Virus record (IMG/VR): IMGVR_UViG_3300027765_000001
Location: 1 to 47,234 of that record
Reading direction: 5' to 3' (one strand)
DNA from: a virus
Length of the DNA: 47,234 bases
Shown: positions 1 through 47,234 of the stretch, piece after piece
How positions within the stretch are numbered: position 1 is the stretch's first letter
Layout of the letters: each line of letters opens with the position of its first letter
Position numbers and translations under genes: made by a program
Notes under the pieces: generated by a model
Database searches by the model: none
Seen by the model: only the letters and a program-made list of their open reading frames with translations
What the model was told of the DNA's origin: nothing

Positions 1-127
1 AGCCCGTCAGGGCTCTGGTGGAACAGCTCTGCGCCTGGTTCCCGGAGACCAAGGGCCTGACCGACACGGTCATGGCCCTGTGGTTCGCGGAGATCCGCTG
101 CCGCGAACTGATGGTCTCCGACCTCAG
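1..127. repeat. Terminal direct repeat, copy 1 (identical to 47108-47234); a circular-assembly style overlap
   Basis: Read directly: agcccgtcagggctctggtg...gtctccgacctcag at 1-127 recurs exactly at 47108-47234, inside the terminase reading frame. Confidence 0.95.
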
Positions 128-266
128 CGGTTGGCACCTGGGCAACAACGAGTTCCTGTCCGAGCGCGACAAGGACGCACAGATGGTCGTGGACGTGGAC
201 CTCGCCCTGGCGCAGCAGGACATCGCACGGTGGGACGGGTCGCTTCGCGGCTGGTCCCTGAACTGA
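1..266 (+). CDS. terL: Terminase large subunit, C-terminal end (continuation of 45433-47234 across the junction)
   Basis: The frame of 45433.. stays in phase through the 127-bp overlap and ends at TGA 264-266. Track ORF 18..266 is its tail. Confidence 0.85.
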   Translation, partial: PVRALVEQLCAWFPETKGLTDTVMALWFAEIRCRELMVSDLSGWHLGNNEFLSERDKDAQMVVDVDLALAQQDIARWDGSLRGWSLN

Positions 267-275
267 GAGGACGAG

Positions 276-581
276 ATGGACAGCGTGTACCGGGAGCGTG
301 CGCACCTTGTGGCGCACTTGGCCACCATCTACCCCAGCACCATCGGATACCACGACCCCGAAGAACCGGACTGGGCCGTCGTCATTGTGGATACCCCCAC
401 CGGTCAGATGAGTTGGCACGTGGCGCCAGACGACATGGACCTGTTCAGGCACATCAACAGGTCCGAGATCAACACCTGGGACGGCCATAGCACCGAAGAG
501 AAGTACCAGCGGCTGCGTCGCCTGATCGGAAGCCACCTGACCCTGACCGCCAGGGTCGGGCATTCGCCTCAGGAGTCCTGA
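276..581 (+). CDS. Hypothetical small protein with WDGH motif
   Basis: ATG follows GAGAGGACGAG. GC3 is strong. The protein contains ...EINTWDGHSTEEKY. The WDGH-domain assignment is from memory only. Confidence 0.6.
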   Translation: MDSVYRERAHLVAHLATIYPSTIGYHDPEEPDWAVVIVDTPTGQMSWHVAPDDMDLFRHINRSEINTWDGHSTEEKYQRLRRLIGSHLTLTARVGHSPQES

Positions 582-1396
582 TGGGCTGCTACGGCCAGGA
601 CTGGGCCTCGTACCAGTCCCCCGCCCCGGATGTCACGGGGCTGTCCTTCGTGTTCGTCAAGGCCACTGAGGGCCTGACGTACGCCAATCCCCGTTGGGCA
701 CAGCAGGTCGCGTACGCGCGGCTGCACAAGCTGACCGTGGGGCACTACCACTACCCGCACATGGGCAACTCGGCGACCGCCGAGGCGGACTTCTTCCTGC
801 GCACGGCCCGGCCGCAGCCGGGCGACTACGTCGCTCTGGACTGGGAGGGGTACGACGTGGCGAACCGCTCGGTGCCCTTCGCCGCCCAGGTCGCCTACAA
901 GAAGGCGTTCCTGGCCCATGTGACCGCGGCTCTGCCGCACAACCAGGTGGGGACGTACTGCAACACGGACTACCTGGACCGCGACCCCGCGGGCGCCTAC
1001 GGCGATTTCCTGTGGATCGCCACCGCCAACAAGGCGGCCGGCCAGCCCGGCATCAGCCGGAGCTGGCTCTTCCACCAGTACAGCGCCAGCTCGGTGGACC
1101 GCGACTACTGCAACCTTTCCGCCGACGCCCTTCGGGCGTGGGCGCACGCCAAGGAGGACGACATGGCCCTGACCCGCGATGACGCTGTGACGATCTGGGG
1201 CTACGAGAATCCCACTTCCGGTGACAAGTACGACATGCACCAGGCCCTGAAGAACGCCGAGGCCAACAGCGCCGAGGCCGCGCGCCTCGCCACCGAGGTC
1301 AAGGCCACGGTGGATCACCTTGCCGTCGGCGGCGTGGACCTGGACGCCTTGGCGGCCAAGGTCGCGGACCTGCTGTCCAAGCGTCTCCAGAGCTAG
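581..1396 (+). CDS. Glycoside hydrolase family 25 lysozyme (endolysin candidate) with an unassigned C-terminal region
   Basis: N-terminus reads GQDWASYQ...LSFVFVKATEGLTYANP...ALDWE, the GH25 muramidase pattern as I recall it. TGATG coupling to the upstream ORF. Confidence 0.75.
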   Translation: MGCYGQDWASYQSPAPDVTGLSFVFVKATEGLTYANPRWAQQVAYARLHKLTVGHYHYPHMGNSATAEADFFLRTARPQPGDYVALDWEGYDVANRSVPFAAQVAYKKAFLAHVTAALPHNQVGTYCNTDYLDRDPAGAYGDFLWIATANKAAGQPGISRSWLFHQYSASSVDRDYCNLSADALRAWAHAKEDDMALTRDDAVTIWGYENPTSGDKYDMHQALKNAEANSAEAARLATEVKATVDHLAVGGVDLDALAAKVADLLSKRLQS

Positions 1397-1398
1397 GC

Positions 1399-1431
1399 GC
1401 TAGCACATTTCTGCTAGCAACCGGGTATAAC
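1399..1431 (+). promoter_or_regulatory. Paired GCTAGCA palindromes (1399-1405, 1412-1419) plus TATAAC box (1426-1431) upstream of the portal gene
   Basis: The same architecture occurs at 14121-14163 and, without TATAAC, at 45398-45419. It lies in the 60-bp gap between lysozyme stop and portal start. Confidence 0.5.
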
Positions 1432-1456
1432 TGGCAGTGAGCAGGGAGGTGGATGC

Positions 1457-3286
1457 GTGGCCGTAGTGGATCCGGCGATAGCCCAGCGCGTACTCGCGCT
1501 GCGCGCGGACGCCTCCGAGCGTGACGCCCGGCACCGCCGGGTGCACGACGTGCGCACGAATAAGCTCCAGTCTCTCCAGCCCGGCTCGATGCCGGACATG
1601 TGGCCGGAGCCGATCGTGGCGAACACGATCGACACGACGGCCCACCAGCTCGCCGAGAACCTGGCTCCGCTGCCGAGCATCAACTGCGCCACGGGCGTGA
1701 CGACCACGGACAAGGCGAAGAAGTTCGTGGCCAAGAAGACGAAGATCGCGTATTCGTACGTGATCGACTCTCAGCTCAAGGCGCGGATGCCGCAGGGCTG
1801 CGACTGGTACATCACCTACGGGCTGCTGCCGATGGTCGTGGAGCCCGACTTCAAGGAGGGCAAGCCCCGGATCCGGTTCGATGACCCGGTGGGCAGCTAC
1901 CCCGAGTTCGACCGGTGGGGCAACGTCGTCAGCTACACCAAGGTACGCCGGGAGAAGGCGCACAAGATCGCGGCCAAGTTCCCCGACCTCGCCGAGCAGA
2001 TCTACGGCCGGGATCAGATGGGCCGGCGGGCGACCTCCCAGGACGCCGTCCTGGAGATGGTGTACTTCTGCGACAAGGACACGTACGTCCTGTTCATGCC
2101 CGAGCGGCAGAACCTGGTCCTGAGCCAGACGGTGAACACCTTCGGCAAGGTGCCGGTGGCCGTGGCCGTCAAGCCCAGCCTGGACGACCAGGACCGGGGC
2201 CAGTTCGACCAGGTCATCTATCCCCACCTGGCCAGGGCCAGGATGGCGATGCTGGGCCTGGAGGCCACGAACCAGACGGTCCGGGCGCCTCTGGCGCTCC
2301 CGATGGATGTCCAGAAGATCCCCTTTGGGGACAATGCGATCATTCGCACCAATAACCCCGAGAAGATCCAGTTCGTGGCGCCGGACCATCCGGTCGCCGC
2401 GTTCCAGCAGGAGCAGATGCTGGCCGATGAGGTGATGCGCGGAGCGCGCACCCCGGCCAGCGCCACGGGCGATGTGAAGGCGTCCATCATCACCGGGCAG
2501 GGCGTGGACGCCCTGAACGGCTCCTATGACATCCAGATCGCCACGGGCCAGGTCATCCTGGGCCACGCGCTGGAGCAGGCGCTGATGCTGGCCTTCGAGA
2601 TGGACGAGAAGTTCTGGCCGAAGGCCGTCAAGACGGTCACGGGCGTGATCAACGGCACGCCCTTCCAGCAGACCTACTCCCCCGGCAAGGACATCGCCGG
2701 GGACTACCGGGTCAGCGTGACGTACGGCTTCGCCTCGGGCATGAACCCGAACCAGGCTCTGGTCTTCCTGCTCCAGCTCCGCGGGGACCAGTTGGTCCCC
2801 CGGGACTTCGTCCAGCGGCAACTGCCGATGGACATCGACGTGACCGCGCTTCAGGCGCAGATCGATAACGAGCAGGTGACGGACGCCTTGAAGCAGGGCG
2901 TCTTCGCCATGCTCTCCTCGATCGGCCTCATGGCCCAGCAGGGCATGGACCCGACGCAGATCCTGCGCAACAGCGCACGGATCATCGAGCTGCGCGAGAA
3001 GGGTCTGCCGATCCACGAGGCGATCCTGAAGACCTTCGAGGCTCCCCCGTCGCCTCCGTCCTCGGGCGCCGGGGGCCCGGGTGCCCCGGGTGCTCCTAGC
3101 GGCCAGGAAGGGCCCGGGGCACTCATGGGGCAGAGCGTGACCACGGGCGCCCCCATGGGCGTGGCGCCCGGCCAGGCCCAGATGGGCCCCGGCGGCAGGC
3201 CGCCGCTTCAGGATCTCCTGGCCGGCCTGACTTCGGGCGGCCAGCCCGCCCTGACCGCGAACGTGCGACGGAGGATCCCGGCATGA
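1457..3286 (+). CDS. Portal protein (by position and size)
   Basis: 609-aa ORF with a GTG start after a GGGAGG SD. It is the first large gene after the terminase. The C-terminal tail is G/P/A-rich. No motif-level proof. Confidence 0.6.
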   Translation: MAVVDPAIAQRVLALRADASERDARHRRVHDVRTNKLQSLQPGSMPDMWPEPIVANTIDTTAHQLAENLAPLPSINCATGVTTTDKAKKFVAKKTKIAYSYVIDSQLKARMPQGCDWYITYGLLPMVVEPDFKEGKPRIRFDDPVGSYPEFDRWGNVVSYTKVRREKAHKIAAKFPDLAEQIYGRDQMGRRATSQDAVLEMVYFCDKDTYVLFMPERQNLVLSQTVNTFGKVPVAVAVKPSLDDQDRGQFDQVIYPHLARARMAMLGLEATNQTVRAPLALPMDVQKIPFGDNAIIRTNNPEKIQFVAPDHPVAAFQQEQMLADEVMRGARTPASATGDVKASIITGQGVDALNGSYDIQIATGQVILGHALEQALMLAFEMDEKFWPKAVKTVTGVINGTPFQQTYSPGKDIAGDYRVSVTYGFASGMNPNQALVFLLQLRGDQLVPRDFVQRQLPMDIDVTALQAQIDNEQVTDALKQGVFAMLSSIGLMAQQGMDPTQILRNSARIIELREKGLPIHEAILKTFEAPPSPPSSGAGGPGAPGAPSGQEGPGALMGQSVTTGAPMGVAPGQAQMGPGGRPPLQDLLAGLTSGGQPALTANVRRRIPA

Positions 3287-3519
3287 GCGAGTGCAAGTCC
3301 TGCGGCCGGGAGGACGGCCATCACCTCGGGTGCCCGGAGGTAGCAAAGCCGGTCAAGCCGAACATTGTTCAACTTGAAGACACAGGCCCATCACTTTCGC
3401 CGCACGGCGAAAGTGATCAGTGCGCCTTCGGCGACTGCACGAACCCCAAGCGCCCGAAGGGCAAGGGCCCTGCGCCCAAATACTGCACGGAGCACAGCGA
3501 CCCGAAGAACAGGAAGTGA
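3283..3519 (+). CDS. Hypothetical Cys-rich small protein
   Basis: ATGA overlap with the portal stop. 78 aa with six Cys (CKSC...C...C..C...C). Confidence 0.55.
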   Translation: MSECKSCGREDGHHLGCPEVAKPVKPNIVQLEDTGPSLSPHGESDQCAFGDCTNPKRPKGKGPAPKYCTEHSDPKNRK

Positions 3520-3521
3520 CC

Positions 3522-3752
3522 ATGTCTGACACCGGATGGAGCGGCGACCCGTTCCACGAGGGCACCGCCAAGCCCATGATGCCGCTCCAGGGCGGCATGG
3601 AGGGGATCCACACCCAGATGCCGATGGACTCCGGCGCCATGACCAACCCGCGTTCCGCGGGCGCCGACAACGTCCAGCAGACCTGGAACAGCACCTCGCT
3701 GGCGCCGACCCCGGCGCCCACGCCGAACAACGACAGCCACGAGGCCCACTGA
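3522..3752 (+). CDS. Hypothetical protein
   Basis: Internal ATG of track ORF 3420..3752, preceded by AGGAAG. The upstream part of that ORF overlaps the previous gene. Confidence 0.55.
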   Translation: MSDTGWSGDPFHEGTAKPMMPLQGGMEGIHTQMPMDSGAMTNPRSAGADNVQQTWNSTSLAPTPAPTPNNDSHEAH

Positions 3753-3757
3753 CCAGG

Positions 3758-3781
3758 CTTTTTCCCGGGTCCGGGAAAAAG
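3758..3781. other. Perfect 11-bp inverted repeat CTTTTTCCCGG-gt-CCGGGAAAAAG
   Basis: Read directly in the 41-bp gap before the GAGGAGG SD of the next gene. Confidence 0.7.
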
Positions 3782-3793
3782 TGAGGAGGAGCG

Positions 3794-4270
3794 ATGGCCA
3801 ACGGCCAGGGCGGCTACCGCCAGCCCAGCTCCCCCGCCCCGGTCTCCGGGCCGGGGAGCCTGAGCAAACGCACGGACGGTCCGATGGGCGGCGGTAAGCA
3901 GCCCGTCAGAGTGCCGACAGGCGGCGCGTACGGCGACGCCACGGCGCTTCGCCAGGACCAGCAGGGCGCCCCGCTGGCCGCCTCTCCGGGCGGCGATGCG
4001 GCGGCGCCCCAGCCCGGCCTTCTGGCCGGGCTCTCGCTGCCCCCGGGGATCGGTCTCTCCGAGGGGACCGCCCGGCCTGACGAGCCGGTGACCGCGGGGG
4101 CGGCGAGCGGCCCCGGCCCCGGGCCGGAGGCCCTGGGGCTGCCGAACCAGCAGGACCAGGACATGCAGGCCCTGGTGGCCTATCTGCCGGTGTTCGAGCA
4201 CATGGCGAACCAGCCGGGCGCATCCGCCGGGATGCGCCAGTTGGTCCGGTCGATCAAGGGGGCGATGTGA
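3794..4270 (+). CDS. Hypothetical G/P/A-rich virion-module protein
   Basis: GAGGAGG SD followed by ATG. 158 aa with coding-type GC3. Confidence 0.6.
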   Translation: MANGQGGYRQPSSPAPVSGPGSLSKRTDGPMGGGKQPVRVPTGGAYGDATALRQDQQGAPLAASPGGDAAAPQPGLLAGLSLPPGIGLSEGTARPDEPVTAGAASGPGPGPEALGLPNQQDQDMQALVAYLPVFEHMANQPGASAGMRQLVRSIKGAM

Positions 4271-4455
4271 TGGAGTGGGCGGATCGCCTGGGGGCGATGT
4301 ACTCGTTCTTCCCGGACACCCCGGCGATAGCCGTGGACATGGCCCTGCGCACCCCTGCGCAGGACGACTTCGCGTACACGCTGGCCTACGGCCTCCAGAA
4401 CACTTCCACGGCCCTGGACGCCTACCCGGCGGACACCCAGACCCTGGCAGGCTGA
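4267..4455 (+). CDS. Hypothetical protein
   Basis: Start overlaps the upstream stop (ATGTGATGG). 62 aa. Confidence 0.5.
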   Translation: MMEWADRLGAMYSFFPDTPAIAVDMALRTPAQDDFAYTLAYGLQNTSTALDAYPADTQTLAG

Positions 4456-4456
4456 C

Positions 4457-7400
4457 GTGGGCCTGGGCTCCTTCCTGTCCGATATCGGGCATGCCGCCTC
4501 CGGCGCCGTCAAGGACGTGTCGTCCGGGCTGAACACCGTGGACCGGTACATCAACCCGTTCCATGTGGAGCAGGGCTCCATCAAGTCCGGGGACACCAGC
4601 GGCAACAGTCCGCTGGGCAATGTGGTCTCCCACCAGGTGGAGACCGTCTCCCGCGGCATGAACTGGCTGTACGACAACGGCGTCTCCCAGCCGTTGTCCA
4701 CGGCCCTGATGGCGGGCAATCTGCCCGGCGGCCCGTTCAGCGCCCACAACTGGGCGCAGGCGTGGCACGCCGCCAACCACATCTCGCCGGCTCAGGCGCT
4801 GTTCCTGAATCCGGACCAGACCAAGCAGGCGGTGAACTCGCCGCTGGAGTATTACAAGCCCGGCGAGGCGTACCTGCCGCCGGACTTCGATACCTGGTCG
4901 CAGGAGCGGCAGCAGGCGTTCTTGAAGCAGGCGGGCATGCCCGCCGTCGGGAACCGGTACATCGAGGAACTGCGTCAGACGCACCGGTACTTCGCCAACG
5001 CCTCGGGCATCGGGGACTTCGCGCTGCGTTGGTGGGCGGATCCGACGATCATTGCGGGCAAGGCGGCGGGCGCCGCCCGCCGGGAGCTTCAGGTGGTGCG
5101 CCGGCCCGCGGCCGGCTGGTCCCGCACGGACATCGACCGCATCATGAACAAGTCGGTGATGTCCAAGGCCGTGGACTTCGTCTACCAGAACCGGGACAAC
5201 CCGGCTCTGTTGAACAATCTGTCCATGGCGCGCAATAGCGGCATGGGCCCGCGCTTCGGCGCGCTGGCCTCGCTGCTGAAGTCGCCGGACGAAGTCCACG
5301 ACTTCCTTCGCATCGGCCTGGGCGACATGGACGCCATCGAGCGTCTTCAGACCAAGAACGCCTTGGCGGGCGCCAGGATCGAGCAGGACACGGGCCGCTA
5401 TGCGGCTCTGGACGCTATGGCGACGCGCTTTGACGCGGTCGGCACGGGACGTGCCAGTCAGTACGCCGCGCTGGCGCGGCAGCAGATGGACGCGCTGAAC
5501 AAGCGGATCAACGCGGACACCGATCTGGTGCGCGGATACAACAACATCCTTGATCACGCTCATGAGCTGGATCAGCTCAACCTGTCGCGCTGGAGCTTCG
5601 CTCGCGCGCAGGCGGCCACCGAGGCGCAGGCGGCCTACCGGGCCAGGGCGGCCCGCGGCGTGGGTACGGGCCGTCAGGTCACCATCACGCCGACCCCGCT
5701 TCTGTCCCGGGGTACGTCCACTCCGGTGGACCTGGGCTTTGTGAAGTCCCGGGTCTACGGCGTCGGGGATTTCTTCTCGACGCCGATCACCGTCGTGCGG
5801 TCCTTCGCCAATGCTCGGCCGAACGGGTACATGCGGATCGATGACATCGACAAGGACTCGATCGCCGAGTTGCGCGGGCAGCTCGCGCGCATCCCGAACA
5901 TCACGGACCAGACCCGGCTGAACGTCCTGAATGAGTACCTGAAGACGCAGACCGAGGGGGAGCGCGTGGCGCTCCTGAAGCAGGTGGGCGCCATGGGCGC
6001 CGCCAAGGTGGCGGAGAAGCATGGCCTGGAGCCCGAGGCCGGGCTGGAGCTGTACCAGCAGCACCTGAACCGGCAGTTCGGCGAGATCGACAACATGAAG
6101 CGGTACTCTGCCGCCACGAAGCCGATTCAGATGCCGGACGGGACGCTGGCCCGGGTGCGGGTGGACGAGTTCGCCACCGACGGCGGGAAGCTGGTGGTCC
6201 ACCCCACCAGCGTGACGCAGTTGGCGAACAGTCACGTCTTCCAGGATCTGGGCGAGATGGACAAGGTCTTGGCCCGGCACTCCAGTGCGCTGAGCGCGAT
6301 CCGTACGTCCCGGCTGGGTAATCCGGACTGGATCATGGATGCCAGCGACTACTTGACCACCATGTTCAAGTTCTCGACCCTGTTCCGTCTGGGCTACATC
6401 CCTCGCGTGCTGGGGGATGATCTGGCGGGCCAGTGGGCCCGCGCGGGGGCCGCGGCGATGGCGGCCCGGGTCGGCTGGGGCGTCAAGAACGGCGCCACGA
6501 ACCTGGCCATGTGGCGCCCGGCGCGCTTCCTGGCGGCCAAGGCCGCCGTGGCCAATGAGGGCGTGCGGTACGCCGAGGAGCAGATGGCGGCCATCAAGCC
6601 GGAGCTGACGCAGCTTAGGCAGCGGATGGCCGGCGAGAAGGCCATGCGGCAGCGGGACGTGGGCCGCGCTCAGGCGCGCGCGGACAGGGCGCAGCAGATC
6701 CTGGCGTCCCTGCCGGATGATGCGCCGCAGGCGCGGCGTACGGCCGCGCAGCGGTATGCGCAGGCCAAGGCGAACGAGGTGCAGCGCGCCCAGGCGCGCG
6801 CTGCCGCGGATCTGTGGCCGACCAAGGCCAAGCGCCTGGCCGACCTGGAGGACAATTACTCCTACCTGACGCGGATGCGGGATGAGGCCCACAAGGCGGC
6901 TCAGCCGCCGCAGAAGGTCATCCAGGGCAGCAAGCCCGTGGACCTCGGGAACGGCGTCATGGCGCCCGCGGCCTTCGCGGGCCGCGAGGGCGACATGTAC
7001 CAGAAGCTGGTTACCTCGGACGAGTCGCTGGGCCAGATCTTCGCCACGAACAAGAAGCTGATCCACGGCCACCTGATGCGGTCCTTCGATCACGGCGGCA
7101 AGGCGATCAGCGCCGCCCAGGACGAAGAGCTGCACGCCACGAGCTGGGCGCACGCGATCAACGCGCAGATCGTCCAGGACCAGCTCAAGGCCCAGGCGGT
7201 CCGGGGGGCCAGCCCCGAGGACATGACCAAGTGGCTGACTTCCACGGCCGAAGGCCGCATCTACCGCCAGCGCCTCGGGCTGGCGTCGGCCAGCAATGAG
7301 GACATTGCCAATGCCGCATGGCACGAGGTGGCGGAGTACATGCCGACACCGGAGATCCGGGCCAAGGCCCTGGAGCCGGACGGCGTGACGCCGCAGTTCC

Positions 7401-9364
7401 TGAAGCAGCACATCCCGATGGCGCAGCGCCCCGAGGTGCACACCGGCCAGGTGGGCCAGGTGCAGTCCCGCTTCAAGCGGGCCCTGGATGATGTGATCAC
7501 CAAGTGGTTCAAGGTGGCGTCCACGATCCCGGCGGACCGGATGAGCCGCCACCCGCTGTTCAACCAGCTCTACGAGGGCCACCTGGCGACCTTGAAGAAC
7601 CAGCTTGTGAAGCAGGGCGCGTACGACACGACCGCCGAAGGCGTGGAGCGCATGGCGACGACCGCGCGGCGCCTCGCGCTGCGCGACACCCGCAAGCTCG
7701 TGTTCGACATCGCGCACCGCAGCGACGCCAGTGCGGCGCTGCGCTTCATCTCGCCGTTCATGACGGCGACGAACGAGTCCTTCCAGCGCTGGGGCCGGAT
7801 CATCGCGGACAAGCCGCAGACGGTTGGCTACGCCAACATCTTCTACAACGCCCCGGTTGCCGCCGGCCACATGCAGGACGCCGACGGCAATGACATCACG
7901 AAGGACGGCTACGTCTACACAATCGACCCCAAGACGGGCAAAGCGGTCAAAACGCTGGTGCCGAAGGCCCAGCGGTACATCGTGGGCCGTGTGCCGAAGT
8001 GGCTCATCAAGAGCCCGGTGGGCGTAGCCCTGGGCGTGGAACCGGCTTCGGGGAAGATGCGGCTGTCCCAGAACTCGATGAACCTGGTGACCCAGGGCGA
8101 TCCCTGGTTCAACCCGGGCACGGGCCCGATCGTCCAGATCCCCGTGAACGCGCTGGTGAAGGACAAGCCGCGGGCGGCGGAGCTGGCCCGCCAGCTCCAG
8201 ATCCTGCCCTTCGGGCCGCAGCAGGGCAGCCTGCCGAAGCAGGCGGCCGGGTTCCTGCTGCCCCCGACGGTCAAGAACTTCCTGACCGCCTGGGACACCA
8301 GCGATTCCCGCTACCAGGCGGTGAAGCTCCAGATCATGCAGCGTGCCGCCTACGAGCACGAGAACCTGGGCAAGCCGATGCCCAGTGCGAAGCAGATCGC
8401 CGCCATGACCCGGGACTACTGGCTGTTCTCCGCCGCGTCCGCCTTCCTTCAGCCGATGGCGACCCAGAAGGCGGACAAGTACCAGTTCTACCGGGACCAG
8501 TACAACGCGCTGCGCCGGCAGAATCCGCTGACGGCGGACGACGAGTTCCTGAAGCGTTTCCACGAGTCGTACTTCGTCTTCGCCCAGAGCCAGTCCAAGA
8601 ACGACTCGGGCATTCCGGCCACGATGAAGGCCGTCGAGCTGGAGAAGAGGTACGGCGACATCATCGCCCAGAACCCGGAGCTGGGCGCCTTGATCGTGGG
8701 CCCGGAGGGCAACGGGCCCTTCTCGCCGGAGGCGTACTCCTACCAGCTCAACACGCCCGTGACGCCGGGCTCCAGCGAGATGCAGCGGACCAAGATGTCC
8801 GCTGATGAGGCGATGACCGAGAACCAGCGTCGCCTGGGCTGGTCCAAGTACACCGCGATGGTGACGCGGCTGACCAAGGAGCTGCACGACCGGGGCCTGA
8901 AGTCCTTCGCCGACAAGGGCGCGGAGGACTTGAAGCAGGAGAAGTCCAACTACACGAACCTGTGGTCCCAGCCGCTCATGCCGGACGGTTCGCCGAACCC
9001 GTACTACAACGAGGCGTGGTCCAAGGACTACTCGACCCTGGACCCGCTGAAGTACGACCGCCTGATACCGGGCATGGCAGCGGTCGCCAAAAGCTCCCTG
9101 GCGGCCGATCCCAGCCGCAGCGACCTGCGGACCCTCCAGGAGTATCTGGGCGGCCGTCAGGCCGTCCTGGAGGCCCTACAGGCCCGCGCAGCGGCCGGAG
9201 GCAAGAAGACCCTGACCGCCAAGGCGAACGCCGACCTGGCGGCCCAGTGGCAGACCTTCGTGGACGGTCTGATCGAGAAGGACACGCGCTTCGGGGAACT
9301 GCACAGCAGGTACCTGGCCCGGGACCTGGGCTACGACGGCAGTCTGACTGAGGAGTCGGCATGA
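4457..9364 (+). CDS. Giant virion-module protein (1635 aa), possible internal/ejection protein
   Basis: Uninterrupted frame with strong GC3 bias. An R/A/Q-rich coiled-coil-like segment is encoded around 6600-6900. I recognise no catalytic motif. Confidence 0.8.
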   Translation: MGLGSFLSDIGHAASGAVKDVSSGLNTVDRYINPFHVEQGSIKSGDTSGNSPLGNVVSHQVETVSRGMNWLYDNGVSQPLSTALMAGNLPGGPFSAHNWAQAWHAANHISPAQALFLNPDQTKQAVNSPLEYYKPGEAYLPPDFDTWSQERQQAFLKQAGMPAVGNRYIEELRQTHRYFANASGIGDFALRWWADPTIIAGKAAGAARRELQVVRRPAAGWSRTDIDRIMNKSVMSKAVDFVYQNRDNPALLNNLSMARNSGMGPRFGALASLLKSPDEVHDFLRIGLGDMDAIERLQTKNALAGARIEQDTGRYAALDAMATRFDAVGTGRASQYAALARQQMDALNKRINADTDLVRGYNNILDHAHELDQLNLSRWSFARAQAATEAQAAYRARAARGVGTGRQVTITPTPLLSRGTSTPVDLGFVKSRVYGVGDFFSTPITVVRSFANARPNGYMRIDDIDKDSIAELRGQLARIPNITDQTRLNVLNEYLKTQTEGERVALLKQVGAMGAAKVAEKHGLEPEAGLELYQQHLNRQFGEIDNMKRYSAATKPIQMPDGTLARVRVDEFATDGGKLVVHPTSVTQLANSHVFQDLGEMDKVLARHSSALSAIRTSRLGNPDWIMDASDYLTTMFKFSTLFRLGYIPRVLGDDLAGQWARAGAAAMAARVGWGVKNGATNLAMWRPARFLAAKAAVANEGVRYAEEQMAAIKPELTQLRQRMAGEKAMRQRDVGRAQARADRAQQILASLPDDAPQARRTAAQRYAQAKANEVQRAQARAAADLWPTKAKRLADLEDNYSYLTRMRDEAHKAAQPPQKVIQGSKPVDLGNGVMAPAAFAGREGDMYQKLVTSDESLGQIFATNKKLIHGHLMRSFDHGGKAISAAQDEELHATSWAHAINAQIVQDQLKAQAVRGASPEDMTKWLTSTAEGRIYRQRLGLASASNEDIANAAWHEVAEYMPTPEIRAKALEPDGVTPQFLKQHIPMAQRPEVHTGQVGQVQSRFKRALDDVITKWFKVASTIPADRMSRHPLFNQLYEGHLATLKNQLVKQGAYDTTAEGVERMATTARRLALRDTRKLVFDIAHRSDASAALRFISPFMTATNESFQRWGRIIADKPQTVGYANIFYNAPVAAGHMQDADGNDITKDGYVYTIDPKTGKAVKTLVPKAQRYIVGRVPKWLIKSPVGVALGVEPASGKMRLSQNSMNLVTQGDPWFNPGTGPIVQIPVNALVKDKPRAAELARQLQILPFGPQQGSLPKQAAGFLLPPTVKNFLTAWDTSDSRYQAVKLQIMQRAAYEHENLGKPMPSAKQIAAMTRDYWLFSAASAFLQPMATQKADKYQFYRDQYNALRRQNPLTADDEFLKRFHESYFVFAQSQSKNDSGIPATMKAVELEKRYGDIIAQNPELGALIVGPEGNGPFSPEAYSYQLNTPVTPGSSEMQRTKMSADEAMTENQRRLGWSKYTAMVTRLTKELHDRGLKSFADKGAEDLKQEKSNYTNLWSQPLMPDGSPNPYYNEAWSKDYSTLDPLKYDRLIPGMAAVAKSSLAADPSRSDLRTLQEYLGGRQAVLEALQARAAAGGKKTLTAKANADLAAQWQTFVDGLIEKDTRFGELHSRYLARDLGYDGSLTEESA

Positions 9365-10248
9365 CGATCAACAAGCCCACCCCCTCGCCGTCGTCCACGT
9401 CGGCCGGCGAGGCCGCGGGCGCCGCCCAGTTCGGCGCCACCGCCACGGCCGCAGGCAGCGGCCAGGTCTGGATGCCCATCGCCCCGTTCACGCCCGGCAC
9501 CTCGGGCCTGACGGGCAAGAACCTGGACCAGCTCAGCGAGAGCGCGCAGGCGCAGCTCGCACGCCGCCCCCAGGGCGGCGGCTGGTGGACAGTCGCCGAC
9601 GCGGAGGCGGCGTACTACACCTGGACGGACAAGCAGCGCGCGGACTTCCGCGCGAAGGCCCTGGTGGGCGGCCTGCTGAAGATCGGCGACGGCGACATCG
9701 AGGCCGGAGCCCTGTGGAAGAACCTGGTCGACCAGGCCGCGAACTACGGCAACGCCGGCCAGGCGGTCTCCCCCACGGACCTGCTGGCCGGGTATGTCAA
9801 GGCGAACTCGGGCGGGACGCCCTGGGTGAAGCAGGGCAACTTCGAGATCAACTCGATCACGGGTGAGAAAAGGTACATAGGCCCCCAATTCAGGACCACC
9901 ACGGCCACGAACATGAACCTGACCGACCCGGCCACCGCGCGAGCGGTGGCGACCTCGGTCTTCCAGCAGTTGCTGGGCCGGGATCCCGGCCAGGGGGAGA
10001 TCCAGGCGTACGCCCAGGCGCTGACGCAGTCCGAGATCCAGAACCCGTCCCGGACCACCACGACCACGCAGTACGACATGACCACCGGGGACCCGACCAA
10101 CACCAGCTCGTACAGCACGGGCGGCATGACGGCCGAGGAGCAGCAGCAGCTCGCCATAGACGCGATCAAGAAGAAGCCGGAGTACGCCCAGGTCCAGGCG
10201 GCGACGACCTACGCCAACGCCCTTGAGTCGGCCGTCAAGGGGAGCTGA
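9361..10248 (+). CDS. Hypothetical virion-module protein
   Basis: ATGA overlap. 295 aa. The segment SVFQQLLGRDPGQGEIQAYAQAL resembles a DUF4214-type repeat (recall only). Confidence 0.65.
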   Translation: MTINKPTPSPSSTSAGEAAGAAQFGATATAAGSGQVWMPIAPFTPGTSGLTGKNLDQLSESAQAQLARRPQGGGWWTVADAEAAYYTWTDKQRADFRAKALVGGLLKIGDGDIEAGALWKNLVDQAANYGNAGQAVSPTDLLAGYVKANSGGTPWVKQGNFEINSITGEKRYIGPQFRTTTATNMNLTDPATARAVATSVFQQLLGRDPGQGEIQAYAQALTQSEIQNPSRTTTTTQYDMTTGDPTNTSSYSTGGMTAEEQQQLAIDAIKKKPEYAQVQAATTYANALESAVKGS

Positions 10249-10249
10249 G

Positions 10250-11569
10250 ATGACGGTCACCGGGCAGCAGATCGTGGACAAGGCGCGCAGCGCCCTGGGC
10301 GTGAACTACGTCTGGGGCGGGAACAGCCTTACGTCCGGTGTGGACTGTTCTGGGCTGGTTCAGCAGGTTTATGCCGCTTTCGGCATCCAGCTCCCCCGGG
10401 TCACGTACGACCAGATCAACCAGGGCGCCAACGTCCCCGTTGACCGGCTCCAGCCGGGCGACCTGGTCTTCTTTGACACCGACCGGTCCACCAAGGGACC
10501 GGATCACGTCGGGATCTACATCGGCAACGGGCAGTTCATCCATGCCCCGAAGCCGGGCGATTCGGTCAAGATCTCGTCCCTGACCGACTCCTACTACATG
10601 TCCCGCTTCATGGCGGGACGGCGCATGGCCGGCGTGGCCGGCTACTCCGAGGGTGATGCCCTCGCCTCGGGTGGGCTCTCGCCCACCCAGCCCGACACCT
10701 CGCAGACCCGGCTGTCGCCGGAGGAGCTGGCGGGCGAGTACGGCATGTCGTACTCGTTCTTCAAGAGCCAGCCGGAGCTGATGAAGCTGCTCAAGCAGGC
10801 CACGGCCGAGACGTGGACTGCGGACCGCTTCACCGCGGCCCTGAAGAACACCAAATGGTGGAAGGACAACTCCAGCACCGCGCGGCAGGCGCAGGTGCTG
10901 GCCAAGACCGACCCGGCCACCTACAAGGCGAACCTGGCCGCCGCTCAGGCGGCAGCCTCGCAGGCGGCCGTGAAGGCCGGGGCGATCCTGAGCGCCAAGC
11001 AGCTCCAGCGCCTCGCGTACAACATCGTCACGTACGGCTGGGACGACACCCAGGTGAACAACTACCTGGGCCAGTACGTCAACTTCACCAAGGACCACAC
11101 GCTGGGCGGTCAGGCCGGGCAGGCCGCCCAGCAGATCCGGTCCTACGCCTATGACCAGGGGATCAAGATCTCCGATCAGACGGTGAAGAACAACGCCGCG
11201 TACCTGGTGCGCGGCATCACGAGCATGCAGGACATCCAGAACGGCCTGCTCCAGCAGGCCATCAGCTCCTATCCGGGCTTCACCCAGCAGCTCCAGGCCG
11301 GCGCGACCATGCGCGACATCGCGCAGCCGTATATCCAGATGACGGCCCAGGAACTGGAGCTGCCGGAGAGCGACATCACGGTCTGGCATCCAAAGGTTCA
11401 GGCGGCCTTGAACCAGGCCGACGCCAAGGGGCAGCCGTCCCCGATGTCCCTGACGGACTTCCGGTCCGTCCTGCGCTCTGACCCGAGCTGGCGCAAGACG
11501 CAGAACGCCCAGGACCAGACCATGGCCATCGGGCGCCAGGTGCTCCAGCAGATGGGCCTGGTCTCATGA
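10250..11569 (+). CDS. NlpC/P60 peptidoglycan endopeptidase fused to a ~270-aa module shared with the next gene
   Basis: GVNYVWGGNSLTSGVDCSGLVQQVY...GDLVFF...HVGIYIGNGQFIHAP is the P60 Cys/His pattern. ATG at 10250 follows AAGGGGAG and the upstream stop. Confidence 0.85.
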   Translation: MTVTGQQIVDKARSALGVNYVWGGNSLTSGVDCSGLVQQVYAAFGIQLPRVTYDQINQGANVPVDRLQPGDLVFFDTDRSTKGPDHVGIYIGNGQFIHAPKPGDSVKISSLTDSYYMSRFMAGRRMAGVAGYSEGDALASGGLSPTQPDTSQTRLSPEELAGEYGMSYSFFKSQPELMKLLKQATAETWTADRFTAALKNTKWWKDNSSTARQAQVLAKTDPATYKANLAAAQAAASQAAVKAGAILSAKQLQRLAYNIVTYGWDDTQVNNYLGQYVNFTKDHTLGGQAGQAAQQIRSYAYDQGIKISDQTVKNNAAYLVRGITSMQDIQNGLLQQAISSYPGFTQQLQAGATMRDIAQPYIQMTAQELELPESDITVWHPKVQAALNQADAKGQPSPMSLTDFRSVLRSDPSWRKTQNAQDQTMAIGRQVLQQMGLVS

Positions 11570-12849
11570 GCGGCATGACCTTGAGCCAGTTGCTCGCCGG
11601 GATTCGCCAGGTCGAATCCGGCGGCAACTACTCCGTGGTGAACTCCATCGGCGCCGTGGGCGCCTATCAGGTCATGAAGGCCAACATCCCGTCCTGGACC
11701 AAGCGGGCGCTCGGCTACTCGATGACCTGGCAGCAGTTCCGGGACTCGCGTGCCGCCCAGGACAAGGTGGCCCAGGTCATCCTGGGCGGCTACTTCAACA
11801 AGTACGGCGCCGAAGGCGCCGCCGCCATGTGGTTCAGCGGCCAGCCGAACCCCAACAGCAGCGCCTCGGACGGTGGCAACACCGTCCGAAGTTACGTGGA
11901 CAAGGTCATCGCCGCCAGCGGCGGCAGTCCGGGAACCACCGCATCGAGCAGCACAGGGAGCGGCGCAGCCGTGGGCGGATCGATAGCGCCACTGGATCTG
12001 AACCAGCTCGCCGAGAGCTACGGGCTGACCACAGCCCTGATCAACAGCTCCAGTGAGCTGAAGAAGCTGTTCAAGCAGGCCGCCGCAGGCAACTGGAGCG
12101 CCGACCTGTTCACGGCGCACCTGAAGAACACCAAGTGGTGGCAGACACAGTCCGACACGCTTCGGCAGTACATCACCCTGAAGTACACCGATCCGGCGAC
12201 CTGGAAGCAGAAGAACGCTCAGGCCCTGTCGGACATGAACGCCCTGGCCGTCTCCGTCGGCCTGGGCGATCTGCTGCACGGCAACGCCAACAGCAAGAGC
12301 CTTCTGAACCAGGCGGCGTACAACTCGCTCGCGCTCGGCTGGAGCAACGACCGGATCAAGGACTGGCTGGGCGGGAAGATCGGCCTGAATGCCGGCGGCG
12401 AAGCCGGCGATCTGTTCGACAAGCTCCACAGCCTGGCGTACACCAACGGCCTGAAGCTCTCGGATGCCTGGTACTTGGGGCAGGTCCGGGCCATCGAGGG
12501 CGGACGATCCACAGAGCAGATCTCCGAGGCGTCCATTCGCAAGTGGGCGGCGGCGAAGTACAGCGCCTTCGCCGATCAGATCAAAGCGGGACAGAACGTC
12601 ATGGACCTGGCATCTCCGTACATTCAGTCTGTGTCCAAGATCCTTGAGATCCCGTCCACGAACGTGGATCTGTTCAACAACCACGTGGCCAAGGCCATGA
12701 GCAGCAACGTGAGCGGTCAGGCGGAGTCCATCTGGCAGTTCGAGAACGATCTGCGCAAGGACCCGCTGTGGAAGAAGACACAGAACGCGCAGGACAGCGC
12801 CATGCAAGTGGCGCATCAGGTGCTCCAGAACTTCGGGATGGTGTTCTGA
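11566..12849 (+). CDS. Lytic transglycosylase (SLT-like) fused to the same C-terminal module
   Basis: QVESGGNYSVVNSIGAVGAYQV is the SLT/goose-lysozyme-like motif. The C-terminal ~270 aa aligns by eye with the C-terminus of 10250-11569. ATGA overlap. Confidence 0.8.
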   Translation: MSGMTLSQLLAGIRQVESGGNYSVVNSIGAVGAYQVMKANIPSWTKRALGYSMTWQQFRDSRAAQDKVAQVILGGYFNKYGAEGAAAMWFSGQPNPNSSASDGGNTVRSYVDKVIAASGGSPGTTASSSTGSGAAVGGSIAPLDLNQLAESYGLTTALINSSSELKKLFKQAAAGNWSADLFTAHLKNTKWWQTQSDTLRQYITLKYTDPATWKQKNAQALSDMNALAVSVGLGDLLHGNANSKSLLNQAAYNSLALGWSNDRIKDWLGGKIGLNAGGEAGDLFDKLHSLAYTNGLKLSDAWYLGQVRAIEGGRSTEQISEASIRKWAAAKYSAFADQIKAGQNVMDLASPYIQSVSKILEIPSTNVDLFNNHVAKAMSSNVSGQAESIWQFENDLRKDPLWKKTQNAQDSAMQVAHQVLQNFGMVF

Positions 12850-13820
12850 TGGCAGCAGTGATGGGGACGCGCCCGGCGGCACAGACTCCGGGGATGATGC
12901 GCCGCGGGACGGCCGTCCGCCACGTACAGCTCCCCCCCGGCTCAACAACGAGCGACCCCGGCTTCGGGGTCGATCCTCTCCAGGGCATGATCAACGCCCT
13001 GTCGGGCGCCGAGCGGGACGCCTTCGTGGCGCTCAACAGCCTGTTCACCAGCTACGGCCTGGCCTCGCTGGCCCCGAAGATCTTCAGCTACATCCAGAAC
13101 GGCTACAGCGCCGACACGATCTCGATCCTTCTCCAGGACACCCCGGAGTACAAGCAGCGCTTCGCGGGCAACGAGCTGCGCAAGAAGGCCGGGCTCGCCG
13201 TGCTGAGCCCGGCGGACTACCTGGCCACGGAGGCGTCGTACCGCCAGATCATGGCGTCCGCCGGCCTGCCGGCCAACTTCTACGACCAGCCCAGCGACTT
13301 CGCGAACTGGATCGGCGCCGACGTGAGCCCGAGCGAGATCAACTCCCGGGTGCAGCTCGCCACGGCGGCGACCACCCAGGCGAACCCGTACGTCAAGGCG
13401 CAGCTTGCCGCCCTGTACGGCGTCGATGACGCCTCGATCACGGCGTACTTCCTGGACCAGTCCAAGGCGCTGCCGCTGCTCCAGAAGCAGGAGCAGGCAG
13501 CGCAGTTCGGTGCCGAGGCCGCTAGGCGCGGCCTCGTGGCCGACAGGCAGCGCCTGGAAGACTACGTCACCTCGGGCTTCTCGCTGTCGCAGGCCAGCGC
13601 CGGCTTCCAGCAGGTGGCCACGGAGCTGCCGAACCTTCAGGCTCTGGCGAGCCGGTTCGGCACGACCTTCGGCCAGGCCGAGGAGGAGGGCGCGGTCTTC
13701 GGGACCAGCGCCAACAACGTCCAGGGCCGCCAGAGCCTGATCGACAACGAGAAGGCTCTGTTCTCCGGCGCCTCCGGCGGTGCCGCATCCGGCCTCGGGG
13801 CCGGGTATCGTGCTACGTAG
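12849..13820 (+). CDS. Hypothetical virion-module protein
   Basis: TGATG-coupled internal start of track ORF 12768..13820. 323 aa. Confidence 0.65.
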   Translation: MAAVMGTRPAAQTPGMMRRGTAVRHVQLPPGSTTSDPGFGVDPLQGMINALSGAERDAFVALNSLFTSYGLASLAPKIFSYIQNGYSADTISILLQDTPEYKQRFAGNELRKKAGLAVLSPADYLATEASYRQIMASAGLPANFYDQPSDFANWIGADVSPSEINSRVQLATAATTQANPYVKAQLAALYGVDDASITAYFLDQSKALPLLQKQEQAAQFGAEAARRGLVADRQRLEDYVTSGFSLSQASAGFQQVATELPNLQALASRFGTTFGQAEEEGAVFGTSANNVQGRQSLIDNEKALFSGASGGAASGLGAGYRAT

Positions 13821-13885
13821 CGCAGGACGCGGTTTCGCCGGTGGATCTCATCGAGGGTCGGGCGAAACCACCTGGGCCCAGCCTT

Positions 13886-13910
13886 AGCCCCCGGGAGTGA
13901 CCCGGGGGCT
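13886..13910. terminator. Bidirectional hairpin AGCCCCCGGG-agtga-CCCGGGGGCT
   Basis: 10-bp perfect stem between convergent gene ends 13820 (+) and 13916 (-). Confidence 0.6.
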
Positions 13911-13915
13911 TCGTG

Positions 13916-14077
13916 CTATCCGCCCAGGTACCAGCAGCGGGCCGCCGCCGCTGCGAACACGGCGGCCACGATCGGGCCGCCGATGTAGTTGTGGCTCTGG
14001 AAGATGCTGATGACTGCGCCTATGGCGCACACCGCCAGGACCCCGGCGGCCCAAGTCCAGCCCCTGCCCTCTGGCAT
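13916..14077 (-). CDS. Small membrane protein (53 aa, two hydrophobic segments); the only gene opposing its block
   Basis: GAAGGAGG SD upstream of the ATG at 14077. Protein MPEGRGWTWAAGVLAVCAIGAVISIF...GPIVAAVFAAAAARCWY. Confidence 0.6.
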   Translation of the reverse strand: MPEGRGWTWAAGVLAVCAIGAVISIFQSHNYIGGPIVAAVFAAAAARCWYLGG

Positions 14078-14120
14078 GCCCCCTCCTTCGTCGCCCGCAG
14101 CGTAGCGCCGGGCGCCCCTC

Positions 14121-14183
14121 GCTAGCAGGTGATAGCGCAAAAGTGCTAGCACTGGGGTATAACAGGTTCTAGTCAGAGAACCT
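14121..14183 (+). promoter_or_regulatory. GCTAGCA palindromes (14121-14127, degenerate 14131-14137, 14144-14151), TATAAC box (14158-14163) and stem-loop 14164-14183, upstream of scaffold/capsid genes
   Basis: Same 14-bp register and same 6-nt gap to TATAAC as at 1399-1431. AGGTTCT-agtcag-AGAACCT follows. Confidence 0.5.
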
Positions 14184-14251
14184 GACAAGCGGAGCGCGAG
14201 GCCCTTTCCCCGAGGGGCCAGCAGGCCGCGAGGGAATACAGGGAGTACGCA

Positions 14252-14761
14252 GTGAGCGACATGTACGGCTTCGGTGTGGACGACCCGGCTGGTGAGCCTG
14301 CCCAGGACCCGCAGGGACCCAAGTGGTTCCGCGAGTACATGGACAAGGTCTCCGGACAGCTCAAGAGCCTCCAGGAACGCAACGAGGAACTGGAGCGGGC
14401 TCAGCGTCAGACACAGGTCGCGGAAGCGCTCAAGGCGAAGGGATACGCCCCTCAGGCCGCTGGCCTGTACTCGGGCGACCCGAACAAGCTGGACGACTGG
14501 TTGAGCGCCAACGGCGCTGCTCTGGCCCGCACCGAGGCCGCCCCCGAGGGCGACCAGCAGGGCCAGCCGGCGGGGCCTCCGCCCACGGTCGTCAGCCCCG
14601 AGAGCCAGGCAGCCATGGCGGCGATGTCCGCCGCCAGCACGGGCGGAGCCGGACCCCTGTCCGGCGAAGACCAGCTCGCCGCGCGGCTGGAAGCCGCAGG
14701 CGACGACGAAGCGGCCTTCAACGCCATCATGCGCGAGGCTGGGAACGTCCGCTTCCGCTGA
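14252..14761 (+). CDS. Scaffolding protein candidate
   Basis: Lies directly upstream of the capsid gene. 169 aa with a charged helical segment (QLKSLQERNEELERAQRQTQVAEALKA) and an A/G/P-rich rest. Confidence 0.55.
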   Translation: MSDMYGFGVDDPAGEPAQDPQGPKWFREYMDKVSGQLKSLQERNEELERAQRQTQVAEALKAKGYAPQAAGLYSGDPNKLDDWLSANGAALARTEAAPEGDQQGQPAGPPPTVVSPESQAAMAAMSAASTGGAGPLSGEDQLAARLEAAGDDEAAFNAIMREAGNVRFR

Positions 14762-14810
14762 ACCTGCGCTCTCTCGCCCCTGACCTCAGCGAGCCCGAGA
14801 GAGACCCCCG

Positions 14811-15782
14811 ATGGCCAACGCCTTCACCGATACGTCTGCACTGTCCAACACAGTGCAGACCGCGTACGACAAGTCCTTCCGCTTCAAGCTGCGCAGCCAG
14901 CCGCTGTTCCGCTCCCTGGCGGACGTGCACCCCACCGACCTGACCGCCCCCGGTTCCAGCATGGTCCTGGGCATCTGGGCGGACCTGGCCCCGGCGACCA
15001 CGCCTCTGACCGAGGACGTGGACCCGGACGCGGTTGCCCTGGGCAACCCGACCCAGATCACGCTCACGATTCAGGAGTACGGCAACCCGGTCCTCCGGAC
15101 CCGGAAGCTCATGCTCACGTCGATCACCGACGTGGATCCGGCTGCCGCCTCGATGATCGCGTACAACGCCGCGGACAGCGTTGACGTGCTGGTGCAGACC
15201 GAGCTGCGCGGCGGCTCGAACCTGATCCAGAAGAAGGCCGGCACCCAGTCCTACGTGACCAACGCCACCAGCACCACCGTGGCCACCACCATGGTGGCCA
15301 CCGACACCTTCGATTCCAAGCTGATCCGTCTGGCGACGGCCAAGCTCCGGACGAACAAGGCGGTGCCGAAGCGCGGCAGCATGTACGGCGGCTTCATTCA
15401 CCCCGAGGTGAGCCACGACCTGCGCGCCGAGTCCGGCGCCGCGGCCTGGCGCGACCCGCACAACTACAGCGCGGTCGGCAACGTGTGGGCCGGTGAGATC
15501 GGCGAGTACGAGGGCGCCTTCTGGATCGAGTCCCCGCGTTGCTACAACGCGGTGGACGCCGGTACCGGCGACAACACGGTGCGGCGCTTCCGCACCTATG
15601 TGCTCGGCCAGGAGGCTCTGGCCGAGGCCGTGGCCGAAGAGTTCCACGTCGTGGCCGGTCCGATCGTGGACAAGCTGGGCCGGTTCCGGCCGCTGGGCTG
15701 GCTCGGAACCGCGGGCTGGAAGCGGTTCCGCGAGGAGGCGCTGGTCCGCATCGAGACCTCTTCGAGCATCGACGCGAGCTGA
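14811..15782 (+). CDS. Major capsid protein (HK97 fold; resembles the N4-gp56-type family as I recall it)
   Basis: 323 aa. N-terminus MANAFTDTSALSNTVQTAYDKSFRFKLRSQPLFRSLADV and overall composition are typical of actinophage major capsid proteins. It follows the scaffold candidate. Confidence 0.8.
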   Translation: MANAFTDTSALSNTVQTAYDKSFRFKLRSQPLFRSLADVHPTDLTAPGSSMVLGIWADLAPATTPLTEDVDPDAVALGNPTQITLTIQEYGNPVLRTRKLMLTSITDVDPAAASMIAYNAADSVDVLVQTELRGGSNLIQKKAGTQSYVTNATSTTVATTMVATDTFDSKLIRLATAKLRTNKAVPKRGSMYGGFIHPEVSHDLRAESGAAAWRDPHNYSAVGNVWAGEIGEYEGAFWIESPRCYNAVDAGTGDNTVRRFRTYVLGQEALAEAVAEEFHVVAGPIVDKLGRFRPLGWLGTAGWKRFREEALVRIETSSSIDAS

Positions 15783-16111
15783 TGACCACCTGGCTCTTCC
15801 TGACCCCCATGGTTCAGGAAGGGCCGGCCTCCTGGGAGGACCGGCTCTTCCTCCGCATCAAGCTGGCCAGGGGAGTCACGGTCCTGGAAGGACCGCCCGG
15901 GTCGTACCGGGCGGTCCGCTTCCCGACCCAGGACGAGATCGCGGCGGCGACCGCCGCCTACATCGGCGGCCACGAGTACGACGTGGACGACGCCACCAAG
16001 GCCGCGCTGATCGCGGCCGGAGTCGGCGTCACGGACGCCAACTTCATCGACACAGCCACCCTCCATGGGTTCGGCAGCGGACTCTTCGGAGAAGGGGCGT
16101 ACGGCGGATGA
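15782..16111 (+). CDS. Hypothetical head/tail-joining module protein
   Basis: TGATG-coupled internal start of track ORF 15539..16111. 109 aa. Confidence 0.6.
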   Translation: MTTWLFLTPMVQEGPASWEDRLFLRIKLARGVTVLEGPPGSYRAVRFPTQDEIAAATAAYIGGHEYDVDDATKAALIAAGVGVTDANFIDTATLHGFGSGLFGEGAYGG

Positions 16112-17931
16112 CGTTCACTCGGATAGCACAGGGCGTCCCGAACTGGGACGGCCCGCTCAATGACGCCCTCCAGGACCTCCAGGACCAGGAGACGGCGCAC
16201 ATCGCTGCCGCGGACCCGCACGGGGACCGCGCCTACGCGGACACGCACATCGCCGGAGGCGTGCTCAGCGGCTCCGCCGCGGCCGGCAAGGCCATCGGCG
16301 CCACGGGCGCCTCTGCGCTGTCCTGGATGAACACCATGGGCACAGGCCCCTGGATCTTCAACGTCCAGGCGTACGGCGCCAAGGGTGACGGCAAGTGCGT
16401 GACCGACGGAGTCATGACCTCCGGCTCCGCCACGCTCACCTCCGCCACGGCGGCCTTCACGATGGCCGATGTGGGCAAGGTCGTCATGGTCAAGGGTGCC
16501 GCCGCGACCGGCGTCACCACGCTGACGACCACGATCCAGGCGTACACCAACGCCACCACGGTGACGCTGGCGGTCAGCGCCGGCACGACCGTGTCCGGCG
16601 CCACGGTCATGTGGGGCACCGACGACACGGCCGCCGTCCAGGCGGCCATCAACGCCGCCTGCTCGTGGGCGTCGGCGAACTCGGGTATGACCACGGTCTT
16701 CGTGCCGCCGGCCTCGGGCTTCTACGCCATCGGCGGAAGCCTGGTCACAGGCGGCAGCACGCTGGGCAATGCCCAGCTCACGCTGCCCGTGGTCGCCACC
16801 ACGGGCAAGAAGGTCTGCCTGACCATCCAGGGCAGCGCCTCGGGCGCTGCGGTGCAGCACTGGCAGCAGACGGTGCCGCAGTACAGCGGCGCCCTGGTGA
16901 GCTTCGGGGTCTTCTCCTCCATCGGCGGCCAGACCGCCAGCATCAACGCAGGGGGTAACCCCTGCGTCATCGGCGGCCCGGCGCAGCCGGGCGGCTACGG
17001 GATCAGCCCCGGCGTCTACAGCAACATGCTCATCACGCTGCGGGACCTGTCGATCCTGACGGCGTACAGCTCCTACGGGCTGACGTACTCCGCGTTCGAC
17101 TTCAGCGGCGTGGCCAACGCCGCCCTGGAGAACGTGGGCTACGGCACAACAGGCAACGTGCCCGGCAACGACTTCGCCTCGGTGAACGGCTTCGCCAACG
17201 GCCTGAGCATCGGCGGACTGCTGCCCGCCAACGGCAACAACGACCTGACGTACGTCAGGAACGTGACCGTGCACGGCGGCTACACCTATGGCCTGTTCGC
17301 CACGGAGCACACCGTGGCGGACCGTCTGACGATCCTGTACTGCTGGTCCGGGTTCTGCGCCGTGGGCCTCTACAACAGCTCCGTAGGAGCCACGCACGGG
17401 ATCTCGGTCAATCAGCTCTCGATCGAGGCGTGCACCAACAATCTCTACATCATCGGCGCCGGCTCCAACGGCGTGGGTCCGTTCATCGACATCGCCCAGA
17501 TGGACACCGAGACCAGTGCCCCCACGTTCGCGGACAACAACTCGGGCACTGGCCTTGCCAGTGCGCTGGGCACGATCCGCCTGACGGGCCTGTATACGGC
17601 CGCCAACATCTCGACGGGCGGCCTGCCGACCGGGCTCCAGATCATCGACGGCCAGAACCCGAGCGGTGTCCGCTCGGTGTCGTCCACGGCTTCGGTCCGC
17701 CTGACGGACCGGGTGATCCTGGGCAACACGACCAGCGCGGGCTTCACGGTCACGCTGCTGTCGGCCGTGGCCAACCAGGTGCCCGTCACGATCCGGAACA
17801 CCGGATCGGCCAATACGCTGACGGTGGCCGCTGCGGGCGCCCAGACCATCGACGGCTCCGCCACCAAGGCACTGACCGCCGGGCAGTCGGCCCGGCTGGT
17901 CTCCAACGGCTCCAACTGGTTCACGGTCTGA
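16108..17931 (+). CDS. Tailspike / depolymerase-like protein with pectate-lyase-type beta-helix
   Basis: ATGA-coupled internal start of track ORF 15493..17931. FNVQAYGAKGDGKCVTDG...DDTAAVQAAINAA matches the pectate_lyase_3 N-terminal signature. The rest is G/T/A/S-rich and repetitive. Confidence 0.7.
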   Translation: MTFTRIAQGVPNWDGPLNDALQDLQDQETAHIAAADPHGDRAYADTHIAGGVLSGSAAAGKAIGATGASALSWMNTMGTGPWIFNVQAYGAKGDGKCVTDGVMTSGSATLTSATAAFTMADVGKVVMVKGAAATGVTTLTTTIQAYTNATTVTLAVSAGTTVSGATVMWGTDDTAAVQAAINAACSWASANSGMTTVFVPPASGFYAIGGSLVTGGSTLGNAQLTLPVVATTGKKVCLTIQGSASGAAVQHWQQTVPQYSGALVSFGVFSSIGGQTASINAGGNPCVIGGPAQPGGYGISPGVYSNMLITLRDLSILTAYSSYGLTYSAFDFSGVANAALENVGYGTTGNVPGNDFASVNGFANGLSIGGLLPANGNNDLTYVRNVTVHGGYTYGLFATEHTVADRLTILYCWSGFCAVGLYNSSVGATHGISVNQLSIEACTNNLYIIGAGSNGVGPFIDIAQMDTETSAPTFADNNSGTGLASALGTIRLTGLYTAANISTGGLPTGLQIIDGQNPSGVRSVSSTASVRLTDRVILGNTTSAGFTVTLLSAVANQVPVTIRNTGSANTLTVAAAGAQTIDGSATKALTAGQSARLVSNGSNWFTV

Positions 17932-17941
17932 GGAGGCCGAC

Positions 17942-18118
17942 GTGATCGACAACGAGTACGTCACCGGAGACGGCGGCAACCACAACCTGGTCAACCAGGA
18001 CGAAGCGCTGATCCTGAACCGCTGCAACGACATGCCCGCCGTCCCGGTGGGCTACCAGGAGGACGACTCCTACGTGGTGGGCGTCTTCCGTCGCAGTGAC
18101 GACGTAGCGGGGTCCTGA
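17942..18118 (+). CDS. Hypothetical small protein (58 aa)
   Basis: GAGGAGG SD at 17931-17937 followed by GTG. High GC3. Its stop overlaps the next ATG. Below the track length cut-off. Confidence 0.5.
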   Translation: MIDNEYVTGDGGNHNLVNQDEALILNRCNDMPAVPVGYQEDDSYVVGVFRRSDDVAGS

Positions 18119-18399
18119 TGGCCTGCCGCACCGGGTGCAAGACCAAGGACCATCCGTCGTACGACGCCTGCCTGAAGGCGGCGAACACGACCACGTACCT
18201 GGCCAGCCCCTCCAAGGGGCTGGACGGCACGACGCAGAAGAACTGGGACAAGGAGCTGGCCGACTACCGGGAAGCCCGCCGTCAGGGCATCCAGCCCGAC
18301 GGCACCAAGAAGCGCCTGATCGAAGAGGCGGTACGCCTCAGTGACCAGGCCGGCGCGGCCTACGGCCGCGACTTCAGCAAGGCGGACCCGCTGCCGTGA
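18118..18399 (+). CDS. Hypothetical protein
   Basis: Track ORF with TGATG coupling. Confidence 0.55.
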   Translation: MACRTGCKTKDHPSYDACLKAANTTTYLASPSKGLDGTTQKNWDKELADYREARRQGIQPDGTKKRLIEEAVRLSDQAGAAYGRDFSKADPLP

Positions 18400-19301
18400 C
18401 CACGTTCGACGGCTTGCTCAGCCGCATACGCCAGCAGACGCAAGGGTTCACCAAGGACCAGGCGGCCCTGGCCGAGCTGTCCGCGCCCATGGGCGCGAGC
18501 GACACGAGCTTCAGTGTGGACCCGGCCACGGTGACCTCGCTGTCGCGAGGTCTGGCCGAGGTCGATGACGAGCTGATCTACGTCAAGAACTACGACCGGA
18601 CCTCTGGCGTGGTCCAGGTCATGGGCGGCCTGAACGGCCGCGGCGCCGAAGGCACCGTGGCGGCCAGCCACGCCCAGCACGCCCTGATCACGGCGGACCC
18701 GAAATATCCGAGGGCTCGCATGCGCGAGGCCGTCAACGACGTGCTCCAGGCCCTGTATCCGGATCTGGTCGTCTTCGAGACGACCGAGATCACCAACACG
18801 GCCCTGGTGTACGAGTACGCCATGCCGGCGGACGCCCTGGATGTCTGGGCCGTCTCGGACCAGACCATCGGTCCGAGCCAGGTCTGGATGCAGGGGCGGT
18901 TCTACCGCTTCAACCCGACGGCCGACACCACGGCTTTCCCGACGGGCAAGTCCATCCAGCTCTTTGACTCCGTCGTCCCCGGCCGGAGCATGCTGGTCAA
19001 GTACATCAAGGCTCCGAGTCCGCTGGTCAATGGCAGCGACGACTTCGCCACCGTCACCGGCTTGCCGGAGCGGTGTGTGGATCTGGTCATGTGGGGCGCT
19101 TGCGCCCGCCTGATCCCGGCACTGGAGGCCGCACGCCTCCAGCAGACCTCCGTGGAATCCACGGAGCGGGCCAACCTCGTGCCCGTCTCCAGCGCCACCA
19201 AGACGGCGCAGTACTTCCTGGCGATGTATCAGCAGCGCCTCCAGGACGAGCGGCGCCGGATGCTCGAAGAGAACCCTCAGACCCAGTTCTACGGGAGCTG
19301 A
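18396..19301 (+). CDS. Hypothetical structural protein (adaptor/tail-module position)
   Basis: GTGA coupling. 301 aa. Confidence 0.6.
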   Translation: MTTFDGLLSRIRQQTQGFTKDQAALAELSAPMGASDTSFSVDPATVTSLSRGLAEVDDELIYVKNYDRTSGVVQVMGGLNGRGAEGTVAASHAQHALITADPKYPRARMREAVNDVLQALYPDLVVFETTEITNTALVYEYAMPADALDVWAVSDQTIGPSQVWMQGRFYRFNPTADTTAFPTGKSIQLFDSVVPGRSMLVKYIKAPSPLVNGSDDFATVTGLPERCVDLVMWGACARLIPALEAARLQQTSVESTERANLVPVSSATKTAQYFLAMYQQRLQDERRRMLEENPQTQFYGS

Positions 19302-19302
19302 C

Positions 19303-20628
19303 ATGGCCGTGAGCAGGTATTACAGCTCGGTGGCCCAGCCCACCACCCTGACGGGGAACATCTCCGCCGGAGCAACGAGCGTCGGCGTCAGCTCGCCGAC
19401 CGGCTTCCCCACCAGCTACCCGTTCACCGCGGCCATCGACTACGGCACCGCCACCGAGGAGCTGGTGGACGTGACCGCCGCCTCCGGCGGCACGTGGACG
19501 GTAACCCGGGGCGTGGACGGTACGTCCGCGCAGTCCCACGCCATAGGCGCCCCTGTACGCCACGTGACGAGCGCCCGGGACTCCGCCGACTCCCGGTCCC
19601 ACGAGGCCGCCACAGAGGCCGTACACGGCGTTGCGGGCACGCTCGTGGGCACGAGCGATGTCCAGACCCTGGCGAACAAGACGCTGACCGCTCCAGCGGT
19701 CGTCAACCCCGCCATCACGGGCGGGGGATCCCTGGCGGGCACGTTCACGGGCGCGCCCACGTTCTCGGGTCCCGTGGTGCTGTCCGGCACCCCGAACATC
19801 TCCAACGGTGCCGCGATCGGCGGCACGATCACCGGCTCGCCGACCTTCAGCGGGAGCCCGACCTTCTCCGGTGCGCCCGTCTTTACGGGCGGCCCGAGCT
19901 TCACTACCACCAGCGTGCTGTTCCAGCGCGCCAGCGCCGGCCAGACGGCGCTGCGCACGAACTTCACCGGGGACGCCAACGACCGGTTCCAGGTCACTGG
20001 CGAGGGGATCCTCAACTGGGGGCCGGGCAACGCGGCCACGGACACCAAGCTGTACCGCGTGGGTCCGAGCGGCCTGAGGACCGACGGCGATCTCGCCGTG
20101 GGGGGCGCCCTTTCGGTGTCCGGTGACGCCAGCGTCGGCGGCTCCTTCTCCGCCGCCAACATGGCCCTGGGGGCCTGGAGCACCTGGCAGCCGGTCTGGA
20201 CGACCAGCACGGGGCTACACAGCCCCAGCTACGGCAACGCCGTGGTCACCGGAACGTACGCCCGGATGGGCCGGATGCTCGTGTGCAGCCTGGCAATCCA
20301 GTTCGGCACGACCACGAACTTCGGCTCGGGCGCCGGGACCAGCGACAACTGGCTGTTCTCTCTGCCCGCCAGCCTGACGGCCAGCGGGACCTTCGCCGGG
20401 ACGCAGGTCATCTGCGGCTTCGGGCGGGCGACGCAGAGCGCGTCCGCCACGCTGTCCTTCAGCGTGCGCGTCAACAGCGCCGGAACCGGCTTCTCTCTGG
20501 ACTCCGCGGGCGGGCGCCAGGACGGCGCCGCTGTGTCCCCGAGCGGGACCTTGGACTCCATCACGCCCTGGACCTGGGCGAGCGGTGACGTGTTCAGCTT
20601 CTTCGCTGTCGTGGAGACGACGACCTGA
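19303..20628 (+). CDS. Tail fibre-like protein
   Basis: 441 aa with repetitive G/T/S-rich segments (TGSPTFSGSPTFSGAPVFTGGPSF), typical of fibres. Confidence 0.6.
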   Translation: MAVSRYYSSVAQPTTLTGNISAGATSVGVSSPTGFPTSYPFTAAIDYGTATEELVDVTAASGGTWTVTRGVDGTSAQSHAIGAPVRHVTSARDSADSRSHEAATEAVHGVAGTLVGTSDVQTLANKTLTAPAVVNPAITGGGSLAGTFTGAPTFSGPVVLSGTPNISNGAAIGGTITGSPTFSGSPTFSGAPVFTGGPSFTTTSVLFQRASAGQTALRTNFTGDANDRFQVTGEGILNWGPGNAATDTKLYRVGPSGLRTDGDLAVGGALSVSGDASVGGSFSAANMALGAWSTWQPVWTTSTGLHSPSYGNAVVTGTYARMGRMLVCSLAIQFGTTTNFGSGAGTSDNWLFSLPASLTASGTFAGTQVICGFGRATQSASATLSFSVRVNSAGTGFSLDSAGGRQDGAAVSPSGTLDSITPWTWASGDVFSFFAVVETTT

Positions 20629-22568
20629 TGGCCGGCGTCGTCCACGAGATCCCGTATGCGCTGTCGGGCCGTCCCACGGGGACGGGGACGGCCAGCTATG
20701 TGCTGGCCGATATCGACTACGACGTGGCCCTTGCCGACATCCCGTTTCTGCTCGCGGTCAATGACGACCGCTCCATGACCATCGGGCTCGCGCCCACCAA
20801 AAAGGACCAGTTCGACAACAACCGCGAGCCCGGCGAGCAGTCCCTGACCGGCTGGTGGCTGCGCAGCCAGTCCACCTGGATCGGTGGCGAAGGGATGCTG
20901 TACCAGGACCCCGATGAGGTCGGGGCCGCCAACCTCCAGAACAGGCACGCGATCCAGTACGGCCACTCCGTGGGCCTGAACCCCTGGGTCAACGGGCAGC
21001 TCACGCTGCTGCGCAGCACCTCCCAGCGCATCGCCGATGCGTCGGGCAACCAGCACTTCGTGCTGGGCTGGAACGACGGCACGGACCGCTACTGGTCCGC
21101 CGTCGGCAACGTCTTGAAGAGCGACACCGGCTCCGCCACGACCACGATCACGTGGGGCGGAGCCAACACCATTCGCTCGCTCACGAGCGATGGCACGAGC
21201 TACTTCGCCGCCGACAACGTCGGCATCTACAAGGGCGCCGGCAGCGGCGCCGGCACACTGGCCTGGAACACCGGATCCGTGAACACGGTCGTGCGCTGGG
21301 TCAAGGGCCGCCTGATGGCGGGCATCGGACCCAGCATCTACGAGCTGGTGGGCGGTACGCCGCCCACGCTGCCCACGGCGAAGATGACGCATCTGAATGC
21401 GTCGTGGGTGTGGACGGACATCGCGGAGGGCACCAACGCCATCTACGCCTCGGGCTACGCAGGCGCCCAGGGCGCCATCTACAAGTTCGTGCTGGACAGC
21501 TCCGGCTCCGTGCCGACGCTCGCCAGCGGCGGCATCATGACCGCCCAGCTCCCGCTGGGCGAGACCGTCAACTGCCTGACGACGTATCTGGGGACGTTCG
21601 TCGGGATCGGCACCTCACGCGGATTCCGCGTGGGCGAGATCGACTCCAACGGGGACATCTCCTATGGCCCCCTGCTGATCACTATCAGCGGGGGCGTGAA
21701 GTCCGTCGCCGCCTACGACCGCTTCTTCTTCGTAGGCGGCACGAACAGCGTCGACGGCCAGTCCGGCCTCTGGCGCGTGGACCTGGGCCAGATCATCCAG
21801 GACCAGGGATCCACCGCTCCGCGGATGGCGTACGCCACCGACCTCCAGGCCCATGTCACCGGGACGGTGTCCTCGGTGACCAACTTCGGGAACAGCGACC
21901 GCATGGTCTTCGCGGTCGTCGGTCAGGGCTCGTACCTGGAATCGGCCTCCGAGCTGGAGGCCAGCGGGTACTTCACCACCGGCCGTGTGCGGTACAACAC
22001 CCTGGAACCGAAGATCTTCAAGGCCCTGACGGTCCGGACGCCCTTCGACCTGAAGGGCTCCCTGGCCGCCTCGGTCATCGACCCGGGCGGCGGCAGCACG
22101 AGCGTGCTCACTGCTGCCGAAGGCGGCGGAGCCGGGATCTCGGACGTGATCCTGTCCACGCCCTCGGGGCCCGTGGAATGGCTCCAGCTCCGCCTGGACT
22201 TCGCCCGCTCGGCGGGCGATGCCACGCTGGGACCTACGGTCAACGGCTGGCAGTTCAAGGCCATCCCCGGCGTTGTCCAGCAGCGGATCTTCGAGATCCC
22301 GCTGCTGTGCATGGACAAGGAGACCGGCCGCGCCGGCCAGGAGTTCGGGTACGAGGGCATGGCCGCCGAGAGGCTGGCGGCCTTCACCCAGCTCGCCCAG
22401 AGGGGCGATGCCGTGGCGTGGGCCGACCTCGCCTCCGGCGAGTCGGTTCTGGTCTTCATCGACAACTACAAGTTCGAGCAGAAGGCGGCGCCTTCTGCCG
22501 TCTCCGCCGTCTCCGGCGGAGTCCTCTATGTCCAGCTCCGGACCCTCGCGGATGTGATCGAGTCATGA
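20628..22568 (+). CDS. Large tail protein
   Basis: 646 aa. TGATG coupling. Position is in the tail module. No motif recognised. Confidence 0.6.
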   Translation: MAGVVHEIPYALSGRPTGTGTASYVLADIDYDVALADIPFLLAVNDDRSMTIGLAPTKKDQFDNNREPGEQSLTGWWLRSQSTWIGGEGMLYQDPDEVGAANLQNRHAIQYGHSVGLNPWVNGQLTLLRSTSQRIADASGNQHFVLGWNDGTDRYWSAVGNVLKSDTGSATTTITWGGANTIRSLTSDGTSYFAADNVGIYKGAGSGAGTLAWNTGSVNTVVRWVKGRLMAGIGPSIYELVGGTPPTLPTAKMTHLNASWVWTDIAEGTNAIYASGYAGAQGAIYKFVLDSSGSVPTLASGGIMTAQLPLGETVNCLTTYLGTFVGIGTSRGFRVGEIDSNGDISYGPLLITISGGVKSVAAYDRFFFVGGTNSVDGQSGLWRVDLGQIIQDQGSTAPRMAYATDLQAHVTGTVSSVTNFGNSDRMVFAVVGQGSYLESASELEASGYFTTGRVRYNTLEPKIFKALTVRTPFDLKGSLAASVIDPGGGSTSVLTAAEGGGAGISDVILSTPSGPVEWLQLRLDFARSAGDATLGPTVNGWQFKAIPGVVQQRIFEIPLLCMDKETGRAGQEFGYEGMAAERLAAFTQLAQRGDAVAWADLASGESVLVFIDNYKFEQKAAPSAVSAVSGGVLYVQLRTLADVIES

Positions 22569-22801
22569 CGGACTGGCTCCCGCGCGACATCATCGCGCCC
22601 GTCTCCGAGGCCGAGAAGGCCGCTGTGCGGCGCGCTCAGCGCGCCCTGGGGCTCGTCCCTACCGGAGACCTGGACGAGCCCACAAAAGCCTCCCTGCGGG
22701 GCGTACAGCACCTCTTCAGGCAGCCGGTCACAGGAGTCCTGGACCGGGACACAGCGGCGCTCATCGAGCGCCTGGCCAGGGTCTACCCGGAGGATTCCTG
22801 A
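22565..22801 (+). CDS. Stand-alone peptidoglycan-binding domain protein
   Basis: ATGA-coupled internal start of track ORF 21152..22801. VRRAQRALGLVPTGDLDEPTKASLRGVQHLFRQPVTGVLDRDTAALI fits the PG_binding_1 repeat pattern. Confidence 0.6.
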   Translation: MTDWLPRDIIAPVSEAEKAAVRRAQRALGLVPTGDLDEPTKASLRGVQHLFRQPVTGVLDRDTAALIERLARVYPEDS

Positions 22802-22980
22802 TGGACAAGAAGAAGCTGATCGATCTCGGCGAGCGCGCCGGCTGGACCGCCCTCCAGGCGGCCCTCGGTGTCGGCATCGCCGACCTGAGCAGCATCCCGG
22901 TATGGTGGGCCCTCCCCATCGCCACGGCCTTGTCGGCCGTGAAGACCTGGGCCATGGGCCACATGAAGGCGGCCCCGTGA
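22801..22980 (+). CDS. Holin candidate (r1t-like pattern), 59 aa, two TM segments
   Basis: MDKKKLIDLGERAGWTALQAALGVGIADLSSIPVWWALPIATALSAVKTWAMGHMKAAP. Below the track cut-off. TGATG coupling. Confidence 0.6.
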   Translation: MDKKKLIDLGERAGWTALQAALGVGIADLSSIPVWWALPIATALSAVKTWAMGHMKAAP

Positions 22981-23309
22981 CACAGGTTCCCATCCCCGAG
23001 GGGTCGGTGTTCATCACACCGACCCAGATGTATACGCAGCAGGTGGAGACGACAGCAGCAGTGCGGCGCCTGGAGGGCAAGGTGGACACGCTGGTCACCC
23101 AGCTCTCCGCCCAGGCGGAAGAGAAGAACCGGGTCCACTCCGACCACGAGGCCCGGATACGCGAGCTGGAAAGGCATGGCACCCGTGACCACGATCAGCG
23201 CATCACGGAAGTGGAGCGCAAGGTCTGGAAGGCGGCGGGCGTCATCGGCGCCCTGGCCATCGGCTGCTCCGGAGGGCTGATAGCCCTGGTCCAAGCCCTG
23301 GGCCACTGA
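22977..23309 (+). CDS. Coiled-coil protein with C-terminal membrane anchor (lysis-cassette accessory)
   Basis: GTGA-coupled internal start of track ORF 22902..23309. The C-terminus AAGVIGALAIGCSGGLIALVQAL is hydrophobic. Confidence 0.55.
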   Translation: MTQVPIPEGSVFITPTQMYTQQVETTAAVRRLEGKVDTLVTQLSAQAEEKNRVHSDHEARIRELERHGTRDHDQRITEVERKVWKAAGVIGALAIGCSGGLIALVQALGH

Positions 23310-23328
23310 GGGCCCACAAACAGAAAGA

Positions 23329-23356
23329 GAGCCCGGCCCCCGAAGGGGCCGGGCTC
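23329..23356 (+). terminator. Terminator hairpin at the end of the late block
   Basis: GAGCCCGGCCCC-cgaa-GGGGCCGGGCTC, a 12-bp perfect stem followed by CTTGGTGGTG. Confidence 0.7.
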
Positions 23357-23365
23357 CTTGGTGGT

Positions 23366-23382
23366 GACGCCCCTCGGGCGTC
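23366..23382 (-). terminator. Hairpin at the end of the early block
   Basis: GACGCCC-ctc-GGGCGTC, 30 nt downstream of the mazG-like stop on the minus strand. No U-tract. Confidence 0.4.
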
Positions 23383-23412
23383 GGAATGGGCCACGAGGCC
23401 AGAGGGGCGTGA

Positions 23413-23733
23413 TCAGGGGGTCCTGGCCCGTGCGGCGACACGGGCCAGCTTGTCCGCGAAGTGCTCCGCGGGATCGTCGGCGAAGCCGTGCAACGCGACC
23501 ATGGCGGTAATGATCACGTCGCACAGCTCGTCCGCCACGTCAGTGGCGCTGTGCGTGACCCCCTTGCGGGGGTTCTGGCCGATGGTCCCGATGTAGGCGG
23601 AGGCGACCTCGCCGGTCTCCTCCGCGAGCTTGAACAGGCGCAGGGCCCTCTCTTCCGGCCCTGTGCCGTTGACCTTGTCCAGCCATGCCGCCAAGGCGGC
23701 TATGGTCGGCCACGGGCCGTCAGACGCGCTCAT
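23413..23733 (-). CDS. mazG: MazG-like nucleotide pyrophosphohydrolase
   Basis: LFKLAEETGEVASAY...ELCDVIITAM is the EExGE...D pattern of all-alpha NTP-PPases. ATGA coupling. Confidence 0.7.
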   Translation of the reverse strand: MSASDGPWPTIAALAAWLDKVNGTGPEERALRLFKLAEETGEVASAYIGTIGQNPRKGVTHSATDVADELCDVIITAMVALHGFADDPAEHFADKLARVAARARTP

Positions 23734-24047
23734 CCGATCTCCGGCAGGTTCTCCAGGCCGCCGTCCACGGCGTCCTCGTTCCAGCCGTTGACCTTCACGC
23801 CTTCCAGGCGCTCCTCCGTGGCCGCCCTGTCGGCCGGCGTGAAGACGGGCACACCGGGCGCCAGCGGCGCCCTGACGCCGGACGGGAAGGTGAGCGCCGA
23901 AGGCGCCCCGCCCTCCAGCTCCAGCACCCGCTGGAGCTTGGCCATGATGACCTCGGAGTCGTCATCCGGCTGGATGACGACCACGGTCTCCGCCAGGTCG
24001 TCCTCCCACCGGAACTTCACGGGAGTCTTGCTGATCAGTTGGAGCAT
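23730..24047 (-). CDS. Hypothetical protein
   Basis: TGATG-coupled internal start (MLQLISK...) of track ORF 23730..24149. Confidence 0.55.
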   Translation of the reverse strand: MLQLISKTPVKFRWEDDLAETVVVIQPDDDSEVIMAKLQRVLELEGGAPSALTFPSGVRAPLAPGVPVFTPADRAATEERLEGVKVNGWNEDAVDGGLENLPEIG

Positions 24048-24175
24048 CAGTCGCTGTCCTTCTCTTCTCGCTTGATGGCCGCCGCCTTCTCGGCGGCGCG
24101 GGACGGCTGACGCCGTTTCGTGTAGTACCAGGGCACGATCTTGACCCACTTCGAGGGGACGCCCCGGGGGCGCAT
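24047..24175 (-). CDS. Hypothetical basic peptide (42 aa)
   Basis: AAGGAGAG SD. TGATG coupling at both ends. Confidence 0.4.
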   Translation of the reverse strand: MRPRGVPSKWVKIVPWYYTKRRQPSRAAEKAAAIKREEKDSD

Positions 24176-24393
24176 CAGCTCTCCTTGTCGGGGTCGATCA
24201 GGTCGGCGACATGGCCGTACATGAAGCAGGGCACGCATTTGATCTGGTCGTGCCTGTCATGGCGCTGCTTGCGCAGCTTCTCCGCCGCTTCGCGGAGGAC
24301 TTCGTCCCGGAAGTCCCGCGTGCGGCGGTCCACGTGCTCCCTGGCCAGACCTGCGTTCAGCAGGTCCATTGCCAGGGCTCCGCGCGCGCTCAC
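24175..24393 (-). CDS. Hypothetical protein
   Basis: Track ORF with a GTGA-coupled start. Confidence 0.5.
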   Translation of the reverse strand: MSARGALAMDLLNAGLAREHVDRRTRDFRDEVLREAAEKLRKQRHDRHDQIKCVPCFMYGHVADLIDPDKES

Positions 24394-25076
24394 GCGCCCT
24401 CCATGGGTCGGACCTGGCCCATGGCCAGGACGGGCTTGTCGTGGGTGATGACCAGTGCGCCGTCAACGGCGCGCACGGTCGCGTCGCCCGGCAGGGCGAT
24501 CTCGTACTGGGCTCCGCCCTCGATGGCGTACGCCACGGCGTACGGAGGGCGGCGGGGAGGCTCCGGCAGGGGTGTCATTTCACAGAGGCGCTCGAACGCC
24601 TCCAGGCGCCGCCGCGCCTCTTCGTCCTCCGGAGCCTCCGGCTCGATGGGGTACTGGGCGACGGTGTCGTCCCAGTTGAAGGTGCCCCCATTGGGGATGG
24701 GGGCACTGTGCGGGCCCTCGTGCTCCTCGCTCAGAGAGCACAGGAAGCCCTCTCCGGGCTTGTGGAACTGCGCGTGGCAGCGCGGAGCCTTCGGCTCCCC
24801 GGCGGTCTCCGCGTCCTTCGGGACGAAGGCGTGCGCCCAGGCGCTCGTGCACTCCACGCAGGAGCCACCGCCCTCCAGGCCCTCAAGGTGCCGCCTGCGG
24901 GAGTGCCCGCAGCGGCACTTCTTGTCCAGCGATGAGCCCCCGGAGCCCTTCGGCTCCGCCAGGTTGAACCGATGCATGGGATCTTCATGGCTGGCGGCCA
25001 GCCAGCACCGCCGCCCCTGCTCGTTGATGTACGAGCAGCGCGGTCCTTCATTCTCCGAGGAGACGACGGAGCCCAT
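24390..25076 (-). CDS. Hypothetical Cys/His-rich protein (probable metal-binding)
   Basis: 228 aa with CSYINEQGRRC, CRCGHSRRRH, CVEC and further Cys/His clusters. Confidence 0.55.
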   Translation of the reverse strand: MGSVVSSENEGPRCSYINEQGRRCWLAASHEDPMHRFNLAEPKGSGGSSLDKKCRCGHSRRRHLEGLEGGGSCVECTSAWAHAFVPKDAETAGEPKAPRCHAQFHKPGEGFLCSLSEEHEGPHSAPIPNGGTFNWDDTVAQYPIEPEAPEDEEARRRLEAFERLCEMTPLPEPPRRPPYAVAYAIEGGAQYEIALPGDATVRAVDGALVITHDKPVLAMGQVRPMEGA

Positions 25077-25692
25077 CTGGGCCCTCCTTCAGGTACAGCG
25101 AGTTCACGTCCTCGCCTTTCGGTAGGCGTACGGGGATGGCCCGTACGGCCTCGATCAGCTTTTTGTTCAGGCCCTTGCCTGCGTCGTCCGCGTCGCCGAA
25201 GGCGTACACGCGGGTGAAGTCCTGGAAGCACAGGCGGAAGTAGTCCTCCCAGGCGTTCACGCCTGAGACGCCTACGGCGGGGATGCCACAGGCGCTCAGG
25301 GTGATCGTGTCGATCTCCCCTTCGCAGATGCAGATGACATCCCCCGGGGCCTTCAGGTCCCGCACGTTGAACAAGTTCACCGGAAGCCCTTCGGGCTTCA
25401 GGTACTTGCGGTGTCCCTCGACTGCCTTGCAGTCGTGGTCCGCTATGCAGCGGTAGTTGGCGTTCACCACGCCTGCCGGCGTGACGTACGGGATTGAGAG
25501 CCTGCCCGTCAGGGCCTCATGGCCCTGGGCCGGCCGGCGTACGACGCCGAGCCGGAACCGCCGGGCCACTTCGGGGCTGATGCCCCGCTTGGCCAGGTAC
25601 CCCTGGCCCTGGGGGTCCGACTCCAGATCTTCCTGATAGGCGGCCGTGGCCGCCTCCAGGGCCATGCGTTCTTCGATGGACAGGGACCTCAC
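25048..25692 (-). CDS. Toprim-domain primase subunit (DnaG catalytic core-like)
   Basis: ICICEGEIDTITL...VYAFGDADDAGKG is the Toprim E...DxD signature. GAAGGAG SD. GTGA coupling to the zinc-finger ORF. Confidence 0.8.
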   Translation of the reverse strand: MRSLSIEERMALEAATAAYQEDLESDPQGQGYLAKRGISPEVARRFRLGVVRRPAQGHEALTGRLSIPYVTPAGVVNANYRCIADHDCKAVEGHRKYLKPEGLPVNLFNVRDLKAPGDVICICEGEIDTITLSACGIPAVGVSGVNAWEDYFRLCFQDFTRVYAFGDADDAGKGLNKKLIEAVRAIPVRLPKGEDVNSLYLKEGPDGLRRLLGE

Positions 25693-26090
25693 GTGCTCCT
25701 TCTCCCCGGAGGGACGTACCTCCGTCCAGGAACCGCTGTGCGGCCCTCTCCGGGCCGCTGATAGCGGCTGCGTACCGATTGCTTCATCTCGATGCCTGCG
25801 GCCCGCAGGATGGGCTCCAGGCGCTTCAGCGCCTCGGCCTTGTCGCAGTGCTCCATAGCCATGACCAAGTGCACGGCAGTGCCCTTGAAGCCGCAGGCAA
25901 AGCAGAAGGCCACCTCTTTGTCGGTGTTCACCGTCAGGGATGGCCTTCGCTCGCCGTGGACTGGACAGAGCGTGATCTGCTCGCCCCAGCGAGAGCCGTG
26001 CAGTTCTACGCCGTAGTGCTCCAGCGCGGCTCTCAGTAGCCCGTCTCCTTCAGAGTCGCGGCGGCCAGGAGTACGTCCATACGAAGCCAT
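25689..26090 (-). CDS. CHC2 zinc-finger primase subunit (DnaG N-terminal-like)
   Basis: CPVHGERRPSLTVNTDKEVAFCFACGFKGTAVHLV is the CHC2 pattern. The ATG at 26090 follows AAGGGGGAG but overlaps the upstream gene by 58 nt. A CTG at 26036 is an alternative start. Confidence 0.65.
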   Translation of the reverse strand: MASYGRTPGRRDSEGDGLLRAALEHYGVELHGSRWGEQITLCPVHGERRPSLTVNTDKEVAFCFACGFKGTAVHLVMAMEHCDKAEALKRLEPILRAAGIEMKQSVRSRYQRPGEGRTAVPGRRYVPPGRRST

Positions 26091-26443
26091 GCCAGCTCCC
26101 CCTTTGCCACTGCCTGGGGGCCGCCGTGCCGCAGTGCCGCAGGCACCATGTCGGCCCGCATGTAAGCGTCCCACTGGCCCACTGGCTTGCGCGCACGCTT
26201 CACAACCAGGACGCAGGCGGAGGCGCCTGCGTTGGCCATCTCCGCCTCGGTCTCCCGCCGCCAGGCGGCCAGCTCCTGCCGCGCAGCGGCCTTGACCTCG
26301 ATGACCACGCCGGGAATCCCGGCGACATCGCCCTTGTCCTTGTTGCCCGACAGGGCCCGGCGCTCCGCCGCCGGCCACCAGTTCTGGAGGTAGCGCACGA
26401 CCTCGCGTTCCGCGGTCGTGCCCTTTGCCTTCGCCTTGCTCAC
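26033..26443 (-). CDS. PD-(D/E)XK nuclease, Holliday-junction-resolvase-like
   Basis: GTTAEREVVRYL...GDVAGIPGVVIEVK fits the E...D...ExK pattern. GTG overlaps the upstream TAG. Confidence 0.6.
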   Translation of the reverse strand: MSKAKAKGTTAEREVVRYLQNWWPAAERRALSGNKDKGDVAGIPGVVIEVKAAARQELAAWRRETEAEMANAGASACVLVVKRARKPVGQWDAYMRADMVPAALRHGGPQAVAKGELAWLRMDVLLAAATLKETGY

Positions 26444-26652
26444 TAGCAGCACCCCCGCATGTGGGACCAGGCCCGCCTGAAGGCGGCGCCCTGACTGGGG
26501 AGCGTGACCAGCGACACCCTGTTGGTGTCGTGGTCGCAGTGGTGTTCCCAGGTCCACAGACCTGGGGCGATCCGGAAGACCCGGGCCCGGACGTACAGCC
26601 GCACAGGCGGCAGGTCATGGCCGCGCAGCGGCAAGACGTGCAGATCGGCCAT
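26443..26652 (-). CDS. Hypothetical protein (69 aa)
   Basis: GAGGAGAAG SD. TGATG coupling. Internal start of track ORF 26443..26856. Confidence 0.5.
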   Translation of the reverse strand: MADLHVLPLRGHDLPPVRLYVRARVFRIAPGLWTWEHHCDHDTNRVSLVTLPSQGAAFRRAWSHMRGCC

Positions 26653-26960
26653 CACTTCTCCTCGCCGACGTAGCGTGCGTACACGCGGTGCTCCGCACGC
26701 TCCCGGCCTCCGCCGGGATCGGTCACCTTGACCGACCGGGCCACGGCCTCGAACGAGCCCGCCGGCTCGTAGTGCCGCAACCGCGTCGCGGTGCGGATGG
26801 CGTACGCCAGGGCAGCCGCCTTGCGGCTGGTGGTCCTCGTGGCCACCATGGCCCACTCGCCGCGCCTGTAGCGCAACTGCGCGGCGATGATGGGGTGCGG
26901 CAGTTGCCGCACGGAGTGCCGCCCCGCGGGCGGCTCCTCGAACCTGATCTCGTCGCTCAT
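26652..26960 (-). CDS. Hypothetical protein (102 aa)
   Basis: ATGA-coupled internal start of track ORF 26652..27293. Confidence 0.5.
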   Translation of the reverse strand: MSDEIRFEEPPAGRHSVRQLPHPIIAAQLRYRRGEWAMVATRTTSRKAAALAYAIRTATRLRHYEPAGSFEAVARSVKVTDPGGGRERAEHRVYARYVGEEK

Positions 26961-27322
26961 TCGGAACCCCAGATCTGTACCGGGATGCCCGCCTCGCGGG
27001 CGAGCTTGATCGTGTGCTGTGTTCCGCGCCCTCCGGGCAGCGGAAAGGCCAGGACCAGATCGGCCCCGGCCTCGATCATCTGGCGGTTGCGGATGGGTCC
27101 GGCGGCGTTGCCGTACGTGTGCCAGTCGGCCGGGAAGGTCTCCACGGCCACGCCGAGGCGCTTGGCCAGTTCGTCCGCGATGGCATCTGCCCCAGTGGGG
27201 CAGGCGCCGTGAACGACCACGAAGGGCTCCTCCGGGTCCGCCCCGGCGATGGCGTCGATAAGACCGAACTTGACGGCGCCGGAATTGCTCCACTCCCTGG
27301 AGCCCGTGACGATGACCCTCAC
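26957..27322 (-). CDS. DUF2493 / SLOG-family protein
   Basis: VIVTGSREW...VVVHGACPTGADAIADELA...FPADWHTYGNAAGPIRNRQM matches the DUF2493 pattern as I recall it. GTGA coupling. Confidence 0.65.
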   Translation of the reverse strand: MRVIVTGSREWSNSGAVKFGLIDAIAGADPEEPFVVVHGACPTGADAIADELAKRLGVAVETFPADWHTYGNAAGPIRNRQMIEAGADLVLAFPLPGGRGTQHTIKLAREAGIPVQIWGSE

Positions 27323-27513
27323 GACATGCCCTCCGCCACGCGGAGGATGGCGGCGTACTCCGCCGCCCGCTCGTCCAGGGCCTTGACCTGCTTGCCCATC
27401 TCCAGGGCTCTGGCGGTCGCCGGCAGGCGCCGCCATTCCTCGCGCTTGCGCTCGGCGCGCAGCGCCAGATCGGCGTGCCGAGCCCTCAGCTCGGCAATGG
27501 TCAGGGGGCTCAC
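27319..27513 (-). CDS. Hypothetical helical protein (64 aa)
   Basis: GTGA-coupled start inside track ORF 27319..27537. Confidence 0.45.
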   Translation of the reverse strand: MSPLTIAELRARHADLALRAERKREEWRRLPATARALEMGKQVKALDERAAEYAAILRVAEGMS

Positions 27514-27764
27514 TTGGACGGCCGCCCTTCGGGCCACAGGGACGGGTCATCCCCGAAGCCCAGTTCGCTGAACAGTCGCCCGGCTGTGTCACGCATGTCA
27601 CCGTTCAGGGCGAAGTCCTGGCCGCGAGCGGCGGCGTTCAGGATCCACTTCAAGCCGTCCATGGCGTACTCGTTGACGACCATGGTTGTCACCTGAAACT
27701 GGTGACTGCTCCCGCAGTCACAGGGCACGGTCTTGGTATCCGTGCCCTTGATCTCGATACTCAC
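27510..27764 (-). CDS. Hypothetical protein (84 aa)
   Basis: GTGA-coupled start inside track ORF 27510..28226. Confidence 0.45.
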   Translation of the reverse strand: MSIEIKGTDTKTVPCDCGSSHQFQVTTMVVNEYAMDGLKWILNAAARGQDFALNGDMRDTAGRLFSELGFGDDPSLWPEGRPSK

Positions 27765-28600
27765 TTCCACCACTGCCCTTCGTCGCCCGCATGGGCGTGC
27801 TCGTAGCCCGCGTACGCGGGCATGGGGATGTAGTCCGTGACCCGCGAAGTTGCGGGGTCCACGGACATCCGGAACGGGTTCTTCGCGTCCGGATCTGACT
27901 TGGCCTTGCGGACCTTGACTCCGGCGGCCCACATGCCGCCCTCGTTGTCCATGCCGACGTTGACCATCACGGCCGGAAGGCCGGAGATCTTCCCCAGGAC
28001 ATCGACCCGGGACGGGACCGGATAGCCCTTGGCCCCGTCCGTGCAGTGATGCACCAGGATCACTGCCGCCTCGGTCTCCCTGGCTATCGCCAGGGACTGC
28101 ATCATGACCTCGCGCAGAGCGCCCCATTCGTCCAGTCCGTCCAGGACGACGTTCTTCAAGATGTCGATCAGGATCACCTTCGGCCACAGGCCGTTGACCT
28201 CGTGATATGCGTACAGCTCCAGCCACACGTCATCCAGGTGCAGTGGCACCTGGAAGTTCCATTGGATGTGGTCGAAGCGCGCCAGCGCTTGCGCCGCGTC
28301 CTGCGGCGCGGAGGAGATCCACTCCTCCATCGCTTCCGAGGTCTTGCCCGAGGTCATGGCCAGCAGCCGGCTGGCCACCGTCAAGTCGTCGGAGTCGTTG
28401 GAGAAGCCCAGGGTCGGAAGACCCATGTTCACGATGGCATTCAACGCCAACATCGTTTTGAACGAGCCGGGTCTCCCGGCGATCATGTGCACGTTCTTGG
28501 GGTAGAACCGGATACCCCGATCGGCCCATGACGCGAAGGGCGCCGGGAGGGGGTCAACCCCCACGGCGCCCTTGGTCACGGCCCGGCTGAGCCTCTTCAC
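27761..28600 (-). CDS. DnaB-C-terminal-like RecA-fold ATPase (helicase candidate)
   Basis: Walker A IAGRPGSFKTMLALN and Walker B KVILIDIL. GTGA-coupled internal start of track ORF 27761..29044. Confidence 0.65.
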   Translation of the reverse strand: MKRLSRAVTKGAVGVDPLPAPFASWADRGIRFYPKNVHMIAGRPGSFKTMLALNAIVNMGLPTLGFSNDSDDLTVASRLLAMTSGKTSEAMEEWISSAPQDAAQALARFDHIQWNFQVPLHLDDVWLELYAYHEVNGLWPKVILIDILKNVVLDGLDEWGALREVMMQSLAIARETEAAVILVHHCTDGAKGYPVPSRVDVLGKISGLPAVMVNVGMDNEGGMWAAGVKVRKAKSDPDAKNPFRMSVDPATSRVTDYIPMPAYAGYEHAHAGDEGQWWK

Positions 28601-28815
28601 TCGCCTTCGCTGGGCAGGCGGTAGCCTGCCGCATCCAACCGGAAGGCCAAGTCGGTGGCGTCCACGCCGCCAACGTCGTTGGCCTCGATGCACCACTCGT
28701 TGACGATGCTCATCACTTCCTGGTGCATGTCCTCCAGGAGAACGATGCGTTCCGCGAGTGCTCGGGCGCTCTCCTGGTAGTACGTCTCGATCCGCTGGTC
28801 CCGGGTGTCGCTCAC
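28597..28815 (-). CDS. Hypothetical protein (72 aa)
   Basis: GTGA-coupled internal start of track ORF 28597..28980. Confidence 0.45.
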   Translation of the reverse strand: MSDTRDQRIETYYQESARALAERIVLLEDMHQEVMSIVNEWCIEANDVGGVDATDLAFRLDAAGYRLPSEGE

Positions 28816-29132
28816 AGCTCCTCGCCGCCCTTCGCGGCGAGCCCGAGTCCGAGCATGACGTGGGACCAGCGGTTGTCCTCGCTGGTCCGATAGACCACCA
28901 GGGCGGGCCAGACCCAGTCCCTGGCCCGCAGGATGCGCAGCATCTCCTCGGGCTCCAGTCCGTTGCCGTGGCTGGTCCACGCCGGTATCGGCGTGATGTG
29001 GCTGCTGGGCCGGAACGGCGCATGGTACTCGGTGGCACCGACATTGCGGTCGCGGAGGATTTTGTTGACTTCCACGACCACGGCTTCGGCCTCGCGGCCG
29101 TCCGGGAACAGGACGAAGGTGGCGGCGGTCAT
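28812..29132 (-). CDS. Hypothetical protein (106 aa)
   Basis: ATGA-coupled internal start of track ORF 28812..29909. Confidence 0.5.
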   Translation of the reverse strand: MTAATFVLFPDGREAEAVVVEVNKILRDRNVGATEYHAPFRPSSHITPIPAWTSHGNGLEPEEMLRILRARDWVWPALVVYRTSEDNRWSHVMLGLGLAAKGGEEL

Positions 29133-29878
29133 GCCGCCACCGGGTTGAACTGGGCGAACGCCTGCGCCACCTCGGGCGCGCAGGCCCAGAACTTCTGCTC
29201 CTTGCGCCAGGAGACCTGGCCGCCCTTGAAGGGGTCGCCCTTCTTGAGCCCGTACTGCGTCACGATGCCGTCGAAGGTGGCCTTCTGCTGGAAGGGCACC
29301 GTCAGCCGGTACCAACCGGCCGGGAGGCCGGAGCCGCCGCCCTGCGGCGCACCGCCCCAGCCCTGCTGCTGGGGCATCTGCGGTGCCCCGGCCTGCTGCC
29401 AGGCCGGCTGGCCCGGGAAGGGCTGGTTCGGCGGCGGAGCCGGCGGGTTCCAGTTCGGCTGCCCCTGCGGGGCCTGCTGGAAGCCCTGAGCGGGCGCCTG
29501 CGGCGCCGGGGCTCCGCCCCCGGCCACCTGCCGCCAAGCGGCCTGGAGACGGCCGGAGACGGCCGTCAGGGCCTCGGCCGCCTCGGCCAGCGCCTCGGCC
29601 GTGTTGGCCCGGATGACCATCATGCTGCCGTCCGGCAGCTTCGGGGACCACGTGTAGACGTGGTTGTGCGGGTTGGACGGCAGCTCGGGGAAGTTCGCAG
29701 TCTGGACGGCGCTGCCGTCCCAGTTCTGGGTCTGGTCCTCGTTGTCCCAGGGGGCCTGCTCCGCAGGGGTCTCGTTCTGCTCGGTCACGCTGTTCTCCTC
29801 GATCGAGATCACTTGAAACGAACCGAGCCCCGCGCCAAGTCGGCGCAGGGCTCGAAGGTCTGTGCTGTCCCAGCTCAT
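29129..29878 (-). CDS. Hypothetical protein with P/Q/G-rich low-complexity linker
   Basis: ATGA-coupled ATG at 29878. GTG at 29788 (after GAGGAGA) is an alternative start. Confidence 0.5.
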   Translation of the reverse strand: MSWDSTDLRALRRLGAGLGSFQVISIEENSVTEQNETPAEQAPWDNEDQTQNWDGSAVQTANFPELPSNPHNHVYTWSPKLPDGSMMVIRANTAEALAEAAEALTAVSGRLQAAWRQVAGGGAPAPQAPAQGFQQAPQGQPNWNPPAPPPNQPFPGQPAWQQAGAPQMPQQQGWGGAPQGGGSGLPAGWYRLTVPFQQKATFDGIVTQYGLKKGDPFKGGQVSWRKEQKFWACAPEVAQAFAQFNPVAA

Positions 29879-30120
29879 CTGCGCCTCGCGCACTGGGGGT
29901 ATCGGGCATGAAGAAGGCAGGCGCGGTACGCCTGCCTGTCGTTGATCAGCACGGTCTCGTAGTCGTCCGTCAGGACGATCAGGAGCCCGTCCGGGCTCCG
30001 CCTGACGACCTCGCCCTGAAGGGCGGTATGCCGCGCTTGCGGCGGCTGTGCCGCCTCGGGGCCGCAGGCCACCAGTAAGCCCGCCAGGAAGGCGGCCAGG
30101 AGGGCCAATGGCGCCCTCAC
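29875..30120 (-). CDS. Lipoprotein (81 aa) containing a TTA codon
   Basis: VRAPLALLAAFLAGLLVAC|GPE has a signal peptide plus lipobox L-V-A-C. The TTA Leu codon lies at 30076-30078. GTGA coupling. Confidence 0.6.
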   Translation of the reverse strand: MRAPLALLAAFLAGLLVACGPEAAQPPQARHTALQGEVVRRSPDGLLIVLTDDYETVLINDRQAYRACLLHARYPQCARRR

Positions 30121-30350
30121 TCGGGGCGCCTGGAGACGGCGATGCCGAACAGGCAGATGGCCACCATGGCGATGAAGAACGCCATCCAGTTCCAGCGGCC
30201 ATAGGCCGCGGTGACGGCGACGCCGGTCGCGTGAGCGGCCGTCAGGACCAGGAAGCCGCGCAGCGGGCGGCCCCGAAAGAAGAAGGCCGCCCCGAGGGCG
30301 GCCAGAAGGACTACGAAGATGGGCAGCACGCCCTCTCCTTTCGATGCCAT
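30117..30350 (-). CDS. Small integral membrane protein (three hydrophobic segments)
   Basis: Protein ...VLPIFVVLLAALGAAFFF...FLVLTAAHATGVAVTAA...WMAFFIAMVAICLFGIAV. The start is uncertain: ATG 30350 or GTG 30329 after AAGGAGAGG. Confidence 0.55.
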   Translation of the reverse strand: MASKGEGVLPIFVVLLAALGAAFFFRGRPLRGFLVLTAAHATGVAVTAAYGRWNWMAFFIAMVAICLFGIAVSRRPE

Positions 30351-30973
30351 TCGGCGAAGCGTTCGCCGATCCATTGCGTGTACGCCGGCGGCAGCATCTC
30401 CACCAGCTCCTCGTGGACATCCGTCCAGTCGATGCCCATGGCCCTTTGGGCCTCGGGGACGGTGGCCTTGCCACCGCCCTTGCCGTACACGGCCACGTAC
30501 GGGCCGTCCCGGACGACGCCGTGACGCATGCCGCGGACGTAGCCGCGGTGCTTGGGGTGTGCTGGCTTGACCGTGGACCAGTTACCCAGCTCGAAGTTCC
30601 GGTGTCGGATGACACCGAGCCCGAACATCTCCCCGCATAGCACCACATCCGGACGGGAGTCCGGATTCTCGATCACATACGGCTTCCCCGTGCGCTCCAG
30701 GAGCGCCTTGACTTGCGGGTACAGGTTCGGATGCAGGTGCCGACGGTGCTTGTTGGTGCCCTTGGTGATGGCCGCGGAGTGCTGGCACGGCGGCGAGGCG
30801 TGGATCAGATCGAAACCGAACGTCGTCCAGTGGACCTCAAGGGCGTCCATCTTGATGAACGTGAACGGGTAGTTCGGCTGGGGGTTGACGTCCACGCCCA
30901 CGACCTCGAAGCCGGCTCGGGCGTAGCCCGTCGCCGCTCCGCCGGCGTTGCAGAAGAGATCCAGTACGCGCAT
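30311..30973 (-). CDS. DNA (cytosine-5) methyltransferase, orphan
   Basis: Motif I DLFCNAGG, motif IV ASPPCQ and an ENV-like VIENP. No adjacent restriction gene. Confidence 0.85.
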   Translation of the reverse strand: MRVLDLFCNAGGAATGYARAGFEVVGVDVNPQPNYPFTFIKMDALEVHWTTFGFDLIHASPPCQHSAAITKGTNKHRRHLHPNLYPQVKALLERTGKPYVIENPDSRPDVVLCGEMFGLGVIRHRNFELGNWSTVKPAHPKHRGYVRGMRHGVVRDGPYVAVYGKGGGKATVPEAQRAMGIDWTDVHEELVEMLPPAYTQWIGERFAEWHRKERACCPSS

Positions 30974-31824
30974 CAGAACGGGATCACCTCATTCGCCGGA
31001 TGCGATGGGTCGAACTGGGCCGCCAGCGGCCCGTTGTTGGCGGCGCAGGACGCGCCGACATCGCAGACGAAGCATGCGGAAGGGAACCCGTTGGCCGGGA
31101 ACTCCCCGGCCTGGATGGTGTCCCAGACCTCGCCGAAGGCGGCGCCCACCGCCTCGGGCGTGTACTCGGCAAGCTCGTATGGCTTGCCGAGCGTGCCCTT
31201 CCTGTTCATGAAGGGCACGCCGATGTCGCACTGGACTCCGTACTTGACCTTGACCAGAGCGGCGTACGCCGCGAACTGCTCGGGCCCCTTCGGGGGCCGC
31301 TTGCCCGTCTTCAGGTCCACGATGATCAGCTTGTCCAGGACCGGATCGCGGAAGATCCGGTCCACGTAGCCCTTGATCTCGACCGGACAGCCGGGCAGCA
31401 TGCCCGACACATCCAATTCGATGGCAGGCAAATTGTCCGGAGTTGTCCAGATCTCGTACGGGCTGCGCTTGCGCCAGTCGAGGTACGCCCGGACGAAGGC
31501 CGGGCCGTTGACGTTCCAGACCTCGATGGGCTCGCTGGGCGAGCGCGCCCAGACGTTCTCGTTCGGCTCCGCCTTGCGAGCCTTGTCGAGTAGGGCGCTG
31601 AAGAGGCGTTCCCAGGCGAAGCCCACATTGAAGGCGCTCTCCTGGCCCATCAGGGCCATTCGGTCGTACTGCTCCGTCGCCTCGTGGACGGCGGAGCCGC
31701 CGGCCGACCATAGGGCGGGTCGGCGCGGAGCCTCGGTCATGTACTTCAGGAACCACGCCTTCGCGCAGCGCTCCAGGCTCTCGCGGGAGCTGTGCGACAG
31801 ATGCTTAAGCTGCTTCACCCACAT
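30973..31824 (-). CDS. Cas4/RecB-family PD-(D/E)XK exonuclease with four-Cys cluster
   Basis: VEIKGYVDRI...IIVDLKTGK nuclease core. N-terminal Cys (ERCAKAW) plus C-terminal CFVCDVGASC (Cx2Cx5C). Confidence 0.75.
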   Translation of the reverse strand: MWVKQLKHLSHSSRESLERCAKAWFLKYMTEAPRRPALWSAGGSAVHEATEQYDRMALMGQESAFNVGFAWERLFSALLDKARKAEPNENVWARSPSEPIEVWNVNGPAFVRAYLDWRKRSPYEIWTTPDNLPAIELDVSGMLPGCPVEIKGYVDRIFRDPVLDKLIIVDLKTGKRPPKGPEQFAAYAALVKVKYGVQCDIGVPFMNRKGTLGKPYELAEYTPEAVGAAFGEVWDTIQAGEFPANGFPSACFVCDVGASCAANNGPLAAQFDPSHPANEVIPF

Positions 31825-32143
31825 CCCCCTTCGTCCAGCCCACCGCTTCGCGGGCCTCCTCGGCGGCCTTCTCGGCCGCCCTGCGGCGCCTTCGGCGCAG
31901 CAGGTACCGCTCGTACTGGTCCAGGCCGCCGTACAGGCCGTAGCGCTCGTCCAGGAACGTCTCCAGGCATCGCTGCCTGATCGGGCAGCGGAAGCAGATC
32001 TCCTTGGCCCTGGCCCAGTGCTTCAGGGGGATGGAGCCAGGGCTTCGGCACGGGTCCATCGGGCCCGGGTACCAGAAGGTGTCCTCCAGCTCCTTCGACT
32101 CCATGCCGAAGCAGATCCCGCCGGACAGATCCGGCGGGCTCAT
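31805..32143 (-). CDS. whiB: WhiB-family (Wbl) Fe-S transcription factor
   Basis: C...C...CFRCPIRQRC (Cx2Cx5C) followed by a basic tail RRRRRR. Confidence 0.8.
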   Translation of the reverse strand: MSPPDLSGGICFGMESKELEDTFWYPGPMDPCRSPGSIPLKHWARAKEICFRCPIRQRCLETFLDERYGLYGGLDQYERYLLRRRRRRAAEKAAEEAREAVGWTKGDVGEAA

Positions 32144-32424
32144 GGCGTGTCCGGATCGATGTGGTTGGCGGCGCCTCGCCAGAAGAGGCGCATGAGATCC
32201 ACGTTTTCGCGGGTCTCCACGTAGGTCCGGATCTTCTCCGCCGCCTCCCGCAAGGCGGTCTCCCGGCCGCGCTCCTCGGCGGCCTGGACCATCGCCACGA
32301 CAGACGGAAAGACCGCGTCGTGCGCCCTGCGGCGCACGTAGATGTTCTCGATGTTGCTCGCCCCGAGGGCGATCCTCAGCTCTTCGCGCAGCTCCGCCCT
32401 CCAGGCGGGCTCCTCCGTGCTCAT
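32140..32424 (-). CDS. Hypothetical protein (94 aa)
   Basis: GAAGGAGGG SD upstream of the ATG at 32424. The gene lies directly after the integrase terminator. Confidence 0.55.
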   Translation of the reverse strand: MSTEEPAWRAELREELRIALGASNIENIYVRRRAHDAVFPSVVAMVQAAEERGRETALREAAEKIRTYVETRENVDLMRLFWRGAANHIDPDTP

Positions 32425-32443
32425 GTCCCTCCTTCGGGGATGC

Positions 32444-32470
32444 AAAAGGCCCACCCGGATGGGGTGGGCC
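32444..32470 (-). terminator. Intrinsic terminator after the integrase gene
   Basis: On the minus strand, GGCCCACCC-caucc-GGGUGGGCC is followed by UUUU. Confidence 0.7.
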
Positions 32471-32489
32471 TCGATGTCAGTGCGGCGTG

Positions 32490-33926
32490 CTAGTGACGCC
32501 ATACGGGTTCGATCAGGTCGGGGTTGAACTTCACCACCCCCTTGCCTTGGGGGTGCACGATCACGCCCTCCAGGCTCCGCAGGATCAGCGCCCGCTGGCT
32601 CGGGAGTGGGAGGGCGTCGAACGCCTCCCGCGTGTGCTCCACGACCTCGTTGCGCCTGCCTTCGCGCTCCGCGCGACGCTTGAGCGTCGCCAGCTCCTTC
32701 TGCTTCTGCTCCAGATCCTGGAGCAGTGGAAGGGCAGTGGCCATGGTGATCTGATTGGCGATCACCGCGTCCCGTAGCTGCTTCAGGTCCGCGGTGCGCG
32801 AATCCAGCTCGCGCTGGTGCGCCTCGGTCCAGCCGGCCGCCACGAACTTCAGCTGCGCGCGCTGCTGGTCGGCCAGGACCAGCTCAATGACGAGCTGATC
32901 GATTGGGGCGCCGACTCGGGCAATCTTCCCGCAACCCTTGGCGTAGCCGCTGCGGTCGCACAGGTACACCTGGTACTGCGTGCCGCTGGCGCGGCGCCGC
33001 ATCTGGCCCCGCATGGGGCCGTTGCACGCCCCGCATCGGGCGATGCCCGACAGGAGATAGCGCATGGCGTTCGTACCCGGCCGCTCCCTGGTGGGGCGCC
33101 GGGACTCCAGCGCCTCCACCACCTCGGAGAGGCGGTCCTGGGAGCACAGCGGTTCCCAGGCCGCCGGAACCGGCGTTCCGGTGTCGTCCAGAACGACCTG
33201 CCCCCGGTAGACCTTGATCCCCGCCAGAGCCGGATTCGTCAGAATCCGGCGCACGGTCTTGTGATCCAGGCGCTCCGCGCCGCGGAACCGCTTCCCGGCT
33301 CGGGAGGTCGGGGCGATGCCCCGCTTGAGCCAGTCCGTCTGGATGTCGGAGATCTTCGCGCCGGCCAGGATGGCCTTGTGTGCGGCCAGGATCTCCGCCC
33401 TGGCCTCCGGGTCGGCCGTCAGGCCGTCGGCCTGCCAGCCATAGGGCTGACGCCCCCCGTGGGGCTTGCCTTCGCTGGCAAGTTCCAGTTGCTTGCGCTG
33501 GACGCGGCGGCCGGTGTCGGCCGAGGACTTGTTAGCGAACGCCACCATGACCCGGGCCATGGTCCGGCCGTCGGTGCTGGCCAGATTCACGTCACCCTCA
33601 AGGGTGGCGAACACGAAGTTCGGCCGCTCCTCGAAGATGTCGATGGCCCGCTCAAGGTCGCGCGGCTGACGCGCGAAGCGGTCCAGGTTGTAGACCACCA
33701 CGCCCTGGATGACACCCAGGTGCAGATCGCCCAGCAGGGCCTCGAACTCCGGGCGCACCACCTTGCGCTGGTACGCCGAGAAGTCGTTGTCCTCGTACAC
33801 CCTCACGACGTTCCAGCGACGTACCGCCGCGAGGGCGCAGCAGTCATCCCGCTGTCTGGCAACGCCCTTGGCGTCGCCTTCGCTATCGTCGGAGATGCGT
33901 ACGTAGACCCCCACGTCGATGGGCAT
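32490..33926 (-). CDS. int: Large serine recombinase (integrase)
   Basis: VGVYVRISDD...GVARQRDDC...VVVYNLDRFAR is the resolvase catalytic domain, followed by a long recombinase/zinc-ribbon/coiled-coil C-terminus. The ATG at 33926 follows GGGGAGGA. The track start at 34010 lacks an SD. Confidence 0.9.
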   Translation of the reverse strand: MPIDVGVYVRISDDSEGDAKGVARQRDDCCALAAVRRWNVVRVYEDNDFSAYQRKVVRPEFEALLGDLHLGVIQGVVVYNLDRFARQPRDLERAIDIFEERPNFVFATLEGDVNLASTDGRTMARVMVAFANKSSADTGRRVQRKQLELASEGKPHGGRQPYGWQADGLTADPEARAEILAAHKAILAGAKISDIQTDWLKRGIAPTSRAGKRFRGAERLDHKTVRRILTNPALAGIKVYRGQVVLDDTGTPVPAAWEPLCSQDRLSEVVEALESRRPTRERPGTNAMRYLLSGIARCGACNGPMRGQMRRRASGTQYQVYLCDRSGYAKGCGKIARVGAPIDQLVIELVLADQQRAQLKFVAAGWTEAHQRELDSRTADLKQLRDAVIANQITMATALPLLQDLEQKQKELATLKRRAEREGRRNEVVEHTREAFDALPLPSQRALILRSLEGVIVHPQGKGVVKFNPDLIEPVWRH

Positions 33927-34021
33927 GCGGTCCTCCCCTGGTGCCGGGCTCTCAGCAATAGGGGTGACAGTACCGTAAGTTGGCTTAGTGAGATCTTTAC
34001 GCCAATCCATGGTGTTGGATT
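33927..34021. other. Candidate attP region (95-bp AT-richer gap directly upstream of int)
   Basis: Positional inference only. I could not define a core or arm symmetry by eye. Confidence 0.3.
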
Positions 34022-34189
34022 CTAGGCGGCCCGGCGCTGCTGCGCCAAGGGCTCGCCCAGGTACGTGGCCATGATCCCCTCAGCCCAGATCTCGTCTCGC
34101 GGGGGCGCCTCTTCGAGGCGTCGGCGGACCCAGTCCGCCACCACCTCCGGCCACGCCCGGGCCTCGTCCGGGGTGGGTATGTCAGGCAT
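34022..34189 (-). CDS. Hypothetical small acidic protein (55 aa)
   Basis: CTAGGAGGG SD. Internal start of track ORF 34022..34372. Confidence 0.5.
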   Translation of the reverse strand: MPDIPTPDEARAWPEVVADWVRRRLEEAPPRDEIWAEGIMATYLGEPLAQQRRAA

Positions 34190-34197
34190 CGGCCCTC

Positions 34198-34530
34198 CTA
34201 GGTGGCTATGTAGAGCTGCGGAAGGCGAACGAACAGGCCGTGGTACGCGTACCCTTCTTCGAACTCTTCGAGTGGCGCAATGGCATCCCGGTACAGGCGG
34301 CCACGCTGCTGCCATATCACGTGTTTGTGCTCCCAGCCCCGGCAGGACCGGTCGGGATGGTGGTTGATCCATCCCCAGGGCTCCCCGTTAAGGGAGCCGT
34401 CTTCCGCTAGGAGACGGCCGTACGGAAACTGCCGAAAGACTGCCAGTGTTATCTGCTTGCCGTTCAGCGTGAGCGTCTTGATCTCCACGCTTGCGGTGGA
34501 GATCAGCGCGCTCCGCGCCTCGATGCTCAC
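34198..34530 (-). CDS. Hypothetical protein (110 aa)
   Basis: GTGA-coupled internal start of track ORF 34198..34830. Confidence 0.5.
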   Translation of the reverse strand: MSIEARSALISTASVEIKTLTLNGKQITLAVFRQFPYGRLLAEDGSLNGEPWGWINHHPDRSCRGWEHKHVIWQQRGRLYRDAIAPLEEFEEGYAYHGLFVRLPQLYIAT

Positions 34531-35036
34531 CGCGCTCTCCTCTCGTACTCGGCCACGGGGCCGTAGGCCACCTGGCGGGCCCACTCGCCCGCCTCCCACC
34601 GAGTCAGGGACTCGGCGATGTGCGCGAAGCGCGCGGGGATGGCCGGCTCCGCCGGCCGGAAGAAGTTCCAGGCGTCCCGCGCACTGCGGAACGCCGGGGC
34701 CAGCATGAAGCGGCCCCGGCCGCGTCCGGTCTTGACGTCCCAGCGCATGTCCTGGCCCGCGTTGCGGGCCGCTGAGGGGCGCTCCAGCGCCTTCAGGAAC
34801 TTCTCCTGGCTGTCCAGGATGCCCCGGCATGAGAAAGGCCCCAGGATCGCCGTGTGCGGCGTCTCTGGGGCCTGGTCGGGGAAGAGGAACTGCCCGACCA
34901 CCGCGAAGCGGTGGGTGCGGGCCCTCACGTCATCGAGGGCGCCGATCACCAGATCGGCGACCTCTTCAGCCGACCGGTTCTGATTCTCCGGGTCGCTCAG
35001 GATCGCCGCTACGGCGGCGTTCTCTCTCGCGCTCAC
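34527..35036 (-). CDS. Hypothetical protein (169 aa)
   Basis: GGAAGGAAG SD followed by GTG. GC3 favours this frame in the overlap with the upstream gene. Confidence 0.55.
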   Translation of the reverse strand: MSARENAAVAAILSDPENQNRSAEEVADLVIGALDDVRARTHRFAVVGQFLFPDQAPETPHTAILGPFSCRGILDSQEKFLKALERPSAARNAGQDMRWDVKTGRGRGRFMLAPAFRSARDAWNFFRPAEPAIPARFAHIAESLTRWEAGEWARQVAYGPVAEYERRAR

Positions 35037-35241
35037 CTGCTTCCTTCCAGTGATATACGGCGTTGCCCGAGACGCCGAAGATGGCGCCGATCTCGCGCTG
35101 GCTCATGCCGGCGTCATAGGCGCGGCTGACGTGGACGTATTTGTCCAGGGTTGCGCGTTGTTCCAACTCGCCGAGCAGGCGCAGCTCTGCTGCGAGTGCC
35201 TGCCGCCGTTCGTCCGACAGGTTGGTCACCCTGCGGGGCAT
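34966..35241 (-). CDS. Helix-turn-helix DNA-binding protein
   Basis: AGMSQREIGAIFGVSGNAVYHWK is HTH-like. It is the first gene after a 410-bp structured gap. Confidence 0.55.
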   Translation of the reverse strand: MPRRVTNLSDERRQALAAELRLLGELEQRATLDKYVHVSRAYDAGMSQREIGAIFGVSGNAVYHWKEAGERERERRRSGDPERPGESEPVG

Positions 35242-35290
35242 GGTGGCTCCGGTGTGTTAGATGGACGGGGCAATCAATCCCTTGAGTCCC

Positions 35291-35651
35291 CCCCTGACCG
35301 GGGCAGATCCCAGTCAGGGGCAACCGTAGCTCACAGTTGATCTAACAAACCAGACGTGTCTTACTGTGTGAACCGAATGTAACGCGCCCTTAATGGGCCG
35401 TTCGTCGGCGCCGCAATTGCAGGCGCCTGATGGGCGGCCTCCTGGCCGCATGTGCGCCGCGCCTGCGGCGCTGGAGGCATGCCAGGCGCATATGGGTGCA
35501 CGTACCGCGCACGCCCAGCGCGCAGTCCGCCGTCAGGCGGACGTAGACCAGACCGCGCTCCCGCTCGCGCGGGAGCTGGCGGTCGTAGACCACGCCGTAC
35601 GCCACCCCCGAAGGGGTGGCGCAGCGAACCGGCGTGCCCCTGCGGGGGCAC
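35291..35651. other. Intergenic hairpin cluster
   Basis: Perfect stems at 35291-35320, 35407-35427, 35454-35471, 35525-35542, 35557-35576, 35601-35620 and 35634-35651. Confidence 0.75.
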
Positions 35652-35652
35652 C

Positions 35653-35871
35653 TCACCTCTTCTCCGCCAGGGCCTTGCCCTTGGCGCCCTTCCGGGCGGT
35701 GCCCGCCCGCGACTTGTCGCCGATCATGTGGGCAATGTCGGCGTAGCTGGCGCCGTCCTCGTGCGCCTCGTAGATGGCCATGAGAAGGGCCTCCTCGGCC
35801 CGCTGGCGGGCCTTGACGAGCCGGGCGAACTTCCCCGCCAGGGCGGCCCGCTTGTGCGGCGTGAGGCTCAT
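35653..35871 (-). CDS. Hypothetical small basic protein, possible HTH
   Basis: ATGA-coupled internal start of track ORF 35653..35973. Contains DGASYADIAHMIG. Confidence 0.45.
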   Translation of the reverse strand: MSLTPHKRAALAGKFARLVKARQRAEEALLMAIYEAHEDGASYADIAHMIGDKSRAGTARKGAKGKALAEKR

Positions 35872-36731
35872 GCAGCACCGTCCTGGAGGTCCAGGCCGGT
35901 GACCCTGGGGAGGACTTCGTCCTTCCTCCAGCGCAGCACGCCGAGCGTGACGCCGTCGGCGTAGGCGTTCCACGCCTTGACGATCAGGGCGTACGCCAGG
36001 TCGCGGCGGTTGGTGCCGCCCACGACCTGGATGCCGCTGCGGAACTTCTCGCGCAGCATCAGGCGCGGGTCACCCGCGCCCAGGTCCGTGCCGGTGTGCA
36101 GCGCCTCCAGCCAGGGCTGGATCTTGCCGATGTGCACGGTCCTGGCCGCTTGGGCCAGGACGGCCAGATGCGCCCCGATGGGGATCTTCACGGCGCCGTA
36201 CACCGTGGCCGCCTCGGTGGCGTACCAGCCGGCCTCCGGCCACGCCCGGAAGGTCTCCAGGATCTCCGGAGTGGTGATCTTCGGGTACCGCGGCATGCCC
36301 CAGCGGTCGCCGTCGGCCAGGGCCGCCAGGTGGCGGCTGGCGTTGGCGATGGACACGGCGTGCGGCACGCGCAGCACGTGCGCGGCCGTGCGCTTGTAGC
36401 CCTGGTCCACCACATCGAAGATGTCCCGGGGCTGGTCCGGAAAGATCCAGAAGGCGAAGGACTGCCCGGCGTTGGCCACCGCCTTCAGGCGGTGCTGCCC
36501 CGAGATGATGTAGCCCTCGGTGTCGAAGATCAGGCCCTCCGGAGTCAGGGCCCATCGGCCCTGCTCCATGTCGGCCTGATACTTGCCGGCCACGGACTTG
36601 GACAGCGGCCGGTTCTTCGGGTGGTTGCGGTAGCTCAGCCAGTCGCTGGCCATGTCCGGGGTGACGATCAGAATGCACGGCTGCGACGGCAGCCGGTACT
36701 TCGAGCCGGAAGGCTCCAGAGGCTCGCTCAT
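35868..36731 (-). CDS. ParB/Srx-fold (ParB N-terminal-like) nuclease domain protein
   Basis: NRPLSKSVAGKYQADMEQGRW...GYIISGQHRLKAV. ATGA-coupled internal start of track ORF 35868..37019. Confidence 0.7.
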   Translation of the reverse strand: MSEPLEPSGSKYRLPSQPCILIVTPDMASDWLSYRNHPKNRPLSKSVAGKYQADMEQGRWALTPEGLIFDTEGYIISGQHRLKAVANAGQSFAFWIFPDQPRDIFDVVDQGYKRTAAHVLRVPHAVSIANASRHLAALADGDRWGMPRYPKITTPEILETFRAWPEAGWYATEAATVYGAVKIPIGAHLAVLAQAARTVHIGKIQPWLEALHTGTDLGAGDPRLMLREKFRSGIQVVGGTNRRDLAYALIVKAWNAYADGVTLGVLRWRKDEVLPRVTGLDLQDGAA

Positions 36732-37078
36732 CGCTCGCTCGCCTCCGGCTGGGCCGCTTCGCGGCGCTGGATGATCAGCTCCCGCCAGAGGCGGTTCAGG
36801 ATGGGATAGCCGCCCTCGTGCCAGTTCTCGCCGGAGGAGTCGCCGTCGGCGTTGAAGCCGTGCAGCTCGTAGGCACGGTTGTCCAGGTCCAGCATCTCCT
36901 GGCCGGTGACGAAGTACGGCTCCTCTCCTTGACTCCCGGCGTACTGCGCCGTCATGCACGAAGTGGTGCTCTTGATGTCCAGCCTGTCCAGGTCGATGTC
37001 CTGGGCCCAGGTGGGCCACTTCTTGTCCAGCAGAGCGGCACCGCGCTGGACGCGGGCCGCGTAGTCGATCTCGTTCAT
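36728..37078 (-). CDS. Hypothetical protein (116 aa)
   Basis: ATGA-coupled internal start of track ORF 36728..37390. Confidence 0.5.
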   Translation of the reverse strand: MNEIDYAARVQRGAALLDKKWPTWAQDIDLDRLDIKSTTSCMTAQYAGSQGEEPYFVTGQEMLDLDNRAYELHGFNADGDSSGENWHEGGYPILNRLWRELIIQRREAAQPEASER

Positions 37079-37443
37079 GCCGAGACCTCCGCTCCGGTCT
37101 CGGCCGGCAGGACGCCGGCCGCGCGGGCCTTGTCCTTGAACCACTCCCAGGTACCGCACCAGTCCTCGCGGAGCGCCAGCGCGTCCAGCTCGGCCATGCT
37201 GGCCGGGAGCAGGGCCAGCACCATGCTGGCCTCCTCGGCGTGGCTCTTGGCGTTCTTGGCGATCCAGCTCACCAGGGGGTCCTTCGAGCCCTCCAGGGGC
37301 TCCAGGGCGGCCTTCAGAGCCGCCTCCTTGATGCACGCCGGGCACGTGCTCGCGTCGTGGCGGCCGTACTGCACGGGGGTCTTGTAGCACGCCTCTTCGG
37401 CGGCCTTGACGGCCGCGAGGAACTTCTCGACCTCGGGATACAT
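37075..37443 (-). CDS. Hypothetical protein (122 aa)
   Basis: The leader CGAACGGAGAGGACGGGTTC precedes the ATG. The same leader occurs at 40707. Confidence 0.55.
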   Translation of the reverse strand: MYPEVEKFLAAVKAAEEACYKTPVQYGRHDASTCPACIKEAALKAALEPLEGSKDPLVSWIAKNAKSHAEEASMVLALLPASMAELDALALREDWCGTWEWFKDKARAAGVLPAETGAEVSA

Positions 37444-37470
37444 GAACCCGTCCTCTCCGTTCGGGGGATG

Positions 37471-37509
37471 AAAAGGGGCCCCTGCTCTCTCCTGCGGAGC
37501 AGGGACCCC
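37471..37509 (-). terminator. Strand-specific intrinsic terminator downstream of the tRNA-like gene
   Basis: The 13-bp stem is fully paired only on the minus strand (one G-U pair) and is followed by UUUU. Confidence 0.7.
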
Positions 37510-37730
37510 GGCCCGCCCCCTGGCACGAGGGCGGGCTCCGATGGCCATTTGATCAAGTTCAGGCTGGCCAGACCCTTACGGCTCCTTCTGATGGATCTTG
37601 GCTAGTTGGAGCGAAACTCACCCGGACCTAGAGAGCCGAAGCCCACATCAGGCGCTGGCCGGGCCCTTCGGGGCTCACTGCTCCCCGAAGGGGGAGTCCG
37701 GCGTTCCTGCATGCGTCCATCACGGTCCGG

Positions 37731-37816
37731 TGCCTCCAGCCGGATTTGAACCGGCGACCTCGCAGACCGAGCCAGGGGCTCGGGAATGCGCGCTCTTACC
37801 TCTGAGCTATGGAGGC
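37731..37816 (-). tRNA. tRNA-like gene with canonical acceptor, D and T arms but an expanded 30-nt anticodon arm (possible Arg CCU/CCG reading)
   Basis: GCCUCCA-UA-GCUC-AGAGGUAA-GAGC-G-[CGCA-UUC-CCGAG-CCCCUGG-CUCGG-UC-UGCG]-AGGUC-GCCGG-UUCAAAU-CCGGC-UGGAGGC-A. Confidence 0.5.
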
Positions 37817-37873
37817 GCCACCTACCCGCCGCCTTCCCGCGGCGCCGTACGGTGGCAGGTCTTACGGGCGGCT

Positions 37874-38071
37874 CTAGCGCTGGCCGGAGCCGCCACATGC
37901 CTGGCAGGTCACGGACTTGGTCTTGCCGTCCGTGTCCACGTAGATGTGGCGGCCGGTGCCGCCGCAGTTCGAGCAGTTGGCCATGGAACCCTCCTTGATG
38001 CGGGCCGCGCGCTCCGCGCGGACCATCTCCATGACTCCCGCTTGCGCGGGGTCGATCCACTCCTCCGGCAT
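37874..38071 (-). CDS. Small DnaJ-type zinc-finger protein
   Basis: CSNCGGTGR...CQACGGSGQ is two CxxCxGxG repeats. GAGGAGGG SD. Confidence 0.6.
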   Translation of the reverse strand: MPEEWIDPAQAGVMEMVRAERAARIKEGSMANCSNCGGTGRHIYVDTDGKTKSVTCQACGGSGQR

Positions 38072-38092
38072 GCCTTGCCCTCCTCATGGAGA

Positions 38093-38116
38093 AGCCCCCG
38101 CCAGTCGGCGGGGGCT
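38093..38116 (-). terminator. Hairpin after the DUF397 gene
   Basis: AGCCCCCGCC-agtc-GGCGGGGGCT, a 10-bp perfect stem with a weak U-tract. Confidence 0.5.
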
Positions 38117-38136
38117 GTTGCGCTGCTCCGAGGTCG

Positions 38137-38346
38137 TCAGACCTCGAAGCCCTGGGCGAACCGGGTGAACGCGCTCCACGCGGAGCGCTCAACCAGCAGG
38201 GTGGCCCCGTCGGGGCCCTCCTTGCCGTCCTTCACGCCGACGGGGCCGGCGGCAGGACGGGCGACGTAGACGCAGTTCTCGGGGTTGCTGTAGCTGGACT
38301 TGACGAATCCGGCTCCGTTGTGGGTTCCCAGATCTTCCCTGAGCAT
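38137..38346 (-). CDS. DUF397 (BldB-like) small protein
   Basis: FVKSSYSNPENCVYVA...VGVKDGKEGPDGATLLVERSAWSAFTRF is the DUF397 signature. GAGAGGAG SD. Confidence 0.8.
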   Translation of the reverse strand: MLREDLGTHNGAGFVKSSYSNPENCVYVARPAAGPVGVKDGKEGPDGATLLVERSAWSAFTRFAQGFEV

Positions 38347-39008
38347 TCGTACAGCTCCTCTCGGATGAACTCCCGGGAGTCGCGCGTGCTGAGAGCGCGC
38401 CCGACCATGTCGGAGAACATCGCCTTCAGTCTCGTGATGTCCTCGGTGGTGATCGTATAGAAACCGCCGATCACTGTCTCCAGGTGGCCTACGGCCGGTC
38501 CGGGATCGAGTACGAACAGGCTGAACGGCTCCGCCGTGACGGGAACCGGAATGTCCTCGGGGACCACGTGGATCACGATGTTGTTCGTGTCCTCGATCAG
38601 CCACAGCAGTTGCCGCAACTGCTCGGCGTGGCTGAAGGCGTTCATCAGGGGGCGTCGGATGGCCTGTTCCCCTACCAGGAACCAGGCTGTGGACATGGAC
38701 AGCGCCTTGCGGCGCGCGAAGAACGCCTCGGACCGCATCCGGCGGTGCGTGACCAGTAGGCCGAGTTCGCCGTGCGGTATGTCCGGGGTGTGCGACTTGA
38801 TCGCGCCCGCGGTGTACGCGGGCGTCTGGAGGAGCCCCGGGATCAGTAGGGGGCTCCACGTGCGGTAGGCCATGGTGCATGCGTCCAGGTCCGCGAGGCG
38901 GTCTATCGCCTGCGCTCCGAGGCCGCCGGCCACCTGGCCGACGCCCCTTTGATCCATGGCCCTTAAGGCTTGCAGTGCGCACTTGGCGCGCATCGAGTTG
39001 TCGTTCAT
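38232..39008 (-). CDS. DUF5753 (WhiJ/Scr1-like) protein lacking the usual N-terminal XRE HTH; contains a TTA codon
   Basis: LIPGLLQTPAYTAGAI is the DUF5753 hallmark, but only 56 aa precede it. The TTA codon lies at 38964-38966. AGGAGAGGG SD. The frame runs 115 nt (38232-38346) into the DUF397 gene. Confidence 0.7.
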   Translation of the reverse strand: MNDNSMRAKCALQALRAMDQRGVGQVAGGLGAQAIDRLADLDACTMAYRTWSPLLIPGLLQTPAYTAGAIKSHTPDIPHGELGLLVTHRRMRSEAFFARRKALSMSTAWFLVGEQAIRRPLMNAFSHAEQLRQLLWLIEDTNNIVIHVVPEDIPVPVTAEPFSLFVLDPGPAVGHLETVIGGFYTITTEDITRLKAMFSDMVGRALSTRDSREFIREELYECSGKIWEPTTEPDSSSPATATPRTASTSPVLPPAPSA

Positions 39009-39034
39009 CGGCTCCCTCTCCTGAGCGTGAACCA

Positions 39035-39063
39035 ATTGTTGCGCACGGTCACGTGCGCTGTCA
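39035..39063 (-). promoter_or_regulatory. Candidate sigma70-type promoter for the DUF5753/DUF397 pair, with a palindromic spacer
   Basis: Minus strand reads CTGACA-17 nt (GCGCACGTGACCGTGCG)-AACAAT, about 27 nt upstream of the ATG. The spacer is the inverted repeat 39041-39058. Confidence 0.3.
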
Positions 39064-39429
39064 GGCCCTGCGGGCCTGATTCCCTCTCCTGATGGACGTG
39101 CACTCCCGAAGGGGTGCGCCCCGCCTCAACCCGGGAGAGGTTCGGGGAGGCGGGGCGGATCATGGCCCTGCGGGGCCAGGCAACCGCCCCTCATGGGGGC
39201 AGGGGCGGTTGACAAGCTCAGCAGAGCGGGCAGCCTGCGCACACTGTGCGCATGAAATCGGCCCATGGGGCCGCAGGATGCGGCCGGACCTCCTGTTCGT
39301 CCTCCAGGGCCTCCCTGCCCTGGTGCTCGGTCTCGCCGTCCTGAAGGACGCGCTTGGCGCTGTGCTCCTGTGTGATCATCAAGGCTCCCCTGAAGGGGGA
39401 CTGGCAATGCGCGCCCCCCTGGCGCGCAT
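39041..39429. other. Intergenic hairpin cluster
   Basis: Perfect or near-perfect stems at 39041-39058, 39061-39079, 39119-39155, 39181-39211, 39236-39252 and 39407-39429. Confidence 0.7.
39218..39379 (-). CDS. Possible small protein (53 aa) ending CAGCPLC
   Basis: GGGGAG SD followed by ATG. High GC3. However, it lies inside a hairpin-rich region and is below the track cut-off. Confidence 0.35.
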   Translation of the reverse strand: MITQEHSAKRVLQDGETEHQGREALEDEQEVRPHPAAPWADFMRTVCAGCPLC

Positions 39430-39540
39430 GTGGGGTCTGTCAGTCCAAGGGAGCCGACACCGCCCCGGGGGCGCTCACCGCGCCCCGAGGGGGGACAGCG
39501 CGGGAGCGGAGCGGTGCCGGCCGACTTGGGGTGACAGGCG

Positions 39541-39768
39541 TTAGGACCACATGAGATCGGCTACCGCCATCGGGTCCTTCCCGGCGAGCCGGCCCAGTTC
39601 TAGAAGCGTCATCCTCTTGCGTTGTGCGCCCTCCCATACCAGCCGGGGGGACGCTGCTCCGCACAGGAGTTGGATGTTCGCCTCACAGAACAGGGCCATA
39701 GCCCCGGCGTCGTCGGCGCATCCGGCGCCGACCTTGTGCGCAGCGGCGAGTGTCTGTTCGTAGTCCAT
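39541..39768 (-). CDS. Hypothetical protein (75 aa)
   Basis: TGATG-coupled start. Confidence 0.5.
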   Translation of the reverse strand: MDYEQTLAAAHKVGAGCADDAGAMALFCEANIQLLCGAASPRLVWEGAQRKRMTLLELGRLAGKDPMAVADLMWS

Positions 39769-40073
39769 CACTCACCGCCCCTCAGTGCGCCCGCGTAGCG
39801 GGTCATCTCCTCATAGCTGGGCTCGATGGGCTGGTCATCCTCGTACGGCTCCCACAGGAGCCGTACGGGCCGCTTGTGGTCGCCTCTGGCGACATCGTCG
39901 GGCACGTGGTAGCGCGTGCCGTAGTCCTCCATGGCGTCCTGGTGGTGCTCCGCGCACCACACAAGGCCCTCGGCCTTGCGCTCCGCGCAGAACTCGCTGC
40001 GCGGCATGCCGTAGGCAATCTGCCATCCGCAGATCTGCGAGCCGCGCCATGGCTCGCGGGGAAGGGTGCGCAT
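39768..40073 (-). CDS. Hypothetical protein (101 aa)
   Basis: TGATG-coupled internal start of track ORF 39768..40169. Confidence 0.5.
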   Translation of the reverse strand: MRTLPREPWRGSQICGWQIAYGMPRSEFCAERKAEGLVWCAEHHQDAMEDYGTRYHVPDDVARGDHKRPVRLLWEPYEDDQPIEPSYEEMTRYAGALRGGE

Positions 40074-40447
40074 CACTTCACCCTCCGGTAGCGCCGGAAG
40101 CCGTTCGCGGGGCGACCCAGCAGGGCCGATGCAGCTTCCATGAAGCCGTCGAACCCTCCCCGCCCCCACGTACCCGGGGGGCGGTCGTCCTTAAGTGGCC
40201 GCACAAGACGGCGGTCGTTGGGGGCGTACATTCCGTCACACTCGTACGCGAACCACTGGCCCTCGGCCTCTAGGAGTACTCCACACTCGAAGCCGTCGAA
40301 CCGACCTTCGAGCCACGGATACACCTTCCATTCGTTGTCACGCTCCGAGTAGACGCAGCAGGCCGCGGGGTTCGTCACGGTGAAAGTGTGGTTCGCGGTC
40401 CCGATCTTGCCGACCGCCTCAATCTCCAGATAGTCAGCGGTGGCCAT
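40073..40447 (-). CDS. Hypothetical protein (124 aa)
   Basis: TGATG-coupled start. Confidence 0.5.
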   Translation of the reverse strand: MATADYLEIEAVGKIGTANHTFTVTNPAACCVYSERDNEWKVYPWLEGRFDGFECGVLLEAEGQWFAYECDGMYAPNDRRLVRPLKDDRPPGTWGRGGFDGFMEAASALLGRPANGFRRYRRVK

Positions 40448-40707
40448 CACTCGCCGCCCGTGCTCTCAAGGGCGATGATGTCGCACCCCGGCCGGCCGGG
40501 CCGGTTCGGGATCCACGTGATCGCGAGGGGCCGCCCCTTGCGGTCCTCGCCGGTCCACTGGTGAACCACGTCTTCGCGGTACTCCGCCGCGATGACGTAG
40601 GCGCGGTGGACCGTGGCGCTGACCTTCTGCGTGGTGAACGCGCCGCCGCTGCCGCGCCCCTCGATGCGGTAGAGCGTGATTCCACGCTCTCGCGTAAGGT
40701 TGCCCAT
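40447..40707 (-). CDS. Hypothetical protein (86 aa)
   Basis: The leader CGAACGGAGAGGACGGAATC precedes the ATG. Internal start of track ORF 40447..40788. Confidence 0.5.
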   Translation of the reverse strand: MGNLTRERGITLYRIEGRGSGGAFTTQKVSATVHRAYVIAAEYREDVVHQWTGEDRKGRPLAITWIPNRPGRPGCDIIALESTGGE

Positions 40708-40737
40708 GATTCCGTCCTCTCCGTTCGGGATCACCAA

Positions 40738-40767
40738 GAAGCCCCGGGGTGGCACCCCCGGGGCTTC
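40738..40767 (-). terminator. 12-bp hairpin GAAGCCCCGGGG/CCCCGGGGCTTC
   Basis: Read directly. It lies between palindrome copy A and the next SD. Confidence 0.5.
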
Positions 40768-40768
40768 G

Positions 40769-40784
40769 CCTTGCGACTGCAAGG
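40769..40784. promoter_or_regulatory. Conserved 16-bp palindrome CCTTGCGACTGCAAGG, copy A
   Basis: Identical to 41140-41155. 41490-41506 has a one-base insertion. Each copy sits next to a variable long hairpin. Confidence 0.6.
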
Positions 40785-40830
40785 CCAACAGGCCGTACGT
40801 GCGAGACGTACGGCCGATGGCCCGGCAGGG

Positions 40831-41112
40831 TCAGTCAGGGACCTTCGTACCGTCCGCGTAGCGGCCGGACTTGAAGCGACGCACTCCGGCATCCCACCCC
40901 TTGTTGTAGTGGGGGAGCAGAGGAGGTGTCGGGTAGCGCCGGTTCAGGATCCATGAGGGACACATGCGGCGGCGCGGACCAGGCTCTCCGGGGGCAGGCT
41001 TTTCTTCCTCGCCATAAGCGTCCACGTAGTTCGCGTGGTCCCATCCGCGCTCCGCGCCAACGTCGTACGCGCGCTGTTGCTCCTCCGTGCGCTCGGATGT
41101 GTTCTCAGGCAT
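40831..41112 (-). CDS. Hypothetical protein (93 aa)
   Basis: The leader AATGATCAAGTAGGAGAGGACCTGATC precedes the ATG. Confidence 0.5.
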   Translation of the reverse strand: MPENTSERTEEQQRAYDVGAERGWDHANYVDAYGEEEKPAPGEPGPRRRMCPSWILNRRYPTPPLLPHYNKGWDAGVRRFKSGRYADGTKVPD

Positions 41113-41139
41113 GATCAGGTCCTCTCCTACTTGATCATT

Positions 41140-41155
41140 CCTTGCGACTGCAAGG
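41140..41155. promoter_or_regulatory. Conserved 16-bp palindrome, copy B
   Basis: Read directly. It is flanked by the 13-bp hairpin 41162-41190. Confidence 0.6.
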
Positions 41156-41205
41156 CCAACAGGCAAGACGTGCGTTACGCACGTCTTGCCGATGGTCCGG
41201 CAGGG

Positions 41206-41463
41206 TCACTCAGCCGCGAGACTCGCGGCGATGTCTTGCCAGTCGATCCGATCGAAGTCGGCCCGCGAGATCTGGTAACGCGTGCCCTTGACGGCCTCAT
41301 CAGTGGACGTCCAGAACCACTTCGCCACCCAGTCCCGCAGGGTGGCGCCGGTCTCGTCACGCTGGGCCAGCTCCCGGCCCTCGAAATACAGCTCGTACGT
41401 GTTCTCCAAGAGCAGGGACACGCTGTGCGTTGCCCAGTCCTGGCCGTTGAAGGTCTCGCTCAT
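41206..41463 (-). CDS. Hypothetical protein (85 aa)
   Basis: It has the same 30-nt leader as 41112. Confidence 0.5.
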   Translation of the reverse strand: MSETFNGQDWATHSVSLLLENTYELYFEGRELAQRDETGATLRDWVAKWFWTSTDEAVKGTRYQISRADFDRIDWQDIAASLAAE

Positions 41464-41489
41464 GATCAGGTCCTCTCCTACTTGATCAT

Positions 41490-41506
41490 CCTTGCGGACT
41501 GCAAGG
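41490..41506. promoter_or_regulatory. Conserved palindrome, copy C (CCTTGCGGACTGCAAGG)
   Basis: Read directly. It is flanked by the 11-bp hairpin 41513-41537. Confidence 0.6.
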
Positions 41507-41552
41507 TCAAGGGGGTCACGGTCGGAGACCGTGACCCGATGACCGTACAGGC

Positions 41553-41657
41553 TCATTCCTCGCTGTCGTCATCGTTCTCGGCCGGCTCCGCCGGCTCAGG
41601 CTCCGGGAGCCCCGGCAGGGGCTCGAACATCCCCGCCAGGGGGTGATCCCAGAGCAT
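41553..41657 (-). CDS. Possible acidic peptide (34 aa)
   Basis: TGATG coupling. High GC3. Ends ...EPEPAEPAENDDDSEE. Confidence 0.3.
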   Translation of the reverse strand: MLWDHPLAGMFEPLPGLPEPEPAEPAENDDDSEE

Positions 41658-42067
41658 CAGAACTCCGACTCTTCCGGGTCGGAACACCAGCACGTGTCCA
41701 GTGCGCCATCCTCGTGCGCGTAGTCGTAGTCCACGTGCTTCGGAACCCACATGTCCGACCATCCGGGCACGCGGTCCGTGTCGCCGGACCGCACGCGGTC
41801 GTCCACGTACGCGCGGAGCGCGGCGAGCGCGCTCGCGTTCTCCGCGAGCGTTGCACTGTCCGCCCCTCGGGCGAACGAAGACATCAGGTACTCGCCGTCG
41901 CCCTCGTGAATCGTGCCGGTTGAAACGAACGAGTAGTTCGCCGTGTCGCCACCGTCGTTGAACCATGAGGCGATGGTGCGCGCGGTCCCGTGGTCGATCT
42001 CTTCGCCTTCACCCAGCGCGCTGATCGCGCGGGCAACGGCAGTGTCGTCACTCTCGTAACGGATCAT
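41657..42067 (-). CDS. Hypothetical acidic protein (136 aa)
   Basis: TAGGAGAGG SD. Internal start of track ORF 41657..42244. Confidence 0.5.
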   Translation of the reverse strand: MIRYESDDTAVARAISALGEGEEIDHGTARTIASWFNDGGDTANYSFVSTGTIHEGDGEYLMSSFARGADSATLAENASALAALRAYVDDRVRSGDTDRVPGWSDMWVPKHVDYDYAHEDGALDTCWCSDPEESEF

Positions 42068-42176
42068 GTCCCGTCCTCTCCTAAACGGCTCATGTGGTCC
42101 CCCGGTGGCACCCGGGGGATGGTCCGTAGGACCGACAGAGGGCACCTGCAAGAGGTGCCCTCGACTGTCCGGCGGA

Positions 42177-42503
42177 TCAGCGTCCGGTGATGCGTGAGTA
42201 GATCTCGCGCTCTTCCTCGGGCGTGAAACCCGAGAGGTGCGCACTCACGTCGCACCGCTCTCCGGTGTAGTTGTTGGACTGGAAGTTGCCGGAGTACCAC
42301 GTGTGCCCGACCTGAAGATCGGGATAACTGGACGGCTCGGTGCATCCCTCGGTGTCGATCAGGTCGGCGGCCCACTCGGCCACGGGGCCGTCGTCCACTT
42401 CGTGGGTGTGCTCGCTCGGGAAGGGCTTGCGCCCCCCGATGATCTCGCCGTCGGCGATCTGCTCGGGCTTGTAGTAGTGCTTGTAGATCGTGATCGTTGC
42501 CAT
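42177..42503 (-). CDS. Hypothetical protein (108 aa)
   Basis: TAGGAGAGG SD. Internal start of track ORF 42177..42668. Confidence 0.5.
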   Translation of the reverse strand: MATITIYKHYYKPEQIADGEIIGGRKPFPSEHTHEVDDGPVAEWAADLIDTEGCTEPSSYPDLQVGHTWYSGNFQSNNYTGERCDVSAHLSGFTPEEEREIYSRITGR

Positions 42504-42606
42504 GACCAGTCCTCTCCTACTGCTCATGTGGCCCGGGGATGGCACTCCCCGGACGGTCTGTACGACCGACAGGGCCCACGGATGTAACGCCGTGGGCCCG
42601 ACTGCC

Positions 42607-42768
42607 TTACAGGCCAAGAACGCGCCCCAGAAGGGCGCGTAGGGCCGCGTACGGATGCCTGCGGGCATCCGCCCGGCGCTCCCGCCGGAAGTCGGCGGGA
42701 GTCATCGCGCGATAGCGCGCGGCTGCGACCGCTATCGCGCGGTCAAGCTGCTCGGGGACCATGGTCAC
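42607..42768 (-). CDS. Hypothetical basic protein (53 aa)
   Basis: GTGA-coupled start inside track ORF 42607..42819. Confidence 0.4.
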   Translation of the reverse strand: MTMVPEQLDRAIAVAAARYRAMTPADFRRERRADARRHPYAALRALLGRVLGL

Positions 42769-42884
42769 GCGTCCCAGTGCCGGTACTCGGACCGGTGGAC
42801 GTAGGCCGTGCGCTCCCACGTGCCATCGACGTTGAACACGTCGATGCGCGTGCAGATCTGTCCGTACATGATCTCGTAACTCAT
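42765..42884 (-). CDS. Hypothetical peptide (39 aa)
   Basis: CAGGAGAGG SD followed by ATG. Confidence 0.4.
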   Translation of the reverse strand: MSYEIMYGQICTRIDVFNVDGTWERTAYVHRSEYRHWDA

Positions 42885-42990
42885 GATCAGCCTCTCCTGT
42901 CGATCGTGACTACTCATCAGGCAGGCAGGGACACGGCGCACTGCCAGGGTTATCACCTCGTGGCTCACCTGGTGTTACGTGCTGGTGTGC

Positions 42991-43018
42991 CCCTGCCCGC
43001 TTGACGAGACAGGGCCGG
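42991..43018. repeat. 28-bp direct repeat CCCTGCC(C/T)(G/C)(C/T)TTGACGAGACAGGGCCGG, copy 1
   Basis: 25/28 identical to 43330-43357. It overlaps terminator hairpin 43010-43032. Confidence 0.7.
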
Positions 43019-43032
43019 TTGCGCCGGCCCTG
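43010..43032 (-). terminator. Hairpin CAGGGCCGG-ttgcg-CCGGCCCTG after the first early gene
   Basis: 9-bp perfect stem located 8 nt after the stop at 43040. Confidence 0.5.
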
Positions 43033-43039
43033 CAACGTC

Positions 43040-43213
43040 TCAGAGGTACCGCGACGTTACGTCGCGGTTGTCCGCGTCGCGGACCACGATGTTCCACATC
43101 TGGCCCGTGCGCAGGTTGTCCAGGTACCCCAATCCATCCTTGCGGAAGTAGGGCGCGTTCACCGGCACGCTGTGCGCTCCGGTGTCGTCAATCCATGTCA
43201 CCGTTATGTCCAT
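43040..43213 (-). CDS. First early-block gene, hypothetical (57 aa)
   Basis: CAGGAGAGG SD followed by ATG at 43213. High GC3. Below the track cut-off. Confidence 0.5.
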   Translation of the reverse strand: MDITVTWIDDTGAHSVPVNAPYFRKDGLGYLDNLRTGQMWNIVVRDADNRDVTSRYL

Positions 43214-43230
43214 GTGCAGTCCTCTCCTGA

Positions 43231-43252
43231 CTGTCTCGTCAGAGAGGCAGGG
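43231..43252. repeat. Inverted copy (21/22) of 43330-43351, abutting the SD of the first early gene
   Basis: CTGTCTCGTCAGAGAGGCAGGG compared with the reverse complement CTGTCTCGTCAAAGAGGCAGGG. Confidence 0.7.
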
Positions 43253-43329
43253 AAGTCCGGTAAGCGCACGGGCAACCGCTTGACGCGGTTGCGGAACGAA
43301 CTCCGGGCATGCCGCCCGTACTGGGGCTG

Positions 43330-43357
43330 CCCTGCCTCTTTGACGAGACAGGGCCGG
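43330..43357. repeat. 28-bp direct repeat, copy 2
   Basis: See 42991-43018. Confidence 0.7.
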
Positions 43358-43700
43358 CGGTCCGGGCGCGTGGCGGGACGGTGGTGCGCTGTCCTCTCGC
43401 GCCGGCAGCGCCGGCCCTGCTCAGTCTGTGTGTCCGCACCTCTCGGAGTGATGCGGTACTCCCATCGCATCCAATGGGGGATGCGACTGTCCGTCCTATC
43501 CGTGACCGGTCATTGCGGGATGTCTGCCCCGCTCGGGAATCACGTCTCAGTGCCTAGCACTCACGCGCCTACGGAGTTCGTTCTCCCTGCGCACGTGGAC
43601 TCGCTGTGGGTTGTTCGCACCGGGTCGGTTCGAGCCGAAGGGCTCCATCCGCCACCCCTGCGATCCGGCCTCTCGGCCGGTCCTCCGTGGTGCTGAGACG

Positions 43701-43737
43701 ACTCTAGTGATTGATAGGTCTGTGTGACATAGGTCTG
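43701..43737. promoter_or_regulatory. AT-richest segment of the window, with two ATAGGTCTG direct repeats (43714-43722, 43729-43737) and a minus-strand TAGAGT box (43701-43706)
   Basis: Read directly. The promoter/operator or origin role is inference. Confidence 0.3.
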
Positions 43738-43923
43738 ACCGTAAAGCGATTGCAAAGAGTGTGGATCATGGGGCTGAGATGGTGAAGATCTCGTGAAAAC
43801 CACAGGTCGTGACACCTCGTGAGGCGGGAGCCTCTGGCCACGTGCGGCGCCATCGGCGCTCGCATCCGTAGATCCATGTGCGGTTCCGATGCCTCAAAGG
43901 GCACCGGATGCCCTGTCCGGGCG

Positions 43924-44911
43924 CGCGGTCTTGCACCGCGTGCCGCGGTGTGCCTCTCCCCGCGTAGAACGGGGAGGGTTCATGCACCCTCTAGCGCCCC
44001 CTGAAGCCCCGTCAAGGGGTCGAACGGGGGCGGTTGGCCCAGTGGGGCACGGGACGGCCCAAAGGCCGTCAGAACGGCGTACAGCGCTTCCGGAACGGGA
44101 GTTCCGGCATCACGGCCGGCAAGGCACCGCGCAAGCGGTGATCGGCCGGCGAAGCCTCGCGCGCGCGTACGCGCGAAGAGGGCCGCTCGCCAGAGCGGCC
44201 CGACTGTCGCCTTCAGGCGACCACTTGCGTCCTCACGCCGGACGGCGTGAGGGATCGGCCGCGAACGAGCAGCCTGCCTCGCAGGCTGTCTCGGGAGCGG
44301 TCAGTGATCGAAGATCACTTCCCGCACTGTGCCGCCGTAGGCGGCACGGGTGAGCTGTGCGGAGCACAGCGAACGCAAGCGCGATGACCACATCGAAGAT
44401 GTGGCATCGCATGATCCACACGCACAGAGAGCCGGCCTGTTGGCCGGCTCAGTGGTGTGCACCTGGTGGTGCACACACAGTGTGTGGTGCCTGGTGGCAC
44501 CACACCATGGGGCGACTGGACACCCCCTCAGGCACATAGTGCCTGGTCAGAGGGGGTGGACTGTCGCTCACGCTCCAGTCCAGGGCCTTGTCTCATTGTG
44601 CGCCGTATGGCGCACATTGTCCGATTCTGTCTCTCTTTGGCGCCGAAGGCGCCAGTTTGACCCCGGGGTTTTAAAACCCCGGGCCCTGGACTGGACTGGT
44701 CCGCCCCTGGCGGTGCGTCCCAGACCCCTTAGGAGAGCGCCGAGGGGCGCTCTCAGGGATTTGCGCCTGAAGGCGCATCTGGGCGGCCCCGACAGCCCCG
44801 AGGGGCCGCCACTGTCGCGCGTATGCGCGTGGCGCCATTCAACATAAGGTCAGCAAGTCGTGTCGTCAAGTCTCACCCTCCACTTGAGGGAGGTCGGGGG
44901 TCAGTGACCCC
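43924..44911. other. Dense array of about 25 unrelated GC-rich hairpins in non-coding DNA
   Basis: Coordinates of the individual perfect stems are listed in the first finding. No frame has coding-type GC3. Confidence 0.85.
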
Positions 44912-44927
44912 GCGCTAATCTCGGGAC

Positions 44928-45110
44928 ATGTCCACGTACGTCAAGTCCCCTGACCCGGTCGAGCCGTTGGTGAAGGTCGCGGTCTACATGTACCCGACGG
45001 AGCGCCAGAGGGTCCGTGAGCAGGCGTCCCGCCGCGGGATGGCCATGAGCGAGTACATCAAGTTCCTCATCGAGCGGGACCACCGCGGAACCCTGGACGG
45101 CCGGCCGTGA
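44928..45110 (+). CDS. Ribbon-helix-helix DNA-binding protein (regulator or small-terminase-like role possible)
   Basis: VKVAVYMYPTERQRVREQASRRGMAMSEYIKFLIERD shows a beta-alpha-alpha RHH pattern. High GC3. It is the first rightward gene. Confidence 0.55.
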   Translation: MSTYVKSPDPVEPLVKVAVYMYPTERQRVREQASRRGMAMSEYIKFLIERDHRGTLDGRP

Positions 45111-45328
45111 AGGCCCGCTTCAAGAACGAGTGCTTCATCTGCTACCGGACGATCTACCCGGGTTCCACGATCCGGAAGTCCCGTTCCGGAAAGTTCGTCC
45201 ACGACGAATGCGGTAAGGCCGCCGAGGCCAAGGCGGCCATTACAGCCGGGATCACCTTCCGGGCTCAGCAGCCGTCGTACTGGCGGGTTGGCCGCTCACC
45301 TTCGAGTCGTCGCAATCGCAGGGATTAG
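45107..45328 (+). CDS. Small Zn-ribbon-like protein
   Basis: GTGA coupling. Contains CFIC...HDEC. Confidence 0.5.
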   Translation: MKARFKNECFICYRTIYPGSTIRKSRSGKFVHDECGKAAEAKAAITAGITFRAQQPSYWRVGRSPSSRRNRRD

Positions 45329-45357
45329 ACCTGCGATTGCGCGCCGCCTTCGCGGCG
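45311..45357 (+). other. 12-bp perfect stem-loop enclosing the stop codon (45311-45341) plus a second hairpin (45342-45357)
   Basis: CGCAATCGCAGG-gattaga-CCTGCGATTGCG, followed by CGCCGC-cttc-GCGGCG. Confidence 0.7.
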
Positions 45358-45397
45358 CTGCCTGGGATTCTCGGGACTCGTCCCCGGAGCCGTACAC

Positions 45398-45419
45398 TGC
45401 TAGCACCAAAGTGCTAGCA
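45398..45419 (+). promoter_or_regulatory. Paired TGCTAGCA palindromes 14 nt upstream of the terL start
   Basis: Copies at 45398-45405 and 45412-45419, in the same 14-bp register as at 1399-1419. Confidence 0.5.
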
Positions 45420-45432
45420 GTCGGGGGGTGCA

Positions 45433-47234
45433 GTGGCCCACAGGATCGTCGGAGGGCAGTCGCCCTCCAGGGACCGCCGTCGCAGCATCGAGTCCTCCGC
45501 GCACGCGAAGGACATCATCCTGGCGGGCATACGCTCCGGGATGACGATCCGCCGGGCCTGTGAGGCCGCGGATCGCGTGGAGTCCACGTACGCCTACTAC
45601 CGCAAGCAGGACCCGAACTTCCGCAAGCTGGCGGACGCCGCGCTCCAGGCGCGGGCGGAGGGCTACAAGCCCGGCCAGGTGCCGGTGCCGGACTTCCCCG
45701 AGTTCTGCGAGAGGTACCTGAACACCAAGCTGTTCTGGCATCACCTCCAGTGGGTGGACTTGCTGGACGGCAGGGAGCCGCGCGACCTGCATCCCTCCCA
45801 GCGCTACGTCCGCGGGGACGCGGACCAGATCCTGGTGAACACCCCGCCCGAGCACGCGAAGTCGACCACGCTGACGGTCAACTACGTGACGTGGCGGATC
45901 GTCTGCGATCCGAACGTCCGGATCCTGGTGATCTCCAAGACGCAGGACATGGCGAAGAAGTTCCTGGTGGCGATCAAGGATCGCCTGGCGGAGAACGAGG
46001 CGTACGCGCAGCTTCAGGCGGACTTCGGTCCGCCGGGCGGCTTCGCCGAAGGCGCGGCCCGCTGGGCCGCGGACGCCATCTACGTGGCCGGCCGGGACTC
46101 CGGCGAGAAGGACCCGACGGTTCAGGCCGTCGGCATCAAGGGGCACATCTACGGCTCCCGCTGTGATCTGGCGATCATGGATGACTGTGTGGACCACACC
46201 AACCACCAGGACTTCGAGAAGCAGATCGACTGGATCCAGAACCAGGTGGGCTCCCGTGTGGCCGACTCCGGCGGCCGGATGCTGCTGATCGGCACCCGCA
46301 TGGAGACCACGGACCTGTACTCCGAGATCCTGAAGCCGGCGTACTACATCGAGGGGCAGTCGCCCTGGACGTACCTGACGCAGCCGGCCGTCCTGGAGTA
46401 CGCGGACGACCCGAAGGACTGGAAGACCCTGTGGCCGGTCACCAACCGGCCTCCGGTCTCCATCTCGGGCCGCAAGGCCGCGGAGGCGGCCGGCTGGCCC
46501 AGGGATGACATGTGGCCGATGTGGCACGGCGAGGCGCTGTCCGCCAAGCGCCGCAAGATGCGGGCGCGGAACTGGTCGATGGTCTACATGCAGGACCAGG
46601 TGGCCGATGACGCGATCTTCAAGCAGGAGGACGTTCAGGGCTGCGTGGACAAGGCCCGCTACCCGGGCCGCCTGATGGACGGTCAGTCCGGGCACCGCAA
46701 GTACGGCATGGACGGCGTGACCGTCATCGCCGGCCTGGACCCGGCCGCCGCCGGGTACACGGCGATCGTGGTTCTGGCGCTGGACCGCCAGACCGGGGTC
46801 CGGTGGCTAGTGGAGGTCGTCAACCGCCGGGCGCTTCCTCCGCACGAGCTGCGTGCGGAGATGAAGCGGATCACCGAGCGGTACGGCGTCACGGAGTGGC
46901 GCGTGGAGAAGAACGCCTATCAGGCGTCGATCATCCAGGACCGCGAGGTCCGGGAGTTCATGAACTCCCGCGGTGTGCTGCTGTCCGGGCATCACACGAA
47001 CTCCAACAAGTGGGATCCCGACTTCGGCGTGGCCTCGATGGCCACGCTGTTCGACGGTTGGCGCGAGGGGCGCAACCTGATCCGTCTGCCGTCGCAGACG
47101 CAGTCCGAGCCCGTCAGGGCTCTGGTGGAACAGCTCTGCGCCTGGTTCCCGGAGACCAAGGGCCTGACCGACACGGTCATGGCCCTGTGGTTCGCGGAGA
47201 TCCGCTGCCGCGAACTGATGGTCTCCGACCTCAG
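45433..47234 (+). CDS. terL: Terminase large subunit (continues at 1-266; 646 aa in total)
   Basis: GTG follows GGGGGG and an in-frame TAG at 45415. The ATPase region has NTPPEHAKST and CDLAIMDD. The frame is open to the end of the window, so it is missing from the ORF track. Confidence 0.9.
   Translation, partial: MAHRIVGGQSPSRDRRRSIESSAHAKDIILAGIRSGMTIRRACEAADRVESTYAYYRKQDPNFRKLADAALQARAEGYKPGQVPVPDFPEFCERYLNTKLFWHHLQWVDLLDGREPRDLHPSQRYVRGDADQILVNTPPEHAKSTTLTVNYVTWRIVCDPNVRILVISKTQDMAKKFLVAIKDRLAENEAYAQLQADFGPPGGFAEGAARWAADAIYVAGRDSGEKDPTVQAVGIKGHIYGSRCDLAIMDDCVDHTNHQDFEKQIDWIQNQVGSRVADSGGRMLLIGTRMETTDLYSEILKPAYYIEGQSPWTYLTQPAVLEYADDPKDWKTLWPVTNRPPVSISGRKAAEAAGWPRDDMWPMWHGEALSAKRRKMRARNWSMVYMQDQVADDAIFKQEDVQGCVDKARYPGRLMDGQSGHRKYGMDGVTVIAGLDPAAAGYTAIVVLALDRQTGVRWLVEVVNRRALPPHELRAEMKRITERYGVTEWRVEKNAYQASIIQDREVREFMNSRGVLLSGHHTNSNKWDPDFGVASMATLFDGWREGRNLIRLPSQTQSEPVRALVEQLCAWFPETKGLTDTVMALWFAEIRCRELMVSDL
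47108..47234. repeat. Terminal direct repeat, copy 2
   Basis: Identical to 1-127. Confidence 0.95.

Follow-up and report, generated by a model that had tools for sequence, protein, structure and literature searches.

Genomic context of the element

The window (the whole 47,234-nt stretch of DNA analysed here, positions 1 to 47,234 of IMG/VR record IMGVR_UViG_3300027765_000001) has a G+C content of 67.7% and looks like the nearly complete genome of a temperate, siphovirus-type phage. Its gene set includes a portal, a tape-measure-sized open reading frame (ORF), a capsid protein, an adaptor, lysis enzymes, a primase/Toprim protein, a PD-(D/E)XK nuclease and a methylase, together with a large serine integrase and an Xre-type regulator. 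The portal is about 52% identical to those of Streptomyces phages such as Zeigle, WRightOn and FlowerPower, and a BLAST search of the region and of the 86-nt element described below against GenBank phages returned no relative. The genes that serve as landmarks are the following:

32490-34010, minus strand: large serine integrase
37075-37443, minus strand: conserved 122-aa gene
38232-39035, minus strand: DUF5753 Xre-type regulator

The integrase gene is adjoined by a 516-nt gap. The element itself lies within a block of minus-strand genes, with the stop codon of a 65-aa zinc-ribbon ORF 57 nt upstream and the start of the 122-aa gene about 290 nt downstream. The 122-aa protein, whose database entry is likewise 122 aa long, belongs to no Pfam or PHROG family, and its AlphaFold model (a helical bundle, pLDDT 86) matched no PDB fold, with a best E of 1.2, and so offers no hint of function. 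A Pfam scan of 30 window ORFs found no tRNA-related, splicing or RNA-repair enzyme, endonuclease or ligase. No sigma-70-like promoter was found by a simple scan of the GC-rich stretch between the upstream stop codon and the element, and these 57 nt are taken up by conserved structure, which leaves no room for one.

A tRNA body with a closed anticodon arm

Positions 37731-37816 had been read in a preliminary description, on the minus strand, as a tRNA-like gene with canonical acceptor, D and T arms and a 30-nt anticodon arm instead of the usual 17 nt, and every structural detail of that parse matches the sequence. The parts of the module, all on the minus strand, are:

37731..37816: tRNA-like module, 86 nt (54.2 bits with the Rfam tRNA model, minimum-free-energy cloverleaf, acceptor and T-stem covariation over 14 modules)
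37810-37816 with 37732-37738: 7-bp acceptor stem, GCCUCCA/UGGAGGC
37792-37807: D arm, GCUC-AGAGGUAA-GAGC, containing GG
37761..37790: closed 'anticodon' arm, 30 nt (fold and shuffle z = -3.86; swapped for other hairpins in relatives)
37756-37760: 5-nt variable loop, AGGUC
37739-37755: T arm, GCCGG-UUCAAAU-CCGGC
37731: discriminator A, followed by CCG

U8A9 is also present between the acceptor stem and the D arm. The Rfam tRNA covariance model (RF00005) matches the module from end to end with 54.2 bits (E = 5e-9; gathering score 29), and in this alignment 22 nt occupy the stretch of the anticodon stem-loop where the model has 9; no canonical 17-nt anticodon arm emerges, and the 30-nt arm stands as it had been drawn. 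The minimum-free-energy fold of the 86-mer is a cloverleaf of -45.0 kcal/mol, which is retained upon folding of the whole 422-nt non-coding region. The module is the sole match in the window both to the Rfam tRNA model and to our own model of these tRNA-like modules (R1, see below). A tRNA-like element with an odd arm is thus confirmed at this position, far beyond chance. No host tRNA ancestral to the module body was identified. Elsewhere in the window, a 'tRNA-Pyl CUA' called by ARAGORN at 43915-44001 is a false positive, which lacks a T loop, does not fold into a cloverleaf and has no Rfam match.

The window arm is built from a 4-bp helix (CGCA/UGCG), a 3x2 internal loop and a 7-bp helix (CCGAGCC/GGCUCGG) capped by the triloop CCU (37774-37776). 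This minimum-free-energy fold corresponds to the last of three readings offered in the preliminary description, namely a 7-bp stem with a 3-nt loop and no anticodon, and it is more stable than all of 200 dinucleotide shuffles (z = -3.86). If the arm is read instead with a 7-nt loop, position 33 is C. With introns disallowed, ARAGORN reports the module as 'tRNA-???' with a 2-base anticodon.

Related loci and selection on the tRNA shape

Pattern scans that demanded the flanks of the window arm, or exact patterns of the flanks or body, gave no match in the viral and genome contigs scanned. Relatives were reached by three other routes. The protein encoded just downstream led to a syntenic viral contig (L121), in which an 85-nt tRNA-like gene occupies the same place; the 30 nt upstream of the module, identical in the window and L121, served as a probe that retrieved a metagenome contig (L123); and homologues of the 122-aa protein (19 clusters), combined with the conserved downstream RNA block, gave further loci. 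In all, at least 15 further related loci were found in metagenomic and viral contigs, that is, at least 16 distinct loci with the window, and all the relatives are uncultured contigs.

The gene order is the same in every locus with enough upstream sequence: a DUF5753-Xre gene, a DUF397 or zinc-ribbon ORF, a gap of about 400-500 nt and a protein beginning with MYPE. The gap has no called gene, and in all of these loci (at least 16) it holds one or two tRNA-like modules, a tandem pair being kept in several of them, whereas a canonical tRNA was found in none of the related loci. The neighbouring proteins are 34-57% identical to the window protein in local alignments. With the Rfam tRNA model, eight modules in the relatives score 36-52 bits, and five more degenerate ones were recovered at 19-25 bits with R1, a model that responds to tRNAs in general and cannot tell these modules from ordinary ones. 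We assign the loci, with high confidence, to a family of temperate actinophages that carry serine integrases.

For the analysis of covariation, 14 well-formed modules were aligned in register, leaving out the unalignable arm and the D loop. Standard pairs fill 98.2% of the cells of this alignment, and double-sided changes affect 11 of the 16 pairs, including all 7 of the acceptor stem and 4 of the 5 of the T stem. The acceptor stem GCCUCCA/UGGAGGC, for example, is replaced by GCCUUCG/CGAAGGC, CCCCUCG/CGAGGGG or GGGCGGA/UCCGUCU. None of 500 shuffles equalled the observed pairing and covariation. The register was picked by structure and biases the count in its favour; nonetheless, the slid controls are clear, with only 35-48% of cells paired when partner columns are displaced. 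The D stem is invariant in 13 of the 14 modules, the T loop UUCRANY is kept, and G18G19 is kept in most modules. In the most degenerate ones (L129, L138 and L150_2) the D arm is gone and an acceptor/T minihelix is left; this coaxial minihelix (the 7-bp acceptor stem with the T loop) is present, with covariation, in all modules. As judged from these substitutions, the shape of the predicted RNA is under selection in its acceptor stem, its T arm and usually its D arm, hence in the L-shaped elbow and the acceptor end.

Such a pattern bears on whether the module might be a decaying tRNA pseudogene or a DNA-level element, such as an operator palindrome or a recombination site, that merely resembles an RNA gene. 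The arm hairpin is indeed a palindrome in the DNA, with similar CCGAG-N7-CTCGG sequences at 27478-27494 and 34599-34615 (1.2 matches expected, 5 found); moreover, covariation can be mimicked by inverted repeats to which dimeric proteins bind. However, compensatory changes that hold 98% pairing although the proteins are only 34-57% identical are unexpected for a pseudogene, and G.U and U.G wobble substitutions are strand-specific. The consensus of the T loop and D loop is also kept, the palindrome of the arm is not conserved in relatives, so that no operator is shared, and the 516-nt gap beside the integrase gene would be a more natural location for attP. Either explanation appears very improbable to us.

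Absence of a decoding function

In contrast to the body, the anticodon arm varies freely. Over 21 orthologous or paralogous modules its length ranges from about 10 to 48 nt, and its caps include CCU, AGG, AGA, UAC, GAGA, UUCG, GCUA, GGCG, GAAA, GGCA, GACG and CCUAA. The arms fall into the following lengths:

10 nt: L148 and L155, UCC-GGCG-GGA
12-15 nt: L124, L131, L139_2, L160_2 and L162, loops CCUAA, GAGA, GCUA, GACG, GAAA and GGCA
29-32 nt: window, L123_1, L121, L128, L127_2 and L130
about 47 nt: L123_2

A 5-bp stem with a 7-nt loop and U33 is found in none of the 21 modules, and no anticodon loop is conserved over them. Between the window and the first module of L123, leaders, stems and outer arm helices are identical, and the inner hairpins differ (CCGAGCC-CCU-GGCUCGG in the window, GAGCCC-AGG-GGGCCUG in L123_1). 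The difference between these two inner hairpins resembles an inversion of the hairpin tip.

When introns are allowed, ARAGORN reads the window module as a tRNA-Gly(CCC) with the loop UUCCCGC (U33, G37) and a 15-nt intron, and it reports a CUA anticodon in L124-126. On such calls one could see in the element a genuine decoding tRNA: one for Arg(CCU) whose anticodon sits on an extended arm, one that becomes Gly(CCC) or Arg(CCG) once an intron of 13-15 nt is lost, or, in L124 and other such relatives, a suppressor. The search with introns, proposed in the preliminary description, does therefore yield a Gly(CCC) call, but one that is inconsistent with the calls in relatives, where the same body is given as Ser(CGA) in L123_1, Pro(CGG) in L121, Leu(UAA) or Arg(ACG) in L128 and 'Pyl'(CUA) in L124, with Ala(AGC) among the other calls. 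The acceptor, D and T stems are identical in the window, L123_1, L124 and L128; four identities on one identical body are impossible, and the Gly(CCC) intron call is thus an artefact. Many arms are capped by tetraloops, which cannot present an anticodon, and the 7-nt loop of L124 (CCCUAAG) needs a G.A pair, borrows a base of the D stem and has C33. Bacterial tRNA-Gly identity involves U73, from which the body of the window module, with A73 and C3:G70, differs.

The earlier suggestion of an intron-like insertion fails on further grounds. There is no bulge-helix-bulge motif, since the arm has a symmetric 3x2 internal loop and a 7-bp helix rather than staggered 3-nt bulges around a 4-bp helix; the core of a group I intron takes at least about 200 nt, and an insert of 13-15 nt is ten times too short for one; and no splicing enzyme is present among the 30 ORFs scanned. 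Codon usage, to which the preliminary description had also pointed, is unremarkable (AGG 6.7, CGG 21.3 and GGG 15.7 per 1000 codons), and no in-frame TAG occurs in the scanned ORFs. A tRNA that decodes through an unusual arm must likewise be abandoned, given arms of 10-48 nt with unrelated caps and no conserved anticodon loop, and we regard any decoding role as extremely improbable.

Altogether, the modules compared establish, at the level of sequence, the absence of an anticodon function. We are highly confident that what was the anticodon arm is now an inert, closed hairpin, in which both length and sequence are arbitrary, and equally that the element is a non-decoding tRNA mimic, the option among those first put forward that the comparison of 21 modules supports. 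Within that option, a decoy for anticodon nucleases is unlikely, as no anticodon loop is conserved, and of the proposed processing or priming signal it is the processing signal that is the best fit remaining.

The conserved non-coding unit around the module

The module is, with high confidence, one part of a larger non-coding unit, conserved and about 395 nt long, which sits between the pair formed by the DUF5753-Xre and small-protein genes and the next co-directional block of genes. From 5' to 3', the unit comprises a structured leader, one or two tRNA-like modules, a trailer hairpin, a three-helix motif, one or more terminator-like hairpins and a ribosome-binding site (RBS). In the window, the parts other than the module itself, all on the minus strand, are:

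37817..37861: structured 5' leader (near-identity and pair changes in relatives)
37713..37730: conserved trailer CCGGACCGUGAUGGACGC, with the small hairpin CGU-GAUGG-ACG
37630..37712: variable spacer with local hairpins CUCCCC-CUUC-GGGGAG and GCCC-CGAA-GGGC (poorly conserved)
37542..37629: three-helix RNA motif, 88 nt (CCC..GGG, GCUCC/GGAGC and GGCCA/UGGCC; invariant GGUGAG and GAACC)
37468..37538: two GC-rich terminator-like hairpins, the second followed by UUUUCAU (pair I3)
37441..37458: RBS GGAGAGGA and ATG of the 122-aa gene (RBS and MYPE start conserved in all loci)

The leader starts 12 nt past the stop codon of the upstream ORF. Its outer helix, CCUGCC (37854-37859) with GGUAGG (37821-37826), encloses the hairpin CGCCGC-GGGAAG-GCGGCG (37827-37844) and ends 4 nt before the 5' end of the module. 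The 30 nt adjoining the module are 100% identical in L121 and L123, where the neighbouring protein is just 43% identical. In other relatives the outer helix appears as CCUGUC/GACAGG (L124) or with GGCAGG (L128), GGCGGG being also used, and the stem of the hairpin is changed to CGCGCGC/GCGCGCG in L127 and expanded elsewhere. The G.U pair in the leader helix of the window favours an RNA read from the minus strand. Four loci (L138, L139, L148 and L150) form a second subgroup with a different leader.

Downstream, nearly all loci have the trailer consensus CGG[R]A[MS]CGUG..GACGC after their last module, and part of the spacer is 79% complementary to the RBS region (pair I2). For the three-helix motif, RNAalifold over 11 loci supports 13 pairs, of which 5 show compensatory double changes: GCUCC/GGAGC is exchanged for GCUUC/GAAGC, CCGGC/GCCGG or, in L162, ACUCC/GGAGU, and GGCCA/UGGCC for GACCA/UGGUC or GGCCG/CGGCC. 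No Rfam family matched the flanking leader and motif region at E <= 5. A hairpin stands at the terminator-like position in all related loci; a simple terminator scan did not call the hairpins at 37468-37538. In L127 the terminator hairpin comes directly after the module and the three-helix motif is absent, which indicates that the module is not strictly tied to that motif. The loci compared establish nonetheless that the module belongs to a longer conserved region of predicted RNA structure.

Discussion

Codon supply and escape from anticodon nucleases are the usual explanations for tRNA genes in phages. Purifying selection on a tRNA shape whose decoding part is closed implies, instead, that the phage draws from it a benefit other than translation, which most plausibly involves the host machinery that processes or binds tRNAs. 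The explanation that best accounts for the observations as a whole is, in our analysis, an anticodon-less mimic that would act as a processing handle or stability scaffold for the leader RNA, and we give it about an even chance of being correct. It is favoured because the features that are kept, namely the acceptor/T minihelix throughout and the elbow in most modules, are those read by RNase P, by RNase Z or exonucleases, and by the CCA-adding enzyme. Precedents are offered by phage RNAs that RNase P processes and by the YrlA of M. smegmatis, both taken up below. According to this model, the module would be transcribed inside a longer RNA, as the lack of room for a promoter in the window, the covarying leader and downstream motif and the persistence of the cloverleaf in the 422-nt fold would suggest; RNase P would act at its 5' side, and RNase Z or exonucleases, together with the CCA-adding enzyme, at its 3' side. 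The module would thereby be a processing handle built into the RNA, one kind of tRNA punctuation, by which the leader RNA would be severed from the message upstream of it and the structured RNA downstream would acquire a defined 5' end. The module may double as a very stable scaffold for folding and stability, while the closed anticodon loop would keep the RNA out of translation.

Several observations weigh against this proposal. RNase P, RNase Z and the CCA-adding enzyme need no more of a substrate than the acceptor/T minihelix, which would suffice for processing, yet the D stem is invariant (13/14) and G18G19 is mostly kept, a retention which suggests that a reader of the whole L-shape may matter. 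CC follows the discriminator in the window and in L128, and in other bacteria CC at this place disfavours RNase Z. The unit is separated from the next gene by a terminator-like hairpin, and instead of a 5' UTR it could be an attenuator or a small RNA that stands on its own. The tandem modules of several loci are not obviously needed by a simple cut site.

The invariant D stem and the tandem copies somewhat favour a role in trans, in which a released RNA of tRNA shape would act as a decoy or sponge, titrating or redirecting a host factor that reads the acceptor end or the elbow. Candidates for such a factor would be nucleotidyltransferases of the MenT/AbiE type, acceptor-stem nucleases, an enzyme that modifies or processes tRNAs, or EF-Tu, and Actinobacteria do have toxins that target the acceptor end. 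Most modules keep the full L-shape beyond the minihelix (D stem, G18G19 and T loop), tandem copies would raise the dosage, and a closed anticodon would permit the RNA to accumulate without disturbing decoding. On the other hand, neither the window nor the related loci contain an identifiable partner gene, no tRNA-related enzyme appears among the 30 ORFs scanned with Pfam, the D arm is lost in some members, and the fixed place of the module in a conserved, covarying leader RNA suggests a role in cis. We therefore consider a decoy possible but on the unlikely side. A broader reading would make the module the sensor or effector of a previously undescribed phage regulatory RNA that engages the host machinery of tRNA maturation or surveillance, be it RNase P, RNase Z, CCA addition or defence toxins that modify acceptor ends, coupling read-through of the adjacent terminator hairpins and downstream expression to the state of that machinery or, equivalently, a decoy that neutralises anti-phage toxins directed at acceptor ends. 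This we put forward as a speculation, and an unlikely one; if it were true, the tRNA-like elements with sealed arms found in unrelated high-GC phages (see below) would form part of a wider, unrecognised class.

Temperate phages also use small processed RNAs in immunity, and the C4 RNAs of P1 and P7, the CI RNA of P4 and the M3 RNA of phi80 are substrates of RNase P that lack an equivalent of the T loop (PMC5499578). The module resembles them as a small structured RNA, putatively cut by RNase P from a leader transcript of a temperate phage, near an immunity-type regulator. An antisense RNA of the C4 or CI type, in which the variable arm would determine specificity and define heteroimmune types, might accordingly be imagined: the module lies in the leader of a gene block beside an Xre-type regulator, C4 and CI are themselves phage RNAs processed by RNase P, the elements of the window and L123, otherwise near-identical, diverge sharply in the arm alone, and the tip of the window arm, CCCCUGGCUCG, is complementary at 10 of 11 positions to the loop region of the first terminator hairpin (pair I7). 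By inspection, however, this complementarity is absent in L121 and L123. The known RNAs act through exposed antisense loops, whereas the module has a full T arm and an arm that is nearly fully self-paired, with loops of 3-4 nt, a poor design for pairing, and some arms are just 10-14 nt long. When duplex energies were computed for 11 arms against 11 flanks, each arm's own flank ranked 9, 9, 7, 3, 6, 1, 10, 7, 10, 1 and 5 of 11 (mean about 6), as expected by chance, and this duplex matrix revealed no cognate antisense target near the module. The Rfam C4 model matched neither the window nor the region. In view of the lack of any preference for the own flank we have rejected the antisense model, which we judge quite improbable.

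Known tRNA mimics include the YrlA-type domain of bacterial Y RNAs, of which there are actinobacterial and phage copies. YrlA of M. smegmatis is a tRNA-like non-coding RNA with a 7-bp acceptor stem, which RNase P cleaves and to which CCA is added (PMC4201824). Both are non-decoding mimics of the D arm, T arm and acceptor stem. In YrlA, however, the termini lie in the Ro60-binding stem that replaces the anticodon stem, while those of the phage module lie at the acceptor stem and its arm is closed; the YrlA gene adjoins that of Ro60, and the phage arm is without the GNCGAA motif. The Rfam YrlA model had no match in the window at the gathering threshold or in the region at E <= 5, and TROVE/Ro60 is absent among the 30 window ORFs scanned with Pfam and from the precomputed Pfam lists of the related loci. 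In the case of tmRNA, which some actinophages encode, the acceptor and T-arm mimicry without an anticodon is shared; tmRNA nevertheless contains pseudoknots and a tag reading frame and is devoid of a D stem, and neither the ARAGORN tmRNA search nor Rfam gave a tmRNA match at the element. Canonical tRNAs (RF00005), for their part, share with the module the acceptor stem, the D arm with G18G19, the 5-nt variable loop, the UUCRANY T arm and the discriminator A, but the phage modules have no 17-nt anticodon stem-loop (0/21) and no conserved anticodon, and carry in its place a closed rod of variable length.

With tRNA punctuation and with mascRNA/MALAT1 the module would share a mechanism, in which a tRNA shape within a longer transcript recruits RNase P and RNase Z; those systems are mitochondrial or eukaryotic nuclear, and for the phage module such processing is what we propose. 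As for its architecture, an engineered 'tRNA scaffold' for recombinant RNA offers a comparison (PMC3753655). The phage module has the same architecture. In the laboratory method, the insert reportedly replaces the anticodon loop of a tRNA, and the chimera is said to undergo processing and gain stability as a tRNA does. That scaffold was designed in the laboratory, whereas the arrangement in these phages is natural and conserved, and the inserted hairpins have no recognisable common functional motif. Thus, although tRNA mimics (tmRNA, YrlA, viral tRNA-like structures and mascRNA) and phage RNAs processed by RNase P are already known, the element is without the defining features of each of these families, and it is described neither in Rfam 15 nor in the literature searched in full text.

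In nature, the modules correspond to the engineered tRNA scaffold, and they offer an analogue, in viruses of bacteria, of tRNA punctuation and mascRNA; they are accompanied by a new covarying three-helix leader motif. Annotation pipelines will give such elements the label 'tRNA-???', a spurious isotype or a suppressor identity, and the modules show how this error can be spotted and avoided. The proposed cuts and phenotypes are directly testable. The phenomenon of sealed arms may be broader than the related phages described here: among the matches listed in a structural pattern scan are type-I tRNA bodies that bear long closed arms, in viral contigs of high GC unrelated to those above, and, again among the matches listed, these unrelated elements are often followed 35-90 nt downstream by an RBS and start codon.

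Conserved elements around the tRNA-like module

Beyond the tRNA-like module itself, the RNA unit contains a leader and a three-helix motif, and it is followed by a small gene.

37817-37861, minus strand: leader element with covarying helices
37542-37629, minus strand: conserved three-helix RNA motif, between the tRNA-like module and the terminator-like hairpins
37075-37443, minus strand: conserved gene for a 122-aa protein (start MYPEVEQ...; invariant W/C residues)

Three phages share 30 nt of the leader with 100% identity, although their adjoining proteins are only ~43% identical. In a second subgroup of loci the leader is a different one, GGUCUGGCACCACCGGUGACGCGCAACGGUGCC, which has GGUCUGGC in common with the downstream motif. 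The three-helix motif, with invariant stretches GGUGAG, CAAY and GGGUCUGGCCAGCCUGAACC and compensatory changes across 12 loci, has no family in Rfam, and it looks like an aptamer or attenuator. The 122-aa gene always comes after the RNA unit; its product is confidently predicted to be a helical bundle and has no relative in Pfam, PHROG or PDB.

Possible pairings were found at two places within the unit. The spacer hairpin sequence CCGGACUCCCCCUUCGGGG (37683-37701, minus strand) and the RBS region of the following gene (37448-37466) are 79% complementary across 19 nt, which could represent anti-Shine-Dalgarno pairing. At 10 of 11 positions, the tip of the sealed anticodon arm, CCCCUGGCUCG (37768-37778, minus strand), is complementary to the first terminator-like hairpin, in its loop and 3' side (37517-37527); this match is absent from both relatives compared (L121 and L123, loci with tRNA-like modules in the same syntenic position) and is probably due to chance in GC-rich sequence.

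In some loci the loops of the terminator-like hairpins read AUGCCA; others have UGGCAU, its reverse complement (for example, window 37511-37538 and the related loci L124, L127 and L129-L131). A similar apparent inversion of the hairpin tip is seen between the arms of the window and L123, which hints that such inversion is a recurring mutational process. Palindromes resembling the arm hairpin also occur at 27478-27494 and 34599-34615 (CCGAGCCCTCAGCTCGG and CCGAGTCCCTGACTCGG), with five matches against 1.2 expected when up to three mismatches are allowed; these could be protein-binding sites or chance occurrences. Elsewhere in the window, a likely candidate for the attP region was noted.

34011-34526: gap of 516 nt without a convincing ORF, immediately upstream of the serine integrase gene

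Non-standard tRNA-like genes in other phages

The motifs CCC(C)-AAYCCGG ... GCAC-GGG(G), flanking the arm, are common to tRNA-like genes of different phage families and may derive from a common ancestral insert or constitute a binding motif.

Carriers of the arm-flanking motifs
L123:246-349, minus strand
L016:3182-3268
L057:4262-4348
L043:2304-2383

Among the matches listed are type-I tRNA bodies from unrelated high-GC viral contigs in which the 'anticodon' arm is long and closed. Several of these bodies precede an RBS and start codon by 35-90 nt, and some belong to arrays that also include normal tRNAs, which suggests that sealed-arm tRNA-likes form a wider class.

High-GC viral contigs with sealed-arm tRNA-likes
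L016, L037, L047/L056/L063, L049/L082, L094, L100, L107, L113

Low-GC loci sharing the sequence AAGGGAGGATAGCTCAGCGGATAGAGCGGCGGTACGTACCCAAATGGCCAAGATGCAGCAGGAC form a recurrent family (L002, L010, L014, L026, L034 and at least ~15 further loci, many of which come from sample 3300045988). In this family 40 nt separate the D arm from the T arm, and it thus represents another non-standard phage tRNA-like gene.

The second ARAGORN call in the window, 'tRNA-Pyl (CUA)' at 43915-44001 (minus strand), was rejected as a false positive, since it has no T loop, cloverleaf fold or Rfam match; the region is nonetheless strongly structured (z = -2.7).

What the first reader, a model, noticed from the sequence alone, without database searches (positions are those of the whole stretch)
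38137..39008. Self-contained WhiJ/BldB-type pair (HTH-less DUF5753 + DUF397) carried as an insulated module in the early region
DUF5753 regulators with DUF397 partners are abundant paralogous pairs in Streptomyces chromosomes and are linked to developmental control. Here a pair sits in a phage, flanked by hairpin clusters. It has its own candidate promoter (39035-39063) and a downstream hairpin (38093-38116). Three details are unusual. (1) Only 56 aa precede the LIPGLLQTPAY hallmark, so the N-terminal XRE helix-turn-helix normally fused to DUF5753 appears to be absent. (2) The gene contains a TTA codon (38964-38966), implying bldA-dependent translation. (3) The frame does not stop near the DUF397 start, as is usual, but runs 115 nt (38232-38346) into it. 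An HTH-less version could act as a dominant-negative or decoy toward host WhiJ-like systems, or as part of lysogeny, immunity or exclusion control.
Basis: partly seen in the sequence, partly recalled or inferred. Interest (0 to 1): 0.65.

Follow-up and report, generated by a model that had tools for sequence, protein, structure and literature searches.

The report
Phage WhiJ-like pair lacking DNA-binding domain
A temperate Streptomyces phage, and a whole clade of its relatives, carries a self-contained two-gene cassette copied from the host's WhiJ/BldB developmental regulators but stripped of its DNA-binding domain, and the first gene keeps a rare TTA codon that should tie its translation to the host's developmental stage.

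Summary
ORF 39008-38232 (-) is a complete DUF5753 domain. Three full-length profiles show that the first ~100 positions, the XRE helix-turn-helix and linker, are absent. ORF 38346-38137 (-) is a DUF397 (BldB-like) protein.

This is not a one-off truncation. At least 90 sequence clusters of 230-260 aa HTH-less proteins exist, many on 44-47 kb phage contigs.

The TTA codon is under selection. 18 of 19 distinct clade members have exactly one TTA: 17 at Leu15, one moved to Leu12. Flanking synonymous sites vary, and TTA is about 0.2% of Leu codons in this phage.

The long overlap with DUF397 (37-118 nt) is also a family trait, but the extra tail looks like a passive by-product. Its dN/dS is ~0.9, it is predicted disordered, and its length is what chance allows.

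A conserved promoter, ribosome-binding site and flanking hairpins with compensatory stem changes support an insulated, moron-like unit.

The most likely function, which is inferred, is protein-protein decoy or sequestration within the WhiJ/BldB network, gated by the bldA tRNA. I rate it a new variant of a known kind, of moderately high interest.

The parts
39117..39157 (-). Strong GC-rich hairpin upstream of the module. Its loop carries ACCTCTCC (39141-39134), which is complementary to the module's ribosome-binding site. It may terminate or insulate against upstream transcription and act as an anti-SD element.
   Evidence: RNAfold gives -31 kcal/mol. An equivalent hairpin is present in 11 of 11 relatives examined, with entirely different but complementary stems and the same loop motif, 99-135 nt before the ATG. 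RNAalifold pairs the loop with the RBS in 10 of 10 sequences, with one double compensatory change in L019.
39035..39064 (-). Sigma-70-type promoter-like site: -35 CTGACA (39064-39059), 18-nt spacer, -10 AACAAT (39040-39035). The spacer holds a dyad, GCGCAC (39058-39053) / GTGCGC (39046-39041), which is a candidate operator or small hairpin.
   Evidence: It is the only promoter-like hit in 37500-39800, against 0.1 expected. TGACA and CACAAT-like hexamers are conserved in most of the relatives aligned. The dyad in the spacer differs in sequence but keeps its symmetry in most of them.
39012..39022 (-). Ribosome-binding site AGGAGAGGGAG of the DUF5753 gene. In some relatives it serves an extra first gene instead.
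   Evidence: It is nearly invariant in 12 relatives, 2-6 nt before the ATG. The exact 11-mer occurs only once in the window.
38232..39008 (-). HTH-less WhiJ-type gene of 258 aa. Conserved N-terminal segment aa 1-36, DUF5753 domain aa 37-220, unconstrained tail aa 221-258.
   Evidence: define the domain limits. One search finds 93 homologous clusters, nearly all 230-260 aa with DUF5753 only. AF2 mean pLDDT 84, core above 90, tail about 50; dN/dS is 0.22 for the N-terminus, 0.41 for the core and 0.9 for the tail.
38964..38966 (-). TTA (Leu15) codon. It is probably the only TTA in a well-supported coding region of this phage.
   Evidence: 18 of 19 distinct clade members carry exactly one TTA, 17 at this Leu and one (L105) at Leu12. 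Flanking synonymous sites vary. TTA is 2 of 901 Leu codons in 52 ORFs; the other TTA lies upstream of a better RBS+ATG, so it is probably in a leader.
38355..38360 (-). Shine-Dalgarno GAGGAG of the DUF397 gene, encoded by the Glu-Glu codons at the end of the DUF5753 domain.
   Evidence: A GGAGG-like motif lies 8-9 nt before the DUF397 start in the group A relatives with a clear ATG or GTG start.
38137..38346 (-). DUF397 (BldB-like) gene of 69 aa, in the -1 frame relative to the DUF5753 ORF, which it overlaps by 115 nt (38232-38346).
   Evidence: Pfam DUF397; PHROG 10815; overlap of 37-118 nt in all 17 relatives with complete sequence.
38094..38115 (-). Terminator-like hairpin GCCCCCGCC-GACT-GGCGGGGGC followed by TTCTCC, 21 nt after the DUF397 stop.
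   Evidence: a strong GC-rich hairpin (whole-segment folds of -26 to -48 kcal/mol) follows the DUF397 stop in nearly all of 17 relatives (less clear in L106). Stem sequences differ and are usually followed by TTCTTC or TTTC.

Best explanation
SHOWN. This is an intact, selectively maintained two-gene cassette in a temperate Streptomyces siphophage.
- Gene 1 encodes only the C-terminal DUF5753 domain of a WhiJ-type regulator, preceded by a short, highly conserved 36-aa segment. The XRE helix-turn-helix is absent.
- Gene 2 encodes a cognate BldB-like DUF397 protein with its own Shine-Dalgarno sequence.
- The cassette has a conserved promoter-like site with a dyad in the spacer, a conserved RBS, and stable hairpins on both sides.
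- Gene 1 keeps exactly one TTA codon within its first 15 codons across the clade.

INFERRED MECHANISM.
(a) Without an HTH, gene 1's product cannot act as a repressor or activator by itself. It acts by protein-protein contact, binding its cognate DUF397 protein and possibly host BldB or WhiJ paralogues. It would serve as a sequestering or decoy partner in the WhiJ/BldB developmental checkpoint network.
(b) Streptomyces has a single tRNA for UUA (bldA), which becomes effective late in growth. The DUF5753 protein would therefore be made efficiently only in developmentally advanced hyphae. The TTA-free DUF397 gene can initiate independently. The ratio of the two proteins would then report the host's developmental state to the phage, or let the prophage modulate it.
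(c) The canonical stop at the gene junction was lost in the clade ancestor. The 12-39 codon read-through tail is a neutral, disordered appendix.
For: HTH absence and intact DUF5753. Canonical S. coelicolor proteins have the HTH at about 15-80 and DUF5753 from about 90-110 (PMC10364602 Table 1).

Family conservation: 93 clusters at E<=1e-10, nearly all 230-260 aa with DUF5753 only, many on 44-47 kb contigs with phage genes. By contrast, 58 of 64 other DUF5753 ORFs on IMG/VR viral contigs carry HTH_31. The three INPHARED phages with the pair (Success, Samy, Darolandstone) have 278-313 aa proteins annotated as DNA-binding or HTH, with gene junctions of 1-4 nt.

Purifying selection: dN/dS is 0.22 for the N-terminus and 0.41 for the core, at a mean pS of about 0.5.

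TTA: 18 of 19 members have one TTA. It is relocated three codons upstream in L105. Flanking Arg and Ala codons vary. No other conserved Leu column fixes a rare codon. TTA is 0.2% of Leu codons here.

Tail.

Cassette boundaries.

Literature:
- WhiJ is thought to repress development until the adjacent small protein SCO4542 interacts with it, and host whiJ-cluster paralogues, including the WhiJ-like SCO1242, carry conserved TTA codons (PMC4255298).
- BldB does not bind DNA and hetero-oligomerises with its paralogues, and natural WhiJ-BldB fusions exist (PMC10294661).
- UUA has been proposed as a phage sensor of the host's developmental stage (PMC10732093).
Against: No expression, interaction or phenotype data exist for this family.
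- Binding of DUF5753 to DUF397 is inferred from genetics of host paralogues and from gene fusions, not shown here.
- The phage proteins are only 23-29% identical to canonical phage-borne WhiJ-like proteins, so cross-talk with host paralogues is uncertain.
- The phage DUF397 departs from two hallmark motifs: CVEVA becomes CV[Y/F/A]VA, and RDS becomes KDG or KDS. This may mean a private partner rather than host targets.
- One clade member (L107) has no TTA. It has TTG at Leu12.
- A related subgroup on Streptomyces genome contigs (L009-L012, L099-L102) also lacks the TTA.
- Ribosome stalling at the early TTA could reduce DUF397 expression too, through polarity or mRNA decay. That would remove the proposed ratio effect.
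Confidence: 0.5

Rival explanations
1. Toxin-antitoxin-like, abortive-infection or superinfection-exclusion moron. DUF397 would be a toxin or effector and the HTH-less DUF5753 protein its neutralising partner, without transcriptional autoregulation. bldA gating would set when neutralisation is available.
For: XRE-DUF397 pairs were predicted to be type II TA systems with DUF397 as the toxin (Makarova 2009 and Kaur 2020, as quoted; PMC10364602). The cassette has the moron layout of its own promoter and terminator. In relatives a variable extra gene occupies the slot behind the same RBS, which is typical of accessory cargo.
Against: None of the 14 S. coelicolor DUF397 proteins tested in PMC10364602, nor the earlier-studied Scr2, was toxic on overexpression. 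No PADLOC defence model matches any of the three proteins, even at E<=0.1. The cassette sits inside the early, rightward-to-leftward gene block, not next to the integrase or attP as in Samy, Darolandstone and Success.
Confidence: 0.2
2. Split regulator. The DNA-binding function is supplied in trans by another phage or host HTH protein that docks onto the DUF5753 domain or onto the conserved 36-aa N-terminal segment. The complex would still be a transcription factor.
For: The N-terminal 31 residues analysed (aa 6-36 of the 36-aa N-terminal segment) are the most constrained part of the protein (dN/dS 0.22), which suggests a specific interaction surface. A dyad sits in the module's own promoter spacer. 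Small HTH_23 genes occur a few kb downstream in relatives.
Against: No HTH was detected in the neighbouring small ORFs of the window by Pfam, NCBIfam or PHROGs. The gene directly upstream in relatives is variable and has no HTH hit.
Confidence: 0.12
3. Decaying remnant of a host whiJ-bldB pair captured by the phage. The HTH would have been lost by deletion and the stop codon by mutation, leaving no function.
For: The N-terminal truncation and the lost stop codon are what a degraded gene could look like in a single genome.
Against: Intact ORFs occur in 93 clusters down to 36% identity. Purifying selection acts on the core and especially the N-terminus. RBS, promoter and terminator are conserved. 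AF2 folds the core confidently. The TTA is maintained and once relocated.
Confidence: 0.03
4. Programmed -1 ribosomal frameshifting in the overlap makes a DUF5753-DUF397 fusion protein, mimicking the natural WhiJ-BldB fusions.
For: DUF397 lies in the -1 frame and the zero frame stays open across its first 12-39 codons in all relatives. 129 natural BldB-WhiJ fusions are reported (PMC10294661).
Against: No X XXY YYZ slippery heptamer occurs in the overlap of any of 17 relatives. DUF397 has its own conserved SD and start codon. DUF397 synonymous sites in the overlap are not extra-conserved, as a frameshift stimulator would require.
Confidence: 0.03

Closest known systems
WhiJ / XRE-DUF5753 regulators paired with DUF397 proteins in Streptomyces (WhiJ-SCO4542, Scr1-Scr2, WhiJ9-BldB9)
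   Same: It has the same C-terminal DUF5753 domain, covered in full by the profile. The gene order is the same, with a small DUF397 gene immediately downstream on the same strand. A conserved TTA codon, as in the host paralogue SCO1242, links it to bldA.
   Different: There is no XRE helix-turn-helix: about 100 N-terminal positions are replaced by a 36-aa clade-specific segment. The gene junction is a 37-118 nt overlap instead of about 1-4 nt. It is carried by a phage clade. Sequence identity to canonical members is only 23-29%.
Canonical WhiJ-like/DUF397 pairs in Streptomyces phages (PHROG 9908 + PHROG 10815; Success gp6/gp7, Samy 91/90, Darolandstone gp26/gp25)
   Same: These are also phage-borne pairs of the same two domains in the same order.
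   Different: Those proteins are 278-313 aa, annotated as DNA-binding or HTH, and end 1-4 nt into the DUF397 gene. They lie next to the integrase or at the genome end, and Darolandstone also has an AbaA-like 'histidine kinase' neighbour. The present clade is HTH-less, has a long overlap and is embedded in the early block.
BldB (DUF397) developmental regulator
   Same: It is a small (69 aa) single-domain DUF397 protein with the KSSYS motif. [quoted passage not shown]
   Different: The E of the CxE motif is Y, F or A, and RDS is KDG or KDS, in the phage clade. There is no N-terminal extension as in BldB itself.
bldA/UUA-dependent regulation, and the proposed UUA-based sensing of host stage by phage phiHau3 (terminase bypassing)
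   Same: A rare TTA codon is conserved at a fixed position in a phage gene. The likely read-out is the availability of host bldA tRNA.
   Different: Here the TTA sits early in a regulatory-type accessory gene. It is not flanked by bypass signals in an essential structural gene, and ordinary decoding, not recoding, is assumed.
Phospholipase D / NucT-like nuclease fold
   Same: The best Foldseek matches of the AF2 model in both libraries are PLD-family proteins: SauUSI nuclease domain, NucT, the pseudo-PLD BJ-TSA-9, and a phage NucT-like nuclease.
   Different: The scores are weak (E 0.006-0.06, TM 0.35-0.52). No HxK(x)4D motif is present, and the conserved residues are Q61, Y65, R92 and E177. 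At most it is a non-catalytic relative.

Membership tests
WhiJ-type XRE/DUF5753 transcriptional regulators | N-terminal XRE-family helix-turn-helix (HTH_31/HTH_3) | tested here: not met
   Pfam gives no HTH hit at E<=1. Full-length profiles align only from model position 97 or 101 onward. 58 of 64 other viral DUF5753 ORFs do have HTH_31.
WhiJ-type XRE/DUF5753 transcriptional regulators | C-terminal DUF5753 domain | tested here: met
   PF19054 E=1.3e-33, positions 3-178 of 178.
WhiJ-type XRE/DUF5753 transcriptional regulators | Adjacent co-oriented downstream DUF397 gene | tested here: met
   DUF397 ORF 38346-38137 is on the same strand. The arrangement is conserved in relatives.
WhiJ-type XRE/DUF5753 transcriptional regulators | Sequence-specific DNA binding and transcriptional control | not testable with these tools
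   This needs EMSA, ChIP or reporter assays. The lack of an HTH argues against direct binding.
BldB/DUF397 small proteins | Pfam DUF397 match above the gathering score, size <=100 aa | tested here: met
   44.7 bits against a cut-off of 24, 69 aa.
BldB/DUF397 small proteins | Conserved motifs KSSYSG, CVEVA (CxE) and VAVRDSK (RDS) | tested here: inconclusive
   KSSYS is present. CVEVA is CVYVA and RDS is KDG in the window, and this holds across 11 clade members.
Type II toxin-antitoxin (XRE antitoxin / DUF397 toxin, as predicted by Makarova 2009) | Antitoxin with a DNA-binding domain that autoregulates the operon | tested here: not met
   There is no HTH.
Type II toxin-antitoxin (XRE antitoxin / DUF397 toxin, as predicted by Makarova 2009) | Toxicity of the small protein, neutralised by the partner | not testable with these tools
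   Host paralogues were not toxic (PMC10364602). The phage protein is untested.
bldA-dependent (TTA-containing) genes | In-frame TTA codon, conserved among orthologues | tested here: met
   Codon 15. 18 of 19 clade members have one TTA, with one relocation, and the flanks vary.
bldA-dependent (TTA-containing) genes | Reduced translation in a bldA mutant or early growth phase | not testable with these tools
   This requires reporter fusions in bldA+ and bldA- hosts.
Phage moron (autonomous accessory transcription unit) | Own promoter and terminator flanking non-essential cargo | tested here: inconclusive
   A promoter-like site and terminator-like hairpins are present and conserved. No transcript data are available. 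Immanuel3-like phages, the nearest known by capsid, gave no DUF5753 match in the same phage collection, so the cargo is dispensable at that distance.
Known anti-phage defence systems (PADLOC) | Match to a defence-system protein model | tested here: not met
   There are no hits at E<=0.1 for DUF5753, DUF397 or the downstream zinc-ribbon protein.
PLD/NucT nuclease superfamily | HxK(x)4D catalytic motif and PLD fold | tested here: inconclusive
   The top Foldseek hits are PLD-family but weak. No HKD motif is seen among the conserved residues.

The most novel reading that the evidence does not exclude
A clade of temperate Streptomyces phages uses a bldA-gated, DNA-binding-deficient copy of the host WhiJ sensor domain, together with a private BldB-like partner, to read or override the host's WhiJ/BldB developmental checkpoint. 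This would couple the phage's lysis-lysogeny behaviour, or the lysogen's sporulation, to hyphal age. An anti-Shine-Dalgarno hairpin would additionally ensure that only transcripts from the cassette's own promoter are translated.
Probability: 0.2. Interest if true: 0.85.

Novelty: new variant of a known kind. Interest (0 to 1): 0.62.

Why it matters
WhiJ/BldB (XRE-DUF5753/DUF397) pairs are among the most abundant regulatory modules in Streptomyces. They run to 10-25 WhiJ paralogues per genome and a median of 19 BldB paralogues across actinobacterial genomes that carry bldB, yet their biochemical logic is unresolved. BldB does not bind DNA, and the role of the DUF5753 domain is unknown.

This phage clade provides a natural separation-of-function allele: the DUF5753 domain alone, kept under purifying selection together with a DUF397 partner. 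That makes the question "what does DUF5753 do apart from tethering an HTH?" directly testable.

The strictly maintained, once-relocated TTA codon is among the clearest comparative cases I have seen of a phage accessory gene being tied to the host's bldA developmental clock. It complements the only other proposal of this kind, the phiHau3 terminase. If the module modulates host development or phage decisions, it would be a new route of phage-host cross-talk in multicellular bacteria.

Tried and rejected
- Megablast of the locus and both halves of the window against 50,697 phage records found no match, so no annotated near relative could be used.
- Sequence search of the PDB with the family profile and with DUF397 found nothing meaningful.
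It was rerun without them.
- PADLOC gave no hits.
- Rfam in E-value mode over 37000-45000 found no known RNA family in the leader 39009-39217, only the tRNA-like element.
- The simple terminator scan found none because Streptomyces-type hairpins lack long T-runs. They were assessed by folding and comparison instead.
- I considered the 52-aa ORF 39005-39163, which overlaps the DUF5753 ATG by ATGA, as a possible split-off HTH. I rejected it because it lies over the conserved promoter, RBS and hairpins, and relatives have unrelated sequence or a different inserted gene there.
- I considered the 76-aa ORF 39541-39771, which looks HTH-like by eye. It has no profile support.
- Frameshift fusion was rejected because there is no slippery site.
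- The context of the TTA-less subgroup (L009) and of L013 was probed with Pfam. Only endonuclease VII and weak HTH hits came back, so whether those are prophages stays open.
- The 'Humibacter' label of L008 comes from a 7.9-kb MAG contig and was not taken as host evidence.
Full report
**1. What is there**

The window is a ~47 kb, 68% G+C phage genome.
- The + strand of 1-23 kb carries the endolysin (581-1396), portal (1457-3286), a long ORF at 4457-9364 that I take to be the tape measure from its size and position, tail proteins and the major head protein (14811-15782).
- The - strand from ~44 kb down to 23 kb carries an early/replication block with primase, DnaB-type helicase, methyltransferase, exonuclease and a serine integrase (32490-34010).
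- No record in a 50,697-genome phage collection is similar at the DNA level.
- The nearest major capsid proteins, at 55% identity, are from Streptomyces phages of the Immanuel3/Percastrophe group.

The host is therefore very probably Streptomyces and the phage is temperate.

**2. The observation**

On the - strand, ATG 39008 opens a 258-aa ORF that ends at TGA 38232.
- Pfam places a complete DUF5753 domain at aa 37-217, covering profile positions 3-178 of 178 with E=1.3e-33. It finds no helix-turn-helix even at E<=1.
- Two full-length profiles of canonical proteins align only with their C-terminal two thirds. NCBIfam 'Sco1979 family regulator' aligns positions 101-275 of 280. PHROG 9908 aligns positions 97-280 of 282.
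- In the 15 S. coelicolor pairs the HTH lies at ~15-80 and DUF5753 begins at ~90-110 (PMC10364602).

So the DNA-binding domain and linker are missing here and are replaced by 36 residues.

ATG 38346 opens a 69-aa DUF397 protein (E=1.5e-11), preceded by GAGGAG at the right distance. It lies in the -1 frame, and the DUF5753 frame continues 115 nt into it. The TTA at 38966-38964 is codon 15. Only the count of residues before LIPGLLQTPAY is 54 rather than 56.

**3. It is a family, not an accident**

A search of 5.8 billion proteins returned 93 clusters at E<=1e-10. Nearly all are 230-260 aa, all are annotated with DUF5753 only, and many lie on 44-47 kb contigs. Fetched contigs show the same phage backbone: endolysin, portal, a 646-aa protein with a weak terminase-domain hit, serine integrase, a WhiB-like gene, PD-(D/E)XK exonuclease.

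Three comparisons show how distinct the clade is.
- In IMG/VR, six to seven contigs belong to this clade. Of 64 other viral DUF5753 ORFs, 58 carry HTH_31.
- In cultured phages only Success, Samy and Darolandstone have the pair. All three have the HTH form (278-313 aa, annotated as DNA-binding/HTH), with gene junctions overlapping by 1-4 nt.
- A second HTH-less subgroup (41-48% identity) sits on short Streptomyces genome contigs and soil metagenome contigs.

Within the phage subgroup, pairwise synonymous divergence averages ~0.5. dN/dS is 0.41 for the domain and 0.22 for residues 6-36 of the N-terminal segment. The gene is functional and its short N-terminus is its most constrained part. AlphaFold2 with the family alignment gives mean pLDDT 84 and pTM 0.78, with a well-defined alpha/beta core spanning 31-222.

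**4. The TTA codon**

I extracted DNA for 19 distinct members of the phage subgroup, 48-98% identical to the window protein.
- Seventeen have TTA at the Leu homologous to Leu15.
- One (L105) has CTG there but TTA three codons upstream, at Leu12.
- One (L107) has none. It has TTG at Leu12.
- Each TTA-bearing gene has exactly one TTA.

The neighbouring codons vary synonymously: Arg is AGG, CGA, CGG, AGA or CGC, and Ala is GCC, GCA, GCT or GCG. What is kept is therefore the codon, not a nucleotide motif. Of the 13 other Leu columns conserved in the group, none fixes a rare codon.

In a rough set of 52 ORFs in the window, TTA accounts for 2 of 901 Leu codons. The second TTA lies upstream of a much better RBS+ATG and is probably in a leader. 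L013, a 37%-identical relative on a 44.9-kb S. himalayensis contig, also has TTA at this Leu. The subgroup on Streptomyces genome contigs has CTG, CTC or CTA.

Retention against strong codon bias, plus one relocation, is good evidence that a TTA early in this ORF is selected. From established knowledge, bldA is the only tRNA for UUA (PMC2000904) and host whiJ-cluster genes such as SCO1242 keep TTA codons (PMC4255298). This implies bldA-dependent translation. Atkins and colleagues have argued that phages may use UUA to sense the host's developmental stage (PMC10732093).

**5. The overlap**

All 17 relatives with complete sequence overlap DUF397 by 37-118 nt, typically 103. Loss of the junction stop is therefore ancestral to the family. 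The tail itself shows no sign of function.
- It is shorter in several members (P0007, P0018, P0085, L008, L011).
- Its own-frame dN/dS is ~0.9.
- Third positions of conserved DUF397 codons, which are second positions of tail codons, are at least as variable inside the overlap (0.85 bit) as outside it (0.46 bit).
- AF2 predicts disorder there, with pLDDT ~50.
- In this phage's genes that alternative frame has a stop only every ~34 codons, so P(no stop in 38 codons) is about 0.32.
- The tail's apparent conservation (SSSPxTxTPxTASTSP) is the shadow of the conserved DUF397 motif region (F)VKSSYS...CVYVA.
- It usually ends at a TGA created by the Val-Lys codons of VGVKDGK.
- No slippery heptamer exists in any relative, so a frameshift fusion is unlikely.

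**6. Cassette boundaries**

The only sigma-70-like site in 2.3 kb is CTGACA-18-AACAAT at 39064-39035. Both hexamers are conserved in most relatives. The spacer holds a dyad whose sequence differs between phages but stays symmetric in most of them. This could be a candidate operator or a small hairpin. The RBS AGGAGAGGGAG is nearly invariant.

In four relatives a variable 87-95 aa gene is inserted between this RBS and the DUF5753 gene, which then starts at an ATGA-type junction.

Upstream at 39157-39117 is a -31 kcal/mol hairpin, present in all 11 relatives examined. The stems are completely different but complementary, and the loop (A/C)CCUCUCC is invariant. That loop is complementary to the RBS. 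RNAalifold pairs the two in 10 of 10 sequences. In L019 the loop C-to-T change is matched by a G-to-A change in the RBS. This is a single event and a lead, not proof. It suggests that read-through transcripts from upstream have the RBS masked, while transcripts from the cassette's own promoter do not.

Downstream, a GC-rich hairpin follows the DUF397 stop in nearly all of the 17 relatives (less clear in L106), again with different stems.

The description 'insulated module' is thus supported at the sequence level. Transcription itself is untested.

**7. What it probably does**

What is shown:
- a functional HTH-less DUF5753 protein and a cognate DUF397 protein;
- cassette architecture;
- a selected TTA.

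What is inferred: without an HTH the protein must work through protein contacts. Genetics of whiJ/SCO4542 indicate that the small protein acts on WhiJ (PMC4255298). BldB does not bind DNA, hetero-oligomerises with its paralogues, and occurs fused to WhiJ in 129 proteins (PMC10294661).

The most economical model is that the phage DUF5753 protein binds DUF397-type proteins, its own and perhaps host ones. It would act as a sequestering decoy whose synthesis is gated by bldA, while the TTA-free DUF397 gene initiates from its own SD.

The phage DUF397 deviates from the CxE and RDS hallmarks: CVYVA and KDG in the window, and similar residues across the clade. This is compatible with a co-evolved private pair.

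Rivals are a TA-like or exclusion moron, a split regulator with the HTH supplied in trans, a decaying remnant (refuted) and a frameshift fusion (unsupported). No defence-system profile matches.

**8. Fold**

No solved structure matches by sequence. Foldseek's best matches for the model are PLD-family proteins.
- In the PDB these are the SauUSI nuclease domain, the pseudo-PLD BJ-TSA-9 and NucT (E 0.006-0.06, TM to target ~0.5).
- In BFVD the best match is a phage NucT-like nuclease.

The HKD motif is absent. This is a weak lead that DUF5753 may be a non-catalytic PLD-like, dimer-forming domain.

**9. Verdict**

This is a new variant of a known kind: an HTH-less, bldA-tagged, phage-clade-specific version of the WhiJ/BldB pair. 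The three papers in the searchable library that mention DUF5753 do not describe such a form.

Noticed in passing
window 37731-37816 (- strand); relatives L004 10956-11026, L014 3910-3986, L017 4292-4382, L018 3898-3988, L019 3955-4039, L105 6576-6649, L107 2835-2905, L111 2843-2926: A tRNA-like gene lies just downstream of the cassette (Rfam tRNA 54 bits, E=9e-10). Acceptor, D and T arms are canonical and conserved. In the window the anticodon loop is replaced by a 22-nt extended hairpin (TT-CCGAGCC-CCT-GGCTCGG-TC), so it cannot decode normally. In relatives the same element has a highly variable anticodon arm, which Aragorn calls CTA ('Pyl'/amber), GAT, GGG, CGG, GGC or undetermined. L111 has the same extended arm with compensatory stem changes. 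Its function is unknown: tRNA mimic, decoy or recombination site.
   Followed up: partly
window 39117-39157 and 39012-39022 (- strand): The loop ACCUCUCC of a conserved, stem-covarying hairpin is complementary to the cassette's RBS GGAGAGG ~120 nt downstream. A second GGAGAGG copy lies at 39080-39090. In L019 a loop C>T change is matched by a G>A change in the RBS. This may be an anti-Shine-Dalgarno element that blocks translation from read-through transcripts. No Rfam family matches.
   Followed up: partly
L004 9741-10004, L014 ~2716-3000, L096 ~245-480, L103 3021-3308: In four relatives an extra 87-95 aa gene of variable sequence, with no Pfam hit, is inserted between the conserved promoter/RBS and the DUF5753 gene. 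The DUF5753 gene then starts at an overlapping stop/start junction. The slot behaves as a cargo site.
   Followed up: partly
window 37874-38071 (- strand): A 65-aa protein with two CxxC pairs (zinc-ribbon or DnaJ-central-domain-like, weak hits only) starts 22 nt after the cassette's terminator hairpin. Similar CxxC mini-proteins follow the cassette in several relatives (L008, L017, L103, L094, L105, L106).
   Followed up: no
window 39218-39382 (- strand): A small upstream ORF of 54 aa ends in W..F.R..C.GC..C*. The same C-terminal Cys motif is conserved at the equivalent position in L004, L017, L019 and L106. A run of hairpins follows it before the cassette.
   Followed up: no
window 42583-42585 (- strand), within ORF 42177-42668: This is the only other in-frame TTA found in the rough gene set. 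It lies 27 codons into a long ORF but upstream of a strong RBS (AGGAGAGG) and ATG at 42503. It is therefore probably non-coding, which leaves the DUF5753 gene as the phage's only TTA-containing gene.
   Followed up: partly
window 43915-44001 (- strand): Aragorn calls a 'tRNA-Pyl (cta)' here, but Rfam's tRNA model gives no match at E<=1. It is probably a false positive in the poorly coding 43.2-44.9 kb region between the divergent early and late gene blocks.
   Followed up: partly
window 38232-39008 (protein model m857676404ce6): The DUF5753 domain, for which no structure or fold assignment turned up in the PDB sequence search or in the papers consulted here, gives PLD/NucT-family proteins as best structural matches in both the PDB and BFVD. 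It lacks the HKD motif. It may be a non-catalytic PLD-like domain.
   Followed up: partly
window 32490-34010 (- strand): The serine integrase gene is embedded co-directionally in the middle of the early/replication block, rather than at a genome end next to an obvious attP. Relatives share this layout, with a WhiB-domain gene just downstream.
   Followed up: no

Follow-up and report, generated by a model that had tools for sequence, protein, structure and literature searches.

Three cassettes punctuate an early operon

The window, by which we mean the whole 47,234-nucleotide stretch of viral DNA analysed here (IMG/VR record IMGVR_UViG_3300027765_000001), carries co-directional early genes on its minus strand. 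Cassettes of one layout separate three pairs of them: g5/g6 (cassette C), g6/g7 (B) and g7/g8 (A). A sequence-only reading had proposed that each junction holds a long variable hairpin, a conserved palindrome and a leader containing the ribosome-binding site; all of these elements are present, far beyond chance. The motif CTTGC-N3-6-GCAAG has three matches in the window against 0.12 expected, a number reached in none of 100 shuffles. The leader TGATCAAGTAGGAGAGGACCTGATCATG occurs exactly twice (0.00 expected) and is indeed identical in cassettes B and C, over a run that as typed measures 29 nt and not the 30 nt originally given. Folded whole, the three cassettes are much more stable than their shuffles, with z-scores of −4.1, −4.9 and −5.5. 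The layout is genuine, repeated and functional-looking.

Cassette C, like all the features described below, lies on the minus strand. An up box, CCTGTACGGTCATC (41538–41551), begins 1 nt after the g5 stop codon (41553–41555) and is followed by a variable hairpin, HP1, with a perfect 11-bp stem and the loop UCC (41513–41537). Then comes a mid box, TTGACCTTGCAG (41499–41510), which can pair either with the up box or with a down box. The latter pairing forms a short hairpin, HP2 (CCUUGC-AGUCC-GCAAGG), from the palindrome CCTTGCAGTCCGCAAGG at 41490–41506. The cassette ends in an SD-presenting hairpin (41461–41489) with the stem AUGAUCA/UGAUCAU, in which the SD, GGAGAGG (41472–41478), lies within a 14-nt loop and the g6 start codon occupies 41461–41463.

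In cassette B, the up box CCTGCCGGACCATC (41191–41204) again starts 1 nt after a stop codon, that of g6 (41206–41208), and HP1 has a 13-bp stem with the loop UAA (41162–41190). The mid box TTGGCCTTGCAG (41148–41159) overlaps HP2, here CCUUGC-AGUC-GCAAGG from the palindrome CCTTGCAGTCGCAAGG (41140–41155), so that the two together span 41140–41159. The SD-presenting hairpin (41110–41138; g7 start codon 41110–41112) is identical to that of cassette C. Cassette A has its up box, CCTGCCGGGCCATC (40816–40829), 1 nt after the g7 stop codon (40831–40833), an HP1 with a 10-bp stem and the loop CUCGC (40791–40815), and a second copy of the mid box TTGGCCTTGCAG (40777–40788) overlapping HP2 (again CCTTGCAGTCGCAAGG, 40769–40784) over a joint span of 40769–40788. 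Its SD-presenting hairpin, GUGAU.CCG/CGG.AUCAU (40705–40734), carries the SD GGAGAGG at 40716–40722 and the g8 start codon at 40705–40707.

Three features had escaped the sequence-only reading. Conservation extends to CCTGyyCGGnCATC, a segment between the stop codon and the hairpin that is complementary to TTGrCCTTGCAG, which overlaps the palindrome. Cassette A contains a third hairpin, HP3 (40738–40767), with a 12-bp G+C stem and the conserved loop GUGCCA (UGCCA at its core), followed by CUUGGUGAU; it is kept ahead of g8 homologues in relatives. Lastly, the same operon has four further structured junctions upstream, namely two cassettes of a second type (42068–42176 and 42504–42606) and others near 43020 and 43350. 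The products of g6, g7 and g8 matched no Pfam or PHROG family.

Two mutually exclusive folds covary

We compared 25 distinct cassette copies found on contigs of related phages; one source was a scaffold of Streptomyces sp. t39 (NZ_RDBP01000240), which carries two cassettes. Six pattern matches that had no hairpin (L054–056, L058, L059 and L063, on cyanobacterial, Chloroflexi, Firmicute and Acidobacteriota contigs) were discarded as chance. Other searches yielded little: region DNA had no match in INPHARED by megablast or blastn, nor did g6 by tblastn; an exact scan of IMG/VR with the 16-mer gave 31 single matches on unrelated contigs, which is the chance level, and one with the leader gave none; and related-locus searches with g6 and g7 returned nothing, or one relative at 37%. 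In Rfam, no family matched, the only two hits (E = 0.06 and 0.66) being far below gathering scores.

Throughout the 25 copies, the post-stop up box, CCTGyaCGGyCATC, pairs with the mid box, TTG-N4-TGCAG, which lies 3′ of the variable hairpin. The resulting composite hairpin has 19–23 bp, comprising P1 (4–5 bp), P2 (5 bp), a conserved 2 × 3 internal loop (UC/CCU) and P3 (9–13 bp), which is HP1. The up box supplies the 5′ strand of P1 and P2; in cassette C, the mid box and up box form UGACC/GGUCA in P2 and UGCAG/CUGUA in P1. The mid box doubles as the 5′ arm of the 16-bp palindrome, with the down box as its alternative partner, and the palindrome is therefore an alternative short hairpin, exclusive of the long one.

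Both folds covary. Pairing in P1 and P2 reaches 94.2% of cells, where shuffles give 82.4 ± 1.3%, and the covariation score is 0.36 against 0.13 (0/500 shuffles in each case); the relatedness of the sequences may inflate these shuffle statistics, an effect mitigated by slid controls, which paired in only 32–49% of cells, and by the diversity of paralogues within genomes. Three variable P2 pairs are formed in 71 of 75 cases (44.9 ± 4.5 expected; 0/20,000) and, counted across 12 distinct combinations, in 32 of 36 (2/20,000). For HP2, the summed energy with each arm's own partner is −236.7, compared with −161.3 ± 12.8 for permuted partners (0/5,000). The variable hairpin differs in sequence in every copy and yet retains its pairing, with 255 Watson-Crick, 10 G·U and 5 A·C pairs in the set. 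A mobile palindrome of the MITE or REP type was rejected on the ground that this central hairpin is different each time.

The extended fold is favoured in 18 of the 25 copies, with a mean difference from the alternative of −1.3 kcal/mol. It is the predicted MFE form of cassettes C and A; for B, where the up box introduces one A·C mismatch into P2, the predicted MFE form is HP2. Each fold excludes the other, each covaries, and their predicted energies are nearly equal. The folds are also fixed in position, as the stop codon ends 0–5 nt upstream of the up box in all 25 copies and 0–1 nt upstream in 20.

Several features distinguish the strands. P1 and P2 contain 33 G·U cells, at which the opposite strand would have A·C mismatches, and the sense strand has the lower MFE in 16 of 25 copies (p = 0.037). 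We consider it very probable that the cassette works as a sense-strand RNA structure, a cis-acting module of the polycistronic early mRNA, rather than as an operator. G·T pairs are tolerated in single-stranded DNA hairpins as well, and a strand-specific structure of that kind is formally conceivable.

The SD is presented in a hairpin loop

The pair of TGATCA hexamers that the sequence-only reading saw bracketing the SD does form a stem, with the SD in its loop and the start codon at its base, and proves to be one instance of a general structure. At 84 start sites of the phage group, the summed energy with own partners is −503.9, against −219 ± 20 with permuted partners (0/3,000). Only (A/T)GGAGAGG is fixed, while the flanks vary and covary as a stem. 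No pairing is predicted between either fold of the upstream element and the SD hairpin or HP3.

Cluster K mycobacteriophages carry repeats called start-associated sequences (SAS) and extended SAS (ESAS) in their non-structural arm, a few nucleotides upstream of ATG starts, SAS being a fixed 13-mer, GGGATAGGAGCCC, placed 3–8 nt from the start (PMC3203893). SAS and the present cassettes have in common an SD core with symmetric outer bases (GGG...CCC in SAS), and in both systems an inverted repeat whose spacer varies often lies ahead of it. Unlike the SAS 13-mer, however, the present element has a fixed core of (A/T)GGAGAGG and flanks that pair, and the likeness is one of position only. The authors of the ESAS study judged RNA pairing of the inverted repeats unsupported and favoured protein binding (PMC3203893), whereas pairing is strongly supported in the cassettes described here.

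The second-type cassettes combine related parts. That at 42504–42606 consists, in order, of CAGUC, a variable hairpin, a small hairpin (CUGUCGGUCGUACAGACC), a UGCCA-loop hairpin and an SD hairpin. At 42068–42176, the predicted MFE structure pairs the post-stop UCCGCCGGAC with GUCCUACGGA, a pairing that competes with a small hairpin, GGUCCUACGGACC. The leader of the operon is a chain of about 28 hairpins over roughly 1 kb. A hammerhead ribozyme, considered at about 42910–43010 for the motif CTGATGAG, was rejected since the motif is one arm of a long inverted repeat.

Promoter predictions imply read-through of the cassettes

Scans for sigma-70-like promoters and for U-tract terminators made no call inside the three cassettes (40700–41560). 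Between 36 and 47 kb, the minus strand has two predicted promoters, one upstream of the cassette run, at 44869, and one downstream, at 39064. With predicted promoters only on either side of them, the cassettes would have to be read through. No gene for a sigma factor or RNA polymerase was found among the early genes. A sigma-70 promoter within the cassette, with TTGACC as its −35 element, was rejected for want of a −10 element at consistent spacing; inspecting all 25 sequences revealed no −10 partner 16–19 nt from the mid-box TTG. The spacing within TTG-N4-TGCAG is explained by pairing.

A candidate intercistronic processing signal

Two stems split by an internal loop, located between early cistrons, is the layout of the T7 RNase III signals, for which Saito and Richardson in 1981 and Nicholson et al. 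in 1988, both listed in PMC7049713, are reportedly the sources. The cassettes of this window resemble it in lying between co-directional early genes with no promoter in between, and in forming a covariation-supported hairpin of about two helical turns whose upper and lower stems are separated by an internal loop. By this analogy, a T7-like module for intercistronic RNA processing and stability is the best mechanism we can propose, and a real possibility if still a tentative one. The long irregular hairpin would be the processing signal, of the RNase III kind. If the internal loop were cut on its 3′ side, the upstream message would end in the variable hairpin, which would shield that 3′ terminus. 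The same cut would release the mid box, which could then snap into HP2, and the downstream message would be protected by this hairpin, lying a few nucleotides from its new 5′ end, while its ribosome-binding site stayed open in the loop of the SD hairpin. A terminating ribosome, with the up box 0–5 nt past the stop codon, would have to melt P1 and P2 and so favour HP2; through this placement, translation status could gate processing.

The elements share with T7 R0.3, R0.5, R1.1 and others an intercistronic position in a polycistronic early phage mRNA, an irregular hairpin of roughly 20 bp with upper and lower stems and an asymmetric internal loop, and a hairpin that would stay on the upstream product, at its 3′ end. 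Unlike the T7 signals, with which they have no sequence similarity, they belong to a phage of a high-G+C actinobacterium, their cleavage is a prediction, and they add a competing HP2, a start adjacent to the stop codon and a conserved SD-loop hairpin. A second parallel is sib retroregulation in lambda, where an RNase III site forms only upon read-through of the tI terminator. There too, a terminator-like hairpin extends into an RNase III-type helix once downstream sequence has been transcribed and pairs upstream. Lambda, however, has a single such site, at the end of int, whereas here the element recurs at every junction and is accompanied by a competing downstream hairpin.

Two aspects of the structure speak against this proposal. 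The invariant pairs CUG/CAG, CA/UG and GG/CC, together with the invariant loop, suggest recognition of a sequence-specific kind, beyond what RNase III itself would need. The near-equal predicted energies of the two folds would be superfluous if the RNA were cut and then refolded, and fit better with an equilibrium switch.

Alternative explanations

Such a switch, read by the terminating ribosome, is a less likely explanation than processing. A ribosome at the stop codon would cover the up box and shift the RNA to HP2, and an untranslated message would adopt the long hairpin. The placement of the up box in all 25 copies means that, by established ribosome geometry, a terminating ribosome would cover P1 and the greater part of P2. 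The mutual exclusivity, covariation and near-equal energies of the folds are what a switch would call for, and the second cassette type shows the same competition for its up box. The output, which might be Rho access, decay or the binding of a factor, would couple each gene to translation of the preceding one. Against the switch, no predicted pairing ties either state to the SD hairpin or HP3, and genome compaction by itself could account for the short distance from stop codon to hairpin. It is conceivable, if improbable, that the cassettes form a new class of RNA switch between cistrons, one that has two states and senses translation. The ribosome finishing the upstream gene would flip the RNA from the long hairpin to HP2, and this flip would decide cutting, or binding by a phage factor such as the arginine-rich g2b protein. 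If so, the fate of each early gene's message would be wired to its neighbour's translation, and the leader chain of about 28 hairpins would be part of the same RNA-based control system. As a lambda N-like antiterminator, g2b was rejected: it has RRERRA in common with the arginine-rich motif of N, but a pairwise comparison gave an E-value no better than 0.01 and Pfam yielded no match, which makes it a lead only.

A serious rival, likewise not favoured, takes the variable hairpins for intrinsic terminators or attenuators of the tail-less ('I-shaped') kind. Ingham et al. in 1995 (reference 24 in PMC3993855) reportedly found that hairpins lacking U-tails terminated transcription in the early region of phiC31, a temperate phage of Streptomyces that offers a precedent. 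The stems here are perfect, G+C-rich, −15 to −25 kcal/mol in energy and directly 3′ of stop codons; HP3 of cassette A, the most terminator-like element among the three cassettes, has a short U-containing tail; and the stem-loops of the T4-type PeSLs do terminate (PMC2839356). None of the G+C-rich hairpins has the U-rich tract of a canonical intrinsic terminator, their tails being CCCCUUG or CCUGUUGG, and mycobacterial RNA polymerase requires such a tract in vitro (PMC3993855). Moreover, one detectable promoter is followed by at least seven such hairpins in a row, with about 28 more in the leader, so that efficient termination would silence the operon. A repeated promoter motif, a phage sigma factor and an RNA polymerase are all lacking, and the scan found no sigma-70-like or repeated promoter downstream of the tail-less hairpins. 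Nor does termination account for the covariation of the lower stem, the conservation of the internal loop or the competition from HP2. Under termination one would expect a falling gradient of expression or separate transcription units, with the other conserved sequence serving re-initiation or being incidental, and this too we think rather unlikely. Attenuation by pairing of the down box with HP3 was rejected, as inspection of cassette A revealed no complementarity.

It is improbable that the cassettes are mainly recombination linkers for shuffling, duplicating or exchanging small early genes. The model for this is the PeSL (promoter-early stem-loop), a mobile regulatory cassette of T4-type phages (PMC2839356, PMC4122927). 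Like PeSLs, the present cassettes are short and composite, run from a stop codon to an SD and start codon, contain a stable stem-loop and recur among small early ORFans, at points where relatives differ in gene order and content. Homologues of g6 and g7 stand in swapped order in the window and a related genome, L034; four others (L036, L041, L044 and L047) hold different genes between equivalent cassettes; and the 29-nt identity of the B and C leaders, despite unrelated genes, suggests recent homogenisation. PeSLs are, however, defined by a strong sigma-70 promoter that is absent here, and their stem-loops are simple terminators where these have two states. Recombination requires sequence identity and not compensatory conservation of base pairs, and of all the parts the variable hairpin is conserved least. 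Linkage would explain how the cassettes spread and not their structural constraints, and is compatible with RNA functions.

Least probable is the view of the sequence-only reading that the 16-bp palindrome is a DNA operator placed after terminators, like the CIRs of phiC31, and equally remote is a candidate regulator to bind it, for instance the XRE/DUF5753 protein at 38232–39035. In favour of this view, the arms of the palindrome are identical among the three copies in the window, relatives keep the inner core TGCAGT...GCA with little or no change, and the phage, which is temperate-like, has a serine recombinase and encodes DNA-binding proteins. The window encodes WhiB at 31805–32143. In relatives, however, the arms change with compensation (TCATGC/GCATGA, GTCTTGC/GCAAGAC and, with G·U, CGTGTGC/GCACGCG), and the spacer between them varies from 3 to 6 nt. 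L034 alone holds GTCATGC-AGTCC-GCATGAC, CCTTGC-AGTTCC-GCAAGG and CGTGTGC-AGT-GCACGCG; this coexistence makes a single dimeric DNA-binding protein untenable, and is exactly the variation that a hairpin demands. The G·U pairs function on the sense strand alone, the 5′ arm is used also by the second covarying helix with the post-stop box, and all copies are remote from any promoter found in the window and from the regulator gene.

The comparison with phiC31 holds in outline, both phages being of Streptomyces type, temperate or temperate-like, with a serine integrase or recombinase and with early intergenic hairpins followed by a conserved palindrome, but membership in that system does not. With up to four mismatches, the window has no match to the CIR, CTACTCACGTGAGTAG, or to the early promoter, GGGTTGCCGACTCCCTTAC, and tblastn with the phiC31 repressor (gene c) and gp12 gave only E > 0.7. 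The CIRs are invariant between copies, whereas the palindrome arms here covary, even within L034; the phiC31 early promoter is repeated, and the present operon has no repeated promoter. The palindrome is probably not a protein-binding DNA site but an arm of a two-fold RNA module.

Implications for early-region repeats

Repeats in the early regions of actinobacteriophages, such as the phiC31 CIRs, the SAS and ESAS of Cluster K and those of Cluster O, are common, mostly unexplained and usually read as protein-binding sites. Our comparative data point clearly to an alternative, in which the repeat is a structured RNA whose two folds, anchored at the stop codon, compete and covary, and to which an SD-presenting hairpin is joined. 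If confirmed, it would be an experimentally tractable model of how high-G+C phages punctuate, stabilise and translate polycistronic early mRNAs, and could supply a portable 'insulator' part for synthetic operons in Streptomyces. It would also give grounds to re-examine the SAS-like motifs of other phages for RNA structure.

A conserved cis-RNA module at early-gene junctions

Three junctions between minus-strand early genes of the window, g7/g8, g6/g7 and g5/g6 (cassettes A, B and C), share a layout of hairpin, palindrome and leader. The sequence-only reading had placed these elements correctly throughout, as confirmed by re-reading the sequence, and their repetition exceeds expectation: three copies of the palindrome core stand against 0.12 expected and two of the leader (about 28–29 nt) against 0.00, with fold z-scores for the three cassettes of −4.1, −4.9 and −5.5. 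The cassette is a real, conserved cis-RNA module which, having no match in Rfam, was uncatalogued before now.

The window has a G+C content of about 68%, with structural genes on the plus strand (about 1–23 kb) and a long minus-strand gene block (about 23.4–43.2 kb). On the minus strand lie primase pieces (25048–26618), a DnaB-like helicase (27761–29044), a PD-(D/E)XK nuclease (30973–31824), WhiB (31805–32143), a large serine recombinase (32490–34010), an XRE/DUF5753 regulator (38232–39035), and g8 (40447–40707), g7 (40831–41112), g6 (41206–41463) and g5 (41553–41657), these last four without an assigned Pfam or PHROG family. Its portal protein shares 52% identity with those of Streptomyces phages of genus Manuelvirus, INPHARED holds no relative at the DNA level, the source contig is a Logan assembly of 47 kb, and a related scaffold of Streptomyces sp. 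t39 carries two cassettes. From these matches and the gene content, the window represents a temperate-type phage of Streptomyces from a group without cultured members.

Used as protein queries, g7 and g6 returned 2 and 14 relatives, respectively, at 56–99% identity. The contigs of these relatives (L034–L047) are syntenic with the window over the early region and likewise encode the DUF5753 regulator and the serine recombinase. A 22-base search pattern built from them, CCTGN6CATCGG-N15-34-CCCCTTGN4TGCAG, found further genuine copies in IMG/VR (L049–L053), in GTDB genomes (Streptomyces sp. t39 and a Humibacter MAG contig) and in JGI metagenomes; six matches lacking the hairpin were set aside as chance. 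The comparison set comprises 25 distinct cassettes in total.

Two mutually exclusive folds

The variable hairpin, P3, differs in sequence in each of the 25 copies with pairing retained (255 Watson–Crick, 10 G·U and 5 A·C pairs). Around it, a conserved box following the stop codon (up box) is complementary to a conserved box 3′ of the hairpin (mid box, TTG-N3-N-TGCAG), forming helices P1 and P2. P2 shows covariation at its three variable positions (GGU/ACC, GGC/GUC, ACG/CGU, GCG/UGC, AGC/GUU), with 71 of 75 variable cells paired against 44.9 ± 4.5 when partners were shuffled (0/20000) and 20–44 of 75 in slid registers. By an independent tool, P1/P2 were 94.2% paired against 82.4 ± 1.3 (0/500), with slid controls at 32–49%, and the covariation score was 0.36 against 0.13 (0/500). 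The pairing accounts for the fixed TTG-N4-TGCAG spacing, in which the TTG of the mid box might otherwise be mistaken for a −35 element. G·U pairs are common in P1/P2 (33 cells); read from the other strand they would become A·C mismatches, which places the structure on the sense strand. The resulting composite hairpin has 19–23 bp, its lower and upper stems being divided by a 2x3 internal loop (UC/CCU), and its up box lies 0–5 nt from the end of the stop codon in 25 of 25 copies and 0–1 nt in 20.

The same mid box supplies the 5′ arm of HP2, the short hairpin formed by the 16-bp palindrome. Its 3′ arm covaries (CCUUGC/GCAAGG, UCAUGC/GCAUGA, GUCUUGC/GCAAGAC, CGUGUGC/GCACGCG, GGUCAUGC/GCGUGGCC and UGGUUUUGC/GCAGAACCA), and the energy sum with own partners is −236.7 against −161.3 ± 12.8 with permuted ones (0/5000). 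One line of support for HP2 is independent of P1/P2: the base that separates these two helices has no partner in the long form and forms a U-A, A-U or G-C pair in HP2 alone. HP2 and P1/P2 exclude one another; the predicted energy gap averages only −1.3 kcal/mol, with the extended form preferred in 18 of 25 copies.

Downstream, the suggestion that paired TGATCA hexamers present the Shine–Dalgarno sequence (SD, GGAGAGG) was upheld, the pair being one version of a general SD-flanking stem. Across 84 distinct GGAGAGG-ATG contexts of the window's phage group, the energy sum was −503.9 with own flanks against −219 ± 20 with permuted flanks (0/3000); immediate flanks include cagu/acug, ggu/acc, gac/guu, gcuc/gagc and cccg/cggg. 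Separately, GATC directly before ATG is a start context across the family, since TGATCATG recurs both at the stop-start junctions (TGA-TC-ATG) of directly coupled genes and in leaders (relative contig L034 1647, 2283 and 2698; window 41110, 41461 and 42882). Structure, methylation and restriction avoidance are candidate reasons.

Processing, termination and operator readings

We infer a role in RNA processing and stability, not termination, because a composite hairpin separates neighbouring cistrons in an early operon, scans for promoter-like sites and for U-tract terminators called nothing in the three cassettes, and Pfam or PHROG scans of early genes turned up no phage sigma factor or RNA polymerase. 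In its design the hairpin is similar to the signals that RNase III recognises in T7 early mRNA. Were the internal loop cut on its 3′ side, the upstream message would keep the variable hairpin as a stabiliser of its 3′ end, the mid box would be free to fold into HP2 no more than about 4 nt from the newly made 5′ end, and the SD would stay exposed in its own loop. The footprint of a terminating ribosome takes in the up box, so that translation must transiently favour HP2, and a translation-gated version of processing is plausible.

The main rival, by analogy, is tail-less termination of the kind reported for phiC31 (Ingham et al. 1995). It would leave the lower stem, internal loop and HP2 unexplained, and would silence an operon in which seven or more of these hairpins follow one another, with about 28 further ones in its leader.

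The palindrome as a protein operator, as first proposed, is rejected, since a single genome, L034, holds three palindromes that differ in their arms and in the spacer between them (3, 5 and 6 nt), and the window has no further copy, including near the two minus-strand promoter-like sites of its 36–47 kb stretch (44869 and 39064). The accompanying phiC31 analogy fails likewise: in phiC31, inspected directly, the conserved inverted repeats (CIRs) are invariant (CTACTCACGTGAGTAG), unlike the palindromes of L034, and the early promoter is repeated (GGGTTGCCGACTCCCTTAC), whereas both motifs are absent from the window, as are homologues of the phiC31 repressor and gp12. In relatives (L037 3538–4254, L043 4091–4271), the sequence upstream of the XRE/DUF5753 regulator gene includes GACTGCGCAGTCGCAGTCGCAAG, which has GCAGTCGCAAG in common with the HP2 core; the corresponding window region (39400–39560) looks different.

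Alongside the proposed processing role, the cassettes behave, by analogy, like PeSL-type shuffling boundaries: the g6/g7 homologue order is reversed in L034, equivalent cassettes in other relatives adjoin different genes, and the B and C leaders share a 29-nt identity. PeSLs are shuffling boundaries defined by a promoter (PMC2839356), which the window cassettes lack. SAS/ESAS elements resemble the cassettes in their place upstream of starts and their outer symmetry, but ESAS departures give no support for RNA pairing, according to their authors (PMC3203893), whereas pairing is the dominant signal here.

Other structured elements of the early operon

About 1 kb of minus-strand leader (43880–44845) separates the best sigma-70-like promoter (44869..44841) from the first small early gene. 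No ORF in it passes the codon-position G+C filter. About 28 perfect hairpins of 6–10 bp with loops of 3–4 nt, all unlike in sequence, follow one another to make up this leader, which has an MFE of −600 kcal/mol where shuffled sequences give −456 ± 9 (z = −16). Similar chains occupy the same place in relatives (L037 nt 1–1389; L045/L046 about 1474–2327). An odd ARAGORN 'tRNA-Pyl' call (43915–44001) inside the leader is probably spurious.

A second cassette type on the same principle occurs at 42068–42176 and 42504–42606 (minus strand). It runs from a post-stop box (UCCGCCGGACAGUC) through a variable hairpin, CUGUC, a small hairpin GGUCCUACGGACC, a hairpin with a conserved UGCCA loop and CACAUGA to an SD-loop hairpin. 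Post-stop box and small hairpin are in competition, with covariation in relatives (UCCGUAG/CUACGGA, UCUGUAC/GUACAGA). Two more minus-strand junctions (43226–43354 and 42900–43035) carry a 22–28 nt long-range inverted repeat, CUGUCUCGUCAaaGaGGCAGGG ... CCCUGCCUcuCUGACGAGACAG, enclosing other hairpins; their resemblance to a hammerhead core is superficial, the element being a long helix.

The gene g2b (window 42607–42762, minus strand; L034 2704–2919) encodes a small Arg-rich protein of 51 aa and lies directly upstream of the first type-I (A/B/C kind) cassette in several relatives. The protein contains FRRERRADARRH, within which RRERRA exactly matches the core of the boxB-binding arginine-rich motif of lambda N; pairwise BLASTP against lambda N gives an E-value of only 0.01, and Pfam returns no match. 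By its sequence, g2b is a candidate RNA-hairpin-binding protein.

Among the nearest cultured phages, Streptomyces phage WRightOn (NC_048684; L065) does not use the window-type cassette in its early region and has a different conserved SD (AAGGGAGAGAG). Its early operon carries long composite hairpins right after stop codons, and such stop-anchored intercistronic hairpins may be widespread among Streptomyces phages.

Follow-up and report, generated by a model that had tools for sequence, protein, structure and literature searches.

The window, a stretch of 47,234 nucleotides from an IMG/VR virus record, is the complete, circularly assembled genome (~47.1 kb) of a temperate Streptomyces podophage; its first 127 nt are a copy of its last 127 nt. 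It encodes a serine integrase and a DUF5753/XRE regulator; a primase, a DnaB-like helicase, and a PD-(D/E)XK nuclease; and, in the virion module, a giant protein of 1635 aa. No antiterminator or sigma factor was recognised among the phage genes, GC skew was uninformative for locating the origin, and the only Rfam gathering-score match in the window is a tRNA at 37731-37816. A near-identity search of the region among cultured phages (megablast, 50,697 phage records) gave no match, and the closest cultured phages were reached only by a terminase protein search. The cultured relative Abafar, reported to be virulent (PMC11536984), has in common with the window the primase, helicase, exonuclease, giant protein, and a terminal-repeat motif, and its major capsid protein is annotated as N4-type.

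Between the leftward and rightward gene blocks, adjoining the terminase, lies an array of hairpins (Table 1). An earlier note on this DNA had placed it correctly and had found no coding-type ORF beside it; we likewise found none in 43214-44927. Because the genome is a circular assembly, the genome ends also meet in this region, which the note called an early/late control region. The array is flanked by promoter-like and conserved elements. The leftward promoter has a similar site at equal distance from the motif in locus L005; its -10 element is conserved in L047 and L013, and its -35 element in L013 (TTGCGA in L047). The AT-rich segment contains direct repeats of ATAGGTCTG (43714-43722 and 43729-43737) and is a candidate divergent promoter/operator region; a search left of the array yielded no rightward consensus promoter. 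The block at 43506-43626, a candidate leader element of the leftward operon, shows 81-88% identity in L007, L010, and L026 and no differences in L095.

Smaller versions of the array had been proposed at three further places, one of which is real. The mini-array at 35291-35651 separates two same-strand small HTH-like genes (35653-35871 and 34966-35241), which is a terminator or insulator position at a transcription-unit boundary in the lysogeny region. The other two did not hold up: 37445-37730 overlaps a gene (37075-37548), stops 1 nt short of the tRNA, and has no perfect hairpin of at least 7 bp in its non-coding part, and 39041-39429 has only three hairpins. An ARAGORN "tRNA-Pyl" at 43915-44001 on the minus strand lacked Rfam support and was treated as a false positive caused by hairpins.

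Table 1. Features of the array, its surroundings, and the mini-array (window coordinates).
Feature	Position	Strand	Remarks
Mini-array, ~8 hairpins	35291..35651	-	z = -5.6
Second conserved block	43506..43626	.	two small conserved hairpins
Only AT-rich segment	43700..43819	.	GC 0.48-0.51; just left of array
Hairpin array	43924..44911	.	25 perfect hairpins, unrelated in sequence; 6-11 bp stems, most loops 3-4 nt, C-G almost always the closing pair
Left block	43934..44505	+	17 hairpins; bulk of C-GNA-G / C-GNNA-G + strand loops
Conserved core	44525..44735	+	nested hairpin, conserved GGACTGTCGCTCACG, P1 stem, then 3' hairpin
P1 5' arm	44574..44587	+	TCCAGTCCAGGGCC
Universal motif	44657..44683	+	TTGACCCCGGGG-TTTTAAAA-CCCCGGG; clade consensus TGACCCC-N-GG-TGTTAAA
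P1 3' arm	44682..44695	+	GGCCCTGGACTGGA
Right block	44733..44911	+	5 hairpins, between core and first rightward gene
Sigma-70-like promoter	44841..44869	-	TTGACG-17-TATGTT; reads leftward into array
First rightward gene	44928..45110	+	60 aa; weak ribbon-helix-helix (NikA-like) match under Pfam cut-off
Conserved 11-bp hairpin	45396..45421	+	ACTGCTAGCAC-CAAA-GTGCTAGCAGT; directly upstream of terminase RBS; sequence kept
Terminase large subunit	45433..47234, continuing at 1-266	+	127-nt end repeat

Density and composition of the hairpins

All 25 hairpins reported earlier were found, 24 of them exactly in place and one within 1 nt; perfect inverted repeats reach 6 bp or more in every interval and 7 bp or more in 24 of the 25. 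The hairpins are mutually unlike, as had been claimed: the array contains no repeat family, only weak two-copy matches (76-93% identity), and Tandem Repeats Finder returned nothing relevant. CRISPR, REP/BIME, and iteron arrays are excluded, there being no unit with a shared consensus. A structured RNA of Rfam type was also rejected, since no family matched at gathering or permissive thresholds; E-values up to 1 gave two chance-level matches only in 43200-45000. The literature searched likewise contained no description of such arrays, in agreement with the earlier note, which knew of no counterpart.

Raw sliding MFE is confounded by GC content, and we therefore used shuffle-normalised folding, a check that the earlier note had proposed. 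The array folds 14-25 SD better than dinucleotide shuffles: as RNA, at -611.7 kcal/mol on the + strand and -594.9 on the - strand (z = -13.9 and -23.2), and as DNA at z = -13.9 and -25.2, with the neighbouring 43214-43923 at z = -4.8 only. The hairpin count was 37 by a method in which some hairpins are scored repeatedly, with alternative loop sizes, versus a mean of 0.84 and a maximum of 6 in 1000 dinucleotide shuffles. Genome-wide, the 300-nt windows over the array rank first and second of 157 in excess folding energy (-52.6 and -42.6; genome mean -14.0, sd 8.1). No other part of the genome is as structured.

The stems are strictly Watson-Crick, and 53 one-mismatch hairpins show no asymmetry (G.T 12, A.C 12). 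The closing pair is C-G in 272:28 cases in arrays (~10:1) versus 369:267 in coding DNA. Loops differ between strands (+ versus -: GNRA 11:0, GNA 33:14, all sheared-GA 60:21, p = 1.7e-5), the sheared-GA type comprising only 60 of the 272 C-G-closed tri- and tetraloops (22%). On the + strand, C-G-closed GNA loops number 33 against 7.7 expected and GNNA loops 27 against 7.6, a roughly four-fold enrichment whatever the middle base, and the - strand is near expectation. GNA triloops dominate, and GNYA loops (16) are at least as common as GNRA (11). Ordinary terminator-position hairpins of these genomes have this GNA/GNNA-type bias in 0 of 27 cases; the extra C-G closure and the plus-strand loop bias are specific to the arrays. 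Canonical intrinsic (L-shaped) terminators were rejected, as no such U-tract site occurs in 42900-45500 and T-rich tails (5 or more T among the following 8 nt) follow only 7 of 511 array hairpins across the clade; the exceptions cluster on the + strand. A scan tool placed T-tailed hairpins in eight arrays at 9 on + and 2 on -, and L009 has 3-5 tandem T-tailed + strand hairpins between core and terminase. These biases point to the + strand, which has the sense of rightward transcripts.

The loops recall phage N4, which uses short hairpins of this kind as promoters (PMC4496689): the would-be template strand for leftward early transcription carries C-GAA-G and C-GGA-G triloops, Abafar has an N4-type major capsid protein, and the 1635-aa protein of the virion module could be a virion RNA polymerase acting on hairpins extruded from a supercoiled, first-injected end. 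We consider such promoters highly improbable. Neither alone nor as a 14-sequence profile did the giant protein match an RNA polymerase in Pfam or among PDB sequences, its PHROG is of unknown function, and it also occurs in arrayless relatives, with no correlation with arrays. The 511 hairpins have no strong positional consensus around them and none of the N4 flanking bases (-11, -10, -8, +1), and no genes lie between the hairpins.

Conservation, turnover, and the genome-wide hairpin excess

Every relative with a terminase large subunit (TerL) identity of at least ~64% has 11-26 perfect hairpins in the densest kilobase upstream of the terminase, with 2-5 hairpins/kb elsewhere in the same loci; relatives at or below 53%, cultured virulent ones included, have no array. 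Size and position are similar across TerL identities of 64-85%. The array tracks the terminase module and not any early gene; adjacent early genes were rejected as partners, not being conserved across the clade. In near-identical genomes the hairpins are rewritten as multi-base units and yet stay hairpins: in L095/L096, 18 of 18 changed orthologous hairpins remain stable hairpins, and one new hairpin came in as a 22-nt insertion. These comparisons use hairpin-level energies, as per-pair compensation counts are confounded by register shifts. The array architecture is conserved clade-wide, a point that the earlier note had proposed to check in related phages, while hairpin sequences change fast.

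The core shows covariation. Its fold is four-way-junction-like: P1, a long-range inverted repeat, encloses two variable hairpins plus the universal motif and so brackets TGACCCC..TGTTAA. Tabulated directly locus by locus, P1 is perfect over 11-20 bp in 34 of 36 loci, in 28 distinct sequences whose pairs are Watson-Crick in 437 cases, G.T in one, and other in four. Compensatory change, one of the signs suggested earlier, is massive, but G-U intermediates are nearly absent and wobble is not strand-specific. A trans-acting long structured ncRNA, or an RNA or DNA decoy (for example one that titrates a host nuclease or defence protein), would draw on this core and on the extreme predicted structure of both strands. 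It is very unlikely: the rest of the array consists only of simple local hairpins whose sequences are arbitrary and change fast, without conserved loops, tertiary motifs, wobble pairs, or an Rfam match, and the motif is conserved as sequence even in relatives where it is not a hairpin. The nuclease or RNase decoy suggested in the earlier note found no support.

The motif is present in 35 of 35 clade loci that extend far enough upstream; it precedes TerL by 456-1133 nt in 34 loci and by 2416 nt in L047. As GACCCGGGGGTTGTTAA, at 44658 in the window, it also lies in direct terminal repeats (DTRs) of cultured phages, at 225 in WRightOn (DTR 264 bp) and at 216 and 43524 in Abafar (DTR 396 bp). Twelve partial contigs begin 30-441 nt upstream of the motif and none within the bulk of the array, the complete clade assemblies being circularly closed or cut at arbitrary places. 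From this sequence evidence we infer that the core is the packaging/terminal-repeat site of the phage, and the left block would then adjoin, on its inner side, the right end of the virion DNA. A serine-integrase attP was rejected as array, core, and terminase are contiguous in L005, L007, and L008, whose loci sit within Streptomyces contigs of 136-580 kb, and the integrase gene lies 10 kb from the array. Clade members occur as prophages of Streptomyces composti SBST2-5, S. hoynatensis KCTC 29097, and S. himalayensis PSKA28.

The coding DNA of the genome holds 209 perfect hairpins versus 39.4 +/- 5.5 in synonymous shuffles, a 5.3-fold excess (5.9/kb versus 1.1/kb) seen in almost every gene listed. 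Shuffles are thus the wrong background for the array, which at ~20 hairpins/kb stands at 3-4 times the raised level of its own genome and not at 15-20 times; the excess over chance estimated in the earlier note was real, its background wrong. The coding excess is a family trait (2.5-5.8x; 5.8x in Abafar) that is absent from phiC31 (0.7x). It is strand-symmetric, and therefore acts at the DNA level; positional conservation of hairpins is 29% at 73-76% identity and falls to chance in Abafar. The array is the extreme of this genome-wide and family-wide excess, itself undescribed. Single template-switching events are known to generate perfect stems and to keep them perfect (PMC8794818), and template-switch correction of inverted repeats, operating family-wide, probably supplies and rewrites the perfect hairpins, coding DNA included.

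The same bias, as template-switch or quasi-palindrome correction, might have overgrown a dispensable spacer, leaving a mutational by-product in which only the core and promoters are functional. The family-wide, strand-symmetric coding excess is consistent with this, as are the turnover of hairpins and the multi-base rewriting with its insertion hairpin, for which template switching is a precedent. We nevertheless find it quite unlikely, as Abafar combines its coding excess with ~1.7 kb of hairpin-poor right-end non-coding DNA, phages rarely keep 1 kb of useless DNA and the array persists across the clade's TerL range, and the closing-pair and loop biases are array-specific. Alternatively, though this too is unlikely, the family may be under genome-wide selection for DNA hairpins, not mutation bias alone, with an important single-stranded phase of its DNA. 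With no greater confidence, the hairpins could then be structure-based signals for priming, SSB/RecA exclusion, or host-defence evasion; by analogy, and just as speculatively, the temperate clade's terminal kilobase might be a mini-hairpin zone by the terminal repeat, a counterpart of Streptomyces fold-back telomeres.

Candidate functions of the array

Two explanations lead, both among the roles listed in the earlier note, which made no choice between its candidates. That note had missed the circular junction, the terminal-repeat core, the clade-wide architecture, and the genome-wide excess. We tentatively favour a tandem hairpin transcription barrier, or structured leader, before the late operon and built around the packaging/terminal-repeat site. 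The array would consist of 20 or more stable hairpins in series, selected for structure and free in sequence, with a late operon of the small RHH gene, terminase, endolysin, and virion genes downstream. Circularisation or integration would join the genome ends, so that the AT-rich region and the late operon would face each other across the array. RNA polymerase going rightward would meet a long run of individually weak terminators without U-tracts, and leftward polymerase from the conserved promoter (44869->44841) would meet the same series. Their combined effect may keep lysis and packaging genes silent in the lysogen, and the late genes would then depend on antitermination or on a promoter at the right-hand side of the array.

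A barrier is suggested by the architecture kept in every clade member while sequences are replaced; by lifestyle, the array being found in the temperate clade and absent from distant relatives including cultured virulent ones; by hairpin clusters of the same style at the lysogeny-region boundary; by the + strand polarity of loops and T-tails; by the promoter-like sites that flank the array; and by the precedents of phiC31 terminators without poly-U and of hairpin clusters acting as terminators (PMC8355165). Several observations count against it. T-rich tails are rare, and in vitro mycobacterial RNA polymerase requires a U-tract (PMC3993855); described terminator clusters average 3 hairpins (PMC8355165), far below the at least 20 here; the stems lack the wobble that one-strand RNA selection predicts; the dominance of GNA triloops follows the DNA mini-hairpin rule (PMC13037366); terminator-position hairpins do not share the loop bias; and neither a rightward promoter left of the array nor an antiterminator or sigma factor was recognised. 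Compared with phiC31-type hairpin clusters, the array fits in stability and in lacking U-tracts but not in place, which for such clusters is just past a stop codon: it precedes the rightward genes, and on its other side the nearest leftward gene presents its 5' end, with the start codon 700-1700 nt away. The mini-array does fit that position.

The main rival, possible though somewhat unlikely, is a single-stranded-DNA element, in which + strand mini-hairpins would act when the region is single-stranded. The + strand would be the lagging-strand template of a rightward fork and, where replication is incomplete or the 5' end is resected, also the 3' tail of the right genome end. There the hairpins might exclude SSB or RecA, resist nucleases, or give start signals to a DnaG-type primase, with P1 plus the motif as an end-processing/packaging site. 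The strictly Watson-Crick stems, the skewed C-G closure, and the strand-symmetric, DNA-level excess all favour such an element, and the + strand GNA/GNNA loops match the mini-hairpin rule, as at the G4 origin, RSF1010 ssiA, and N4 promoters (PMC13037366). So do the core motif in terminal repeats of relatives, the contig starts upstream of it, the tracking of the terminase module instead of early genes, and the primase, helicase, and nuclease of the phage. Against this, virulent relatives have the coding hairpin excess, the terminal-repeat motif, and the genes for replication and packaging in common with the clade but no array, and the GNRA and T-tail ratios on the + strand are more RNA-like.

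A tandem barrier would offer high-GC actinomycetes a natural transcriptional insulator, very strong and diverse in sequence and of use in Streptomyces engineering, as well as a test bed for the disputed termination of actinobacterial polymerase at hairpins without U-tracts. A single-stranded-DNA element would be a new kind of phage cis-element, with structure read instead of sequence. Either way, a non-coding architecture persists while its sequence is replaced one hairpin at a time, and a five-fold excess of perfect hairpins in coding DNA extends through a whole phage family, including the cultured Abafar, and can be tested in the laboratory now.

Comparison with known systems

The Streptomyces phage phiC31 has rho-independent terminators without poly-U, as cited by later papers (Ingham, Hunter & Smith 1995, cited in PMC8355165, PMC3993855). 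These terminators and hairpin clusters resemble the array in their GC-rich perfect hairpins, short loops, and lack of a U-tract, in the host, in that several hairpins can act jointly, and in that the same style recurs at intergenic boundaries of the present genome. Described clusters have ~3 hairpins at most ~80 nt from the stop codon (PMC8355165), as against at least 20 over 1 kb. The array further differs in lying between divergent blocks with no gene upstream, and in its packaging-site core and DNA-type loops.

In lambda, the pR'-tR' barrier is relieved by Q, and the late transcript crosses cos into the terminase genes. Both phages are temperate, with the terminase just past the genome-end site and late transcription across joined ends, which in lambda passes a silencing terminator. 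Lambda relies on a single main terminator with a known antiterminator; in the present phage neither a Q-like gene nor a qut-like site was recognised.

Mini-hairpin DNA, d(GCGNAGC)/d(GCGNNAGC), shares with the array short stems and C-G-closed GNA/GNNA loops enriched on one strand, and is tied to phage regions where replication or early transcription starts (PMC13037366, PMC4496689). Those systems have 1-3 conserved hairpins with a defined enzyme, whereas the array has dozens, unconserved, with 60 of 272 loops of this type and without conserved enzyme-recognised flanking or stem bases.

In the telomeres of Streptomyces linear replicons, multiple closely packed palindromes fold within the 3' overhang and have purine loops of 3 nt. 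The array shares the host genus, the dense short GC-rich palindromes, the C-GNA-G-type loops, and a 3'-ending strand near a DNA end. Telomere palindromes are sequence-conserved, occupy ~170-300 nt at the very end, and work with Tap and Tpg, whereas genes for Tap and Tpg were not seen in the phage and the array is internal to the terminal repeat.

The T7 concatemer junction and terminal-repeat region and the T5 injection-stop region contain a few specific inverted repeats. By description they resemble the array in having podophage DTRs, inverted repeats and promoters beside the repeat, and non-coding DNA at the early-gene end; here, a kilobase of unrelated hairpins takes the place of those few repeats. 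REP/BIME, CRISPR, iterons, and integron attC are also palindromic and non-coding, but their units share a consensus, and the array has no unit family. The DTR region of Beephvirinae-like podophages has the same motif as the core, within a terminal repeat that precedes the terminase by a few hundred nt.

Genome layout and the non-coding gap

The first 127 nt of the window are identical to its last 127 nt (1-127 and 47108-47234), a circular-assembly signature, and this phage is represented by four independent assemblies from metagenomes (47.1-47.2 kb) that are cut at arbitrary places. It follows that the window represents a complete genome, ~47,107 bp long and circularly assembled, opened within the terminase gene, which spans the junction and ends at 266. 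The closest cultured phages are the Streptomyces podophages of Beephvirinae/Manuelvirus (WRightOn, Abafar), at ~54% terminase identity. Coding-type ORFs are absent from the 1.7-kb gap at 43214-44927.

Several other features accompany this layout. A 1635-aa virion-module protein (4457-9364) is family-wide at 30-71% identity, with no Pfam or PDB-sequence match and a PHROG without known function; a 220-aa protein (30311-30973) partially matches C5 cytosine DNA-methyltransferases, in its N-terminal part only. A tRNA gene at 37731-37816 (- strand) scores 54 bits with Rfam, is of unusual length (86-88 nt), and received no anticodon from ARAGORN. The early leftward region also holds several direct repeats of 50-75 nt and 77-94% identity, scattered close to small genes.

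Features of the genome, the gap and the array core (window coordinates)
Feature	Position	Description
Rightward genes	1-23300	virion genes
Leftward genes	23413-43213	primase, DnaB-like helicase, PD-(D/E)XK nuclease, WhiB-like and HTH proteins, DUF5753/XRE regulator, serine integrase
Early-region direct repeat pair	40769-40838/41140-41213	
Early-region direct repeat pair	41110-41159/41461-41510	
Early-region direct repeat pair	42065-42138/42501-42572	
Conserved non-coding block	43506-43626	two small conserved hairpins, GCGGG..CCCGC and AGTGC..GCACT
Direct repeat ATAGGTCTG	43714-43722 and 43729-43737	2 copies, 15 nt apart
Core	44525-44735	conserved block within the array
P1 stem	44574-44587 paired with 44682-44695	centre of core
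Motif	44657-44683	TGACCCC-N-GG-TGTTAAA
Genes right of gap		in order: 60-aa RHH-like gene, 73-aa zinc-finger-like gene, terminase
11-bp hairpin	45396-45421	ACTGCTAGCAC-CAAA-GTGCTAGCAGT, directly 5' of terminase RBS

The conserved non-coding block, which has 81-88% identity in L007, L010 and L026 and zero differences in the near-identical assembly L095, gave no Rfam match and may serve the leftward operon as a leader element. The gap has a single AT-rich stretch; the direct repeat falls within it and looks like an operator. The hairpin before the terminase is kept in sequence as well as structure in four relatives (L013, L015, L043 and L021).

The hairpin array and its conserved core

An earlier note had described 25 perfect hairpins at 43924-44911, far beyond chance and belonging to no repeat family. 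All 25 are present, we detected no repeat family among them, and the excess is borne out: the 988-nt array folds 14-25 SD more stably than dinucleotide shuffles, for both strands and under RNA as well as DNA parameters, contains 37 hairpin matches against 0.84 in shuffles, and supplies the two 300-nt windows ranked first and second of 157 genome-wide for excess folding energy. Neither an Rfam search of the array region nor megablast with it against 50,697 phage records returned a match. ARAGORN called a “tRNA-Pyl (cta)” inside the array (43915-44001, - strand); Rfam gives it no support, and it is probably a false positive.

Terminase-anchored searches yielded eight bacterial-genome loci and 80 viral contigs. 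Where terminase identity is at least ~64% and the sequence extends far enough upstream, all relatives show the array: the hairpin-richest kilobase ahead of the terminase has 11-26 perfect hairpins, and the rest of the locus 2-5 per kb. The order is constant: after the last leftward gene come 600-900 nt poor in hairpins, then ~1 kb of dense array and the terminase. The array is a conserved architecture. It was found in no relative at ≤53% terminase identity, nor in cultured Beephvirinae; Abafar, which lacks it, is reported to be virulent (PMC11536984). Three array-bearing loci sit within Streptomyces contigs of 136-580 kb, and are therefore integrated prophages.

Aligning the closest relatives exposed the core, which a covariance model recovered in more distant members of this temperate, array-bearing clade. 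The motif and one or two variable hairpins lie inside its long-range stem, P1. The two arms of this stem form a perfect inverted repeat of 11-20 bp in 34 of 36 loci, and 28 different sequences are seen; the pairs comprise 437 Watson-Crick, one G.T and four further mismatches. The motif was found in all 35 clade loci having enough upstream sequence, lying 456-1133 nt upstream of terminase in 34. In WRightOn and Abafar, whose direct terminal repeats were defined by experiment, the same 17-mer lies inside the repeat, at position 225 of 264 in WRightOn and at 216 of 396 in Abafar (again at 43524), and 12 partial metagenomic contigs begin 30-441 nt upstream of the motif, with none beginning in the array bulk. 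We infer from these sequence comparisons that the terminal-repeat/packaging region lies at the core; the bulk of the array would then fall immediately inside the virion DNA's right end, ahead of the early genes, and would join the late operon contiguously only upon circularisation or integration. In the S. hoynatensis member (L009) the core (9263-9439) is AT-rich (GC 0.43), and on its minus strand the motif's TGTTAA supplies the -35 (TTAACA) of a good promoter match, TTAACA-18-CATAAT.

Hairpin turnover and origin

Three assemblies match the window in the array region save for one base (44749 in L093), while L095 and L096 show ~96% identity across aligned segments including the array. In these two, array stems differ from the window by 8-11%, loops by 15-17% and spacers by 10-13%, against 1.9-3.3% at third-codon positions of adjacent genes and 1.2% in the left non-coding stretch, although we do not claim faster-than-neutral evolution because codon bias (GC3 ~0.93) probably depresses the synonymous rate used as comparison. 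The changes are clustered: 15 of 24 hairpins are unchanged in L095, and the rest are rewritten as units. Structure is conserved among relatives both in P1 and in the changed orthologous hairpins, 18 of 18 of which remain stable with similar energy (for example, CCACATC-GAA-GATGTGG to CCTCACC-GGA-GGTGAGG). Structure is retained; sequence is free. A 22-nt insertion in L095 after window position 44153 (GCCATGGCCTGCGTAACGCAGG) is itself a new hairpin, which shows that arrays can grow through added hairpin units.

Hairpins are also in excess outside the array. Perfect hairpins of at least 7 bp number 6.7 per kb in the window and 0.6 per kb in phiC31, which has similar GC content. The window's coding DNA contains 209 against 39.4 +/- 5.5 when synonymous codons are shuffled within genes, with the excess seen in almost every listed gene on both arms. 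The coding excess, tabulated for the whole window, L003 (Abafar), L005, L009, L021, L045, L057 and L065, is 5.8-fold in Abafar, 2.5-5.3-fold in clade members, 3.1-4.3-fold in 50-52% relatives and 1.8-fold in one 38% relative, and is absent in phiC31 (0.7 of synonymous shuffles). It is strand-symmetric, and the hairpins turn over: at 73-76% nucleotide identity 29% of them keep their position (7-9% expected by chance), and in Abafar conservation is at chance level. Template-switch mutation, which makes and keeps perfect stems in single events (PMC8794818), is the simplest source of this coding excess. That the array, too, is purely a mutational by-product seems improbable: since Abafar has the same coding excess but few hairpins in its non-coding ends, the array looks selected rather than merely overgrown.

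Strand signals and possible roles

Loop and closing-pair statistics were taken over 511 distinct array hairpins. Tri- and tetraloops are closed by C-G in 272 cases and G-C in 28 (369:267 in coding DNA). One-mismatch hairpins are rare (53), and G.T and A.C are equally frequent among them (12 each), which argues against selection on one RNA strand. It is what one would expect of pairing at the DNA level, of a role in both transcripts, or of upkeep through template switching. We give little weight to a trans-acting RNA or decoy.

Sheared G.A-closed loops (GNA, GNNA) are enriched four-fold on the + strand only (60:21, p = 1.7e-5), a bias that keeps its direction across the core; GNYA is at least as frequent as GNRA there (16 vs 11). 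This loop pattern is the mini-hairpin DNA rule (PMC13037366), although GNRA loops, at 11:0 on the + strand (the sense of late-operon transcription), are also RNA-like. Terminator-position hairpins of the ordinary kind in these genomes do not share the GNA/GNNA bias (0 of 27). N4-type promoters are a very improbable explanation. The main rival is a zone of single-stranded-DNA mini-hairpins that would serve replication or the processing of ends; its support comes from stems free of wobble pairs, from DNA-type loops and from the tie to the terminal repeat, and we regard it as unlikely, though less so than the other alternatives. The array is limited to the temperate clade, though virulent relatives share the replication and packaging genes.

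That distribution favours instead, tentatively and at somewhat short of even chances, a tandem transcription barrier or structured leader ahead of the late operon, built around the packaging site, in which successive hairpins would block transcription or form the leader. The polarity signals point to the + strand: besides the loop bias, T-rich tails, though rare (7 of 511 hairpins), favour it 9:2 in a scan of eight arrays, and the AT-richer L009 has 3-5 consecutive T-tailed + strand hairpins between core and terminase. A barrier or leader is also favoured by a mini-array occupying a transcription-unit boundary in the lysogeny region, by promoter-like sites on both array flanks, and by the precedent of phiC31, which has terminators without U-tracts according to the passages citing them in PMC8355165 and PMC3993855.
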